Origin: Candidatus Iainarchaeum sp.
GTDB lineage: Archaea; Iainarchaeota; Iainarchaeia; Iainarchaeales; GCA-2688035
Assembly (NCBI GenBank): GCA_028713935.1
Contig: JAQTNI010000001.1
Location: 33,894-65,893, forward strand
Direction: 5' to 3'
DNA length: 32,000 nt
A program made the position numbers and the translations under genes. Below are positions 1-32,000 of this stretch, piece by piece. The notes below the pieces were generated by a model. It was not told the DNA's origin. It made no database searches and saw only the letters and a program-made list of their open reading frames with translations. Position 1 is the first letter of the stretch. Each line of letters starts with the position of its first letter.

Positions 1-45
1 AGATTCGATTTTATCTTTCAACATACAATCAATTCTTTTCTTATT

Positions 46-1080
46 TTATTCCATGCTTTGCAAAAGCCCCACTCTTCCCAGTTCCAAAAAATATTCGTTT
101 TCAGGGTTATTGATTCCTTTTTTGCATTTTGTGTAGGTCGCAAGAATAACATAGATTGCGTGCCCGAGTTTTATGTAAGTTGGCAATGCTTCAAGTTCTT
201 TCTGTGTTAGCGGAATAATTTTTTGGTATTCTTCCAAAACGATTTCAATGTTTTTTTCAGTTTTGCTTTTGCTTTCCTGCTCAAAAAGCACAGTGCAAGC
301 CATTACCGCAAGCTCCTGTATTCTTGGATAATAATTTGCACATGCAAAATCAATAAGCCACAATTTTCCGTTTTTATCCTTCATTATGTTTGTTTTTGTC
401 AAATCGCCATGAACAAAACAATGGGGCAATTTGTTTATTTCAAGTGCTTTTAAATCTTTCACCAATGGAAGAATTTTTTTCAGGTCTTCAGAATCCAGAA
501 ATTTTTTTGCTATTCGGAATTCCTTCAAAAAACTTGTTATTGCCCAATGGTCATAAACAAACTTTGGCTTTATTTTCATGCTGTTTATTATTGCGGCCTG
601 CTTTGCCAAAAACCTTATTTCCAAATCGGCCAGTTTTTCTTTTGATTCAAACAAAGTTTTGCCTTCAATAAAATCCATTGCAACAAGCCGCAATTTTTTT
701 CCCCTGACATTTAAAATCTGCAAATGCCTGTTTTTTGCCTCCAATAATTTTGGAGTGACCACATTGCTTTCCAAGGCCTTTTCCATGATTTTGACATATC
801 TCTTGCATTCTTGGAGCGTTCTAAAATCAGCAAAGACTTTGACAAAAAAATTCCCTTTTTTTGTTTGCAGGGCAAAATTAAAATCTTCATAGCCAATTGC
901 AACAAGCCTGTTTGAAACAAAAGCGCCAAGCCCAAAGCATTTGCAAACAGCTTCAGAAATATCTTCCAATCTGCCTTTGAAGCCAATCCTTTTTTTGAAT
1001 AAATCCCCCTCAGCCAAGCCAATCACTTTTTTTATTAGCAATCTGTTTACCAAAGATTCAAGTTCTTTTTCTTTGGGCAA
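46..1080 (-). CDS. APH/choline-kinase-type phosphotransferase (protein-kinase-like fold)
   Basis: 344-codon ORF with HGDLTKTNIM and WLIDFACANY, the catalytic-loop and metal-binding motifs of the aminoglycoside/choline/homoserine-kinase-II family. The listed start is a TTG only 40 nt from the tRNA-Gly 3' end, so the true start may be an in-frame TTG/GTG 10-19 codons downstream. Confidence 0.7.
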   Translation of the reverse strand: MPKEKELESLVNRLLIKKVIGLAEGDLFKKRIGFKGRLEDISEAVCKCFGLGAFVSNRLVAIGYEDFNFALQTKKGNFFVKVFADFRTLQECKRYVKIMEKALESNVVTPKLLEAKNRHLQILNVRGKKLRLVAMDFIEGKTLFESKEKLADLEIRFLAKQAAIINSMKIKPKFVYDHWAITSFLKEFRIAKKFLDSEDLKKILPLVKDLKALEINKLPHCFVHGDLTKTNIMKDKNGKLWLIDFACANYYPRIQELAVMACTVLFEQESKSKTEKNIEIVLEEYQKIIPLTQKELEALPTYIKLGHAIYVILATYTKCKKGINNPENEYFLELGRVGLLQSME

Positions 1081-1120
1081 CTTACACTTTCTTTTTCTTT
1101 CAAAGAAAAAGGAAGGGCAG
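1057..1120 (-). repeat. Trailer copy of a ~60-nt hairpin element, immediately 3' of tRNA-Gly
   Basis: Minus strand reads CTGCCC, then a polypyrimidine/polypurine hairpin, then AAAGTGTAAGTTGCCCAAA. It is paralogous to 1186-1245. T-runs in the hairpin also fit an archaeal oligo-T terminator. Confidence 0.7.
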
Positions 1121-1281
1121 TGCGTCCGCCGGGATTCGAACCCGGGTTACGAGCTCTTTCCTGCTTCAATTTTGTTTATTATTTGTTGAAGTTCTTTCTT
1201 TTGGGCAACTTACACTTTTCTTTCTTTCAAGAAAGAAAAGGGCAGTGGGAAGCTCGAATCCTACCGCTAGATTACAGACGC
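1121..1281 (-). tRNA. tRNA-Gly(CCC) with a 90-nt intron at 37/38 (intron 1156-1245)
   Basis: Minus strand folds as acceptor GCGTCTG/CGGACGC, D arm ATCT-AGCGGTA-GGAT, anticodon stem CGAGC/GCTCG, loop TTCCCA(A), T arm CCGGG-TTCGAAT-CCCGG, discriminator A. No CCA is encoded. The splice sites sit in a canonical bulge-helix-bulge: TTCC pairs with GGAA between 3-nt bulges CA|C and AG|A. Confidence 0.85.
1186..1245 (-). repeat. Intron copy of the ~60-nt hairpin element (5' part of the tRNA-Gly intron)
   Basis: Hand alignment with 1057-1120 shows a perfect 19-nt core AAAGTGTAAGTTGCCCAAA. The hairpin arms differ but stay complementary within each copy. Confidence 0.7.
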
Positions 1282-2121
1282 GTTTTCTTTTTTTTCTGTT
1301 GTGCCTGTTTCTGTTTGCTGTAATTGTGCTGATGGCGCTATTAAGTATGCCTGTTGGTTTTCTATTTTTATTTGCATTCCTGGCAGGTAGATTTTTACTA
1401 GGTTTTTTTCTGTGGGAGGAAATTTTTCCGCCAGTGCGAGCAATTGCAGTGTTTGTTTTTTTTCTATTACAAGGTTGTTTTGCTCTGTTTTTGCCTGCAG
1501 AGATTCTTTTATTTGGTTTGCAAAGTTTGGGTTTGTGCATTCAATGCGGATTTGTTGCAGTTCTTGTTTTTCAATTATTGCAAAAATTGTGGGAATTGTT
1601 TCCTGTGAAAGAGAAATTTTTTTGAAGTCATTAAAATTCAGTTCTTTTAGTGCTGTTATCTGGTGCAAGAGCACGTCTGAAAGGTATTTTAGTTGTTGTG
1701 CCCGTTTGTCTGTTTTTTCCTTTAGTTCAAGCAAATCGGAAATGTAAAAATTGCTGCTTGTTTTTGCTGCTTTCAGCAAATCGTTGTCTGCTTTGCTTCT
1801 TTCAATGAGGGTTTGCAGCATTTTTACTATTGTTTCAACCTCTTCAACAGGGTTTTTTGATGCCATGCTTTCATTTAGCCTTGTCAATAGCTTGTTTTTC
1901 ATTTCAGAATTGATTTCAACAAGGCCCTTGTCTGTTACAAAAATCTTGTTTGCCTGCCTCTGCACAACGCCAATTGCAGCCAAATCTTTCAAAGTCCTAC
2001 TTAAAGCAGCGCGAGCAGAATTAATGCTGCCATATTCAGAAGTGATTCTGTTAAGCAGCTCGTTGTAATCAATTCCGGGATTCTGCTTAAGAATTAACAA
2101 AAAATTGTTTCTCTGGGTCAC
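1267..2121 (-). CDS. Winged-helix DNA-binding protein with a long coiled-coil C-terminal region (hypothetical)
   Basis: 284-codon ORF. The N-terminal ~70 aa look like a wHTH (ELLNRITSEYGSINSARAALSRTLKDLAAIGVV); the rest is helical and Q/E/K-rich. The last 15 nt overlap the 5' exon of tRNA-Gly. Confidence 0.55.
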   Translation of the reverse strand: MTQRNNFLLILKQNPGIDYNELLNRITSEYGSINSARAALSRTLKDLAAIGVVQRQANKIFVTDKGLVEINSEMKNKLLTRLNESMASKNPVEEVETIVKMLQTLIERSKADNDLLKAAKTSSNFYISDLLELKEKTDKRAQQLKYLSDVLLHQITALKELNFNDFKKISLSQETIPTIFAIIEKQELQQIRIECTNPNFANQIKESLQAKTEQNNLVIEKKQTLQLLALAEKFPPTEKNLVKIYLPGMQIKIENQQAYLIAPSAQLQQTETGTTEKKENASVI

Positions 2122-2171
2122 GTTAAAAACAATTAGTCGAATCCTTTAAAATCGTTTCTAATTTTTGTTTT

Positions 2172-2252
2172 TTGTTAATTTTTTCCACAATCTTGTTAAT
2201 GGTTTTTTTAATTTGTTAATTAATTTGTTTTTTCAGGCTTTAATTTGTTAAT
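2172..2252. promoter_or_regulatory. Four spaced TTGTTAAT direct repeats in the promoter region of the wHTH gene
   Basis: TTGTTAAT occurs at 2172, 2193, 2213 and 2245, with a degenerate copy near 2224. Spacing of the first three is 21 and 20 bp. Confidence 0.35.
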
Positions 2253-2318
2253 TAGCATGTTGCATTTTCAAGAAAAAGTGTTATTATTCGCTTTGAAACT
2301 AACAAACAGGTTTGCATT

Positions 2319-2612
2319 TTATGCTGCAGTTGTGCCTTTTCCGACTTCTATTTTTTTCATTCTTTTTGGGATTACAAAATAGTGTTTTGCAGAGCAGACA
2401 CTGCATTCTGCAATGAAACAGGGTTTTTTGTTTTGTTTTTTTACTGTTGCAGTAAACTGGTGTTTTCCCTTGTAACCGCGTTTTTTTCTTTCATTGGACC
2501 TGTTTCCTTTTGCCATTGTCCTTGGCGAACCTGCCCTGAACAATTTGAGCTTATGGTCTGTATGGGTATTGCATTTTTTGCAATAATCCTTGATTACCTT
2601 TGGCATATTCAT
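2319..2612 (-). CDS. rpl44e: Ribosomal protein eL42 (L44e)
   Basis: MNMPKVIKDYCKKCNTHTDHKL ... ECSVCSAKH: a four-cysteine zinc ribbon with the size and N-terminus typical of archaeal L44e. Confidence 0.9.
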   Translation of the reverse strand: MNMPKVIKDYCKKCNTHTDHKLKLFRAGSPRTMAKGNRSNERKKRGYKGKHQFTATVKKQNKKPCFIAECSVCSAKHYFVIPKRMKKIEVGKGTTAA

Positions 2613-2751
2613 AAAGCATCACAAAAAATCGGATTTATTCTACAAATTACTAAAAATTATAGGCATGGAAAGCTTTTAAAAGCACTCTGAAAACACAAAA
2701 ACACACTATTTCCAAGTAACTCTTTAATTCTGATTTGTCTTTTATTATGCC

Positions 2752-3210
2752 ATGGTTCGGAATGTTAAAAAATGGGTAAATTATGTTGATAAGTCCCTTG
2801 CAAGGCAGCCTAAGCGTGCACTGAGAAGGCAGAGGCAAATAGAAAGGCAAGTTTTTGCCCAAGAAATTTCTCCAAAGGACTTGAAAAAGGCGCGTGCAGA
2901 GTTATCTGCTTCTGTTGCAGAGCAAAGAGTCCTGAGAAAGGATCACAAGCTTTTTAACAAAATAGTTATTGACACAGCAATAAAAGAGCTTGGTTTTAAT
3001 CAGACTTTGTCTTCTTCTGCATTAAGAAACCTGCATTTGCTTTCAAACAGGGCCTTGATGATTCCCCTGGGTTCAACAATAGAAATCCGACCTGAAGTTT
3101 TTGGCCAAACATTAACTCAAATAATCAGGTTAATTGGCGACAAACCCCTTGCAATAAAATTTTTGTCTACTCTGATTCACTTGCGCGAAGCTTACAATAA
3201 AAATCTTTAA
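2752..3210 (+). CDS. Hypothetical protein with a basic N-terminus
   Basis: 152-codon ORF in an otherwise unoccupied interval. No motif recognised. Confidence 0.45.
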   Translation: MVRNVKKWVNYVDKSLARQPKRALRRQRQIERQVFAQEISPKDLKKARAELSASVAEQRVLRKDHKLFNKIVIDTAIKELGFNQTLSSSALRNLHLLSNRALMIPLGSTIEIRPEVFGQTLTQIIRLIGDKPLAIKFLSTLIHLREAYNKNL

Positions 3211-3241
3211 TGCAAAAGCAATTGAGAAAACCATTTGCAAT

Positions 3242-3658
3242 TCAGTTTTGCCCTATTCCACAAAGTTTTTTCCATTGCTCTTCCACTGTCCTTTCGTTCA
3301 CATATGGCTTGTGGTGCCTGAATCCGCCTCCAAATCCTGCTGGGATGTGCAGTAATTCGTGAATCAGGGTTTTTGTTTTGTCATCCTCGCTTAGCCTGTC
3401 AAATTTTTCCGAAAGCAGTTCAATCACATAAAAAGGCTCTGTTTTCATTCCAAGCTGCATTGCTTTTCCTAACCCATGTATGCGTGCAATTGTCCTTCTT
3501 GTTTTTGTCCCTGCACTTTTAAGACAGGCAATTCTTTCAGGCGCAATATGGTGAAAACCGAGCTTTTCAACAAGTTCCCTTGCCTTCAAAGTCCATTCTT
3601 CTGAAAAAGCGTATTTCACAAAAAAAACCTTATAACATTTCAGAAATTTTTTTTCCAA
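3242..3658 (-). CDS. Putative HExxH zinc metallopeptidase (COG4900-like)
   Basis: HELLHIPAGFGGGFRHH motif in a small ~138-aa protein. The start overlaps the end of the DJ-1 gene by 29 nt. Confidence 0.55.
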   Translation of the reverse strand: MEKKFLKCYKVFFVKYAFSEEWTLKARELVEKLGFHHIAPERIACLKSAGTKTRRTIARIHGLGKAMQLGMKTEPFYVIELLSEKFDRLSEDDKTKTLIHELLHIPAGFGGGFRHHKPYVNERTVEEQWKKLCGIGQN

Positions 3659-4130
3659 ATTCCCTTGCTGCCTGCGGGCCTTTTCCTGTAATTATTTTGC
3701 CATCGGTTTCAACAAGCGCTTCAGTTAATTTTGCGCCTTTTGCCTCAATTTTCTCTGCAAGCCCTGTGCAGGTCGCTTTTTTTCCTTTCAAGAGGCCTGC
3801 ATTTGCAAGAATCATTGGTGCAATGCAGATTGCTGCAACAATTTTTCCTTCTTTTGAAAATTCTTTTGCCAATTTCAATGCAGCCGCATCTTTGAAATAA
3901 GTTTCTGAGCCTGAGCCTCCGACAAAAATAATTGCATCAAAATCGCCTGTTTTCACCTGCTTTAATTCCAATGAAATTTCCGCTTTTCCCCCAAGCATTC
4001 CAATTGCAGTGCCTTTTTGCTTTCCTGCAATAACTGTTTCATGCCCTGCCTTTTCCAGCTCTTCTTTTGTAAAAAACAATTCTTCATCACGGAAATTTTT
4101 TTGTGCAATTACCAAAACAATCTTTGCCAT
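3630..4130 (-). CDS. DJ-1/PfpI family protein
   Basis: Starts MAKIVLVIAQ and has the nucleophile-elbow AAICIAP motif. The start is trimmed to the ATG at 4130; the 48-codon upstream extension in the track is unlikely to be translated. Confidence 0.85.
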   Translation of the reverse strand: MAKIVLVIAQKNFRDEELFFTKEELEKAGHETVIAGKQKGTAIGMLGGKAEISLELKQVKTGDFDAIIFVGGSGSETYFKDAAALKLAKEFSKEGKIVAAICIAPMILANAGLLKGKKATCTGLAEKIEAKGAKLTEALVETDGKIITGKGPQAAREFGKKISEML

Positions 4131-4196
4131 AAGCAGTGCCTTTATCCAATTATTTGCAGGGAAAGGTTTTTTATTCTGAAAGGGCATAATGTTTGC

Positions 4197-4544
4197 ATGA
4201 AAACAGGGCTTTTGCTGATTTGCTTTGTTGTTTTTGCTGTTTTGTTCAGCGGCTGCACACAGCAGCCCGCACAAGCCCCTCTAGGCGGAAACAATTCCAA
4301 TACAATTGAAATTTCAAATTTTTCTTTTTCTCCAAGCGAAATTACAATTAAAAAAGGAGAAACTGTTGCCTGGATAAACAAGGATTCAGCAAAGCACAGC
4401 ATTGTTTCAGACTCAGGAAGCGAATTGAATTCAACGCTTTTGGCAACCAACGAAACTTTTTCACACACATTTAATTCTTCGGGAACATTCGGTTATCATT
4501 GCACTGTGCACGCTTCAATGAAAGGAAAAGTAATCGTAGAGTGA
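4197..4544 (+). CDS. Small blue-copper (cupredoxin/plastocyanin-like) lipoprotein
   Basis: Signal peptide with lipobox LFSGC. Type-1 copper ligands are H (AKHSI) and YHCTVHASM (C-x2-H-x2-M). Start trimmed to the ATG at 4197. Confidence 0.8.
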   Translation: MKTGLLLICFVVFAVLFSGCTQQPAQAPLGGNNSNTIEISNFSFSPSEITIKKGETVAWINKDSAKHSIVSDSGSELNSTLLATNETFSHTFNSSGTFGYHCTVHASMKGKVIVE

Positions 4545-4548
4545 TTGC

Positions 4549-4767
4549 TTGCTCGAAAACATTGTTTATTTCATGATTCTTGGAAAGCCGCTCATATTCT
4601 ATTTGGGGATTATTACCCTGGTTTCTTTTTTGTGCACTGCAACAATCGGCTTTTTGAATTTTAAAGGCTATAAAAAAATTCCTTTCAAATGGCATCCGCG
4701 CTTTGCTGCAATTTCAATAATTCTGGGAATAATCCACGGCACACTCGGAATACTGCTTTACCTTTGA
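4549..4767 (+). CDS. Small two-TM membrane protein (hypothetical)
   Basis: 72-codon ORF directly after the cupredoxin gene with two hydrophobic helices. TTG start, so the true start may be the internal ATG. Confidence 0.45.
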   Translation: MLENIVYFMILGKPLIFYLGIITLVSFLCTATIGFLNFKGYKKIPFKWHPRFAAISIILGIIHGTLGILLYL

Positions 4768-4805
4768 AAACAAAGCTTTTTATTTTGCTTTTTTCTAATT
4801 AGAAC

Positions 4806-5627
4806 ATGCAGCCAAAAATCTTCTGGATTGCCTCTCTCGCGCTTCTTTTGATAATGCTCATTGTGAATGCCTTTTTTGTCCTCGACCTGCTCACTTCCGA
4901 CCTTCCAGTTGAATTGTTCATAGTGAATTTCATACTTTTTTTCCCATTGGCTGCCTCACTTGGCTTTGTTTGGGCCAAAAAAAATTTTGGCTATTATTTA
5001 AGCCTTGTTCTTGGGGCGATTTTTTTAGTGCTTTATGCGGGTGAATTTATTTTTACGCTCCTGGCTTTGCAGGAAGCGCTTTCCCTGATGGATTTTTTTT
5101 CCTTTATTTTCCCGCTTATAATTCCGCCTGCCCTGCTCCTGCTCTGCACATGGAAAAGCAGGCCTGTTTTTCAGGAAACAAATCCGGGAACACATTGGAA
5201 TGCAGCGCTGATTACACTAGTCCTGGTTTTTTTGTTTTACCTTGCTTCGGCAATAACACTTGCCTTTTATTATTCCGCAATGGTTGCAGCCGAATATTTC
5301 ACTGAAAACCTTGTTTATATTTTCAATTCCCTCTTAATCCAGGGAGCAATCTTTATTGTTGCGCTTATTGCAACTGCATTTTTCTTTTTTAAAAAAAGAG
5401 CGGGTTTTTACCTGGGGCTTGCTGTTCCAATCCTGCTTGCAATTGTTTCCCTTGCAGACCTGAGCATGCAATTAATTTCTGTTTGGCAAATTGCAACTCC
5501 AGATGAAATGTTGTCATTGTCACTTGCAATTTTAGGTTCCATCCAGCCAGGCCTTTTAATAATCCTTTTTTACTGTATCTGGAAAGCAAAGCCTGTTTTT
5601 GAGGAAAAAAAACATGCACAACCTTGA
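4806..5627 (+). CDS. Polytopic membrane protein (hypothetical)
   Basis: 273-codon ORF with about 8 hydrophobic segments. No family motif recognised. Confidence 0.6.
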   Translation: MQPKIFWIASLALLLIMLIVNAFFVLDLLTSDLPVELFIVNFILFFPLAASLGFVWAKKNFGYYLSLVLGAIFLVLYAGEFIFTLLALQEALSLMDFFSFIFPLIIPPALLLLCTWKSRPVFQETNPGTHWNAALITLVLVFLFYLASAITLAFYYSAMVAAEYFTENLVYIFNSLLIQGAIFIVALIATAFFFFKKRAGFYLGLAVPILLAIVSLADLSMQLISVWQIATPDEMLSLSLAILGSIQPGLLIILFYCIWKAKPVFEEKKHAQP

Positions 5628-6657
5628 TTTGAAACTGGATTCCTCGCAGCTGAAAGATATCTGGGTTATGCTTAGCCAGTCCTGTGACCATAAATGCAGG
5701 AATTGCTTTGAAGCAACTGAAAAAGGAATTGATTCATCAAAAGACAACCTTTCTGCAAAAGAAATACTGAAATTAATCAATGAGGCAATTGAATTGGGAA
5801 TCAATGAAGTCGGGATTCCAGGAGCATGAGAACCATTTCACCCAAAAAATATCAAAATACTGTTCAAGATTCTTAATAACAATTTCAAAAAGGGAATTCA
5901 TACAACTGTTTTTACACACCTCGGCTTTTTTGACAAGAAGATAGTAAAAAAGCTTGCAAAATTCGGTGACAAAATTACGCTGCTTGTAAAATTCAATTCC
6001 TTTAAGCCAGAGCTTCAGGATTGGTTTGACAATGCAAAAGGCTATGCAAAAAAACGCGATAAAATTCTTCAGCTCCTGTTCAAGCAGGGCTTTAACGATG
6101 GCAAACGCCTTGGTTTTGTAACCTCAATAATGACTTTTAATTTCAAGGAGATTCCTGAAATTTTCCGTTACTGCAGGAGAAATAACATTGTGGTTGATAT
6201 TGACAATATTTTGCCGAGGGGGAGAGGCTATAAAAACAAGTTCAATCCCTCGGATAAAAAACTGAAGGGAATGTATGAAACACTTGCAAAAATTGACAAA
6301 GAAGAATTTGGCAATGGCTGGGAACCAACCGGGAGTTATGCCGGCCCTGAAGCCTGCAATCGTTATTGCCATCACCTGTTCATTGCAAAAAACGGTGAAG
6401 CACATCCCTGCATTGGCTCTGTTAATATTTTTCTTGGCAATGTAAAAAAGCTCGGCTTGAAGCAAATTTGGAATTCTTCGGAAATGAAAATTATCAGGGA
6501 ACGTTCTTATGACGGGAAATGTCTTGACTGCAAATTGTTCATTGAAAACAAATGCCATTCCTGCCTTGGCAGATATACTGAAAATCTTGACAAAAGGAAT
6601 CTTCTTGAAACAGGAAAGGGTCATACAACTGGCTGTTTTTGCTTCAAAGAAAAATAA
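5614..6657 (+). pseudogene. Radical SAM/SPASM-domain protein interrupted by one in-frame TGA (5827-5829)
   Basis: CDHKCRNCF is a CxxxCxxC radical SAM cluster motif. The C-terminus is Cys-rich and SPASM-like (CHHL...CIG...CLDCKLFIENKCHSCLG). ORFs 5599-5829 and 6130-6657 share one frame, and 5830-6129 has no further stop. The TGA falls in ...GIPGA*EPF, where the GGEP SAM-binding motif is expected. Confidence 0.75.
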
Positions 6658-6670
6658 TAGGGGCAAATTT

Positions 6671-7384
6671 TTAATCAGCCAGTTCCCAGTAAATTCTCCT
6701 GTTGCTTGCTCCCTTGTTGTTGAGTTTTGTAATCTTCACTTTTCCGATTTCTTTTGTGTTTTTCACATGGGTTCCGCCGTCAGCGCTCACATCAATGTTT
6801 CCAATGCTGACAAGCCTGAATTCTTCAAGCGCTTTTGGCAATTTGTCCTTTAACCTGAACAAATCAGGATTTTTCAATGCCTCTTCTCTTTTCACAAAAG
6901 AAACAGTAATGCCAAGGTTTCCTGAAATAATCTCATTTGTGTCTTTTTCAATTGCAGCAAGTTTTTCCCTGTCAAATTCTTTTAAGTCAAAATCCATTCT
7001 GCTGTGCTCTATGCCGAGCTGGTTTCCTGAAACAAGAACCCCAAATTTTTTCCAAATTGAATTGTGAATAATGTGCGCGGAAGAATGCATTCTCATTAAT
7101 TTGTATCTGCGTTCCCAGTCAACAATGCAATGCACTTCATCTCCCTGTTTCAAGCCTTCCCTGTCAACTTCATGGCTCACATTTTTGCCAAAAGCCTTTG
7201 AAAAAACAACTTTGAATTCAGCTCCATCGCTTTTCCTTTTAATTGTTCCATTGTCACAAGGCTGCCCGCCCTGCTCCGGATAAAGAGCTGTCCTGTCAAG
7301 AACAACAAATTTTTCCTGCATGCTTTCCACTTTGGCATCAAATTCTTTAAGGTAAGAATCATGCAGCCACAAAAACTCTGTCAT
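6671..7384 (-). CDS. alaX: AlaX-type alanyl-tRNA editing protein (Thr/Ala-tRNA synthetase SAD domain)
   Basis: MHSSAHIIH is the HxxxH zinc motif, and ...DGGTHVKNTKEIG matches the second motif. Start trimmed to MTEFLWLHDSY at 7384. Confidence 0.85.
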   Translation of the reverse strand: MTEFLWLHDSYLKEFDAKVESMQEKFVVLDRTALYPEQGGQPCDNGTIKRKSDGAEFKVVFSKAFGKNVSHEVDREGLKQGDEVHCIVDWERRYKLMRMHSSAHIIHNSIWKKFGVLVSGNQLGIEHSRMDFDLKEFDREKLAAIEKDTNEIISGNLGITVSFVKREEALKNPDLFRLKDKLPKALEEFRLVSIGNIDVSADGGTHVKNTKEIGKVKITKLNNKGASNRRIYWELAD

Positions 7385-7477
7385 AAAAAGCCTGACAAAA
7401 TTAACAATAAAAAGAATTAAAAAATTAGTTTTTTTGCTAAACTTGGTTTTAAGCTTTTTTCTGTTTATTGCTTGTTT

Positions 7478-8029
7478 ATGGGAAATTTTTATTTTGACAT
7501 TGAAACAACTGGCCTTGATGCAAAGAAAAACAAGATTATTACTATCCAGTACCAGGAATTGGACAGGCACACAGGCAATGCAATTGGCGAGCTTGTGATT
7601 TTAAAAGAATGGGAGCTTTCTGAACGCGGAATTCTCGAAAAGTTTATTGCCGATTCAAAGATTGCAAGCAATTATGATTTTGATTTTATTCCAACTGGCT
7701 ATAACTTGGGTTTTGAACACAATTTTTTGAAGGAAAGAACAGCGCTTCACAGCCTGAATCCTCTTGATATTCTCAGCAAGCCGTTTCTCGACCTGAGGGC
7801 TTTTGGCATAATAATGAACAAAGGGGAATTCAAAGGCTCAGGCCTTGACAAAATAACAGGAAAAGCAACTGACGGAAGGCAGGTTCCAATCTGGTATCAA
7901 AACAAGGAATATGCCACAATAATCAAATACATAGAAAACGAGGCAAAATCATTCATAGAACTCAATGCCTGGCTATACAAAGAAATGCCGGGCTGCATGG
8001 AAAGATTCAAAAAAGAAAACAAAATATGA
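7478..8029 (+). CDS. DEDD-type 3'-5' exonuclease (RNase H-like superfamily)
   Basis: The N-terminal FDIETTGL Exo I motif and the size (183 aa) fit YprB/DnaQ-like exonucleases. Confidence 0.7.
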   Translation: MGNFYFDIETTGLDAKKNKIITIQYQELDRHTGNAIGELVILKEWELSERGILEKFIADSKIASNYDFDFIPTGYNLGFEHNFLKERTALHSLNPLDILSKPFLDLRAFGIIMNKGEFKGSGLDKITGKATDGRQVPIWYQNKEYATIIKYIENEAKSFIELNAWLYKEMPGCMERFKKENKI

Positions 8030-8033
8030 ACAA

Positions 8034-8228
8034 TTATTCTTCCCAGATAAACAGCTTGTCAATTGTTGTTTTCAGCTCTTTTGCCAGTGCATGGGCAAGC
8101 AAAATTGAGCAGTTGTAATCTCCTTTTTCAATGAAAACAATTGTTTCCCTTCTTACCCCGACTTTTTTTGCAAGCTCTTCCTGGGTAAGGCTGAATTTTG
8201 CCCTGAGTTCTTTGATTCTTGTTTTCAA
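8034..8228 (-). CDS. XRE-family helix-turn-helix transcriptional regulator
   Basis: [32 protein letters not shown] is a classic Cro/C1 HTH. 64 aa. Confidence 0.85.
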
Positions 8229-8240
8229 GGAATCACTTTG

Positions 8241-8660
8241 TCAATCAATTTTTCCATTTTTTTTAAACCATAGTGCCAGCACAATGAAAGTGATTGCAGG
8301 CACAACAATTAATGCCTCAAAAGCGTATCTAAATTCAATTTCGGGAAGCCTGAAAAACTCAATTGCAAACATATTGGCAACCATTATTACGATTGCAAGC
8401 CACAATCCGACAAGAAAAGCATAATAACCAGCTTTCCAGGTTGCTTTTTTGGACAATTCATCCTCCAGAGGCAGGCCTGTTTTGATTGAAGTGACTTTTT
8501 CAGAAGCGGCAACAATTGCAATAAGTCCTACTGCAACTGCAATTGCAACAGTGGCAACAAGCCAAAAAGAACTGCCAGGCAGAGAAAAAAACAGGGAAAA
8601 ACCCGCAATCAGCAAAGCCGCAAGAAAAACCCGGATAAAAAGATTCAACCGTTTGCCCAT
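8241..8660 (-). CDS. Four-TM membrane protein co-transcribed with the XRE regulator (DUF2178-like)
   Basis: 139-codon ORF with 4 hydrophobic helices, 12 nt upstream of the XRE gene on the same strand. Confidence 0.65.
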   Translation of the reverse strand: MGKRLNLFIRVFLAALLIAGFSLFFSLPGSSFWLVATVAIAVAVGLIAIVAASEKVTSIKTGLPLEDELSKKATWKAGYYAFLVGLWLAIVIMVANMFAIEFFRLPEIEFRYAFEALIVVPAITFIVLALWFKKNGKID

Positions 8661-8689
8661 AAAAACACCTCTTGTTAGATTAAACTAAC

Positions 8690-8709
8690 ATGTTATATTT
8701 ATATAACAT
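8690..8709. promoter_or_regulatory. Perfect 9-bp inverted repeat ATGTTATAT-tt-ATATAACAT upstream of the membrane-protein/XRE operon
   Basis: 20-bp palindrome 30 nt upstream of the start codon at 8660. It overlaps an AT-rich TATA-like stretch and is a likely operator. Confidence 0.45.
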
Positions 8710-8731
8710 TAGGTTTTTAAAGGTTTCCAAA

Positions 8732-9187
8732 TCAGTAGTTTCCTGTCCTTCTTTCTTTTGGCAGGAAATTGAAGAGCTTTCCGTTTAATGCTTTTCCCGT
8801 TCCCATAAAATCTTCTTTGTTTTTCACAATAAAAATTCCTTTCAGGCTTTTTTCTATTTCAATGCTTTCGCAGTTCATCCATCTTTCTTTCTGCACAGAA
8901 GAAATTTCCAGAATGTTTTTTTTGATTTTTTTTGAAAGCAGATGCGTTGCATCAAGGCTTAATCGCAGCTCCCCGCCTTCTCTTCTTGCAAAAAACAGGC
9001 CCATTGTCTGTATTTGCAGGTTTTTTACCAGGATTCCAAGGTCTTCTTTTGAAACGCTTCCGGTAAAAATCCTTATGTCCCTGATTGTTTCAAAAAATAA
9101 AAAATCCGGCTTTTCAATGCCAAAATTTTTTTCAAGATTCCTCAATAATTCCTTTTTTTTGCCTTTTGTCAAAAACCTGATCTTCAT
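8732..9187 (-). CDS. NIP7-like PUA-domain RNA-binding protein (UPF0113/COG1374-like)
   Basis: 151 aa, directly downstream of the NOL1/NOP2/Sun methyltransferase gene. The layout of an N-terminal alpha/beta domain plus a C-terminal PUA-like segment (GIFIVKNKEDFMGTGKA) resembles NIP7. This is motif-level evidence only. Confidence 0.5.
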   Translation of the reverse strand: MKIRFLTKGKKKELLRNLEKNFGIEKPDFLFFETIRDIRIFTGSVSKEDLGILVKNLQIQTMGLFFARREGGELRLSLDATHLLSKKIKKNILEISSVQKERWMNCESIEIEKSLKGIFIVKNKEDFMGTGKALNGKLFNFLPKERRTGNY

Positions 9188-9191
9188 AAAA

Positions 9192-10139
9192 TCACTCTTT
9201 TTTTAATTTTGCAACAAAAAAACCTTCACAGTCATTGTCCTGCGGATAAATCCTGCAGGCATTTTCAATTCCTTCCACAAAACTGCTTTTCCCCCATTCC
9301 TTAATGCCATGCCTTGATTTCAAAGGCAGGCTTGCTTTTTCAATCACCAAGCCTTTTTTTTGCGCCAGGTAAGAAACAACTTCCTCATTTTCTTCAGGGG
9401 CATGAGTGCAGGTTGAATAAACCATTGTTCCGCCTTTTTTTAAAAGCGCGGAAGCCGAAATTGCAATTTTTTTCTGCAAATCGCTTAATTGCCTTATTGC
9501 ACCAATGCTCCAGGTAATTAAAGTTTTTGGATTGCTGCGGATATTTCCCTCTCCAGAGCAGGGAACATCAACGAGAATTTTGTCAAACTCAAGGTTAATG
9601 CTGCCCATTTCCTGGCATAAAAAAATTGCGTCTTCTTTTGTCACAATTGTGTTTCCAACAGCGCATCTTTCAAGGTTTGAGCAAAGCGAAATTATCCTGT
9701 CAACTGCCCTGTCATTTGCAATTATTGCGCCTGAATTTTCCATTAAGGCTGCAATCTGAGTTGTTTTTGAGCCTGGAGAAGCGCATAAGTCAAGCACAAA
9801 TTCCCCTGGTTTTGGCTCAAGTGCGAATGCAGGCATCATGCTGGAAACTTCCTGGACATAATAATAGCCAAGCAGATGCTCAATTGCTTTTCCGATTTCT
9901 CCAGGCAGCAGCTTGCTTTCAATAAGCATTATTTCCTGCCTGCCGGAAAAAGGCTGGCTTATTTTCCAGTTTTTTTCCTCCAATTTTTGCCTTAATTCAT
10001 CGGGAGAAATTTTCAGTGTATTGCAGCGGATAAAATTCAATGGGTATTCATGGATTTTTTTTGAAAAATCCGCAAAATCACTTTCTTCAGGCAGAAGCCT
10101 GCGCATTCTTTCCTCAAACAAGGGCTTCGGGTTTATCAT
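9192..10139 (-). CDS. NOL1/NOP2/Sun-family RNA cytosine-C5 methyltransferase
   Basis: SAM motif DLCASPGSKT, catalytic DVPCSGEG and YSTCT motifs. Confidence 0.9.
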   Translation of the reverse strand: MINPKPLFEERMRRLLPEESDFADFSKKIHEYPLNFIRCNTLKISPDELRQKLEEKNWKISQPFSGRQEIMLIESKLLPGEIGKAIEHLLGYYYVQEVSSMMPAFALEPKPGEFVLDLCASPGSKTTQIAALMENSGAIIANDRAVDRIISLCSNLERCAVGNTIVTKEDAIFLCQEMGSINLEFDKILVDVPCSGEGNIRSNPKTLITWSIGAIRQLSDLQKKIAISASALLKKGGTMVYSTCTHAPEENEEVVSYLAQKKGLVIEKASLPLKSRHGIKEWGKSSFVEGIENACRIYPQDNDCEGFFVAKLKKE

Positions 10140-10190
10140 AAGGAAATTAACAATCGAGAAGCTTTTATACTTAAAGTGCTTATTGTTTTC

Positions 10191-10820
10191 ATGGAATCTT
10201 TTTTTGCAATCAGGGCAATAATGGCAATTGTTTTGATAATTTTTTTTGCTGCTTTGTTTGATTCTTATCCATACCTTAAGGCTTTTTTTATTGCATTGTT
10301 TTTTTTAGTGGTGATTTATTACCGCAGGTCACAACTGGCAAACATTTCCGCCTTTACAAAAAAAGCAAACGGCTTTGATGACAGAAAAATTTTGATTCCC
10401 TTTTACACAATTTTTTTGGTGTTTTGCGCATATGACTTTTTATCACAGCCAATGAATCTTCCGATAACAATTTTTGGCGGAATTGTTTTTACAATCGGAA
10501 TTTATATTTATTCCAACAGCGTAAAAAAGCTTGGCAAGTTTTTTTCCACCGCAGTTGAAATAAAGGAAAAACACAGGCTGATTCAAAACGGGCCATACAA
10601 ACACGTAAGGCACCCGGCTTATTTTGGCTCCCTGCTTTTTTTGGGAGGCTTGGCAATTGCAGCAAACAGCCTTATTGCAGGCATAATTTACCTAATCCTT
10701 CTCCTGCCATGGTTTGCTTGGCGCATTTCAAGCGAAGAAAAAATGCTTGAAAAAGAATTTGGAAAAACCTTTTTAGAATACAAAAAGAAAACAAAAATTC
10801 TTATTCCAAAGCTTCTTTGA
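10191..10820 (+). CDS. ICMT/PEMT-family membrane methyltransferase
   Basis: Polytopic protein with C-terminal GPYKHVRHPAYFGSLLFLGG, typical of isoprenylcysteine carboxyl / phospholipid methyltransferases. Start set at the first ATG; the track uses the GTG at 10176. Confidence 0.75.
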   Translation: MESFFAIRAIMAIVLIIFFAALFDSYPYLKAFFIALFFLVVIYYRRSQLANISAFTKKANGFDDRKILIPFYTIFLVFCAYDFLSQPMNLPITIFGGIVFTIGIYIYSNSVKKLGKFFSTAVEIKEKHRLIQNGPYKHVRHPAYFGSLLFLGGLAIAANSLIAGIIYLILLLPWFAWRISSEEKMLEKEFGKTFLEYKKKTKILIPKLL

Positions 10821-10836
10821 AAATTGCATTTTTTCC

Positions 10837-11073
10837 TTAACCGCAATTGACAGTTATCTTATTTACAGATGCGGCATCAGGACAGTTGCCTGTTATGCCA
10901 ATCGCGCTTGCTTCACAAGTGCTAGTGCCATAAAAGTTTGCTGGCTTGTTCAGTTCTCTGCATAATTTTAGCGCTGTTGGCTCTTGCATTGAATAGAAAT
11001 TTCCTGCCAAAAAACCGACAATCAACCCGATTATCAGGATTCCTATAATCAAAATATTTTTATTTTCAACCAA
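10837..11073 (-). CDS. Small membrane-anchored Cys-containing protein (hypothetical)
   Basis: 78 aa with one N-terminal TM helix and four Cys in the exposed part. Confidence 0.45.
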   Translation of the reverse strand: MVENKNILIIGILIIGLIVGFLAGNFYSMQEPTALKLCRELNKPANFYGTSTCEASAIGITGNCPDAASVNKITVNCG

Positions 11074-11116
11074 TTTATCACCTCTTGAATATTAAATGGC
11101 TAATCTTTTTTAAGTG

Positions 11117-12226
11117 TTAGCCTTTTGATTTTCCGATTTCTTTCACTGCTTTGACAAACATTCCAGCTGCCCATGCGGAGTTTGGCTCTGATTTCAGGAA
11201 CAGGCTATTAACCGGCTTTCCTTCAAACAAAAAATCATGCACACACTTGTTTTCAATTATTATTTCAGAAATTTTTCTTATTTCCTGCCTTGCCTCTTTT
11301 TTCCAGCCAATTTTGTCCAGGACAATTGCATTCAGGCAGCCAAGCCAGAGCCATGAAAAGCCATTGTGAATGTGATATTCCTGCAGGGGCATTAGCACCA
11401 GTGGCAGCCTCCAGAAAGGATAGGCAGGGTAGTTTGTCTGCAAAGGCCACTTGTTCAATTGGTGCTGTTTTATCTTGTTTGCAATCATCTGGCCCTGCTC
11501 TTCATCTGCAATTTCCCACCAGGCAGCCAATAGGTTTCCGTCTGCTGCAAAATAATCGTGTTTCTGGATAAAAATCCAGTCAGCATAAAAAGCCCCTGTC
11601 CAGAATTCCTCGTTGATTTTTCTTTTGATGCTAATTGCTGTTTTTGAGGCTGTTTCCGCAAGCTCTTTTTGTTTCAGCAAAATGCATAGCCTTTCAAAAG
11701 AATCAATTGCCTTGAAAAAACAGGCATTGGAATACAAAACAGTCCCATATTTCAATACTGATTCTGCCCAATTGCCAAGCACTGTTTCTTCTACCAAAAA
11801 ATCCTTGTCTTTGTCGCGGGAAACAAGCCAGTCAACTGCTTTTTTTAAACTGCCAAAATTCTGCCTTGCAAAATCCAGGTCCTTTGTTTTGTCAACATAT
11901 TCTGTAAAAGCAATTATCCCAAGAGCAGTGGCATCAATCGGCTTTCCAACAATCATCTTGTAAGAAGGCTTTAATTTTTTGTCAAAAAACAACGGCAAAA
12001 TTCCTTTCGGGCCTTGTTGCCCAAAAAAAAGTTCAAGGTTTTTTTTTGCTATTTCAAAATCCCCGAGTTCCATTGCGCCAAAACAGGCAAAAAAAGAGTC
12101 CCTTGCCCTGTATTCCTTCAAAAAAACGCTTCCTGCAAGAATTCCTTTTTCAGAATAGCATTTTTGCAGGCATTTTGCTGCAATTGAAAAAGCCTCTTCA
12201 ACCTCGGGATGCATCCATAAAAACAT
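11117..12226 (-). CDS. (alpha/alpha)6 glycoside hydrolase, glycogen-debranching-enzyme C-terminal (GDE_C)-like
   Basis: 369 aa with W/F/Y-rich helical repeats and a YRARDSFF motif reminiscent of amylo-alpha-1,6-glucosidase-type six-hairpin glycosidases. Family assignment is tentative. Confidence 0.55.
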   Translation of the reverse strand: MFLWMHPEVEEAFSIAAKCLQKCYSEKGILAGSVFLKEYRARDSFFACFGAMELGDFEIAKKNLELFFGQQGPKGILPLFFDKKLKPSYKMIVGKPIDATALGIIAFTEYVDKTKDLDFARQNFGSLKKAVDWLVSRDKDKDFLVEETVLGNWAESVLKYGTVLYSNACFFKAIDSFERLCILLKQKELAETASKTAISIKRKINEEFWTGAFYADWIFIQKHDYFAADGNLLAAWWEIADEEQGQMIANKIKQHQLNKWPLQTNYPAYPFWRLPLVLMPLQEYHIHNGFSWLWLGCLNAIVLDKIGWKKEARQEIRKISEIIIENKCVHDFLFEGKPVNSLFLKSEPNSAWAAGMFVKAVKEIGKSKG

Positions 12227-12269
12227 GTAAAGAGCAATTTTTTAATATTAGAGTCACCTAAATATACTC

Positions 12270-12599
12270 ATGCCAAAAACACCGAGAATAGGTCTTGTAA
12301 GGCGGGCTTTGGGGTCAGTGCAGGCCTACCGTGCTCGCAGGCGGCGCATTAACAAATTGGGAAAATGCCTAAAAAAAGTAAAATCCGCACTCAGGTTACA
12401 AGTAAACAATGCCAGAGAGGCAATTATTTTGAAAAGAGAGGCGGCTTCCCCTCCAAAGTCTGGTGACAGAGTTCTAACTGTGATAGACAAATGGGCAGAG
12501 TCGGACTTGAAATTAGGCATTCCAAAAATACGCAAATTGAAACGCAGACGCGATTTGATTAATGCAAAACTTGCAAGTTTACAAACAAAACCCAAATAA
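12270..12599 (+). CDS. Small highly basic hypothetical protein
   Basis: 109-codon ORF, R/K-rich, no motif recognised. Confidence 0.45.
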   Translation: MPKTPRIGLVRRALGSVQAYRARRRRINKLGKCLKKVKSALRLQVNNAREAIILKREAASPPKSGDRVLTVIDKWAESDLKLGIPKIRKLKRRRDLINAKLASLQTKPK

Positions 12600-12612
12600 G
12601 CAAATTTCAATT

Positions 12613-13407
12613 ATGAATTGTTCAAAAATAACAAAAAGCATTTTTAAGAAACTGAAAAAGCGCTCTCCAAAAAGCCACAAATGCCAAAATGGCCTTGTTT
12701 TAATAATTGCAGGCAGCAAACAATACCAGGGCAGCCTTGTTTTCAGCGCAAAAACAGCAAGCAGGCTTGCAGACCTTATTTTTGCATGCACAGCAAAAGA
12801 AAACATTCCAATAATAAAAAAAATTTCTCCCGAATTAATTGTACATCCAATGAAAGACTCATTAAAACTTGCGGAAAAAGCAGATTCAATCCTGATTGGG
12901 CCTGGGCTTGAAAAAAACCAAAAAAACAAATTACTAATAAAAAAAATCCTAAAAAAATTCTGGAACAAAAAAACAATTCTGGACGCAACAGCTCTCCGCT
13001 TAATTTCCCCTGAAAACCTGCACTCAAATTGCTGCGTAACCCCCCATGCAAAAGAATTTCTCGCATTGTTCCATGAAAAACCCTCAAAAAAAACAGTTTT
13101 CAGAAACGCGCAAAAAAACAATTGCATAATTGTTGCAAAAAGCCCAATTGATTTCATCAGCAATGGAAAAAAAATTTTTTGCAATTCAACTGGAAATCCA
13201 GGAATGACAACCGGCGGAACAGGAGACACTCTCGCAGGGCTGATTGCAGGATTTGCAGCAAAAAACTCTTTGCTTGAATCTGCCCTTGCAGCCTGCTACT
13301 TGAATGGCTTTGCAGGAGACCTGCTCTTCAAAGAACGCGGCTTTATGTTCAATGCGGAAGACCTAATGGAAAAGCTTCCAATCGCATACAAAAAATTGTC
13401 AGCCTGA
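12613..13407 (+). CDS. nnrD: ADP/ATP-dependent NAD(P)H-hydrate dehydratase (YjeF C-terminal domain)
   Basis: KCQNGLVLIIAGS and the C-terminal GGTGDTLAGLIAGFAA motif. Start trimmed to the ATG at 12613. Confidence 0.85.
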   Translation: MNCSKITKSIFKKLKKRSPKSHKCQNGLVLIIAGSKQYQGSLVFSAKTASRLADLIFACTAKENIPIIKKISPELIVHPMKDSLKLAEKADSILIGPGLEKNQKNKLLIKKILKKFWNKKTILDATALRLISPENLHSNCCVTPHAKEFLALFHEKPSKKTVFRNAQKNNCIIVAKSPIDFISNGKKIFCNSTGNPGMTTGGTGDTLAGLIAGFAAKNSLLESALAACYLNGFAGDLLFKERGFMFNAEDLMEKLPIAYKKLSA

Positions 13408-13465
13408 TTTCACCAAGATTTTAAAAAACCATATCAATAATACTTTTTGAGTTGGGAGCAAGGTG

Positions 13466-13498
13466 GGCATGAACAAGGTTCATGCCTGCCAAATTTTT
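13466..13498 (+). terminator. Hairpin GGCATGAA-caagg-TTCATGCC followed by a T5 run
   Basis: 8-bp perfect stem about 60 nt after the nnrD stop, then ATTTTTAC. Confidence 0.4.
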
Positions 13499-13549
13499 AC
13501 TTCTCCAAAAGAAGCAATTAAAAACCACTTGATTCCTAATTTTAACACT

Positions 13550-13678
13550 GCAGAGGTGGCAAGGCCTTTCTTTGCCTTGCAAAGAAAGCCCTGGGAAAGA
13601 AATACTTTTTGCCAATGCAAAAAGTGCTTCGCAAAGGAAACCCCTGGGAAAAAATTGCCGCCAATAAAAGAAAATCAT
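13550..13678 (+). repeat. Duplicate of the first 12 nt of tRNA-Ser(UGA) fused to an extra copy of the tRNA-intron two-hairpin module
   Basis: GCAGAGGTGGCA at 13550-13561 is identical to 13679-13690, the tRNA 5' end. The 117 nt between them begin AGGCCTTTCTTTGCCTTGCAAAGAAAGCCCTGGGAAAGAAA, paralogous to the starts of both Ser-tRNA introns. Confidence 0.75.
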
Positions 13679-13872
13679 GCAGAGGTGGCAGAACTTGGTA
13701 AATGCGCCGGCCTTGAGAAGCCTTTCTTTCTAAAGAAAGAAAGCCTTGGGAAAGAAACAGTTTGGCTCTGCCAAACTGTAGTTCGCTTCGCTTACATTAG
13801 AAAAAAAGATTATTATTTTTCAGGCGAGCCGGTGTCCGAAAGGGCGCGTGGGTTCAAATCCCATCCTCTGCG
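13679..13872 (+). tRNA. tRNA-Ser(UGA), class II, with a ~109-nt intron at 37/38 (about 13718-13826)
   Basis: Acceptor GCAGAGG/CCTCTGC, 3-bp D stem GCA/TGC, anticodon stem CCGGC/GCCGG, loop CTTGAGA, long variable arm TGTCCGAAAGGGCGC, T arm GTGGG-TTCAAAT-CCCAT, discriminator G. A BHB-like fold is possible: CTTG pairs with CAGG between bulges AG|A and CG|A. Confidence 0.85.
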
Positions 13873-13877
13873 CAATC

Positions 13878-13886
13878 TTTTTTTTT
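13878..13886 (+). terminator. Oligo-T tract (T9) 5 nt after tRNA-Ser(UGA)
   Basis: An uninterrupted T run, the usual archaeal termination signal. Confidence 0.55.
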
Positions 13887-14250
13887 ATTTTGCTGTTTTT
13901 ACCCATGTTTCTGCAGAGTTTTTTTTGGGGTTGAAATAAAACCCGATTTCAAGAAGAGCCCGGCTTGTTTCATCGCCTTTTTTGTTTTTGATTGTGATAA
14001 CAAGTTCATGCTCAAGGCTGCCTGGCTTTAAGAGCGATTCAATCTGCCTTTTTATAAAACTTGTTGCCTCTTTTTCAGGGGCATTCTCTAAAATCCGTGA
14101 GTGAGTTGCTTCCAAAAAATATGGCGCAGGGTTTGTGCTGAAAAAAGTTTTCAGCTTCGCCTCTAATTCATTGAAAGAGGAAAAATCCCCTGTCCAGGTT
14201 AATTTTGTTTTCAATTGACCACAAAAAGCATTTTTGCAGAAGCAATTCAT
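13885..14250 (-). CDS. Hypothetical protein
   Basis: 121-codon ORF filling the gap between the tRNA and the next gene. No motif recognised. Confidence 0.45.
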   Translation of the reverse strand: MNCFCKNAFCGQLKTKLTWTGDFSSFNELEAKLKTFFSTNPAPYFLEATHSRILENAPEKEATSFIKRQIESLLKPGSLEHELVITIKNKKGDETSRALLEIGFYFNPKKNSAETWVKTAK

Positions 14251-14256
14251 TCAGGA

Positions 14257-14532
14257 TTATTTTCTGCCTTTTTTTGCATGTTCCAAATATTTCTGATGGC
14301 AGTCTTCAGAGCAAAATCCCCGCAGGAACATTACTGTTCCGTCATCAGTGATGTCCTTGTCGCAATGCATGCATCTTTTGTTTTTTTTAAGGCCAAATTT
14401 GTCGTAATATGGCTTGTCAGTAATTATTGGCAAATTCCCACCTCGTATAGAACCAGCTGCAATAATCTTAAAAATCTGAATCTTTTGGGGATTTCTGCTC
14501 TTGTTGCATTTATTTGTATCCACCATCAACAA
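14257..14532 (-). CDS. TRASH/FCS-type zinc-ribbon protein
   Basis: CMHCDKDI-x16-FCSEDCHQKY matches the C-x2-C ... C-x3-C TRASH/YHS-like metal-binding pattern. The N-terminal extent is uncertain, and it overlaps the SDR 3' end by 23 nt. Confidence 0.45.
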   Translation of the reverse strand: MLMVDTNKCNKSRNPQKIQIFKIIAAGSIRGGNLPIITDKPYYDKFGLKKNKRCMHCDKDITDDGTVMFLRGFCSEDCHQKYLEHAKKGRK

Positions 14533-15241
14533 TCAGGGTTGTTCCTGTGATATAGCTTGCATCATCGGATGCCAAAAAGAGAACTGCCCTTGCCACTTCT
14601 TCAGGTTTTGCCCATCTTTTGAGCCAAATTTTTTCAGTTTCTTTTTCAATGTATTTTTTTGGCAAGTTTTTGTTCATTGCGGTATCAATCCATCCCGGAG
14701 CAACTGAATTTACAAGAATATTGGGGGCAAGGGCTTCAGCCAATGTTTTTGTTAAACTGATTACTCCTGCTTTCGCAGCAGCATAATCCATGGAATCAGG
14801 GTTTTGAGAATTTATCCCGCTTGTGGAAGAGATATTCACAATTTTGCCTTTTTTCATGAAAGGAAGAACCGCTTTTGCCACCAAAAAAGGCCCAATAAGG
14901 TTGACAGCAAGGGTTTTTTGCCATTGCTCAATAGTCTTTTCCTTAAAGGGAATGTCAAAAACAATTCCTGCATTGTTTACTAAAATGTCAATTTTTCCAA
15001 ATTTTTTTCCAACTTCGCTTGCCATTCTTTTTACATCGCTTTCATTTGAAATGTCGGCTTTGACAAAAATTGCATCGCTGCCCAGTGCCTTCAATTCTTC
15101 CAAAACCTTTTTTGCTTCAAGTTCAGAATTGTCACAATTAATTGCAATTTTTGCGCCTTCTTTTGCAAATAGCACAGCACAAGCCTTGCCGATTCCCCTG
15201 CTTGCGCCAGTAATCAGAACTGTTTTATCCTTAAATCGCAT
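14510..15241 (-). CDS. Short-chain dehydrogenase/reductase (FabG-like)
   Basis: TGASRGIGKA cofactor motif, NNAG, and a Y-x3-K catalytic motif (YAAAK). Start trimmed to MRFKDKTVLITG at 15241. Confidence 0.9.
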   Translation of the reverse strand: MRFKDKTVLITGASRGIGKACAVLFAKEGAKIAINCDNSELEAKKVLEELKALGSDAIFVKADISNESDVKRMASEVGKKFGKIDILVNNAGIVFDIPFKEKTIEQWQKTLAVNLIGPFLVAKAVLPFMKKGKIVNISSTSGINSQNPDSMDYAAAKAGVISLTKTLAEALAPNILVNSVAPGWIDTAMNKNLPKKYIEKETEKIWLKRWAKPEEVARAVLFLASDDASYITGTTLIVDGGYK

Positions 15242-15296
15242 ATATAGTTTTATGAGGTTGTTAGCCCTTAAAAAAGTTTCTGCAATTGATAGAATC

Positions 15297-16019
15297 ATGG
15301 AACGCTTCTGGGAAATTGATTTTCTGCGCGGAATAGCAATAATAATGATGATACTGTTTCATTTGCTGTTTGACATTGCTTTTTTCACTAGCATCAAAGT
15401 TCCTGTTGATTCCGGCTTCTGGTTCTGGTTTGCAAGGGCAACAGCAGCAATTTTCATTCTCCTTGTGGGAATTTCCCTCACAATAAGCCATCAGCGCACA
15501 ATTGAATCAGGTGGCAAGGCGGGAAAAAAATTTTTTAAAAGAGGCACAAAAATATTTTGTTATGGCTTGTTGATAACAATTATTACCTGGATTTTCTTTC
15601 CAGGCGAATTCATTATTTTTGGAATACTGCATTTTATTGGAATTTCAATAATAATTTCCCAGTTGTTTTTCAATTGGAAATGGAAAAACCTATTGCTTGG
15701 AATGGCCCTTTTTCTTTCAGGGCTTTTTCTGCAGAATTTTTCCTTTAATTTTCCCTGGCTATTATGGCTTGGATTTAAGCCGGAACAATTTGCAACTTTT
15801 GATTATTTTCCCTTATTGCCCTGGTTTGGCCTTGTTTTAATTGGCCTGTTTGCAGGCAACCTTCTTTATCCAAAAGCAAAAAGGGCTTTCAGAATTCCGG
15901 AACTTGGAAAAAAGCTTTTTGCAAGAGAACTATGCTGGCTTGGCAAGCATTCCCTTGCAATCTATTTGCTGCACCAGCCGATTCTTGTTGCAATAATGCT
16001 AATTTTGAAAACAGCCTAA
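15297..16019 (+). CDS. DUF1624 / heparan-alpha-glucosaminide N-acetyltransferase-like membrane acyltransferase
   Basis: Starts MERFWEIDFLRGIAIIMMILFH and is polytopic. The first 158 codons of track ORF 14823-16019 are antisense to the SDR gene and are discarded. Confidence 0.75.
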   Translation: MERFWEIDFLRGIAIIMMILFHLLFDIAFFTSIKVPVDSGFWFWFARATAAIFILLVGISLTISHQRTIESGGKAGKKFFKRGTKIFCYGLLITIITWIFFPGEFIIFGILHFIGISIIISQLFFNWKWKNLLLGMALFLSGLFLQNFSFNFPWLLWLGFKPEQFATFDYFPLLPWFGLVLIGLFAGNLLYPKAKRAFRIPELGKKLFARELCWLGKHSLAIYLLHQPILVAIMLILKTA

Positions 16020-17828
16020 TCATTCCCATTCAATTGTTCCCGGCGGCTTATGCGTAATGTCATAAAAAACACCTGAAACAGGGAATTTTTGCATTATTTC
16101 CAGAGCCATTTTTTCCAAAAACTTTTTTTCAATTCTTGCAAATTTAGCTGTCATTGCTTCCCTGCTGAAAACAGGCCTTAAAACAACAGAATCAAGGTTT
16201 TTTCCATTAACAGAAACAGGAATCAAAACAATTGGGAACTGCCAGATTTTATTGTACAATTTTTTCTTTTCAATTGCTTTCAATGCAAAATCATCAATTT
16301 CCTGCAAAAGAAAAATTCTTTCTTTTTCCAAAAAACCTTTTTTCAATGCAACAGAAACAATTTTTTTTGGCTGCAAGGCAAAAACAACCCTGCTTATTCC
16401 TCCAATAGAATTAGTGATTCCAGTTGAAGTTTTTTCAAGCAAATCCCAGTCAAGCTTCCCCTCAATAACAGCTGCATTCCTATAACTCCTTGAATCCCCC
16501 TGAACACCAACAGATTTTATTGGCAAAACTTTTCCCTTATAACCCTTCTTTGAAGCGATTTCATCAAGGCTTTTTTGCAGTTCAATATTCTCCTCTGCTT
16601 CTTCTTTTTCAGAGCAAAGAATCCTGATTGCAAGCCCAGGCCCCGGAAAAGGATGCCTAGAAATCATTTTAGCAGGCAAGCCAAGCTTTTTTCCAAGCTC
16701 TCTCACTTCATCCTTATACAATTCCCTAATCGGTTCAATTACTTTTCCATCCTCAATCATCTGCTTTATTGATTCAACCCTGTTATGATGAGTCTTGATA
16801 TGGGAAGCAAGCTTTGTTCCTGCGCTTTCAATTGTATCAGGATAAATAGTTCCCTGCCCCAAAAGCCACTGCCCCGCATTCAAATCAAGCCTTTCCAAAT
16901 TTTCATTCACAATTTTTACAAAAAGATTTCCAATTATTTTTCTCTTTTCTTCCGGTTCAACCACGCCTTTCAATGAACCAATAAACTCATTGCTTGCATC
17001 CAAAAGCTTCACATTCAATCCCTGTTTTGCAAAAACACTCATTATTTCCCTGCTCTCGTTTTTTCTCATAAAACCAGTGTCAACATGCAAAGCAAGAATC
17101 CTTTTGCTTCCAAGAGCCTTTTTCAAAAGCACAAGAGCAACAGTGCTGTCTACTCCTCCAGAAGCAAGCAAAAAAACATTTTTTCCCTTTGCAAAAGCCC
17201 TTATTTCCAGAACTTTCTGTTCCACAAAATTCCTGATTGTCCAGGAACCAGAACAATTGCATTCCTTCAAAACAAAATTTTTCAGAATTTTCATTCCAAA
17301 CCTTGTATGAGTAACCTCAGGATGAAACTGCAAACCAAAAATCTTTTTTTCAAAATCAGCCATTGCAGCAATGTCACAATCAGAAGTAGAGCCAATAACC
17401 TCAAAGCCTTCAGGCAAGGCACTTACAAAGTCTCCATGGCTCATCCAGACATTTGTTGCAGCAGGCAAAGAAGAAAAAATTCCCTTGTTGCCTTTTTTAT
17501 GCAAAGAAGCAACCCCATACTCCCTTACACCTGCTCTTTCAACTTTTCCGCCCAACTCTTTTGCAAGCAACTGATGCCCATAACAAATTCCCAGAATCGG
17601 AATTCCCAAAGAAAAAACTTTTTTATCCAAAACAGGGGCTTTTTCATCATAAACGCTTGCAGGCCCGCCGCTTAAAATAATTCCCCTAAACCTCTTGAAT
17701 TCTTCTATTGCAGAATCAGGAGCAATTATCTCTGAAAAAACATTCAGTTGCCTTACTCTTCTTGCAATCAAATGGGCATATTGCCCGCCAAAATCAACAA
17801 CAGCAATTGTTTCCTTTGAAGAAACCAT
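16020..17828 (-). CDS. guaA: GMP synthase (glutamine-hydrolysing), fused GATase + ATP-pyrophosphatase, long form
   Basis: GATase triad context GICYGHQL, PP-loop SGGVDS, VGVQGDSRSY and C-terminal KPPGTIEWE. 602 aa. Confidence 0.95.
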   Translation of the reverse strand: MVSSKETIAVVDFGGQYAHLIARRVRQLNVFSEIIAPDSAIEEFKRFRGIILSGGPASVYDEKAPVLDKKVFSLGIPILGICYGHQLLAKELGGKVERAGVREYGVASLHKKGNKGIFSSLPAATNVWMSHGDFVSALPEGFEVIGSTSDCDIAAMADFEKKIFGLQFHPEVTHTRFGMKILKNFVLKECNCSGSWTIRNFVEQKVLEIRAFAKGKNVFLLASGGVDSTVALVLLKKALGSKRILALHVDTGFMRKNESREIMSVFAKQGLNVKLLDASNEFIGSLKGVVEPEEKRKIIGNLFVKIVNENLERLDLNAGQWLLGQGTIYPDTIESAGTKLASHIKTHHNRVESIKQMIEDGKVIEPIRELYKDEVRELGKKLGLPAKMISRHPFPGPGLAIRILCSEKEEAEENIELQKSLDEIASKKGYKGKVLPIKSVGVQGDSRSYRNAAVIEGKLDWDLLEKTSTGITNSIGGISRVVFALQPKKIVSVALKKGFLEKERIFLLQEIDDFALKAIEKKKLYNKIWQFPIVLIPVSVNGKNLDSVVLRPVFSREAMTAKFARIEKKFLEKMALEIMQKFPVSGVFYDITHKPPGTIEWE

Positions 17829-17881
17829 GAAAAAGTCAGGGCAAGAATCTTTTTAAATAAGATTCCTAAAAATAAACTATT

Positions 17882-18118
17882 ATGTTATCAATAAAATTGC
17901 CTAAACAAAAAGGCAAAACAAGCAAAATTCTTGATTCACAAGGCAAAGAAGTCATTTTTAATTGCCCAAAATGCAACATTCCAATGCAACGGGGAAAAGA
18001 AAAATTTGACAAAGACAATTTTGGAGTAGCAAAGCTTACCTGCAAAAAATGTGGCAATGTACTTTATGATTTTATGATTCCAAAAGAATCTTTTTTTGAA
18101 CAAGGAGAAGCAGAATAA
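17882..18118 (+). CDS. Zinc-ribbon protein (hypothetical)
   Basis: 78 aa with CPKC ... CKKC. Confidence 0.5.
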   Translation: MLSIKLPKQKGKTSKILDSQGKEVIFNCPKCNIPMQRGKEKFDKDNFGVAKLTCKKCGNVLYDFMIPKESFFEQGEAE

Positions 18119-18153
18119 TCGCCTTTTAATTTTTCCAAAGCCCCAAGCACCTT

Positions 18154-18165
18154 TTTATTTAAATA
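18154..18165 (+). promoter_or_regulatory. TATA-box-like element TTTATTTAAATA upstream of tRNA-Ser(GGA)
   Basis: Ends 27 nt before the first tRNA nucleotide, the usual archaeal TATA-to-start distance. Confidence 0.5.
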
Positions 18166-18192
18166 TTTGCACAACTTATTATTTCAAGCAAT

Positions 18193-18438
18193 GCGGGGGT
18201 GGCAGAGCGGTCTAATGCGCACGCCTGGAAAGGCCTTTTCTTGCAAGCAAGAAAAGCCCTGGGAAAAGAACAATTTGCTTTGCAAATTGGTTGATTCCCC
18301 GGTTCTCCCCAAAGGATAATTTCAGTTAGAAATTTTTTTCTTTGGGGTGGACTGCAGACCTTTCTTTTTATTAAAAAGAAAGGGATATAGAGAGCGTGTT
18401 CTCGAAAGGGAGCGCGAGTTCAAATCTCGTCCCCCGCG
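18193..18438 (+). tRNA. tRNA-Ser(GGA), class II, with a 162-nt intron at 37/38 (18231-18392)
   Basis: Acceptor GCGGGGG/CCCCCGC, D stem GCA/TGC, anticodon stem CACGC/GCGTG, loop CTGGAA(A), variable arm TTCTCGAAAGGGAGC, T arm GCGAG-TTCAAAT-CTCGT, discriminator G. The BHB is relaxed, with 3 of 4 central pairs. Confidence 0.85.
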
Positions 18439-18439
18439 T
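18418..18439 (+). repeat. att-like core copy 1 (tRNA-Ser(GGA) positions 53-73 plus 1 nt)
   Basis: GTTCAAATCTCGTCCCCCGCGT, identical to 19775-19796 and 21294-21315. Confidence 0.9.
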
Positions 18440-18528
18440 TAAACGAAAAGTTCAAATCCAATTGAACGGAAAATTCAAAAAAGAAGCTTTTTTATTTTGC
18501 TTGGAGCATAATTGTTATTGGTGGTATA

Positions 18529-18750
18529 ATGGATCAAACTTTTAAGGTTGTGATTGAGAACGGCATGGACGGTTATTTAATTGCAGAAGTTCCAGAATTG
18601 CCAGGTTGCTATTCTCAAGGAAAAACCATGGAAGAGCTTTTAGGCAATATTAAAGAGGCAATTGAACTCTATTTGGAATCGCTGCAAGAACTGGATAAAA
18701 AACCAGAAAAACGGTTTGTTGAAATAAAAGAAGTTGTCGTAAATGCCTAA
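18529..18750 (+). CDS. hicB: HicB-family antitoxin (UPF0150)
   Basis: YLIAEVPELPGCYSQGKTMEELLGNIKEAIELYLE is the typical HicB N-terminal domain. It overlaps hicA by 8 nt. Confidence 0.85.
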   Translation: MDQTFKVVIENGMDGYLIAEVPELPGCYSQGKTMEELLGNIKEAIELYLESLQELDKKPEKRFVEIKEVVVNA

Positions 18751-18970
18751 GCTCAAGCTGCTTGCGCCAAAAGAACTAATAAAAATCATTGAAAAACTCG
18801 GCTTCAAGTTTTTACGGCAAAAAGGAAGCCACGCAACCTTTGTCCATCCAGACGGAAGAATGACAGTAATACCAATACACAGCAACTCAAAAATAGATAG
18901 AGGATTGCTCTTGAAAATAATAAAAAAAGAACTGCAAATGGAAAGGCAAGAATTCGAAATATTATTGTAA
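18743..18970 (+). CDS. hicA: HicA-family mRNA interferase toxin
   Basis: LIKIIEKLGFKFLRQKGSHATFVHPDGRMTVIPIH is the YcfA/HicA signature with the GSH motif. Confidence 0.9.
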   Translation: MPKLKLLAPKELIKIIEKLGFKFLRQKGSHATFVHPDGRMTVIPIHSNSKIDRGLLLKIIKKELQMERQEFEILL

Positions 18971-18978
18971 AAAAGGGC

Positions 18979-19280
18979 TGTGTTATAAATTGTCCGAAAT
19001 GCAAGAAGAAAATGGTTGAGGAAAAAGGCGAAACTCCCGAAGGCGCTACATACCATTATCACAAGTGTCCTAACTGCTGCGAGGAAATAGTTGACATGAA
19101 ACAGTTGCACGCTGTTGCACAGCAATACAGGGAAATGAAAAAATACACTGCAAAAATCAGCAAATGGGGAGAAGCCTCGGCATAAGAATTCCAAAAGAAC
19201 TCGCAGAACAACACTCCCTGAAACAAAACGGCGAAGTAACCTTGGTTCCGGAAAAAAAAGCAATAAAAATAGTTGCATAA
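18979..19280 (+). pseudogene. Zn-ribbon + AbrB/SpoVT(MazE-like) antitoxin gene, frameshifted and lacking a normal start
   Basis: Frame 1 gives CPKCKKKM...YHYHKCPNCC...TAKISKWGEASA* with the stop at 19183. The frame offset by +2 continues (G)RSLGIRIPKELAEQHSLKQNGEVTLVPEKKAIKIVA* to 19280. Joined, ISKWG-x-SLGIRIPKEL is the canonical AbrB first strand, and the shift lies in the G-run at 19166-19169. No ATG/GTG/TTG precedes the first CxxC. Confidence 0.65.
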
Positions 19281-19345
19281 AACGAAGCCAGAAAGTGCTT
19301 GGGCTGATTCAAAAGATAAATATAAAAATACGGGAAGTGCAATAT

Positions 19346-19738
19346 ATGGCCATGGCACGAACACTCAAACAAAGAAAAAACCGAAGAAAAACAGGTGGCG
19401 TACTTGCTGTCAGCCCCAATCCACGTGAGGTATATCGTGAAGCTGATGGTTGGAGTGTTTTTCCAGATGTTCGGTACTATGTGCCTGGTAAGCGCATGAC
19501 TAATTTTCAAGTGGCTCTCCGATTTTCCAATAAAAAAGGTTCCGATCGTTGGCGCTATAACCAATTTTTGAAACAACATGGTTTTATGGTAACAATGGGC
19601 GGTGATATTGTAAAGTCGCTTCCCGGCAAGAAATTTAGAATGCTAACAAAAACAGAGAAAGACAAAGTGTTACGCTTGTTAAAGTCGGGCTGGGCAGTAT
19701 CTTATGGCCCAAGGCCAAAAAATACACGACAAAAATAA
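19346..19738 (+). CDS. Small highly basic protein of unknown function, islet-A copy (paralog of 20880-21257)
   Basis: 130 aa. Shares blocks with the islet-B copy: NRRKTGGVL, VFPDVRY, RFSNKxGSDRWxYNQFLK, GDIVKxLPGxKFRxL, SGWAxxYGPxPKxTxxK. Ends 36 nt before core copy 2. Start trimmed to the ATG at 19346. Confidence 0.75.
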   Translation: MAMARTLKQRKNRRKTGGVLAVSPNPREVYREADGWSVFPDVRYYVPGKRMTNFQVALRFSNKKGSDRWRYNQFLKQHGFMVTMGGDIVKSLPGKKFRMLTKTEKDKVLRLLKSGWAVSYGPRPKNTRQK

Positions 19739-19774
19739 CCTGATGCTTGTCACGCGCATCATTAACGGCATAGT

Positions 19775-19796
19775 GTTCAAATCTCGTCCCCCGCGT
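19775..19796 (+). repeat. att-like core copy 2
   Basis: Perfect 22-nt copy of the tRNA-Ser(GGA) 3' end. The upstream T-stem strand is absent, so this is not a tRNA. Confidence 0.9.
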
Positions 19797-19849
19797 GTTT
19801 TTATTTCATAAACAATATGTTTTTAAATTGAAAACAGAATGTTTTTATT

Positions 19850-20392
19850 ATGCTTGCGAGTGAATTGTTTTCTTCAAAGGAGAGAATTGGGCTTATCAAG
19901 ATTCTTTTTTATACGCCCAATTTGGAATTAAAAGTTAGGTCTCTTGCTCGGTTTGCAAAAGTAAGCCCTGCTCTTGTTTCCGGCACGATTGCGATTCTTA
20001 AGAAACAAGGAGCTATAAACAAAGGCAAAATTGATTTGTTGCATCCTTCTGCAAGGGCCTTGAAAATACTATTGAATATTGAAAGCCTCACCTCTGCCAA
20101 ATTTGTTCCTGAAATAAGAAGCATTTTCAAGGATTGCAATGGCATTGGTTTGTATGGTAGTTGGGCAAACGGAACCAATTCAAAAGACAGTGATTTGGAT
20201 TTTTGGGTAAAATCAGAATCTGAAAGCGAGGAAAAGTCGGCTAAAATAAGTCGTTTTGTTAAGCAGAAGCTTGGCTTGGAAGCCAGCATAATTATTCTTA
20301 CACAAAAAAGGCTGAAAGAATTGAAAGAAAAGGATTTTGTTTTTTATTCAATGCTGTACAATTGTTTTTTGTTGTGGGGCGAAGGAATATGA
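19850..20392 (+). CDS. wHTH + minimal nucleotidyltransferase (MNT) antitoxin
   Basis: GLYGSWANGTNSKDSDLDFWV is the GS...DxD nucleotidyltransferase motif, and the N-terminal ~60 aa are wHTH-like. Confidence 0.8.
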   Translation: MLASELFSSKERIGLIKILFYTPNLELKVRSLARFAKVSPALVSGTIAILKKQGAINKGKIDLLHPSARALKILLNIESLTSAKFVPEIRSIFKDCNGIGLYGSWANGTNSKDSDLDFWVKSESESEEKSAKISRFVKQKLGLEASIIILTQKRLKELKEKDFVFYSMLYNCFLLWGEGI

Positions 20393-20805
20393 TTGATTTT
20401 AATGAGTGCCTTGCAAAAGGCCTTTTGGCAAGAATTCCCGCTTCAAGGGAAAAAGCTTTGCAGAGTATTGAGAAAGCAAAAGAACTATTGGAAGAAGCAA
20501 AAGCAAGCCTTGAAGAGGAAAGAATCAATTCCACAGTAATAGTTGCCTATCTTGCAATTTTTCATGCTGCAAGGGCACTGCTTTTCAAAGATGGTTACAG
20601 GGAAAAAAGCCACGAATGCGTAATCCGCTATCTGGAAGAAAAATATCCTGAAATAAAACCAGGGCAGATTGAAGCCTTGGAAAAATACAAAAGTGAAAGA
20701 ACCCACACACAATACGATGTGAGTTATAATCCAAGCGAAGAACAAGCAGAAAAAATGATAAAATTCACGGAAAAATTCATCCAAACAATAGAAGAAATGA
20801 TTTAA
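20389..20805 (+). CDS. HEPN-domain protein (toxin partner of MNT)
   Basis: All-helical 138 aa with AARALLFKDGYREKSHECVIRYL, as in PF05168-type HEPN. It has an ATGA start/stop overlap with the MNT gene. Start trimmed to the ATG at 20389. Confidence 0.75.
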   Translation: MIDFNECLAKGLLARIPASREKALQSIEKAKELLEEAKASLEEERINSTVIVAYLAIFHAARALLFKDGYREKSHECVIRYLEEKYPEIKPGQIEALEKYKSERTHTQYDVSYNPSEEQAEKMIKFTEKFIQTIEEMI

Positions 20806-20879
20806 GCTGGTTCGCTTCTATGCCTTGTTTTTTGGAAAATTATAAATATGGGCATGTGCTTAATACTATTGGTAGTTTA

Positions 20880-21257
20880 ATGCGCGGTGTAAACAAAAAT
20901 AGGAGAAAAACTGGTGGCGTACTCCGTGTTGGGAAACGACCACTTGAAGTTGGGATTTCGTTGGAAGATAGCGGTTTTCATGTTTTTCCCGATGTTCGAT
21001 ACCGCAGTGACCGAATGAGTAGATTTAAAACTTCTCGCAGGTTTTCTAACAAAATAGGTTCAGATCGCTGGCACTATAACCAGTTTTTAAAACCTCGCGG
21101 CTTTTGGATTACCCAAGCGGGCGATATTGTAAAACCCCTTCCGGGCAATAAATTTAGGTTTTTAAAGCTATCCGAATTTCGGAAAGTTAGGGATTTGTTA
21201 TGGTCGGGTTGGGCAAAGAGATACGGCCCAAAACCAAAAACAACTAAGCGAAAATAG
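20880..21257 (+). CDS. Small highly basic protein of unknown function, islet-B copy (paralog of 19346-19738)
   Basis: 125 aa, with roughly half its positions identical to the islet-A copy by hand alignment. Ends 36 nt before core copy 3. Confidence 0.75.
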   Translation: MRGVNKNRRKTGGVLRVGKRPLEVGISLEDSGFHVFPDVRYRSDRMSRFKTSRRFSNKIGSDRWHYNQFLKPRGFWITQAGDIVKPLPGNKFRFLKLSEFRKVRDLLWSGWAKRYGPKPKTTKRK

Positions 21258-21293
21258 CATCATTCTTGCCACGCGCATCTTTAACAGTAAGGT

Positions 21294-21315
21294 GTTCAAA
21301 TCTCGTCCCCCGCGT
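21294..21315 (+). repeat. att-like core copy 3
   Basis: Perfect 22-nt copy of the tRNA-Ser(GGA) 3' end. Confidence 0.9.
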
Positions 21316-21437
21316 AATTTCAATTAATAGTCCAGAGTGTTGGCATATTAGTTGTAAGATAAAATCTTGGTTTGCTCATATTTGCCCTGTGTGCTTTTGC
21401 GAGAGCAAAATATTGGATTAGAGGCCGCAGAGGCTGT

Positions 21438-22115
21438 TTATTGGTGATGTTTTTGCGTTCTTGCTTTTCTAATTCTTTTTGGAGCCCACCTGTAACTTAC
21501 AGATTTTCTGTTGTGATGATTTTTTTTGCTTAATAACTTTAAGAACAGGGTTCCAATTCTTCGGGCATTTTCCTGCGGATTTGAAGAACAATCAACAATA
21601 TACAACGGTTTCTTATGTTGTATTGCAAGAGCCTTTGCTTCAAGTGCGCAGGCATAACATTCACGTTCGATATCTTTGATACTTACAGAATGCCGTGTTT
21701 TTTATCTTCTGCGCATTTCCAGCCTGTTTTGCCTTCTTTCTTGGATTACCAGCGGGTTTCCTTTTATTAAAACAATTCCGTCAAAATACTTTGCGCATTC
21801 AGGAATCAACTGTGTAAAAATACTGGCATCATGCCTGATCCTGTTGATAACAAAGTGCCCATCAACTACAATAAGTTTTTCGGGATATTTTCTGGCTAGG
21901 TCCCTGATTTCAAGTGCAGCTTCTTCAATAAACTTCTGCATCTCGCGATTCGTTTGTTCTCCAAATTTTTTTCCGGAAAAACTTTTTCTAAACTTTTTTT
22001 TTAAAAATTCTGCGCCACGAATATAATAGAACAGCGGCCCTAGTTTTTCACTTGCAAGCTTAATTGCAGTTGTTTTTCCCAGAGTATGTGGCCCCCCGAC
22101 ATAAATTAAAACCAT
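21438..22115 (-). pseudogene. Archaeal adenylate-kinase (AdkA)-like P-loop kinase interrupted by an in-frame TAA (21702-21704)
   Basis: Walker A GGPHTLGKT, then VVDGHFVI (compare IDTHAVI in AdkA), then ...ERRQNRLEMRRR*KTRHSVSIKDIERECYACALEAKALAIQHKKPLYIVDCSSNPQENARRIG. The 87 codons after the stop are in the same frame with no further stop and continue the AdkA-like C-terminal pattern. Confidence 0.65.
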
Positions 22116-22214
22116 ACTTAACTTACCCCTCTTTTGTATATATTTTTTTGGTTATAAGAAAAAAATGAATAAGCTTTTTATTTCCAAGTGCCCATTATTT
22201 ACAAGGTAATTTGT

Positions 22215-22907
22215 ATGGCAAAAAGCAAAAAAGAATTTTCTGGAAAAAAGGATTGCGGAATTGTTGTTTCAAAGGATGGGCCTTATCTTGTTTCTGGCGG
22301 CTTGCCTCTGGTAAGGGAAATTGCTGTGCCTGACAGTGAAGGCCATCCTGTAAAATGGGTGAAAGGCAAGGTTTTTCCTGCCAAGGGAGATTATGCTCTT
22401 TGCCGTTGTGGACAGACTGAAAAAAAGCCGTTTTGTGATGGAACACACACTAAAATAGGCTTTGATGGCACTGAAACAGCAAGCAGGAAAGAATTCCTGA
22501 AACAAGCGGAAAAAATCAGTGGGTCAGGCCTTGTTTTGTTTGATGCGCCAGAACTGTGCGCAGGAGCAGGGTTTTGCCATAGCAAGGAAGGGGATACATG
22601 GAACCTTACAAAAGAGTCTGATAATTTCAAATCAAAAAAAATTGCAATCCAGCAGGCATGCGATTGCCCTGCGGGAAGGCTGGTGGCTTGTGAAAAAAAA
22701 ACAGGCAAGCCAATTGAACCTGATTTTAAGCCAGGAATCAGCATTACAAAATGGCAAGGCGAAAAATTTCCCGGTCCCTTTTGGATAAAAGGCGGAGTGC
22801 CAATAGAATCGCATGATGGAAAAAAATATGAAACAAGGAATCGCGTTACTTTGTGCCATTGCGGCAAATCAAGAAACAAGCCGTTTTGTGATGGCAGCCA
22901 TATGTAA
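22215..22907 (+). CDS. CDGSH iron-sulfur domain protein (two CDGSH motifs)
   Basis: CRCGQTEKKPFCDGTH and CHCGKSRNKPFCDGSH, plus a central Cys-rich segment. Start trimmed to the ATG at 22215. Confidence 0.85.
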   Translation: MAKSKKEFSGKKDCGIVVSKDGPYLVSGGLPLVREIAVPDSEGHPVKWVKGKVFPAKGDYALCRCGQTEKKPFCDGTHTKIGFDGTETASRKEFLKQAEKISGSGLVLFDAPELCAGAGFCHSKEGDTWNLTKESDNFKSKKIAIQQACDCPAGRLVACEKKTGKPIEPDFKPGISITKWQGEKFPGPFWIKGGVPIESHDGKKYETRNRVTLCHCGKSRNKPFCDGSHM

Positions 22908-22971
22908 GCAAATATTTTTCCAAGTTTTTTTGTTGGAAAGGTTATAAACTACTTTGTTAAATGCTTTTTTT

Positions 22972-23457
22972 ATGCAGGAAGAATTCAGGCTTGTTTCAAA
23001 TACGGAATTGGCAGGCCCTTTAAGGCATTTTGTTGAAGCTATTTTTGCCAAACATATTTCTAATCCGGGTTCTTTGAAGGTTTTTATTTCAAACGGCGGC
23101 CAAATGAAAGGGATTGCAAGGGGCAATGTTTTGATTGGATTTTGCGCCTTTATGCCGCTTGGCAATGATTCTGTTTTAATAAGCCAAATCTGGACAAATA
23201 CGAAGTCAGTGGCTGCAAGAGAATTCAAAAGAGATTTTGGCAGGACTCCAACAGAATATCTTTTTGGAGATTTTTTGAGGAAAGGAATTTCCCATTTTCA
23301 TCATCTAGGGGTAACAGCTTTAGGTGCAAGATTTTTGGCAAGGCTTGAGAAAAACGCCCTGGTTGCTAAAAAACAAAGCGGGTTTGAAATAACAAATAGG
23401 GCAATTGAAAAAGCAAAAAAAACAAGGCAATTAAGGCCTCTCAGGGTTATTCATTGA
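22972..23457 (+). CDS. Hypothetical protein
   Basis: 161-codon ORF from the first ATG. No motif recognised. Confidence 0.45.
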   Translation: MQEEFRLVSNTELAGPLRHFVEAIFAKHISNPGSLKVFISNGGQMKGIARGNVLIGFCAFMPLGNDSVLISQIWTNTKSVAAREFKRDFGRTPTEYLFGDFLRKGISHFHHLGVTALGARFLARLEKNALVAKKQSGFEITNRAIEKAKKTRQLRPLRVIH

Positions 23458-23462
23458 ATTTT

Positions 23463-23690
23463 TTATTCGTCCTGTTTTTGCTTGGGTTTGACTGGTGTTT
23501 TTACCTGGCCTCTGGCCTGGTTGCTTTCTGAAAGGTCCTGGATTCTTCTAGCCAAAGCGGAATATTTTTTTTGTTTCAGCATTAATTGCATTTCCAACAG
23601 CCTTAATTGCCAGTAGTCCTGGGGTTTTGCGCAGTCCAGTTCGTCCAGCACTTCGGATAACTTTCGTTTCACCATAAAAATTGCCTCCAA
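23463..23690 (-). CDS. Hypothetical small helical protein
   Basis: 75-codon ORF with a charged C-terminal tail. Coding status is uncertain. Confidence 0.35.
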   Translation of the reverse strand: MEAIFMVKRKLSEVLDELDCAKPQDYWQLRLLEMQLMLKQKKYSALARRIQDLSESNQARGQVKTPVKPKQKQDE

Positions 23691-23944
23691 AAAAATCAGT
23701 CAAATTTTTGAATAAAAAGCCAATAAAAAATCAATTCCAAATTGTTATATAATCAGTGTATGGTTAGTATTAAAATGCAATAATAAGGCAGCAATAAACG
23801 CTTTTTTTGGCTCAGTTCCCTTTATAACCTGTTTTTGGCACTTATTATGTATATCAGATTCTGTTTCTCTAATCTGTTAGTGCTTTGGCACCATAGTAAA
23901 TTTTTTGAGAATTAAAAAATTCAATTGATTGTGGAGGGATAAAA

Positions 23945-24439
23945 ATGACTTTAGAACCTATTTGGACAAAAGACCTGGATATTGTTTTTGTTGGAATAAA
24001 CCCGAGGTCAGAATCAGTGGAAAATGGAATGTATTTTCACGAGAACAATTCTTTTTGGTCGCAATTAAACGAATCTGAAATTACTTCGGAAATTACTGAT
24101 TCAAAAAACATGCTGAAATACAATATTGGAATTGATAACCTGGTTCACAGGCCTACGAAAAGCAGCAAAGAGCTTTCAAAAAAAGAATATTATGATGGCA
24201 GGAAAGAACTGGAACAAAAAATTCTGGAGCAAAAGCCAAAGACTGTCTGCTTTTTGGGAAAAAAGGCATTCAGGAAATATTTTAAGGAAAAGCCTGAAAA
24301 CCATGGCTGGCAAAAAGAAAAAATTTTGGAATCAAAAGTTTTCATAGCGTATGTTCCGAAAAAAAACAAGTATGATTCAAAAATGAACATTACTGAAAAA
24401 GACAAGATAAACAAGTTAAAAGAATTAAAATCACAATAA
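23945..24439 (+). CDS. mug: Mug/TDG-type (family 2) uracil/mismatch DNA glycosylase
   Basis: DIVFVGINPRSESVENGMYFHENNSFWSQL and GIDNLVHRPTKSSKELSKKEYYDGRKELEQKILEQKPKTVCFLGKKAF align block by block with E. coli Mug (VVFCGINPG...NRFW; LVDRPT...ILGKQAY). GGAGGG lies 7 nt before the ATG. Confidence 0.85.
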   Translation: MTLEPIWTKDLDIVFVGINPRSESVENGMYFHENNSFWSQLNESEITSEITDSKNMLKYNIGIDNLVHRPTKSSKELSKKEYYDGRKELEQKILEQKPKTVCFLGKKAFRKYFKEKPENHGWQKEKILESKVFIAYVPKKNKYDSKMNITEKDKINKLKELKSQ

Positions 24440-24567
24440 GCAATTCACTGCAAATGCTTTGTGCAGGGCAGGCAAGCTTTGCACAAACAATGAATTGCAG
24501 AGCAATTAATTCAAATAAGCTTTTTATTCCTAAGCGCACTGATTAGTTAAATAGGGGCTGTTTTTCA

Positions 24568-25722
24568 ATGGGCAAAACTTTTGGCATCAGCATAGGGCTT
24601 GGCATTGTAAAGCCAAATTTTGAAAAGCCGTTTGAAGAGAATTTTGAGAAGGCTTTTTCTGCTTTCAAGGAATACAAAAAGGCAAAAATTTCTGAAAGGA
24701 AAGCGTTTTTTGGAGTGCTTTCAAGGAAGGACTGGGAAAGCCTTGTAGGAATAAAGCTGATTGAAAATTCTTCCATAGAAGGAAAAAAATTTCTTGAAGG
24801 GGAATACAAAAAAATTCTTTTTTTTGATGAAGAAAGGCTTTTTCTTGAAACAGTTGAACTGAACAGGGAAATGGAAAACAATCTTTTTCTTCTGAAGAAA
24901 AAAAGAAGTTTTGCAAAAAGCATTGCAAAGGGAATTTTCAGGGTAAAAAATGCTTTTTCTGGCTTTGAAAGGCTTTTCAAGAAAAAAATTCTTTTGGAAA
25001 TGGGTTTTTTCAGGCTGCTGCCTTTTTGTTATTCCCTGATTGAAGAACTGCCTGAATCAAAAAAACAATTTGTGAAATACAATGAAAGCGATGCAATTGA
25101 GTTTGTTTCAAAGCCGGGCCAGAGCCTTAATAAAATTGAAAAAGAATTATTGCGGAACATTCTGCTTGCAGAAAAAATTCTTGCAAAAAAAGGCCTGAAA
25201 CTTTTTTTTGGCAGTGTTTATCCAAAAACAAAAAGAATGGGCTTGCTGAAAAAGATTGGAATTGGCGAGGACCAGAATTTTTTGGAATTGCATTTGCACA
25301 TGGGAAATTTTGATTCCGCTGCTGAAATGGCAGAACTGTACAACAAAATAATTGGCTTTTTTGAAGCAAATCCCCTGTTAATTGAAGAGGAGCGCAGGCT
25401 TTTTTATGGCCTTAAAAACCCAAGAAGGTTAAGCCTGAAAGGCATTGAAGAGCAAATTCGGGCAAGGTTTGGAAAAAACAGCAGGCTTGAAAAACCAGGC
25501 AGGCCTGATATTGATGCAATTATTTCGGCTTTGAACAATAGAAAACAGAAATTTTTGGCGAGAGATTATGCGACTGTTTTTATCAGGCCTGAGCTTGGCA
25601 CAATTGAAATCAGGGCTTTTGGAACAAAAGGAAACGGAACAAAAAGCATAAGGAAAAACCTTCATGAAAACATTGTTTTTTTTGAACAGTTCATGAAAAA
25701 ACTTGAATTGGCTTCAGCGTGA
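24568..25722 (+). CDS. Hypothetical protein whose C-terminal half resembles GCS2-type carboxylate-amine ligases
   Basis: 384 aa. AIEFVSKPGQSL, LELHLHMG and FIRPELGTIEIRAFG resemble the E-x-E, H-x-H-x-G and E-x-R motifs of glutamate-cysteine ligase family 2 (YbdK-like). The N-terminal ~150 aa are unassigned. Confidence 0.4.
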   Translation: MGKTFGISIGLGIVKPNFEKPFEENFEKAFSAFKEYKKAKISERKAFFGVLSRKDWESLVGIKLIENSSIEGKKFLEGEYKKILFFDEERLFLETVELNREMENNLFLLKKKRSFAKSIAKGIFRVKNAFSGFERLFKKKILLEMGFFRLLPFCYSLIEELPESKKQFVKYNESDAIEFVSKPGQSLNKIEKELLRNILLAEKILAKKGLKLFFGSVYPKTKRMGLLKKIGIGEDQNFLELHLHMGNFDSAAEMAELYNKIIGFFEANPLLIEEERRLFYGLKNPRRLSLKGIEEQIRARFGKNSRLEKPGRPDIDAIISALNNRKQKFLARDYATVFIRPELGTIEIRAFGTKGNGTKSIRKNLHENIVFFEQFMKKLELASA

Positions 25723-26607
25723 CTTTGGAATTTTGTGGCCTCCAAATTTGTTTCTTATGGCTGCTATAAACTTGTTTGAAAAAGTGTTTTCCTGCCTTGA
25801 CCTTAGGCGGGATTCAAAAGCTGCTGTTATTGAAGAAAACGGGATTTCTTTTTTCCAGGCTTCTTCAATTGCCCATTTGCCTGTTTCCCCGCCTTCAACA
25901 ATTCCCGGAAGATTATCAAAATTTTCTTCTTTAAGCGCTTTTTCCGCGAGTTCAAGGATATATGACCTGATTATGGCCCCGTTGTTCCAGGTGCCGGCAA
26001 TTTCACAAAGATTAAAGCCAAATTCAGATTTTGACAATAATTCAAATCCCTCTGCATAGCTTTGAAGAATTCCGTATTCAATTGCATTGTGCGCCATTTT
26101 TATAAAATGCCCTGAACCATTTCCGCCTGCAAACAATAATCCGTTTTTGCTTGCCAAAGCCTCAAAAACAGGCTTGAACTTTTCAAAGGCCTTTTTTTCC
26201 CCGCCAACAGTGAAACAAAGCCCGTTTTCAGCGCCCCGCAGGCCCCCGCTTGTTCCTGCATCAAGAAAAAAAATGCCTTTTTCTCCAAGGCTTTTGGCTC
26301 TTCTGATGGAATCAAGGTAATGGGAATTGCCTGCATCTGCAATAATGTCGCCTTTTTTCAAATAGGGAAGAATTTCCAAAATTGCTTTTTCCACTGCTTC
26401 CCCCGCTGGAACCAAAAGGACAATTTTTCTTTCCGGCTTTAAATACTCCACAAACTCCTTAATGCTTGAAGCGATATTAATTTTTTTTCCAAGCTCTTTT
26501 CTTAAATCCGGATTTTTATCAAACCCAATGGCATCAATTTTTTTTGAAGCCAGATTTGCCAATGCCCTCTGGCCAATTTTTCCCAGGCCAATGATTCCAA
26601 CCTGCAT
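25714..26607 (-). CDS. gnd: 6-phosphogluconate dehydrogenase, short (YqeC/Gnd-like) form
   Basis: N-terminal Rossmann motif VGIIGLGKIG, then GNSHY, GTSGG, GSGHFIKMAHNAIEYG and GGETGKWA, which are 6PGDH signatures. Confidence 0.9.
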   Translation of the reverse strand: MQVGIIGLGKIGQRALANLASKKIDAIGFDKNPDLRKELGKKINIASSIKEFVEYLKPERKIVLLVPAGEAVEKAILEILPYLKKGDIIADAGNSHYLDSIRRAKSLGEKGIFFLDAGTSGGLRGAENGLCFTVGGEKKAFEKFKPVFEALASKNGLLFAGGNGSGHFIKMAHNAIEYGILQSYAEGFELLSKSEFGFNLCEIAGTWNNGAIIRSYILELAEKALKEENFDNLPGIVEGGETGKWAIEEAWKKEIPFSSITAAFESRLRSRQENTFSNKFIAAIRNKFGGHKIPKSR

Positions 26608-26610
26608 GAA

Positions 26611-27513
26611 TTATTGCCTCCCTAGTTTTTCGTCAGCAAAAACAAAAGCCCCAAGCAGCCCAATTTTGCTGCCAAGCTTTGACGGAACAATTTTTGGCAC
26701 CTTGCCGATTGTATACTTTTTTATTTCGCGTGGCTTTGGAATAATTTTGTCAAACTGGTTCAAAGCAATTGAGCCCATCAAAACAATTGCATCAACAGAA
26801 AAAGCATTAAGCATATTGCCAATGCCCTGCGCATTGTAATCCCTTATTTGCCAAACAATTTTTTTTATTTTTTTGTCTGACTCGCTCAGCCTGAAAAAGT
26901 CTTCAACTGTTATCCTTGTTTTTAATTCTTTTTCAATTATGGATTCTATTCCAAAACCAGAGGACATTGCGGCCCAGCAGCCAAGCCTGTTGCAGCTGCA
27001 TTTTTTGGCCTTTTTCAAATCCCGCTCCAAGGTTGTGTGGCCGAATTCGCCAAAAAAACAGTCCATTGCCTTGCCGTTCATGACAAGCCCGGAACCAATT
27101 CCAGTGCTAATTGCCAGAAGAAAAAATTTTTTCACTGTTTTTCCCAGGCCAAAATTCAGTTCGGCTTTTGCGGCAGCTTTCAGGTCGTTTGCAATAAAAA
27201 CAGGCTCTTTAAAGTGCCTGCCTAATTCTCTGGCAACATTGAATTTGGAATTAATTTTCATTGGTGCAGATTCCAGCAAAAACCCGTTTTCAACAGGGCC
27301 TGGCAAGCCAAGTGAAACTCCCGCAATTTTGAATTCAGAAGAAACGCTTTCCCTAAGCGCCTTTGACAAATCCCTGATTTGCATTATTAGCGCTTTTGGG
27401 CTTCCCTTGATAGTTTTACACTCAATTGCCCTGGTTATTTTTCCGTTTTTTTGCATTAACGCGCCAAGAATTTTTGTTCCGCCAACATCATAGCATTCTA
27501 TCAGGCCAGGCAT
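26611..27513 (-). CDS. ROK-family glucokinase
   Basis: DVGGTKI at the N-terminus, GEFGH, and the zinc motif CSCNRLGCW. Start trimmed to MPGLIECYDVGG at 27513. Confidence 0.85.
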   Translation of the reverse strand: MPGLIECYDVGGTKILGALMQKNGKITRAIECKTIKGSPKALIMQIRDLSKALRESVSSEFKIAGVSLGLPGPVENGFLLESAPMKINSKFNVARELGRHFKEPVFIANDLKAAAKAELNFGLGKTVKKFFLLAISTGIGSGLVMNGKAMDCFFGEFGHTTLERDLKKAKKCSCNRLGCWAAMSSGFGIESIIEKELKTRITVEDFFRLSESDKKIKKIVWQIRDYNAQGIGNMLNAFSVDAIVLMGSIALNQFDKIIPKPREIKKYTIGKVPKIVPSKLGSKIGLLGAFVFADEKLGRQ

Positions 27514-27570
27514 AATTATGTATTGTTTGCAATAACAAATAAATAACTGTCTGTGCATAAATGCAGGTTA

Positions 27571-28266
27571 ATGAAAATAATTGCAGATAAAAATATGGAA
27601 AAATTGAATAAGCTTGCAGCCAAGATTTTGGCGAGAAGCATAAAACAGATATTGAAAAAAAAGGAGTATCTTATTCTGGGCCTTGCAGGCGGCAGGAGCC
27701 TTTTTGGCTTTTTAAAAGTTCTAAGCCGGGAAACAGAAATCCCCTGGAAAAAAATCCATTTCTTTCTGGCTGACGAAAGAATAGTGCCTGTTTCAAGCAA
27801 AGAAAGCAATTTCAGGATGATCAAGGGCGCCCTGTTTGACAGGCTTGCCAGTAAAAAATTATTGCCAAAAAAGAATATCCACAAATTTGCCATGAATAAA
27901 AAACCATGTTTTGGGCTTTTTGATTATGAAAAAGAGCTGAAAAAATACGGGAATTTTTATGATATCCTGGTTTTAAGTTCCGGAGAAGACGGGCACATAG
28001 CCTCTTTGTTTCCAAAACATGATTCAATAAAAAACAATTCAGAATGTTATCTGATAGTAAAAAATTCGCCCAAACCGCCTGAAAAAAGAATGAGTGTTTC
28101 GAGAAAAATGATTTTAAGGTCAAAAATTGTTTTGTTGTTTTTTATTGGCGAAGCCAAAAAAACCGCCTATAAAAAATTTTTAGAAAAAGGCAATGGCTTT
28201 TTTGTGTGCCCTGCGAAACTAACCAAAAGAATCAAGGAACTGTATGTCCTAACAAGCCACAAATAG
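27571..28266 (+). CDS. pgl: 6-phosphogluconolactonase
   Basis: LGLAGGRS, FFLADERIVP and LSSGEDGHIASLFP motifs. Start trimmed to the ATG at 27571. Confidence 0.85.
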   Translation: MKIIADKNMEKLNKLAAKILARSIKQILKKKEYLILGLAGGRSLFGFLKVLSRETEIPWKKIHFFLADERIVPVSSKESNFRMIKGALFDRLASKKLLPKKNIHKFAMNKKPCFGLFDYEKELKKYGNFYDILVLSSGEDGHIASLFPKHDSIKNNSECYLIVKNSPKPPEKRMSVSRKMILRSKIVLLFFIGEAKKTAYKKFLEKGNGFFVCPAKLTKRIKELYVLTSHK

Positions 28267-28269
28267 GGG

Positions 28270-28857
28270 TTATTCAAAAAATTCTTTTTTAAGAATGATT
28301 TTGTTTGTAAGGCCATAATTGTGCTTTTCGAGTACGCCTTTTGATTCAAGCCTTTTGATTGTCCTGTGGACCTGGACCTTGCTTAACCCTGTTTCCTTGA
28401 CAAGCTTTGATTGAGTGGATTCAAAATTTGCTTTTTTAAGCGTGTCAATAATTTTTTTTTCGTCAGGCAGCAATAGGCTGTTTGTTGTTTCCTGTTTTAT
28501 TGCCTTGATTTCTTTTTCGCGGACAAGGCTCCAGATTACAATTCCCGCCAAAATTGAAACAACTGCGCCTGCAATCAGGAAAAGCGAGGTTGGGGATAGC
28601 AGTGCCTGCACAGGATCGGGCGTAAAAAACCTGGCCCTGTCGAATCTGTTTGAATCAATGTTTAAGTCCCTGGCTTCTGCAGGCAGGCTCTGTGAAATTC
28701 TCTCTCCCAAAGGAAAACCAACAAGCTCTATTCTCCAAAAAACAGTGTAAGCCTGAAGTATAAAGGAAATAAGCGAAAAACCGCCGAAAAGAAAGCACAA
28801 AAACATTATTGCAAAATACTTTTTCTTTGCCCTGAAAATAGTTTCATTTTGTTTCAT
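28270..28857 (-). CDS. Membrane-anchored winged-helix transcriptional regulator
   Basis: Two TM helices followed by SKLVKETGLSKVQVHRTIKRLESKGVLEK (MarR/ArsR-like wHTH). It is divergent from the ABC operon. Confidence 0.7.
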   Translation of the reverse strand: MKQNETIFRAKKKYFAIMFLCFLFGGFSLISFILQAYTVFWRIELVGFPLGERISQSLPAEARDLNIDSNRFDRARFFTPDPVQALLSPTSLFLIAGAVVSILAGIVIWSLVREKEIKAIKQETTNSLLLPDEKKIIDTLKKANFESTQSKLVKETGLSKVQVHRTIKRLESKGVLEKHNYGLTNKIILKKEFFE

Positions 28858-28898
28858 GTTTCATCACGTTTCAATGCCCCATAATAACTGTTTCATTA

Positions 28899-28916
28899 GG
28901 TTACAAGGAGGTTACA
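28899..28916. promoter_or_regulatory. Direct repeat GGTTACA-n4-GGTTACA in the divergent promoter region
   Basis: GGTTACA at 28899 and 28910 (11-bp period), between the wHTH regulator gene and the ABC operon. Confidence 0.4.
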
Positions 28917-28972
28917 GGCACTCCTAATAATTGTTGCAAACCAATTTAAATCTAGTGTTCGGAGGCAGTATA

Positions 28973-29683
28973 ATGGATTTGCCTGTTTTGGAATTGAAAA
29001 ATGTATGGAAAATTTATAAAATGGATTCAGTGGAAGTAACGGCTGTGAGGGATATCAGCCTGAAAATTCACGAAGGCGAATTCGTTGCAGTTATTGGGGC
29101 TTCCGGCAGCGGAAAATCCACTGCGCTTTCAATAATGGGCGCTTTGGATGTTCCCACAAAAGGGGAGGTTTTTTTGTCAGGAACAGAGATAACAAAGCTT
29201 CCCGAATCAAAAATTGCGCGTATAAGGGGCAGAAGAATCGGCTTTGTTTTCCAGACTTTTAATTTGCATCCCACATTGAATGTTTTTGAAAATATTGCCT
29301 TGCCAATGAGGATTCACGAGTTTCCGGAATCGGAAATAAATTCCAAAGTAAGGGAATTACTGAAACTTGTGGGGCTTGAGCCAAGGGAAAAGCACTTGCC
29401 TGCCCAGCTTTCTGGCGGGGAACGGCAGAGAGTTTCTGTTGCAAGGGCATTGTCTGCAAACCCTTCAATGATTCTGGCTGACGAGCCAACAGGAAACCTT
29501 GATACAAAAACCAGCCTTGAAATAATGGATTTGTTTGCGCAGCTTAACAGGGATGGAAAAACAATTGTTTTAGTAACCCATGAAATGAATCTTGCCGGTT
29601 ATGCAGAAAGGCGCATTACACTCAGGGACGGTGCAATGGTTTCCGATAAAAAAAACCAGAAAGGAGGAATTAAAGGTGGATAA
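28973..29683 (+). CDS. ABC transporter ATP-binding protein (MacB/LolD-type)
   Basis: Walker A GASGSGKST, signature LSGGERQRV, Walker B ILADEPT. GGAGG lies 8 nt before the ATG at 28973. Confidence 0.95.
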   Translation: MDLPVLELKNVWKIYKMDSVEVTAVRDISLKIHEGEFVAVIGASGSGKSTALSIMGALDVPTKGEVFLSGTEITKLPESKIARIRGRRIGFVFQTFNLHPTLNVFENIALPMRIHEFPESEINSKVRELLKLVGLEPREKHLPAQLSGGERQRVSVARALSANPSMILADEPTGNLDTKTSLEIMDLFAQLNRDGKTIVLVTHEMNLAGYAERRITLRDGAMVSDKKNQKGGIKGG

Positions 29684-29981
29684 AAAATTGTTGGTTTGCA
29701 TAGTAATAATCCTGATTTTGGCTGGAACAGTTTCTTTTTTTGTTCTGAGGGATTTTGGAATTCTTGGCGGCAGGGATTTTAGAGGCGGGTTTAACAATAA
29801 CAATTTTAATGATGCCTCTGTGCTTTTGCCGAGAATAAAAACTTCCCTGGGCTTGCCTGCTGATGCAACGGATGCACAGGTAAAAGAGGCGTTGGGCCTG
29901 CCCCAGGATGCAAATTTTGAACAAATAAGAAACGCATTCATTCAAAAATATCCAATAACAAGACCACAAGGAGGAAATTAG
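29676..29981 (+). CDS. Small single-TM protein (hypothetical)
   Basis: A GTG start preceded by AAGGAGG, overlapping the ABC ATPase stop. One TM helix, then a short internal repeat LGLPADATDAQVKEA / LGLPQDANFEQIRNA. Confidence 0.5.
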   Translation: MDKKLLVCIVIILILAGTVSFFVLRDFGILGGRDFRGGFNNNNFNDASVLLPRIKTSLGLPADATDAQVKEALGLPQDANFEQIRNAFIQKYPITRPQGGN

Positions 29982-29982
29982 C

Positions 29983-31467
29983 ATGAACAAAAAAATTTTA
30001 ATTGGAGCAATTTTTTTGCTGGCAATAATTGGGTTCCAGATGCAATTGGCCTATGCGGCTGCATCTGAGCCTGCATATCTTGTTTCAGTTACTGGAACAA
30101 GATTTTTGCCTGCAAACATTAATGCAGGGGACATTGCAAGCGTTGCAATAGATATCCAGAGCAATGCCTTTGCTTTTGCAATAAGCGACCTGAATGGAAC
30201 AATTGATTTGGGAAACCAGTTTTTGCCGATTAAATCACAGGATTCTTTTGTGGGTTTGCGCGCAGGCTCAACAAAAACCCTGATATTCAATTTTCAGGCA
30301 AAACAGGATACTTTGCCAGGTTATTATCCGGCTTTTTTGACAATCACTTATGCGCGCCCTGACGGAGCTCTTGCAAAGCAGACCCAGCCTTTTTCAATTC
30401 CGGTTTCAAAATCAGAAAAAAATCTTGATGTAACAGTGAACCCAAGAGTAATAAATCCAGGAAACCAGACAGACATTGTTTTTACAGTAAAAAACTTGGG
30501 CGGAGTTCCTGTGACAAACCTTTCTTTTTCCTGGTCTGAAGCCAGCGATTTGTTATTGCCATTAGGCTCTGACAACAAAAAGTATGTTGCAATTTTAGGC
30601 GCAAATGAATCAACAGGAATTTCTTACACAGTTGCGGCAGACCCAAACATTACTCCGGGAATTTATCCTGTTGATGTTACAATAACATTCAATGACAGCA
30701 ATGGCACAAGGACAATTACCTCAAATGTGGGGATAATAATCGGTGGCAAAACAGATTTTGAAATAAGTGCTGAAATAAGTTCCAGCAACCAGCTTTCAAT
30801 AAGCATTGCTAATGTAGGCTCTAATAATGCAGGGGCAGTGGTTGTAAAAATTCTTGACCAGAGTGGAATAAAGGTTAGCGGAAGCAGCACTTCAATAATT
30901 GGAAACCTGAACAAGGGGGATTATACAATTGCAAATTTCCAGTTATTGTCCTCTGGTTTTGGGCAGGTCACGCAGAATTCCGGAACTGAGCAGGCAAACC
31001 AGCAGCAGTTTCCCCCAGGAAGTGATGCTAACAGGTTTGGCTCACAGGCAAGGCAGGGAAGCCCAAGCAGTGTTGCAATAGAAATTGATTACACTGACAC
31101 AACCGGCGAAAGGCAGAGCGTGCAAAAAACAATTTCCTTAAGCAGGGAAGTTTCAACTGGCACAACTGCCGGAACAGGCTTTTCAGGCAGGCAGGGCCAG
31201 AACAGCCTGATGTCAAATATTGCCTGGATACTTTTGGCAGCATTTGTAATCTCCCCTATTGGCTTGAATTATAAATTAAAAAAGAAGAAATGGAAAACAA
31301 TTGGAATTGCATTGGCGCCTATAATAATTTTGTTTTTGGCGACAATACTTGTTTTCAATTCCAATCTGATAGGCATAATCCTCTCTGCAATAGTTTCAGT
31401 GGCTTTGCTTGCCTGGCTTTTTTACAAGCCATTGCAAGCCAGGCTTTTTTTTAAAAAGGAAAAGTGA
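29983..31467 (+). CDS. Secreted S-layer-domain/CARDB-like protein with a C-terminal membrane anchor (COG1361-like)
   Basis: Signal peptide, repeated beta-rich modules (PGxYP...TITY / VDVTITF), and C-terminal TM helices. This is the usual partner of archaeal MacB-type ABC systems. AAGGAGG precedes the ATG. Confidence 0.7.
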   Translation: MNKKILIGAIFLLAIIGFQMQLAYAAASEPAYLVSVTGTRFLPANINAGDIASVAIDIQSNAFAFAISDLNGTIDLGNQFLPIKSQDSFVGLRAGSTKTLIFNFQAKQDTLPGYYPAFLTITYARPDGALAKQTQPFSIPVSKSEKNLDVTVNPRVINPGNQTDIVFTVKNLGGVPVTNLSFSWSEASDLLLPLGSDNKKYVAILGANESTGISYTVAADPNITPGIYPVDVTITFNDSNGTRTITSNVGIIIGGKTDFEISAEISSSNQLSISIANVGSNNAGAVVVKILDQSGIKVSGSSTSIIGNLNKGDYTIANFQLLSSGFGQVTQNSGTEQANQQQFPPGSDANRFGSQARQGSPSSVAIEIDYTDTTGERQSVQKTISLSREVSTGTTAGTGFSGRQGQNSLMSNIAWILLAAFVISPIGLNYKLKKKKWKTIGIALAPIIILFLATILVFNSNLIGIILSAIVSVALLAWLFYKPLQARLFFKKEK

Positions 31468-31473
31468 TTCTCA

Positions 31474-32000
31474 ATGAATCTGAAAGATTCTTTCAAGCTT
31501 TCTGTTAACAGCATTTTGCACAGAAGGCTGAGAGCCTGGCTCACTCTTTTGGGAATTATTATTGGAGTCGCGGCTGTTGTTGCAATCATTTCAATTGGGG
31601 AAGGGGCACAGGCCAGTGTGCAGCAAAGGCTTTCAGGTTTGGGCGGGGATATTATTACAGTAAGCGCGGGTTTCAGCAGAGGCGGGGCTTTTGGAGGCGC
31701 TTTCAGGGGAGGCGAGCCAGGAGGAGAACAGCAGAACACTGCGTCTTCTGTTTCAACTCCGATTCTTACGAAAAGAGACATTTTGACTTTGCAGCAAAAC
31801 CCAAGCATTGTGGCCATTAACGGAATTGTTTCGGGGAGAAGCAAGCTTGTTTTTTTGTCAGAACAGTCAAATGCCACTGTTCAGGGAGTTGATCCAAACA
31901 CCTGGCAAATTATTTCGTCTGTTTCCCTGGCTTCAGGAAGGCTTCTGAATTCAAGCGATTCAACAGGAGTTATAATTGGAAACAGGATTGCAAACACAAT
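31474..32000 (+). CDS. ABC transporter permease, MacB/FtsX family (5' partial, runs off the window)
   Basis: MNLKDSFKLSVNSILHRRLRAWLTLLGIIIGVAAVVAIISIGEGAQ is the typical MacB N-terminus and first TM helix. The frame is open to the window end. Confidence 0.85.
   Translation, partial: MNLKDSFKLSVNSILHRRLRAWLTLLGIIIGVAAVVAIISIGEGAQASVQQRLSGLGGDIITVSAGFSRGGAFGGAFRGGEPGGEQQNTASSVSTPILTKRDILTLQQNPSIVAINGIVSGRSKLVFLSEQSNATVQGVDPNTWQIISSVSLASGRLLNSSDSTGVIIGNRIANT

Follow-up and report, generated by a model that had tools for sequence, protein, structure and literature searches.

A tRNA-Ser(GGA) gene in a Candidatus Iainarchaeum/Ainarchaeum MAG (DPANN) is followed by two tandem units, each carrying toxin-antitoxin genes and each ending in a copy of the tRNA 3' end. 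From the analysis of the surrounding 32,000 nucleotides (the window) and of related genomes, we favour, with moderate confidence, the interpretation that this tandem array represents two diverged non-autonomous integrative mini-elements that were inserted into the T-loop/3' end of tRNA-Ser(GGA) by conservative site-specific recombination, with the integrase supplied in trans.

The 22-mer GTTCAAATCTCGTCCCCCGCGT that delimits the units occurs exactly three times in the window, always on the plus strand and with 0 mismatches (Table 1). No fourth copy was detected even with up to 3 mismatches allowed, and the chance expectation for this sequence was 0 in 100 dinucleotide shuffles. Core-to-core spacings are 1357 bp for unit 1 and 1519 bp for unit 2. 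Identity between tRNA and core begins at G53 of the T stem and extends to the 3' end, and the base just before the core is A in the tRNA copy but T in copies 2 and 3. A sequence-only reading of the window had proposed three perfect copies of the tRNA 3' end, homology starting at T-stem position 53 and units of these two lengths, and our measurements agree with it on each point. Tyrosine integrases use the T-stem-loop and the 3' end as tRNA sublocations, and archaeal integrases prefer the 3' end (PMC8371274); identity from G53 to the 3' end fits these sublocations. As in Campbell-type integration, the direct repeats match the target tRNA over its 3' part and the proximal tRNA is intact.

Neither ARAGORN in its default mode nor Rfam at gathering score detected the tRNA-Ser(GGA) gene. 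Once introns were allowed, ARAGORN returned a full cloverleaf, completed by core copy 1, with a 162-nt intron (18231–18392) in the anticodon loop. Intron-containing orthologues are found in L006, L009, L010 and L015. An assembly artefact as the source of the repeats was ruled out by independently assembled Logan contigs, which match exactly across core 2 (L003, 18818–20452) and across core 3 (L001/L002, 20623–28870), so that the assembly check called for by the earlier reading covers two of the three junctions. A circle-junction contig was sought among the Logan contigs and none was found; they contain the integrated arrangement only.

Table 1. Features of the tRNA-Ser(GGA) locus and of the two downstream units, in window coordinates
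Feature	Position	Strand	Description
tRNA-Ser(GGA)	18192–18439	+	attB-bearing gene, ARAGORN with introns allowed; core copy 1 regenerates the 3' end
Core copy 1 (attL core)	18418–18439	+	tRNA positions 53–73 plus 1 nt
Unit 1 left arm	18440–18528	+	second GTTCAAATC, inverted TTGAAC, then T-run, hicB promoter region; read from sequence
hicB antitoxin	18529–18750	+	Pfam PF15919, 7e-11
hicA toxin	18743–18970	+	Pfam PF07927, 2e-18
Zn-ribbon-AbrB/MazE antitoxin pseudogene, frameshifted	18985–19279	+	three-frame translation; repaired protein matches PF04014
Small basic protein 1 (SBP1)	19346–19738	+	130 aa, pI 11.2
P arm of unit 1	19739–19774	+	conserved non-coding element end, CACGCGCATCATTAACGGCATAGT
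Core copy 2	19775–19796	+	attR of unit 1 = attL of unit 2; junction in Logan contig L003
Unit 2 left arm	19797–19849	+	first 33 nt orthologous to L009 tRNA-Ser(GGA) trailer
wHTH-nucleotidyltransferase, MNT-type antitoxin	19850–20392	+	Pfam PF01909, 2.5e-8; PADLOC PDC-M05A
HEPN toxin	20389–20805	+	Pfam PF05168, 2e-19; PADLOC PDC-M05B
Small basic protein 2 (SBP2)	20880–21257	+	125 aa from ATG at 20880, pI 11.6
P arm of unit 2	21258–21293	+	CACGCGCATCTTTAACAGTAAGGT
Core copy 3	21294–21315	+	distal attR, then chromosomal flank; junction in Logan contigs L001/L002

The cargo of each unit consists of adjacent small genes that match type II toxin-antitoxin families, HicAB in unit 1 and HEPN-MNT in unit 2; Pfam matches for HicB, HicA, wHTH-MNT and HEPN support the assignments made from the sequence. 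The MNT gene gives weak MarR/Crp HTH matches besides PF01909. In unit 1, hicB starts 90 bp past core copy 1, and in unit 2 the MNT gene starts 53 bp past core copy 2. The gene after hicA had been described as a decayed Zn-ribbon/AbrB gene. Its frame changes near 19170–19178, and joining the two frames at ~19170 produced a match to MazE/AbrB PF04014 (4.7e-10), in line with that description. The left ends of both units are similar to native tRNA trailers of relatives: the first 11 nt of the unit 1 left arm resemble the L010 trailer, and GTTTTTATTTCATAAACA in the unit 2 left arm is 17/18 identical to the L009 trailer. Such trailer-like left ends are not predicted by simple Campbell integration. 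Where unit 2 begins on the left is ambiguous, as the L009 trailer shares the first 33 nt of the unit.

The sole backbone gene common to both units encodes a small basic protein (SBP) and reads towards the core. SBP1 and SBP2 are 59% identical, which bears out the proposal that a paralogous gene follows each cargo, and they share invariant R, K, S, D, W and Y residues. A TATA-like box, ATAAATAT, lies 30 nt upstream of SBP1 and 38 nt upstream of position 20880 in the case of SBP2; the GenBank start for SBP2 differs, giving 145 aa from 20820. The two genes have 64.5% nucleotide identity with a dS of 1.39 and a dN/dS of 0.25, indicating that the units diverged long ago under purifying selection. 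At this nucleotide identity, simple arithmetic gives a probability of about 6e-5 that all 22 core bases would be identical by chance. In both units, 36 bp separate the SBP stop codon from the core, and 26 of these 36 positions are shared, including the invariant CACGCGCATC. Folding of this P arm together with the core was not significant (consensus −3 kcal/mol, a marginal 5-bp stem).

No homologue of SBP was found among about 15 billion proteins, and searches with Foldseek and of PDB, Pfam, PHROGs and NCBIfam returned no match. AF2 predicts a core domain (pLDDT 75–83) with a helix-helix-beta hairpin-helix arrangement, for which no similarity to any recombination directionality factor (RDF) or DNA-binding fold was detected. 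In size and position SBP is like an RDF, being small, basic and encoded close to the core, and its most likely role, we infer, is that of a DNA-binding accessory or architectural factor that acts on the P arm in an RDF-like manner. SBP is missing from the AR10 and L006 islets (below), indicating that an islet can stay integrated without it.

Related genomes were searched for empty sites, as the sequence-only reading had suggested, and presence/absence polymorphism was found. L009 is a close relative with about 80% nucleotide identity (81% for guaA), in which tRNA-Ser(GGA) and the core lead straight into the sequence that lies behind core 2 in the window; unit 1 is absent and the edge lies at the core. 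The L009 sequence matches the post-core-2 sequence at 17/18 positions and then at about 80% over 33 nt, and this empty site is the sole match when at most 1 mismatch is allowed across 834 kb. In L010, guaA and tRNA-Ser are followed by one gene and then by CDGSH (76% amino acid identity), and the whole array is absent. Together with the perfect repeats and the intact tRNA, the empty site in L009 supports the earlier proposal that the repeats are attL/attR cores left by site-specific integration into a tRNA 3' end.

Three other Iainarchaeota genomes also have toxin-carrying islets of 1.34–1.53 kb without an integrase beside tRNA-Ser, and in two of the three a related arm motif precedes the distal core. 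The search for further core-flanked units, likewise proposed beforehand, yielded islets in AR10 (1527 bp) and SMAG_U8022 (1534 bp), each with a toxin and without an integrase. The P-arm motif ACGC.CA..TTAACAG.AAGG precedes the decayed core that ends a 1534-bp Fic islet in L006/L038/L056, and a weaker match, GCG.ATCTTT, is located ahead of the distal core of the AR10 islet. The cargo differs between the window units, the Fic islet and the AR10 islet. Core-flanked islets measure 1357, 1519, 1527 and 1534 bp, with the cargo about 50–110 bp from the proximal core, and such uniform size and cargo placement are hard to reach by independent decay.

None of about 45 window ORFs matched a recombinase family in Pfam, and the ORFs without a Pfam match, both SBPs included, had nothing in PHROGs or NCBIfam. 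These searches agree with the absence of recombinase features that had been noted for the unit ORFs and the 32-kb window. Neither unit encodes an integrase beside its att site, and no canonical integrase that would explain both units as decay products lies within the window. At related loci, no integrase was present in the scanned subset of ORFs of 100 aa or more downstream of tRNA-Ser. The core is absent from IMG/VR, which yielded neither an integrase nor a helper element nor a circle with attP, and scans of genomes and metagenomes revealed no integrase-bearing carrier of the core.

In the mechanism that we propose, the attP of a circular element would consist of the ~36-bp P arm, the 22-bp segment (tRNA positions 53–73 plus 1 nt) and the left arm. 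Recombination of attP with the tRNA would turn the element copy into the new tRNA 3' end and displace the former one to the distal side of the element; one core is present at each boundary. Since no recombinase is recognisable in either unit, strand exchange is attributed to an integrase acting in trans, which would be of the tyrosine type and could come from a larger element, a virus or the host. Unit 2 (MNT-HEPN-SBP2) was probably the earlier resident and may be much older than unit 1. Unit 1 (HicBA, AbrB pseudogene, SBP1), which L009 lacks, would have been inserted later at the tRNA-proximal core. With its own TATA-like box and its position 36 bp from the core, SBP would act on the P arm like an RDF, while the toxin-antitoxin cargo, judging from its families, may stabilise the units through addiction or serve in defence.

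CIMEs (cis-mobilizable elements) are att-flanked elements without a recombination module that form tandem arrays with a shared middle att site and are thought to be mobilised by the integrase of a related element; they are usually several kb long and ICE-derived, and their helper is known. The window units resemble CIMEs and the tandem accretion at ICE att sites (streptococcal ICESt1/ICESt3 family) in being att-flanked and integrase-less with a shared middle att site, their cores being perfect and their arm conserved across genomes. They differ in being archaeal, in their size of 1.36–1.52 kb, in that the searches above revealed no helper, and in the orphan basic-protein gene beside att. Integron cassette arrays and Acinetobacter pdif modules are composed of ~1 kb units, often toxin-antitoxin, that end in a recombination site, with the recombinase encoded elsewhere. 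The window units are similarly small toxin-antitoxin units in an array, each ending in a candidate recombination site, but these sites repeat a tRNA end directly and perfectly over 22 bp, in contrast to attC imperfect palindromes or XerC/D sites. An integron cassette array, which would have IntI and attI alongside and attC imperfect palindromes (RYYYAAC...GTTRRRY) at the cassette ends, was rejected, as the window has no IntI or other integrase and its boundary sites are direct repeats with no more than the marginal 5-bp stem. An IS200/IS605-type or other transposon, for which a transposase (HUH Y1, DDE or serine type), hairpins or inverted repeats at the termini and little or no target duplication are expected, was also rejected: there is no transposase match, the boundaries are 22-bp direct repeats and neither SBP contains an HUH motif (SBP1 has one His, SBP2 two).

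Given the CIMEs of bacteria, it was an overstatement to describe the units, as was done initially, as unlike any element type known. Among archaeal tRNA-integrated elements, too, tandem integration and integrase-less cases have been recorded (PMC8371274; PMC6563490). The window units share tRNA 3'-end repeats and a restored tRNA with integrated archaeal plasmids, proviruses and cryptic elements (pNOB8-, pT26-2- and SNJ2-type), which measure between 2.6 kb and tens of kb and as a rule carry an integrase, integrase-less ones being treated as decay products (PMC8371274; PMC6563490). SSV-type elements with a 'suicidal' integrase cannot excise themselves and depend on an intact integrase provided in trans (PMC7253208; PMC8371274), and the window units would likewise be integrated archaeal elements unable to excise alone. 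In the SSV type, however, attP lies within the int ORF, hence int(N)/int(C) fragments flank the element. This type was rejected here, as SBP ends 36 bp before the core, no ORF crosses a core and no integrase similarity was found. Like RDFs (Xis/Cox-type) and SNJ2 Orf2/Orf3, which are small basic att-adjacent proteins that shape recombination (PMC8371274), SBP is small, very basic, fast-evolving and encoded beside the att site. It differs from RDFs in showing no sequence or fold similarity to them, and RDFs normally accompany an integrase gene. The characterised archaeal integrases all work without an RDF (PMC8371274), and an archaeal RDF is not known to have been demonstrated.

Alternatively, the units could be stranded remnants of a larger integrase-encoding plasmid or provirus, immobile since deletions removed the integrase along with the majority of the genes, and kept by their toxin-antitoxin genes, an origin that we consider rather unlikely. 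It has precedent in integrase-less integrated archaeal elements, which 'presumably' result from post-integration integrase loss, and in known tandem integration (PMC8371274). The frameshifted gene in unit 1, the decayed distal core of the L006 islet, the possibility that unit 2 predates the split from L009 and the lack of a helper in searches of the window, IMG/VR and related loci are all consistent with it. Decay would, however, have to produce four independent core-flanked islets of 1.36–1.53 kb, all with the cargo 53–110 bp in and an intact distal arm. The smallest recorded integrase-bearing archaeal cryptic element measures 2.6 kb (PMC6563490), so that more than 40% of a minimal element would need to be stripped each time with both att sites untouched. 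Moreover, the window cores are still perfect though SBP synonymous sites are near saturation, and SBP is intact in both units, under purifying selection and with a conserved promoter box.

Local tandem duplication of the tRNA-distal segment, followed by divergence and gene replacement, would require no mobile element and make the extra cores passive by-products. It would account for the same right-hand module (SBP, arm and core) in the same orientation in both units. This explanation is already disfavoured, and we give it hardly any weight: an SBP dS of 1.39 contrasts with 100% core identity, the cargo is unrelated between the units, L009 lacks unit 1 with boundaries exactly at the cores, and other genomes have analogous islets with different cargo at their tRNA-Ser genes. 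It is also very unlikely, in our estimate, that the units are autonomous minimal elements of 1.4–1.5 kb in which SBP is a new tiny site-specific recombinase, or its DNA-targeting subunit, with the P arm and the tRNA T-arm as recognition sites. The SBP gene does occupy the usual place of an integrase, by attP and reading towards the core; it is the only backbone gene in both units, it shows purifying selection and the invariant residues listed above, and since it has no homologue or fold match, no known function excludes such a role. We know of no catalytic unit of a tyrosine or serine recombinase as small as 125–130 aa, however, and Pfam, PHROG and NCBIfam are all without a match. SBP is missing from the L006 islet, which has a related P arm, and from the AR10 islet, which has the same core, and the predicted SBP fold seems to resemble a small DNA-binding module more than an enzyme, a weak argument in itself.

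The host belongs to the DPANN Iainarchaeota, and the term DPANN occurs 0 times in a review of archaeal integrases (PMC8371274). Compared to the archaeal integrated elements described, the present case is distinguished by a recurrent size of ~1.4–1.5 kb, an arm that is conserved and, likewise conserved, a gene other than an integrase gene, which suggests a dedicated non-autonomous family. A more far-reaching idea, to which we assign a low probability, is that DPANN Iainarchaeota may possess an undescribed, cassette-like and successive capture of 1.3–1.5 kb toxin/defence packets at tRNA-Ser via the conserved arm and the tRNA-end site. The mover would then be a recombinase other than a recognisable integrase. 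SBP itself could fill this role, either as a new recombinase of minimal size or as the first directionality factor from archaea, or the role could fall to an unknown enzyme of the host.

Exactly three copies of the 22-mer GTTCAAATCTCGTCCCCCGCGT are present in the window, all on the forward strand and free of mismatches, with core-to-core distances of 1357 and 1519 bp. Allowing up to three mismatches revealed no further copy in the window, and none turned up in 100 shuffles. Core copy 1 is the end of a tRNA-Ser(GGA) gene for which ARAGORN, with introns allowed, gives a complete cloverleaf, and it runs from the T-loop through the 3' side of the T-stem and the 3' strand of the acceptor stem to the discriminator base, plus one flanking T. 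Identity between the copies starts at G53; the preceding base is A in the tRNA but T in both copy 2 and copy 3, which therefore lack a T-stem and do not represent tRNA halves. Both points agree with the sequence-only reading, which had proposed three perfect copies of the tRNA 3' end and had set the extra copies apart from tRNA halves. A split-tRNA or trans-splicing arrangement can be rejected, since the tRNA is whole, and neither copy 2 nor copy 3 has a T-stem partner. Duplicated 3' ends of the other tRNAs of the window (Gly and Glu) were not found in the window.

Coordinates and contents of tRNA genes, core copies and islets in the window and at related loci
Feature	Position	Strand	Details
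tRNA-Gly(CCC)	1120-1281	-	intron 90 nt
tRNA-Glu(UUC)	13550/13679-13873	+	intron 236 nt by ARAGORN; Rfam places the tRNA at 13679-13872
tRNA-Ser(GGA)	18192-18439	+	intron 162 nt; missed by default ARAGORN and by Rfam at gathering score
Core copy 1	18418-18439	+	end of tRNA-Ser(GGA)
Unit 1	18440-19774		hicB, hicA, broken Zn-ribbon-AbrB antitoxin gene, SBP1
SBP1	19346-19738		small basic protein of unit 1
Core copy 2	19775-19796	+	
Unit 2	19797-21293		wHTH-nucleotidyltransferase (MNT) and HEPN pair, SBP2
SBP2	20880-21257		small basic protein of unit 2, from the suggested start
Core copy 3	21294-21315	+	
AR10 islet			at tRNA-Ser(GCU); second 28-nt core version 1527 bp downstream; membrane protein, Gp49/HigB-like toxin with small upstream gene
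L006 (= L038 = L056) islet			at tRNA-Ser(GGA); 1534 bp; single wHTH-Fic gene
L018 Fic gene	3875-4807		directly downstream of tRNA-Ser(GCU) (5180-5265); repeats at 3770-3834 and 5108-5174

Each of the three window tRNA genes has an unusually long anticodon-loop intron, and introns of 72–228 nt are seen at related Iainarchaeota loci. With default settings ARAGORN reports no tRNA in the window, the Gly and Glu genes being missed as well, and Rfam at gathering score reports only two, neither of them tRNA-Ser. The tRNA-Ser intron (18254) contains one copy of the motif AAGCCYTGGGAAA with a short hairpin ahead of it, and the tRNA-Glu region has three (13586, 13639 and 13741). By blastn, the tRNA-Ser intron also matches the tRNA-Ala intron of L010 and one site in L009, two related archaeal loci, and tRNA-intron sequence of the AAGCCYTGGGAAA type may be a shared or mobile family. 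Separately, a putative phage metallopeptidase gene (3242-3658; PF18894, 3e-18) and several family-less ORFs adjoin tRNA-Gly(CCC) at 1267-4274; no duplicated tRNA-Gly 3' end accompanies this stretch anywhere in the window.

The cargo assigned to each unit from sequence was recovered by Pfam searches. Unit 1 encodes HicB (7e-11) and HicA (2e-18), followed by a Zn-ribbon–AbrB antitoxin gene that is frameshifted and matches PF04014 at 4.7e-10 once repaired; unit 2 encodes an MNT (2.5e-8) and HEPN (2e-19) pair, which is PDC-M05A/B in PADLOC. The 36 bp between the stop codon of each small basic protein (SBP) gene and the next core, termed the P arm, are identical at 26 of 36 bases between the units and contain an invariant CACGCGCATC that is found nowhere else in the window. 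A structured RNA or DNA formed by arm and core was considered and rejected, the consensus energy being only -3 kcal/mol.

The paralogous genes noted beside each distal core encode proteins that are 59% identical, with pI values of 11.2 (SBP1) and 11.6 (SBP2) and a Lys plus Arg content of ∼25%. With a dN/dS of 0.25 (dS 1.39) and a ATAAATAT box located 30–38 nt upstream of the ATG in both, they are real, expressed-looking genes under purifying selection. They correspond to PHD95_00350 and PHD95_00365 in GenBank, on a 65.9-kb contig of a 'Candidatus ainarchaeum sp.' MAG. GenBank places the SBP2 start at 20820 (145 aa); alignment with SBP1 and the shared position of the ATAAATAT box suggest that translation begins at the ATG at 20880 and yields 125 aa. 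A word-indexed search of 5.8 billion clusters recovered no proteins other than the two from the window, and the sole addition from an exhaustive profile search (1.84 billion representatives) was a spurious multi-repeat NHL match. Searches of phage and plasmid collections (tblastn) and of Pfam, PHROGs, NCBIfam and PADLOC gave nothing, and the SBP profile gave only NHL-like noise against the PDB. An AF2 model reached a pLDDT of 53 at full length and 66.5 for a trimmed core, with a helix–helix–beta hairpin–long helix module at 75–83 in the conserved core; Foldseek against PDB and BFVD returned no match with an E-value below 0.8.

The junctions were compared with independent Logan assemblies of three SRA runs, which equal the window base for base where they overlap it. 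One contig (18818-20452) crosses core 2, and two others (20623-28870) cross core 3 and the right flank, excluding an assembly artefact at two of the three junctions. The Logan contigs break inside the HEPN gene (starts at 20623 in two runs, one end at 20452) and not at the 22-bp cores; community HEPN variants or low coverage may be responsible.

When one genome of each GTDB species was scanned, the 21-nt core turned up at 15 loci; every one is from Iainarchaeota-like archaea, and almost all of the matches are tRNA-Ser(GGA) or tRNA-Ser(GCU) 3' ends. L009 (Ca. Iainarchaeum DeMMO3_25) is a close relative, with identities of 81% for guaA at the nucleotide level, 76% for the DUF7343–ABC pair and 73% for the tRNA. 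Its tRNA core is followed by C plus GTTTTTATTGCATAAACA, in which 17 of 18 bases equal the window sequence after core 2; this is the sole match at up to one mismatch in 834 kb, and similarity is ∼80% over 33 nt. Because the L009 tRNA core runs directly into post-core-2 sequence, unit 1 is a clean insertion between cores 1 and 2 relative to L009. In L010 the gene order is guaA (56% aa identity), tRNA-Ala, tRNA-Ser(GGA), an aldolase-like gene and CDGSH (76% aa identity), with no second core in the locus; L010 is an empty site for the whole two-unit array. Empty-site alleles thus exist both for unit 1 and for the array. The tRNA-Ser lies close to CDGSH in L010 as in the window, and the stretch downstream of tRNA-Ser(GGA) is a rearrangement hotspot. 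The array and the DUF7343–ABC pair are separated in the window by ∼7 kb (21316-28270) encoding an AAA_17 kinase, CDGSH, UDG, two orphan ORFs, 6PGD, ROK and 6-phosphogluconolactonase, where L009 has only a methyltransferase gene.

Further core-flanked units, for which the sequence-only reading had advised a search, were found in AR10, a complete Iainarchaeota genome, and in L006, where the distal core is decayed (GTTCAAATtTCGTCCC--GCGTt). Just before it lies AAACGCACAATTAACAGAAAGGC, which is clearly related to the window P arm, and the AR10 and window arms have GCG.ATCTTT in common. The Fic gene of L018, another Iainarchaeum MAG, represents the same islet theme at a different site: here the flanking 65-bp direct repeat corresponds to the tRNA trailer instead of the tRNA end, contains an imperfect palindrome and has a spacing of ∼1339 bp. 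Such islets are present in ∼4 of 11 informative genomes, with different cargo in each. In MAG ERP125453_co1_38, two contigs (the end of L005 and the start of L007) break exactly at the tRNA-Ser(GCU) 3' end with an overlap of ∼55 nt, which could be an assembly-graph branch from strain variation at the same att site.

As anticipated from sequence, no recombinase was detected: none of ∼45 window ORFs matched a recombinase family in Pfam, and those without a Pfam match also had none in PHROGs and NCBIfam. Nor was an integrase found in the related islets or among the ORFs checked downstream of tRNA-Ser in other loci, which instead encode Fic, LAGLIDADG-like (weak), CAP, methyltransferase and housekeeping proteins. 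In IMG/VR the 21-nt core was absent, and a 16-nt version matched only unrelated phage tRNAs. The P-arm pattern gave 48 matches in JGI metagenomes, of which only two were real, both from the L006 organism, and no circle-junction contig was found among the Logan contigs.

Direct repeats that equal the tRNA between T-loop and 3' end, an intact proximal tRNA, relatives with empty sites and a conserved arm by the distal core together form the classical picture of conservative site-specific integration into a tRNA gene, and the earlier view of the repeats as att scars around two integrase-less islets is borne out by them. Among the recognised tRNA sublocations are the T-stem-loop and the 3' end, the latter being preferred by archaeal integrases (PMC8371274). 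Passive duplication is very unlikely: the genes beside the cores are only 64.5% identical, with synonymous sites near saturation, whereas the cores are perfect, and the chance of 22 identical bases at that identity is 0.645^22, or ∼6e-5. Hence the cores are either under constraint or were reset by recombination with the tRNA. Unit 2 would have been resident first, its left arm being common to L009 at about genome-wide divergence, and unit 1 would have entered afterwards at the tRNA-proximal core.

The islets are a variation on a known kind of element and not a new category. We lean towards dedicated non-autonomous mini-elements mobilised in trans, equivalent in archaea to the tandemly accreting CIMEs of bacteria; present-day units would be moved by a trans-acting recombinase, with SBP as a putative arm-binding accessory factor. 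The conservative reading, that an integrase was lost after integration, draws on the presumed origin of integrase-less archaeal elements (PMC8371274), but we consider it rather unlikely. Four core-flanked islets would have had to end independently at 1.36–1.53 kb with arms intact and, in the window, perfect cores, their cargo lies within ∼50–110 bp of the proximal core, and all are below the 2.6 kb of the smallest reported integrase-bearing archaeal cryptic element (PMC6563490). That the islets mark a new recombination system capturing toxin cassettes at tRNA-Ser in DPANN archaea seems improbable. SBP itself as a minimal recombinase is unlikely, given that the protein is too small and that islets with related arms occur without it.

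The sequences that follow the cores pose a puzzle. Simple Campbell integration is expected to leave native flank only after the last core. After core 1, the initial 11 nt look like the L010 trailer; after core 2, the initial 33 nt look like that of L009; and the AR10 distal flank is similar to such trailers too. Possibly unit 2 is old and a stub of it was kept in L009; alternatively, the attP of the element might comprise a tRNA end together with a trailer picked up in earlier hosts, or the trailer (oligo-T plus ATAAACA) might be functionally constrained.

The genomes of DPANN archaea are tiny, and, to our knowledge, almost nothing is known of their mobile elements. Toxin or toxin–antitoxin islets of ∼1.4–1.5 kb, always without an integrase, lie at tRNA-Ser of several Iainarchaeota, and would be the smallest att-bounded integrative units that we know of in archaea. 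Automated island finders would overlook them, since the target tRNA, with its intron, escapes standard tRNA finders. From its genomic context, the orphan, strongly conserved SBP is a candidate archaeal recombination accessory factor; we know of none demonstrated so far. The 36-bp arm with its 22-bp core offers a concrete substrate for tracking down the moving enzyme, and the recurrence of the islets implies a trans-acting recombination system that would shuttle toxin and defence genes between these symbionts.

Follow-up and report, generated by a model that had tools for sequence, protein, structure and literature searches.

Paralogous basic orphan proteins at the right ends of two tandem toxin-antitoxin islets in a DPANN archaeon

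Two tandem islets at an intron-containing tRNA-Ser(GGA) gene

Two islets, of 1357 bp (islet 1) and 1519 bp (islet 2), lie in tandem at a single tRNA-Ser(GGA) gene of a DPANN archaeon, within a 32-kb stretch of DNA that is referred to here as the window (Table 1). The tRNA gene was detected by ARAGORN only when introns were permitted, and it was missed both by default ARAGORN and by Rfam. A 22-bp core, GTTCAAATCTCGTCCCCCGCGT, is present in three exact copies in the window (22/22 positions identical in all three), compared to zero expected in shuffled sequence, and the first copy is the 3' end of the tRNA gene itself. Partial core copies are also present within the left ends of the islets.

Table 1. 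Features of the tRNA-Ser(GGA) locus, with positions given relative to the window
Feature	Position	Strand	Remarks
tRNA-Ser(GGA), 162-nt intron in anticodon loop	18192..18439	+	integration target; ARAGORN with introns allowed
Core copy 1, attL-like	18418..18439	+	tRNA 3' end: T-loop to discriminator, plus 1 nt
Islet 1 HicB-like antitoxin	18529..18750	+	Pfam HicB_lk_antitox E=7e-11
Islet 1 HicA toxin	18743..18970	+	Pfam HicA_toxin E=2e-18
Islet 1 decayed Zn-ribbon/MazE(AbrB)-like antitoxin gene	18955..19281	+	from translations
TATA-like box ATAAATAT	19316..19323	+	30 nt 5' of ORF1 ATG; conserved in both islets
ORF1, 130-aa basic orphan protein	19346..19738	+	pI 11.2; PHD95_00350 in source MAG
Islet 1 spacer, 36 nt	19739..19774	+	putative element-side arm of attachment site, with motif ACGCGCATCWTTAACRGYAWRGT
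Core copy 2, islet 1 / islet 2 junction	19775..19796	+	exact 22-mer
Islet 2 MNT-type nucleotidyltransferase, N-terminal wHTH	19850..20392	+	Pfam NTP_transf_2 E=2.5e-8
Islet 2 HEPN	20362..20805	+	Pfam HEPN E=2e-19
TATA-like box ATAAATAT	20842..20849	+	38 nt 5' of ORF2 ATG; conserved in both islets
ORF2, 125-aa basic orphan protein, ORF1 paralog	20880..21257	+	pI 11.6; PHD95_00365
Islet 2 spacer, 36 nt	21258..21293	+	
Core copy 3, attR-like	21294..21315	+	exact 22-mer; native chromosome continues beyond

The cargo of the two islets is unrelated, as the initial annotation had stated: islet 1 carries a HicB/HicA pair followed by a decayed gene for a Zn-ribbon/MazE-like antitoxin, while islet 2 carries an MNT/HEPN pair. 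The Zn-ribbon/MazE-like gene lacks a start codon 5' of the first CxxC and carries a frameshift around positions 19164-19185; when conceptually repaired, its product matched MazE_antitoxin (E=5e-10), with the match spanning the frameshift junction. MNT-HEPN pairs that are 55-66% identical to the pair of islet 2 were found elsewhere in many unrelated contexts. Neither the islets nor the 30 further large window ORFs that were scanned yielded a recombinase domain.

Orthologs of the tRNA-Ser(GGA) gene are present in three other genomes (L005, L008 and L009). Two of these, L008 (78% amino acid identity in guaA) and L009, belong to close relatives, in which the order guaA, tRNA-Ser(GGA) and downstream genes is kept and the islets are absent; in L009 the tRNA gene is followed by one other gene and then by the CDGSH gene. 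Since the same tRNA neighbourhood occurs without islets in related genomes, the region from 18440 to 21315 is an insertion. Direct repeats derived from the target gene's 3' end, a tandem arrangement, the lack of an integrase and absence from relatives are all features of CIMEs, the integrase-less att-flanked modules for which tandem accretion is known (PMC5704250). Compared to those, the islets described here are archaeal (DPANN), are only 1.4-1.5 kb long, and share a gene for a small protein. For thaumarchaeal cryptic elements, the smallest on record measures 2.6 kb and still encodes an integrase, and arrays that arise when one integration site is used repeatedly have been described (PMC6563490).

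A conserved right-end block encoding a basic protein

The only sequence common to both islets is a contiguous block of about 475-480 nt, consisting of a TATA-like box, an ORF, a 36-nt spacer and the core. ORF1 and ORF2, which belong to this block, encode the only protein conserved between the islets. They had been called paralogs from a hand alignment, and BLASTP substantiated this, with 73 of 122 residues identical (60%, E=7e-45); every sequence block that had been listed as shared was found in both proteins. Identity by codon position was 73/68/51%, and dN/dS between the two genes was 0.21-0.38, with dS of 0.95-1.6. The family is therefore a real protein-coding gene under purifying selection, and with dS near saturation, these values indicate that the protein has been kept through a long divergence. 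The products, described initially as highly basic proteins of about 130 aa, have 31-33 lysine plus arginine residues per 125-130 aa and basic tails (see Table 1 for pI values).

The two TATA-like boxes probably act as promoters, judging from archaeal promoter geometry. A leaderless transcript is predicted for ORF1 from the spacing between its box and the ATG. For ORF2, the start given in Table 1 is favoured because the TATA-like box would otherwise fall within the gene, as it does in the longer, 145-aa gene call of NCBI.

The basic protein might also be a toxin-antitoxin component, such as a toxin that pairs with the Zn-ribbon/MazE-like antitoxin of islet 1. ORF1 lies 65 nt downstream of that MazE/AbrB-type gene, and the remainder of both islets consists of toxin-antitoxin modules. 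However, there is no MazE-like gene upstream of ORF2 in islet 2, each ORF has a TATA-like box of its own rather than being coupled in an operon, ORF1 is intact while the MazE-like gene is frameshifted, and no toxin family of PADLOC or Pfam was matched. We consider this explanation highly unlikely.

Both ORFs end exactly 36 nt short of a core, as had been noticed from the beginning. Because both copies inherited one common right-end block, this fixed spacing, and with it the linkage of the gene to the attachment site, counts as one observation and not as two. The spacers of islets 1 and 2 are identical at 27/36 positions (75%), as opposed to 51% at third codon positions. Conservation of spacer and core that far exceeds that of third codon positions is consistent with a functional recombination site, and it fits independent site-specific integrations better than an old local duplication. 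No RNA or attC-like secondary structure was apparent in this region: spacer plus core folded no better than shuffled sequence (z-scores of -1.4 to +1.3), and a scan of the right end against Rfam gave no match. Arm-type repeats between the reconstructed P and P' arms, as potential binding sites for the protein, were not above shuffled expectation.

Two other kinds of small mobile units resemble the islets. Integron cassettes, including those of archaeal integrons, are likewise small, frequently carry toxin-antitoxin modules, form arrays and rely on an integrase encoded elsewhere, but the repeat here is a tRNA 3' end and not attC. An integron cassette was rejected as a candidate, with spacer plus core lacking a significant hairpin at the z-scores given above. 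The Acinetobacter dif (pdif) modules, which are moved by host XerCD and often carry toxin-antitoxin genes (PMC6449649, PMC13141974), are also kilobase-sized, encode no recombinase of their own, are bounded by short sites and are shuffled as cassettes. However, they reside on plasmids and are bounded by dif-like XerC/XerD sites, whereas the islets lie on the chromosome and have as their site the 3' end of a tRNA together with an arm specific to the element.

Relatives of the protein and of the islets

The absence of a known family, first noted by eye, was upheld by profile scans of the ORF1 and ORF2 proteins against Pfam, NCBIfam, PHROGs and PADLOC, none of which gave a match. A word-indexed search of 5.8 billion protein clusters returned only the query and its paralog, and tblastn-confirmed scans of genome, metagenome and viral contig collections returned no relatives. 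When 1.84 billion representatives were searched exhaustively with a profile HMM, only the protein itself and an NHL-repeat protein were recovered. The family is thus an orphan in all databases searched. AlphaFold2 models of the two proteins were of low confidence (pLDDT 51 and 46); about half of the protein, possibly disordered, was modelled at very low confidence, and the C-terminal half took the form helix-strand-strand-(strand)-helix in both models. When these models were compared by Foldseek with PDB and BFVD, nothing was matched at E<=0.001, and no HTH, winged-helix or Xis-type match was obtained for either protein.

The match to the NHL-repeat protein raises the question of whether residues ~37-98 originated as some 1.5 blades of a beta-propeller (NHL repeats), making the product a protein- or RNA-binding module, possibly an oligomeric propeller, with no role on DNA. 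The only matches outside the family are to NHL proteins in two independent databases, the other being the PDB, where the sole sequence match was to the NHL domain of TRIM71 (weak, E~0.1). In addition, the family can be aligned to the signature GSxxWxxxQFxxPxG-hxh-xxxGxI, and the 38 bits (E=1.8e-4) scored by the 1208-aa protein against the family profile compare to no more than 6 bits for column-shuffled profiles. This score is, however, the sum over six units of a repetitive target at 8-11 bits each, so that we judged the match to be repeat-amplified and the sequence resemblance to NHL repeats to be weak. Moreover, hhalign against NHL units gave a probability of 15% (P=0.0018), Pfam NHL was not matched at E<=1, both low-confidence AlphaFold models show a helix in place of the expected NHL strands, and 1.5 blades cannot by themselves form a closed propeller, which takes five or six in tandem. 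Such an origin appears improbable.

Other integrase-less islets were found in the phylum. One with Fic cargo (L005/L018/L019) occupies the orthologous tRNA gene of another Iainarchaeota-like genome, and immediately 5' of its core it has a 12/14 match to the motif ACGCGCATCWTTAACRGYAWRGT. Despite having this right-end motif and the core in common with islets 1 and 2, it carries neither the ORF1/ORF2 gene nor a remnant of it. The gene is also absent from two further islets, AR10 and L023. The L023 array, which came to light among the contexts of MNT homologs (where no member of the ORF1/ORF2 family was found), carries a 121-aa orphan ORF; its small ORFs are homologous neither to the ORF1/ORF2 family nor to one another. 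When metagenomes were scanned for the right-end motif, only the L005 organism was recovered again, and the viral collection contained no contig with the core or the motif. These results do not agree with the initial proposal that the protein may provide the function that defines the element. As the Fic islet has the right-end motif and the core without the gene, the protein is dispensable for islet architecture; it does not define this class of islets and is at most an optional accessory.

A new minimal site-specific recombinase of ~130 aa, moving 1.4-1.5 kb circles at the tRNA-Ser core and rendering the islets autonomous, was also considered. The protein is the sole one conserved in the islets, its ORF points to the core in the same way that lambda int points to attP, the window ORFs scanned include no other recombinase, and both islets with the gene have perfect 22-bp cores, unlike the Fic islet without it, in which the distal core is degenerate. 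On the other hand, AR10 keeps perfect 27-bp repeats without the gene, the protein is smaller than known catalytic domains of tyrosine or serine recombinases, and about half of it may be disordered. The observation that no HUH, tyrosine- or serine-recombinase signature can be recognised also held when profiles were used. For a tyrosine recombinase (Phage_integrase), neither Pfam nor NCBIfam was matched at E<=1, and the protein has only 125-130 aa. For a serine recombinase (Resolvase), Pfam was not matched at E<=1, and the N-terminal S23 of ORF1 is a glycine in ORF2. A HUH or Y1 transposase of the IS200/IS605 TnpA type was likewise not matched by profile. As no histidine is conserved between the paralogs, the proteins have neither a HUH motif nor the R-K-H-R-H/W-Y set. 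A recombinase of this kind is very improbable.

A remnant of an archaeal integrase was rejected as well. The SSV-type ('suicidal') integrases are described as being split into Int(N) and Int(C) upon integration, with the core lying within the integrase frame (PMC7253208). They resemble the present case in being archaeal and tRNA-targeting, with short ORFs beside tRNA-derived repeats, but the islet proteins have no similarity to integrases and no Int(C) remnant is present at the left ends. In particular, an Int(N) fragment is not compatible with ORFs that stop 36 nt 5' of the core and are followed by more in-frame stops in the spacer.

A possible accessory role of the protein

A conserved block, purifying selection, a basic orphan product and the lack of a nearby integrase together make the gene resemble an element backbone rather than swappable cargo. 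To this extent the initial interpretation stood. The suggested link to recombination chemistry, on the other hand, found no support.

Our best guess, to which we assign a probability of only about 30%, is that the protein serves as an accessory factor that binds DNA, or nucleic acids more generally, and is comparable to recombination directionality factors (RDFs); it would be optional and encoded by the element itself, on miniature non-autonomous islets that are moved by an integrase acting in trans. According to this proposal: the islets would be miniature non-autonomous integrative elements carrying toxin-antitoxin addiction modules, and would have entered the 3' end of tRNA-Ser(GGA) through site-specific recombination; the protein, expressed from its own TATA-box promoter, would have been inherited in one block with the element-side arm and the core; it might act on the adjacent right-end DNA as an RDF or as an architectural or regulatory protein; and strand exchange would be carried out by an integrase provided from another element or by the host. 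DNA binding, any recombination role and the helper integrase are each presumed here. RDFs (Xis, Cox, Vis and similar) bind att arm DNA and favour excision. Like them, the proteins are small, strongly basic, element-encoded and located at the attachment-site end, and their pI, K+R content and basic tails match the size and charge profile that RDFs reportedly have. A protein of this type would let a non-autonomous element exploit a helper integrase. However, no similarity to RDFs was detected in the sequences of ORF1 and ORF2 or in their low-confidence models, and with 125-130 aa they would be among the larger RDFs. Furthermore, known RDFs are normally encoded next to an integrase gene, and no integrase was found in either islet or in the further window ORFs that were scanned.

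About as likely is a passenger or remnant gene, either ancestral cassette cargo or the last one left of a larger ancestral element, with a function unrelated to recombination. Its position beside the att site would then be due only to the inherited right-end block, upstream of which toxin-antitoxin modules were later inserted or swapped. This possibility, itself tentative, is consistent with the related islet that has the same right-end motif but no such gene, with gene decay in islet 1 (the frameshifted Zn-ribbon/MazE gene), with the partial core copies in the left ends, which suggest turnover and deletion within arrays, and with the many unrelated contexts of similar MNT-HEPN pairs, which indicate that toxin-antitoxin modules move independently. 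Small orphan proteins are, in addition, frequent on DPANN contigs, the 121-aa ORF in L023 being an example. Against it, the same architecture would need to survive two independent decay histories, and the similar lengths of four islets (1357, 1519, 1534 and 1527 nt) suggest a natural unit size rather than random deletion remnants. A gene that stays constant while the rest varies is also the usual signature of a backbone.

A bolder reading would make the 130-aa protein the active principle of a new class of minimal archaeal integrative cassettes, either as a recombinase of novel type or as a factor specific to att through which a host enzyme is recruited. In that case, the 3' ends of DPANN genes would be sites at which toxin-antitoxin circles of 1.4-1.5 kb could integrate and from which they could excise, and the small, basic and rapidly evolving orphan ORFs next to att in other islets of Iainarchaeota/Diapherotrites (e.g., L023) would be functional analogues. 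We regard this as quite improbable.

DPANN archaea have tiny genomes, and their gene gain and loss are poorly understood. At this locus and three others, copies of a host-gene 3' end flank kilobase-sized integrase-less islets with toxin-antitoxin or Fic cargo. Should the basic orphan protein be what allows these cassettes to move, it would represent a new and very compact recombination accessory or enzyme, and a route by which defence and addiction modules might spread in DPANN symbionts. If it is a mere passenger, the locus still offers a clean case of accretion in tandem at an archaeal tRNA gene with an intron, a kind of integration target that escapes standard tRNA finders.

A block common to two tandem islets

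ORF1 and ORF2, the basic proteins encoded one in each toxin-antitoxin (TA) islet, are clear paralogs (73/122 residues identical, BLASTP E=7e-45), and both ORFs stop exactly 36 nt ahead of a core copy, as the initial annotation had described. As dN/dS between them is 0.21-0.38, dS is 0.95-1.6, and identity at codon positions 1, 2 and 3 is 73%, 68% and 51%, respectively, they represent a protein-coding gene kept by selection. Conservation between the islets starts at a box, ATAAATAT, present 30 (ORF1) and 38 nt (ORF2) upstream of the ATG, and ends with the core; this common unit of approximately 475-480 nt consists of promoter, ORF, spacer and core. The core, 22-mer GTTCAAATCTCGTCCCCCGCGT, has exactly three copies in the window, identical at 22/22 positions, with 0 matches expected in shuffled sequence.

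The non-coding 36-nt spacer is 27/36 (75%) identical between the islets. As this value and the 22/22 of the core compare with 51% at third codon positions, spacer and core are constrained well above the synonymous-site level. Such constraint argues that: the right-end spacer and core would form a functional recombination site; and the islets would stem from diverged relatives that integrated site-specifically on two occasions, not from an ancient local duplication.

The cargo is wholly different in the two islets, in agreement with the first description: HicB/HicA plus a decayed Zn-ribbon/MazE-like gene in islet 1, and MNT/HEPN in islet 2. The decayed gene, of the Zn-ribbon and MazE/AbrB-type antitoxin kind, has no start codon ahead of its first CxxC and carries a frameshift; its conceptually repaired product matches MazE_antitoxin (E=5e-10). 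Within the HEPN gene, Logan contigs L001 and L002, from two samples, both begin exactly at window position 20623, and L001, the one compared base by base, matches the window perfectly from there onward. This shared start suggests that the assembly graph branches here, owing either to strain variation or to another copy of the HEPN gene.

Coordinates of the features discussed (L- handles denote other loci or contigs)
Feature	Contig	Position	Remark
ORF1	window	19346-19738	130 aa, pI 11.2
ORF2	window	20880-21257	125 aa, pI 11.6
Core copies 1, 2, 3 (starts)	window	18418, 19775, 21294	
tRNA-Ser(GGA)	window	18192-18439	intron 162 nt
tRNA-Gly(CCC)	window	c1120-1281	intron 90 nt
tRNA-Glu(TTC)	window	13550-13873	intron 236 nt
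Decayed Zn-ribbon/MazE-like gene	window	18955-19281	frameshift at ~19164-19185
Islet 2 left end	window	19797-19821	
Match to islet 2 left end	L008	3937-3913(-)	
Metallopeptidase-domain gene	window	3242-3658(-)	PF18894, E=3e-18
ORFs without Pfam match	window	1267-2121(-), 4806-5627, 24568-25722	270-384 aa
Near-equal-length islets	window	18418-21315	
	L005	2033-3587	
	L003	654-2201	
Partial core copies	window	18451-18460	
	L005	2069-2078	
	L003	~2110-2121(-)	
Repeat-bounded islets	L023	1988-6028	112-nt repeat x3
Att-proximal small basic ORFs	L023	2193-2558(-), 4452-~4865(-)	
Motif-sharing proteins	window	22954-23457	
	L023	6030-6680(-)	

The target tRNA and islet-free relatives

Core copy 1 is the 3' end of a genuine tRNA-Ser(GGA), which was recovered by ARAGORN solely with introns allowed and missed by default ARAGORN and Rfam. 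All three window tRNA genes have long anticodon-loop introns, and default ARAGORN detected 0/3. The tRNA-Gly is abutted by the ORF at 1267-2121(-), one of those without a Pfam match, and a 'putative phage metallopeptidase' domain gene lies beside a DJ-1/PfpI gene.

A 21-nt core scan of one genome per species returned 15 loci; every one is a tRNA-Ser gene, and the MAGs concerned are all Iainarchaeota-like. Both L008 (guaA 78% identical in amino acids) and L009 keep the order guaA, tRNA-Ser(GGA), downstream genes, with the islets absent. The downstream genes of L008 are DUF7343-ABC-CARDB; in L009 a single gene, at the position occupied in the window by an AAA_17 kinase gene, lies between the tRNA and a CDGSH gene. 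Judged from gene order, the two window islets are insertions, and L009 synteny sets the native flank of the window after core 3. The 24 nt right after core 2 match, at 21/24, the L008 sequence that natively follows the 3' end of the orthologous tRNA; the islet 2 arm may have come from a tRNA trailer or may imitate one.

Integrase-less islets elsewhere in the phylum

In L005 (one organism with L018 and L019), a wHTH-Fic gene of 421 aa (Pfam Fic E=3e-18) comes after the orthologous tRNA-Ser(GGA), which also has an intron, and a degenerate core lies 1534 nt downstream of the tRNA core; ACGCACAATTAACAGAAAGGC, directly upstream of this degenerate core, is the window spacer motif (12/14 identical). 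No trace of the 130-aa gene was found in this Fic islet. The complete genome AR10 has a 1527-nt islet at tRNA-Ser(GCU), whose cargo is a Gp49/RelE-like pair together with a membrane protein; it lacks both an integrase and the 130-aa gene, and its right end differs from those of the window. In L023 (Diapherotrites), a 112-nt repeat that corresponds to the 3' end of an SRP54/FtsY-like gene occurs three times and delimits two tandem islets without integrase, one with an AAA_14/DUF4143 ATPase and the other with an MNT-HEPN pair 55% identical to that of the window. In each of them a small basic ORF at the att-proximal end reads toward the repeat; the two ORFs share a 46-nt (AT)n promoter-like stretch but are not homologous, neither of them is related to the window family, and at least one is itself an orphan.

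From these three cases, small integrase-less islets are a recurring feature of the phylum, of which the window protein is no universal component. The observations of the initial annotation (paralogy, 36-nt spacing, core copies) are confirmed, and its interpretation is supported in part: the L005, AR10 and L023 islets, which lack the gene, argue against an element-defining function.

Core-to-core lengths are nearly equal (1357, 1519, 1534 and 1527 nt) in four integrase-less islets from three genomes, which may reflect a size constraint or coincidence. Partial core copies (GTTCAAATCC, TTCCCGCGTT and GTTCCCCGCGTG) lie just within islet left ends, where past integration or deletion events may have left them as scars. 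Uncharacterised proteins encoded beyond the islet arrays, on the downstream side, in the window and in L023 have a common motif, F.R.FG..P..YLF...R.G..HF, judged by eye only.

Possible roles of the orphan protein

That the protein belongs to no known family was borne out by Pfam, NCBIfam, PHROGs and PADLOC (zero matches). Among 5.8 billion protein clusters nothing was found beyond ORF1 and ORF2 themselves, and scans of genome, metagenome and viral contigs found no relatives. The AlphaFold2 models are poor (pLDDT 51 and 46), both with a weak helix-strand-strand-(strand)-helix layout in the C-terminal half, and gave no Foldseek match. When 1.84 billion representatives were searched exhaustively with a profile, only the protein itself and one NHL-repeat protein came back, the latter at 38 bits versus at most 6 bits for column-shuffled profiles. 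Also in favour of an NHL link, the best PDB match (E~0.1) is to the NHL domain of TRIM71; against it, the 38 bits amount to just 8-11 bits per repeat unit, and the hhalign probability against NHL is 15%. The resemblance is consistent but weak, and an NHL-derived binding module is a less likely reading than the accessory or passenger roles considered next.

The 3' end of a tRNA has thus received, one after the other, two diverged promoter-ORF-arm-core blocks, each with different TA cargo and neither with a recombinase aboard; no recombinase domain was found in the islets, nor in the 30 further window ORFs scanned. Integration would have been carried out by an integrase acting in trans, and the best guess for the protein is an optional DNA-binding accessory factor that would work at the neighbouring right end as a recombination directionality factor or in an architectural or regulatory capacity (probability roughly 0.3). 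About equally plausible is a passenger or remnant gene. Far less probable than either are a TA component and a new minimal recombinase. An SSV-type integrase N-terminal fragment (PMC7253208) is ruled out because both ORFs terminate ahead of the core. Integration in trans would fit the accretion of CIMEs, which are integrase-less att-flanked elements (PMC5704250), the dif modules of Acinetobacter (PMC6449649, PMC13141974) and arrays formed via integration-site re-use (PMC6563490). The window islets are of this known, integrase-less att-flanked kind, and they carry in addition an orphan backbone-like gene.
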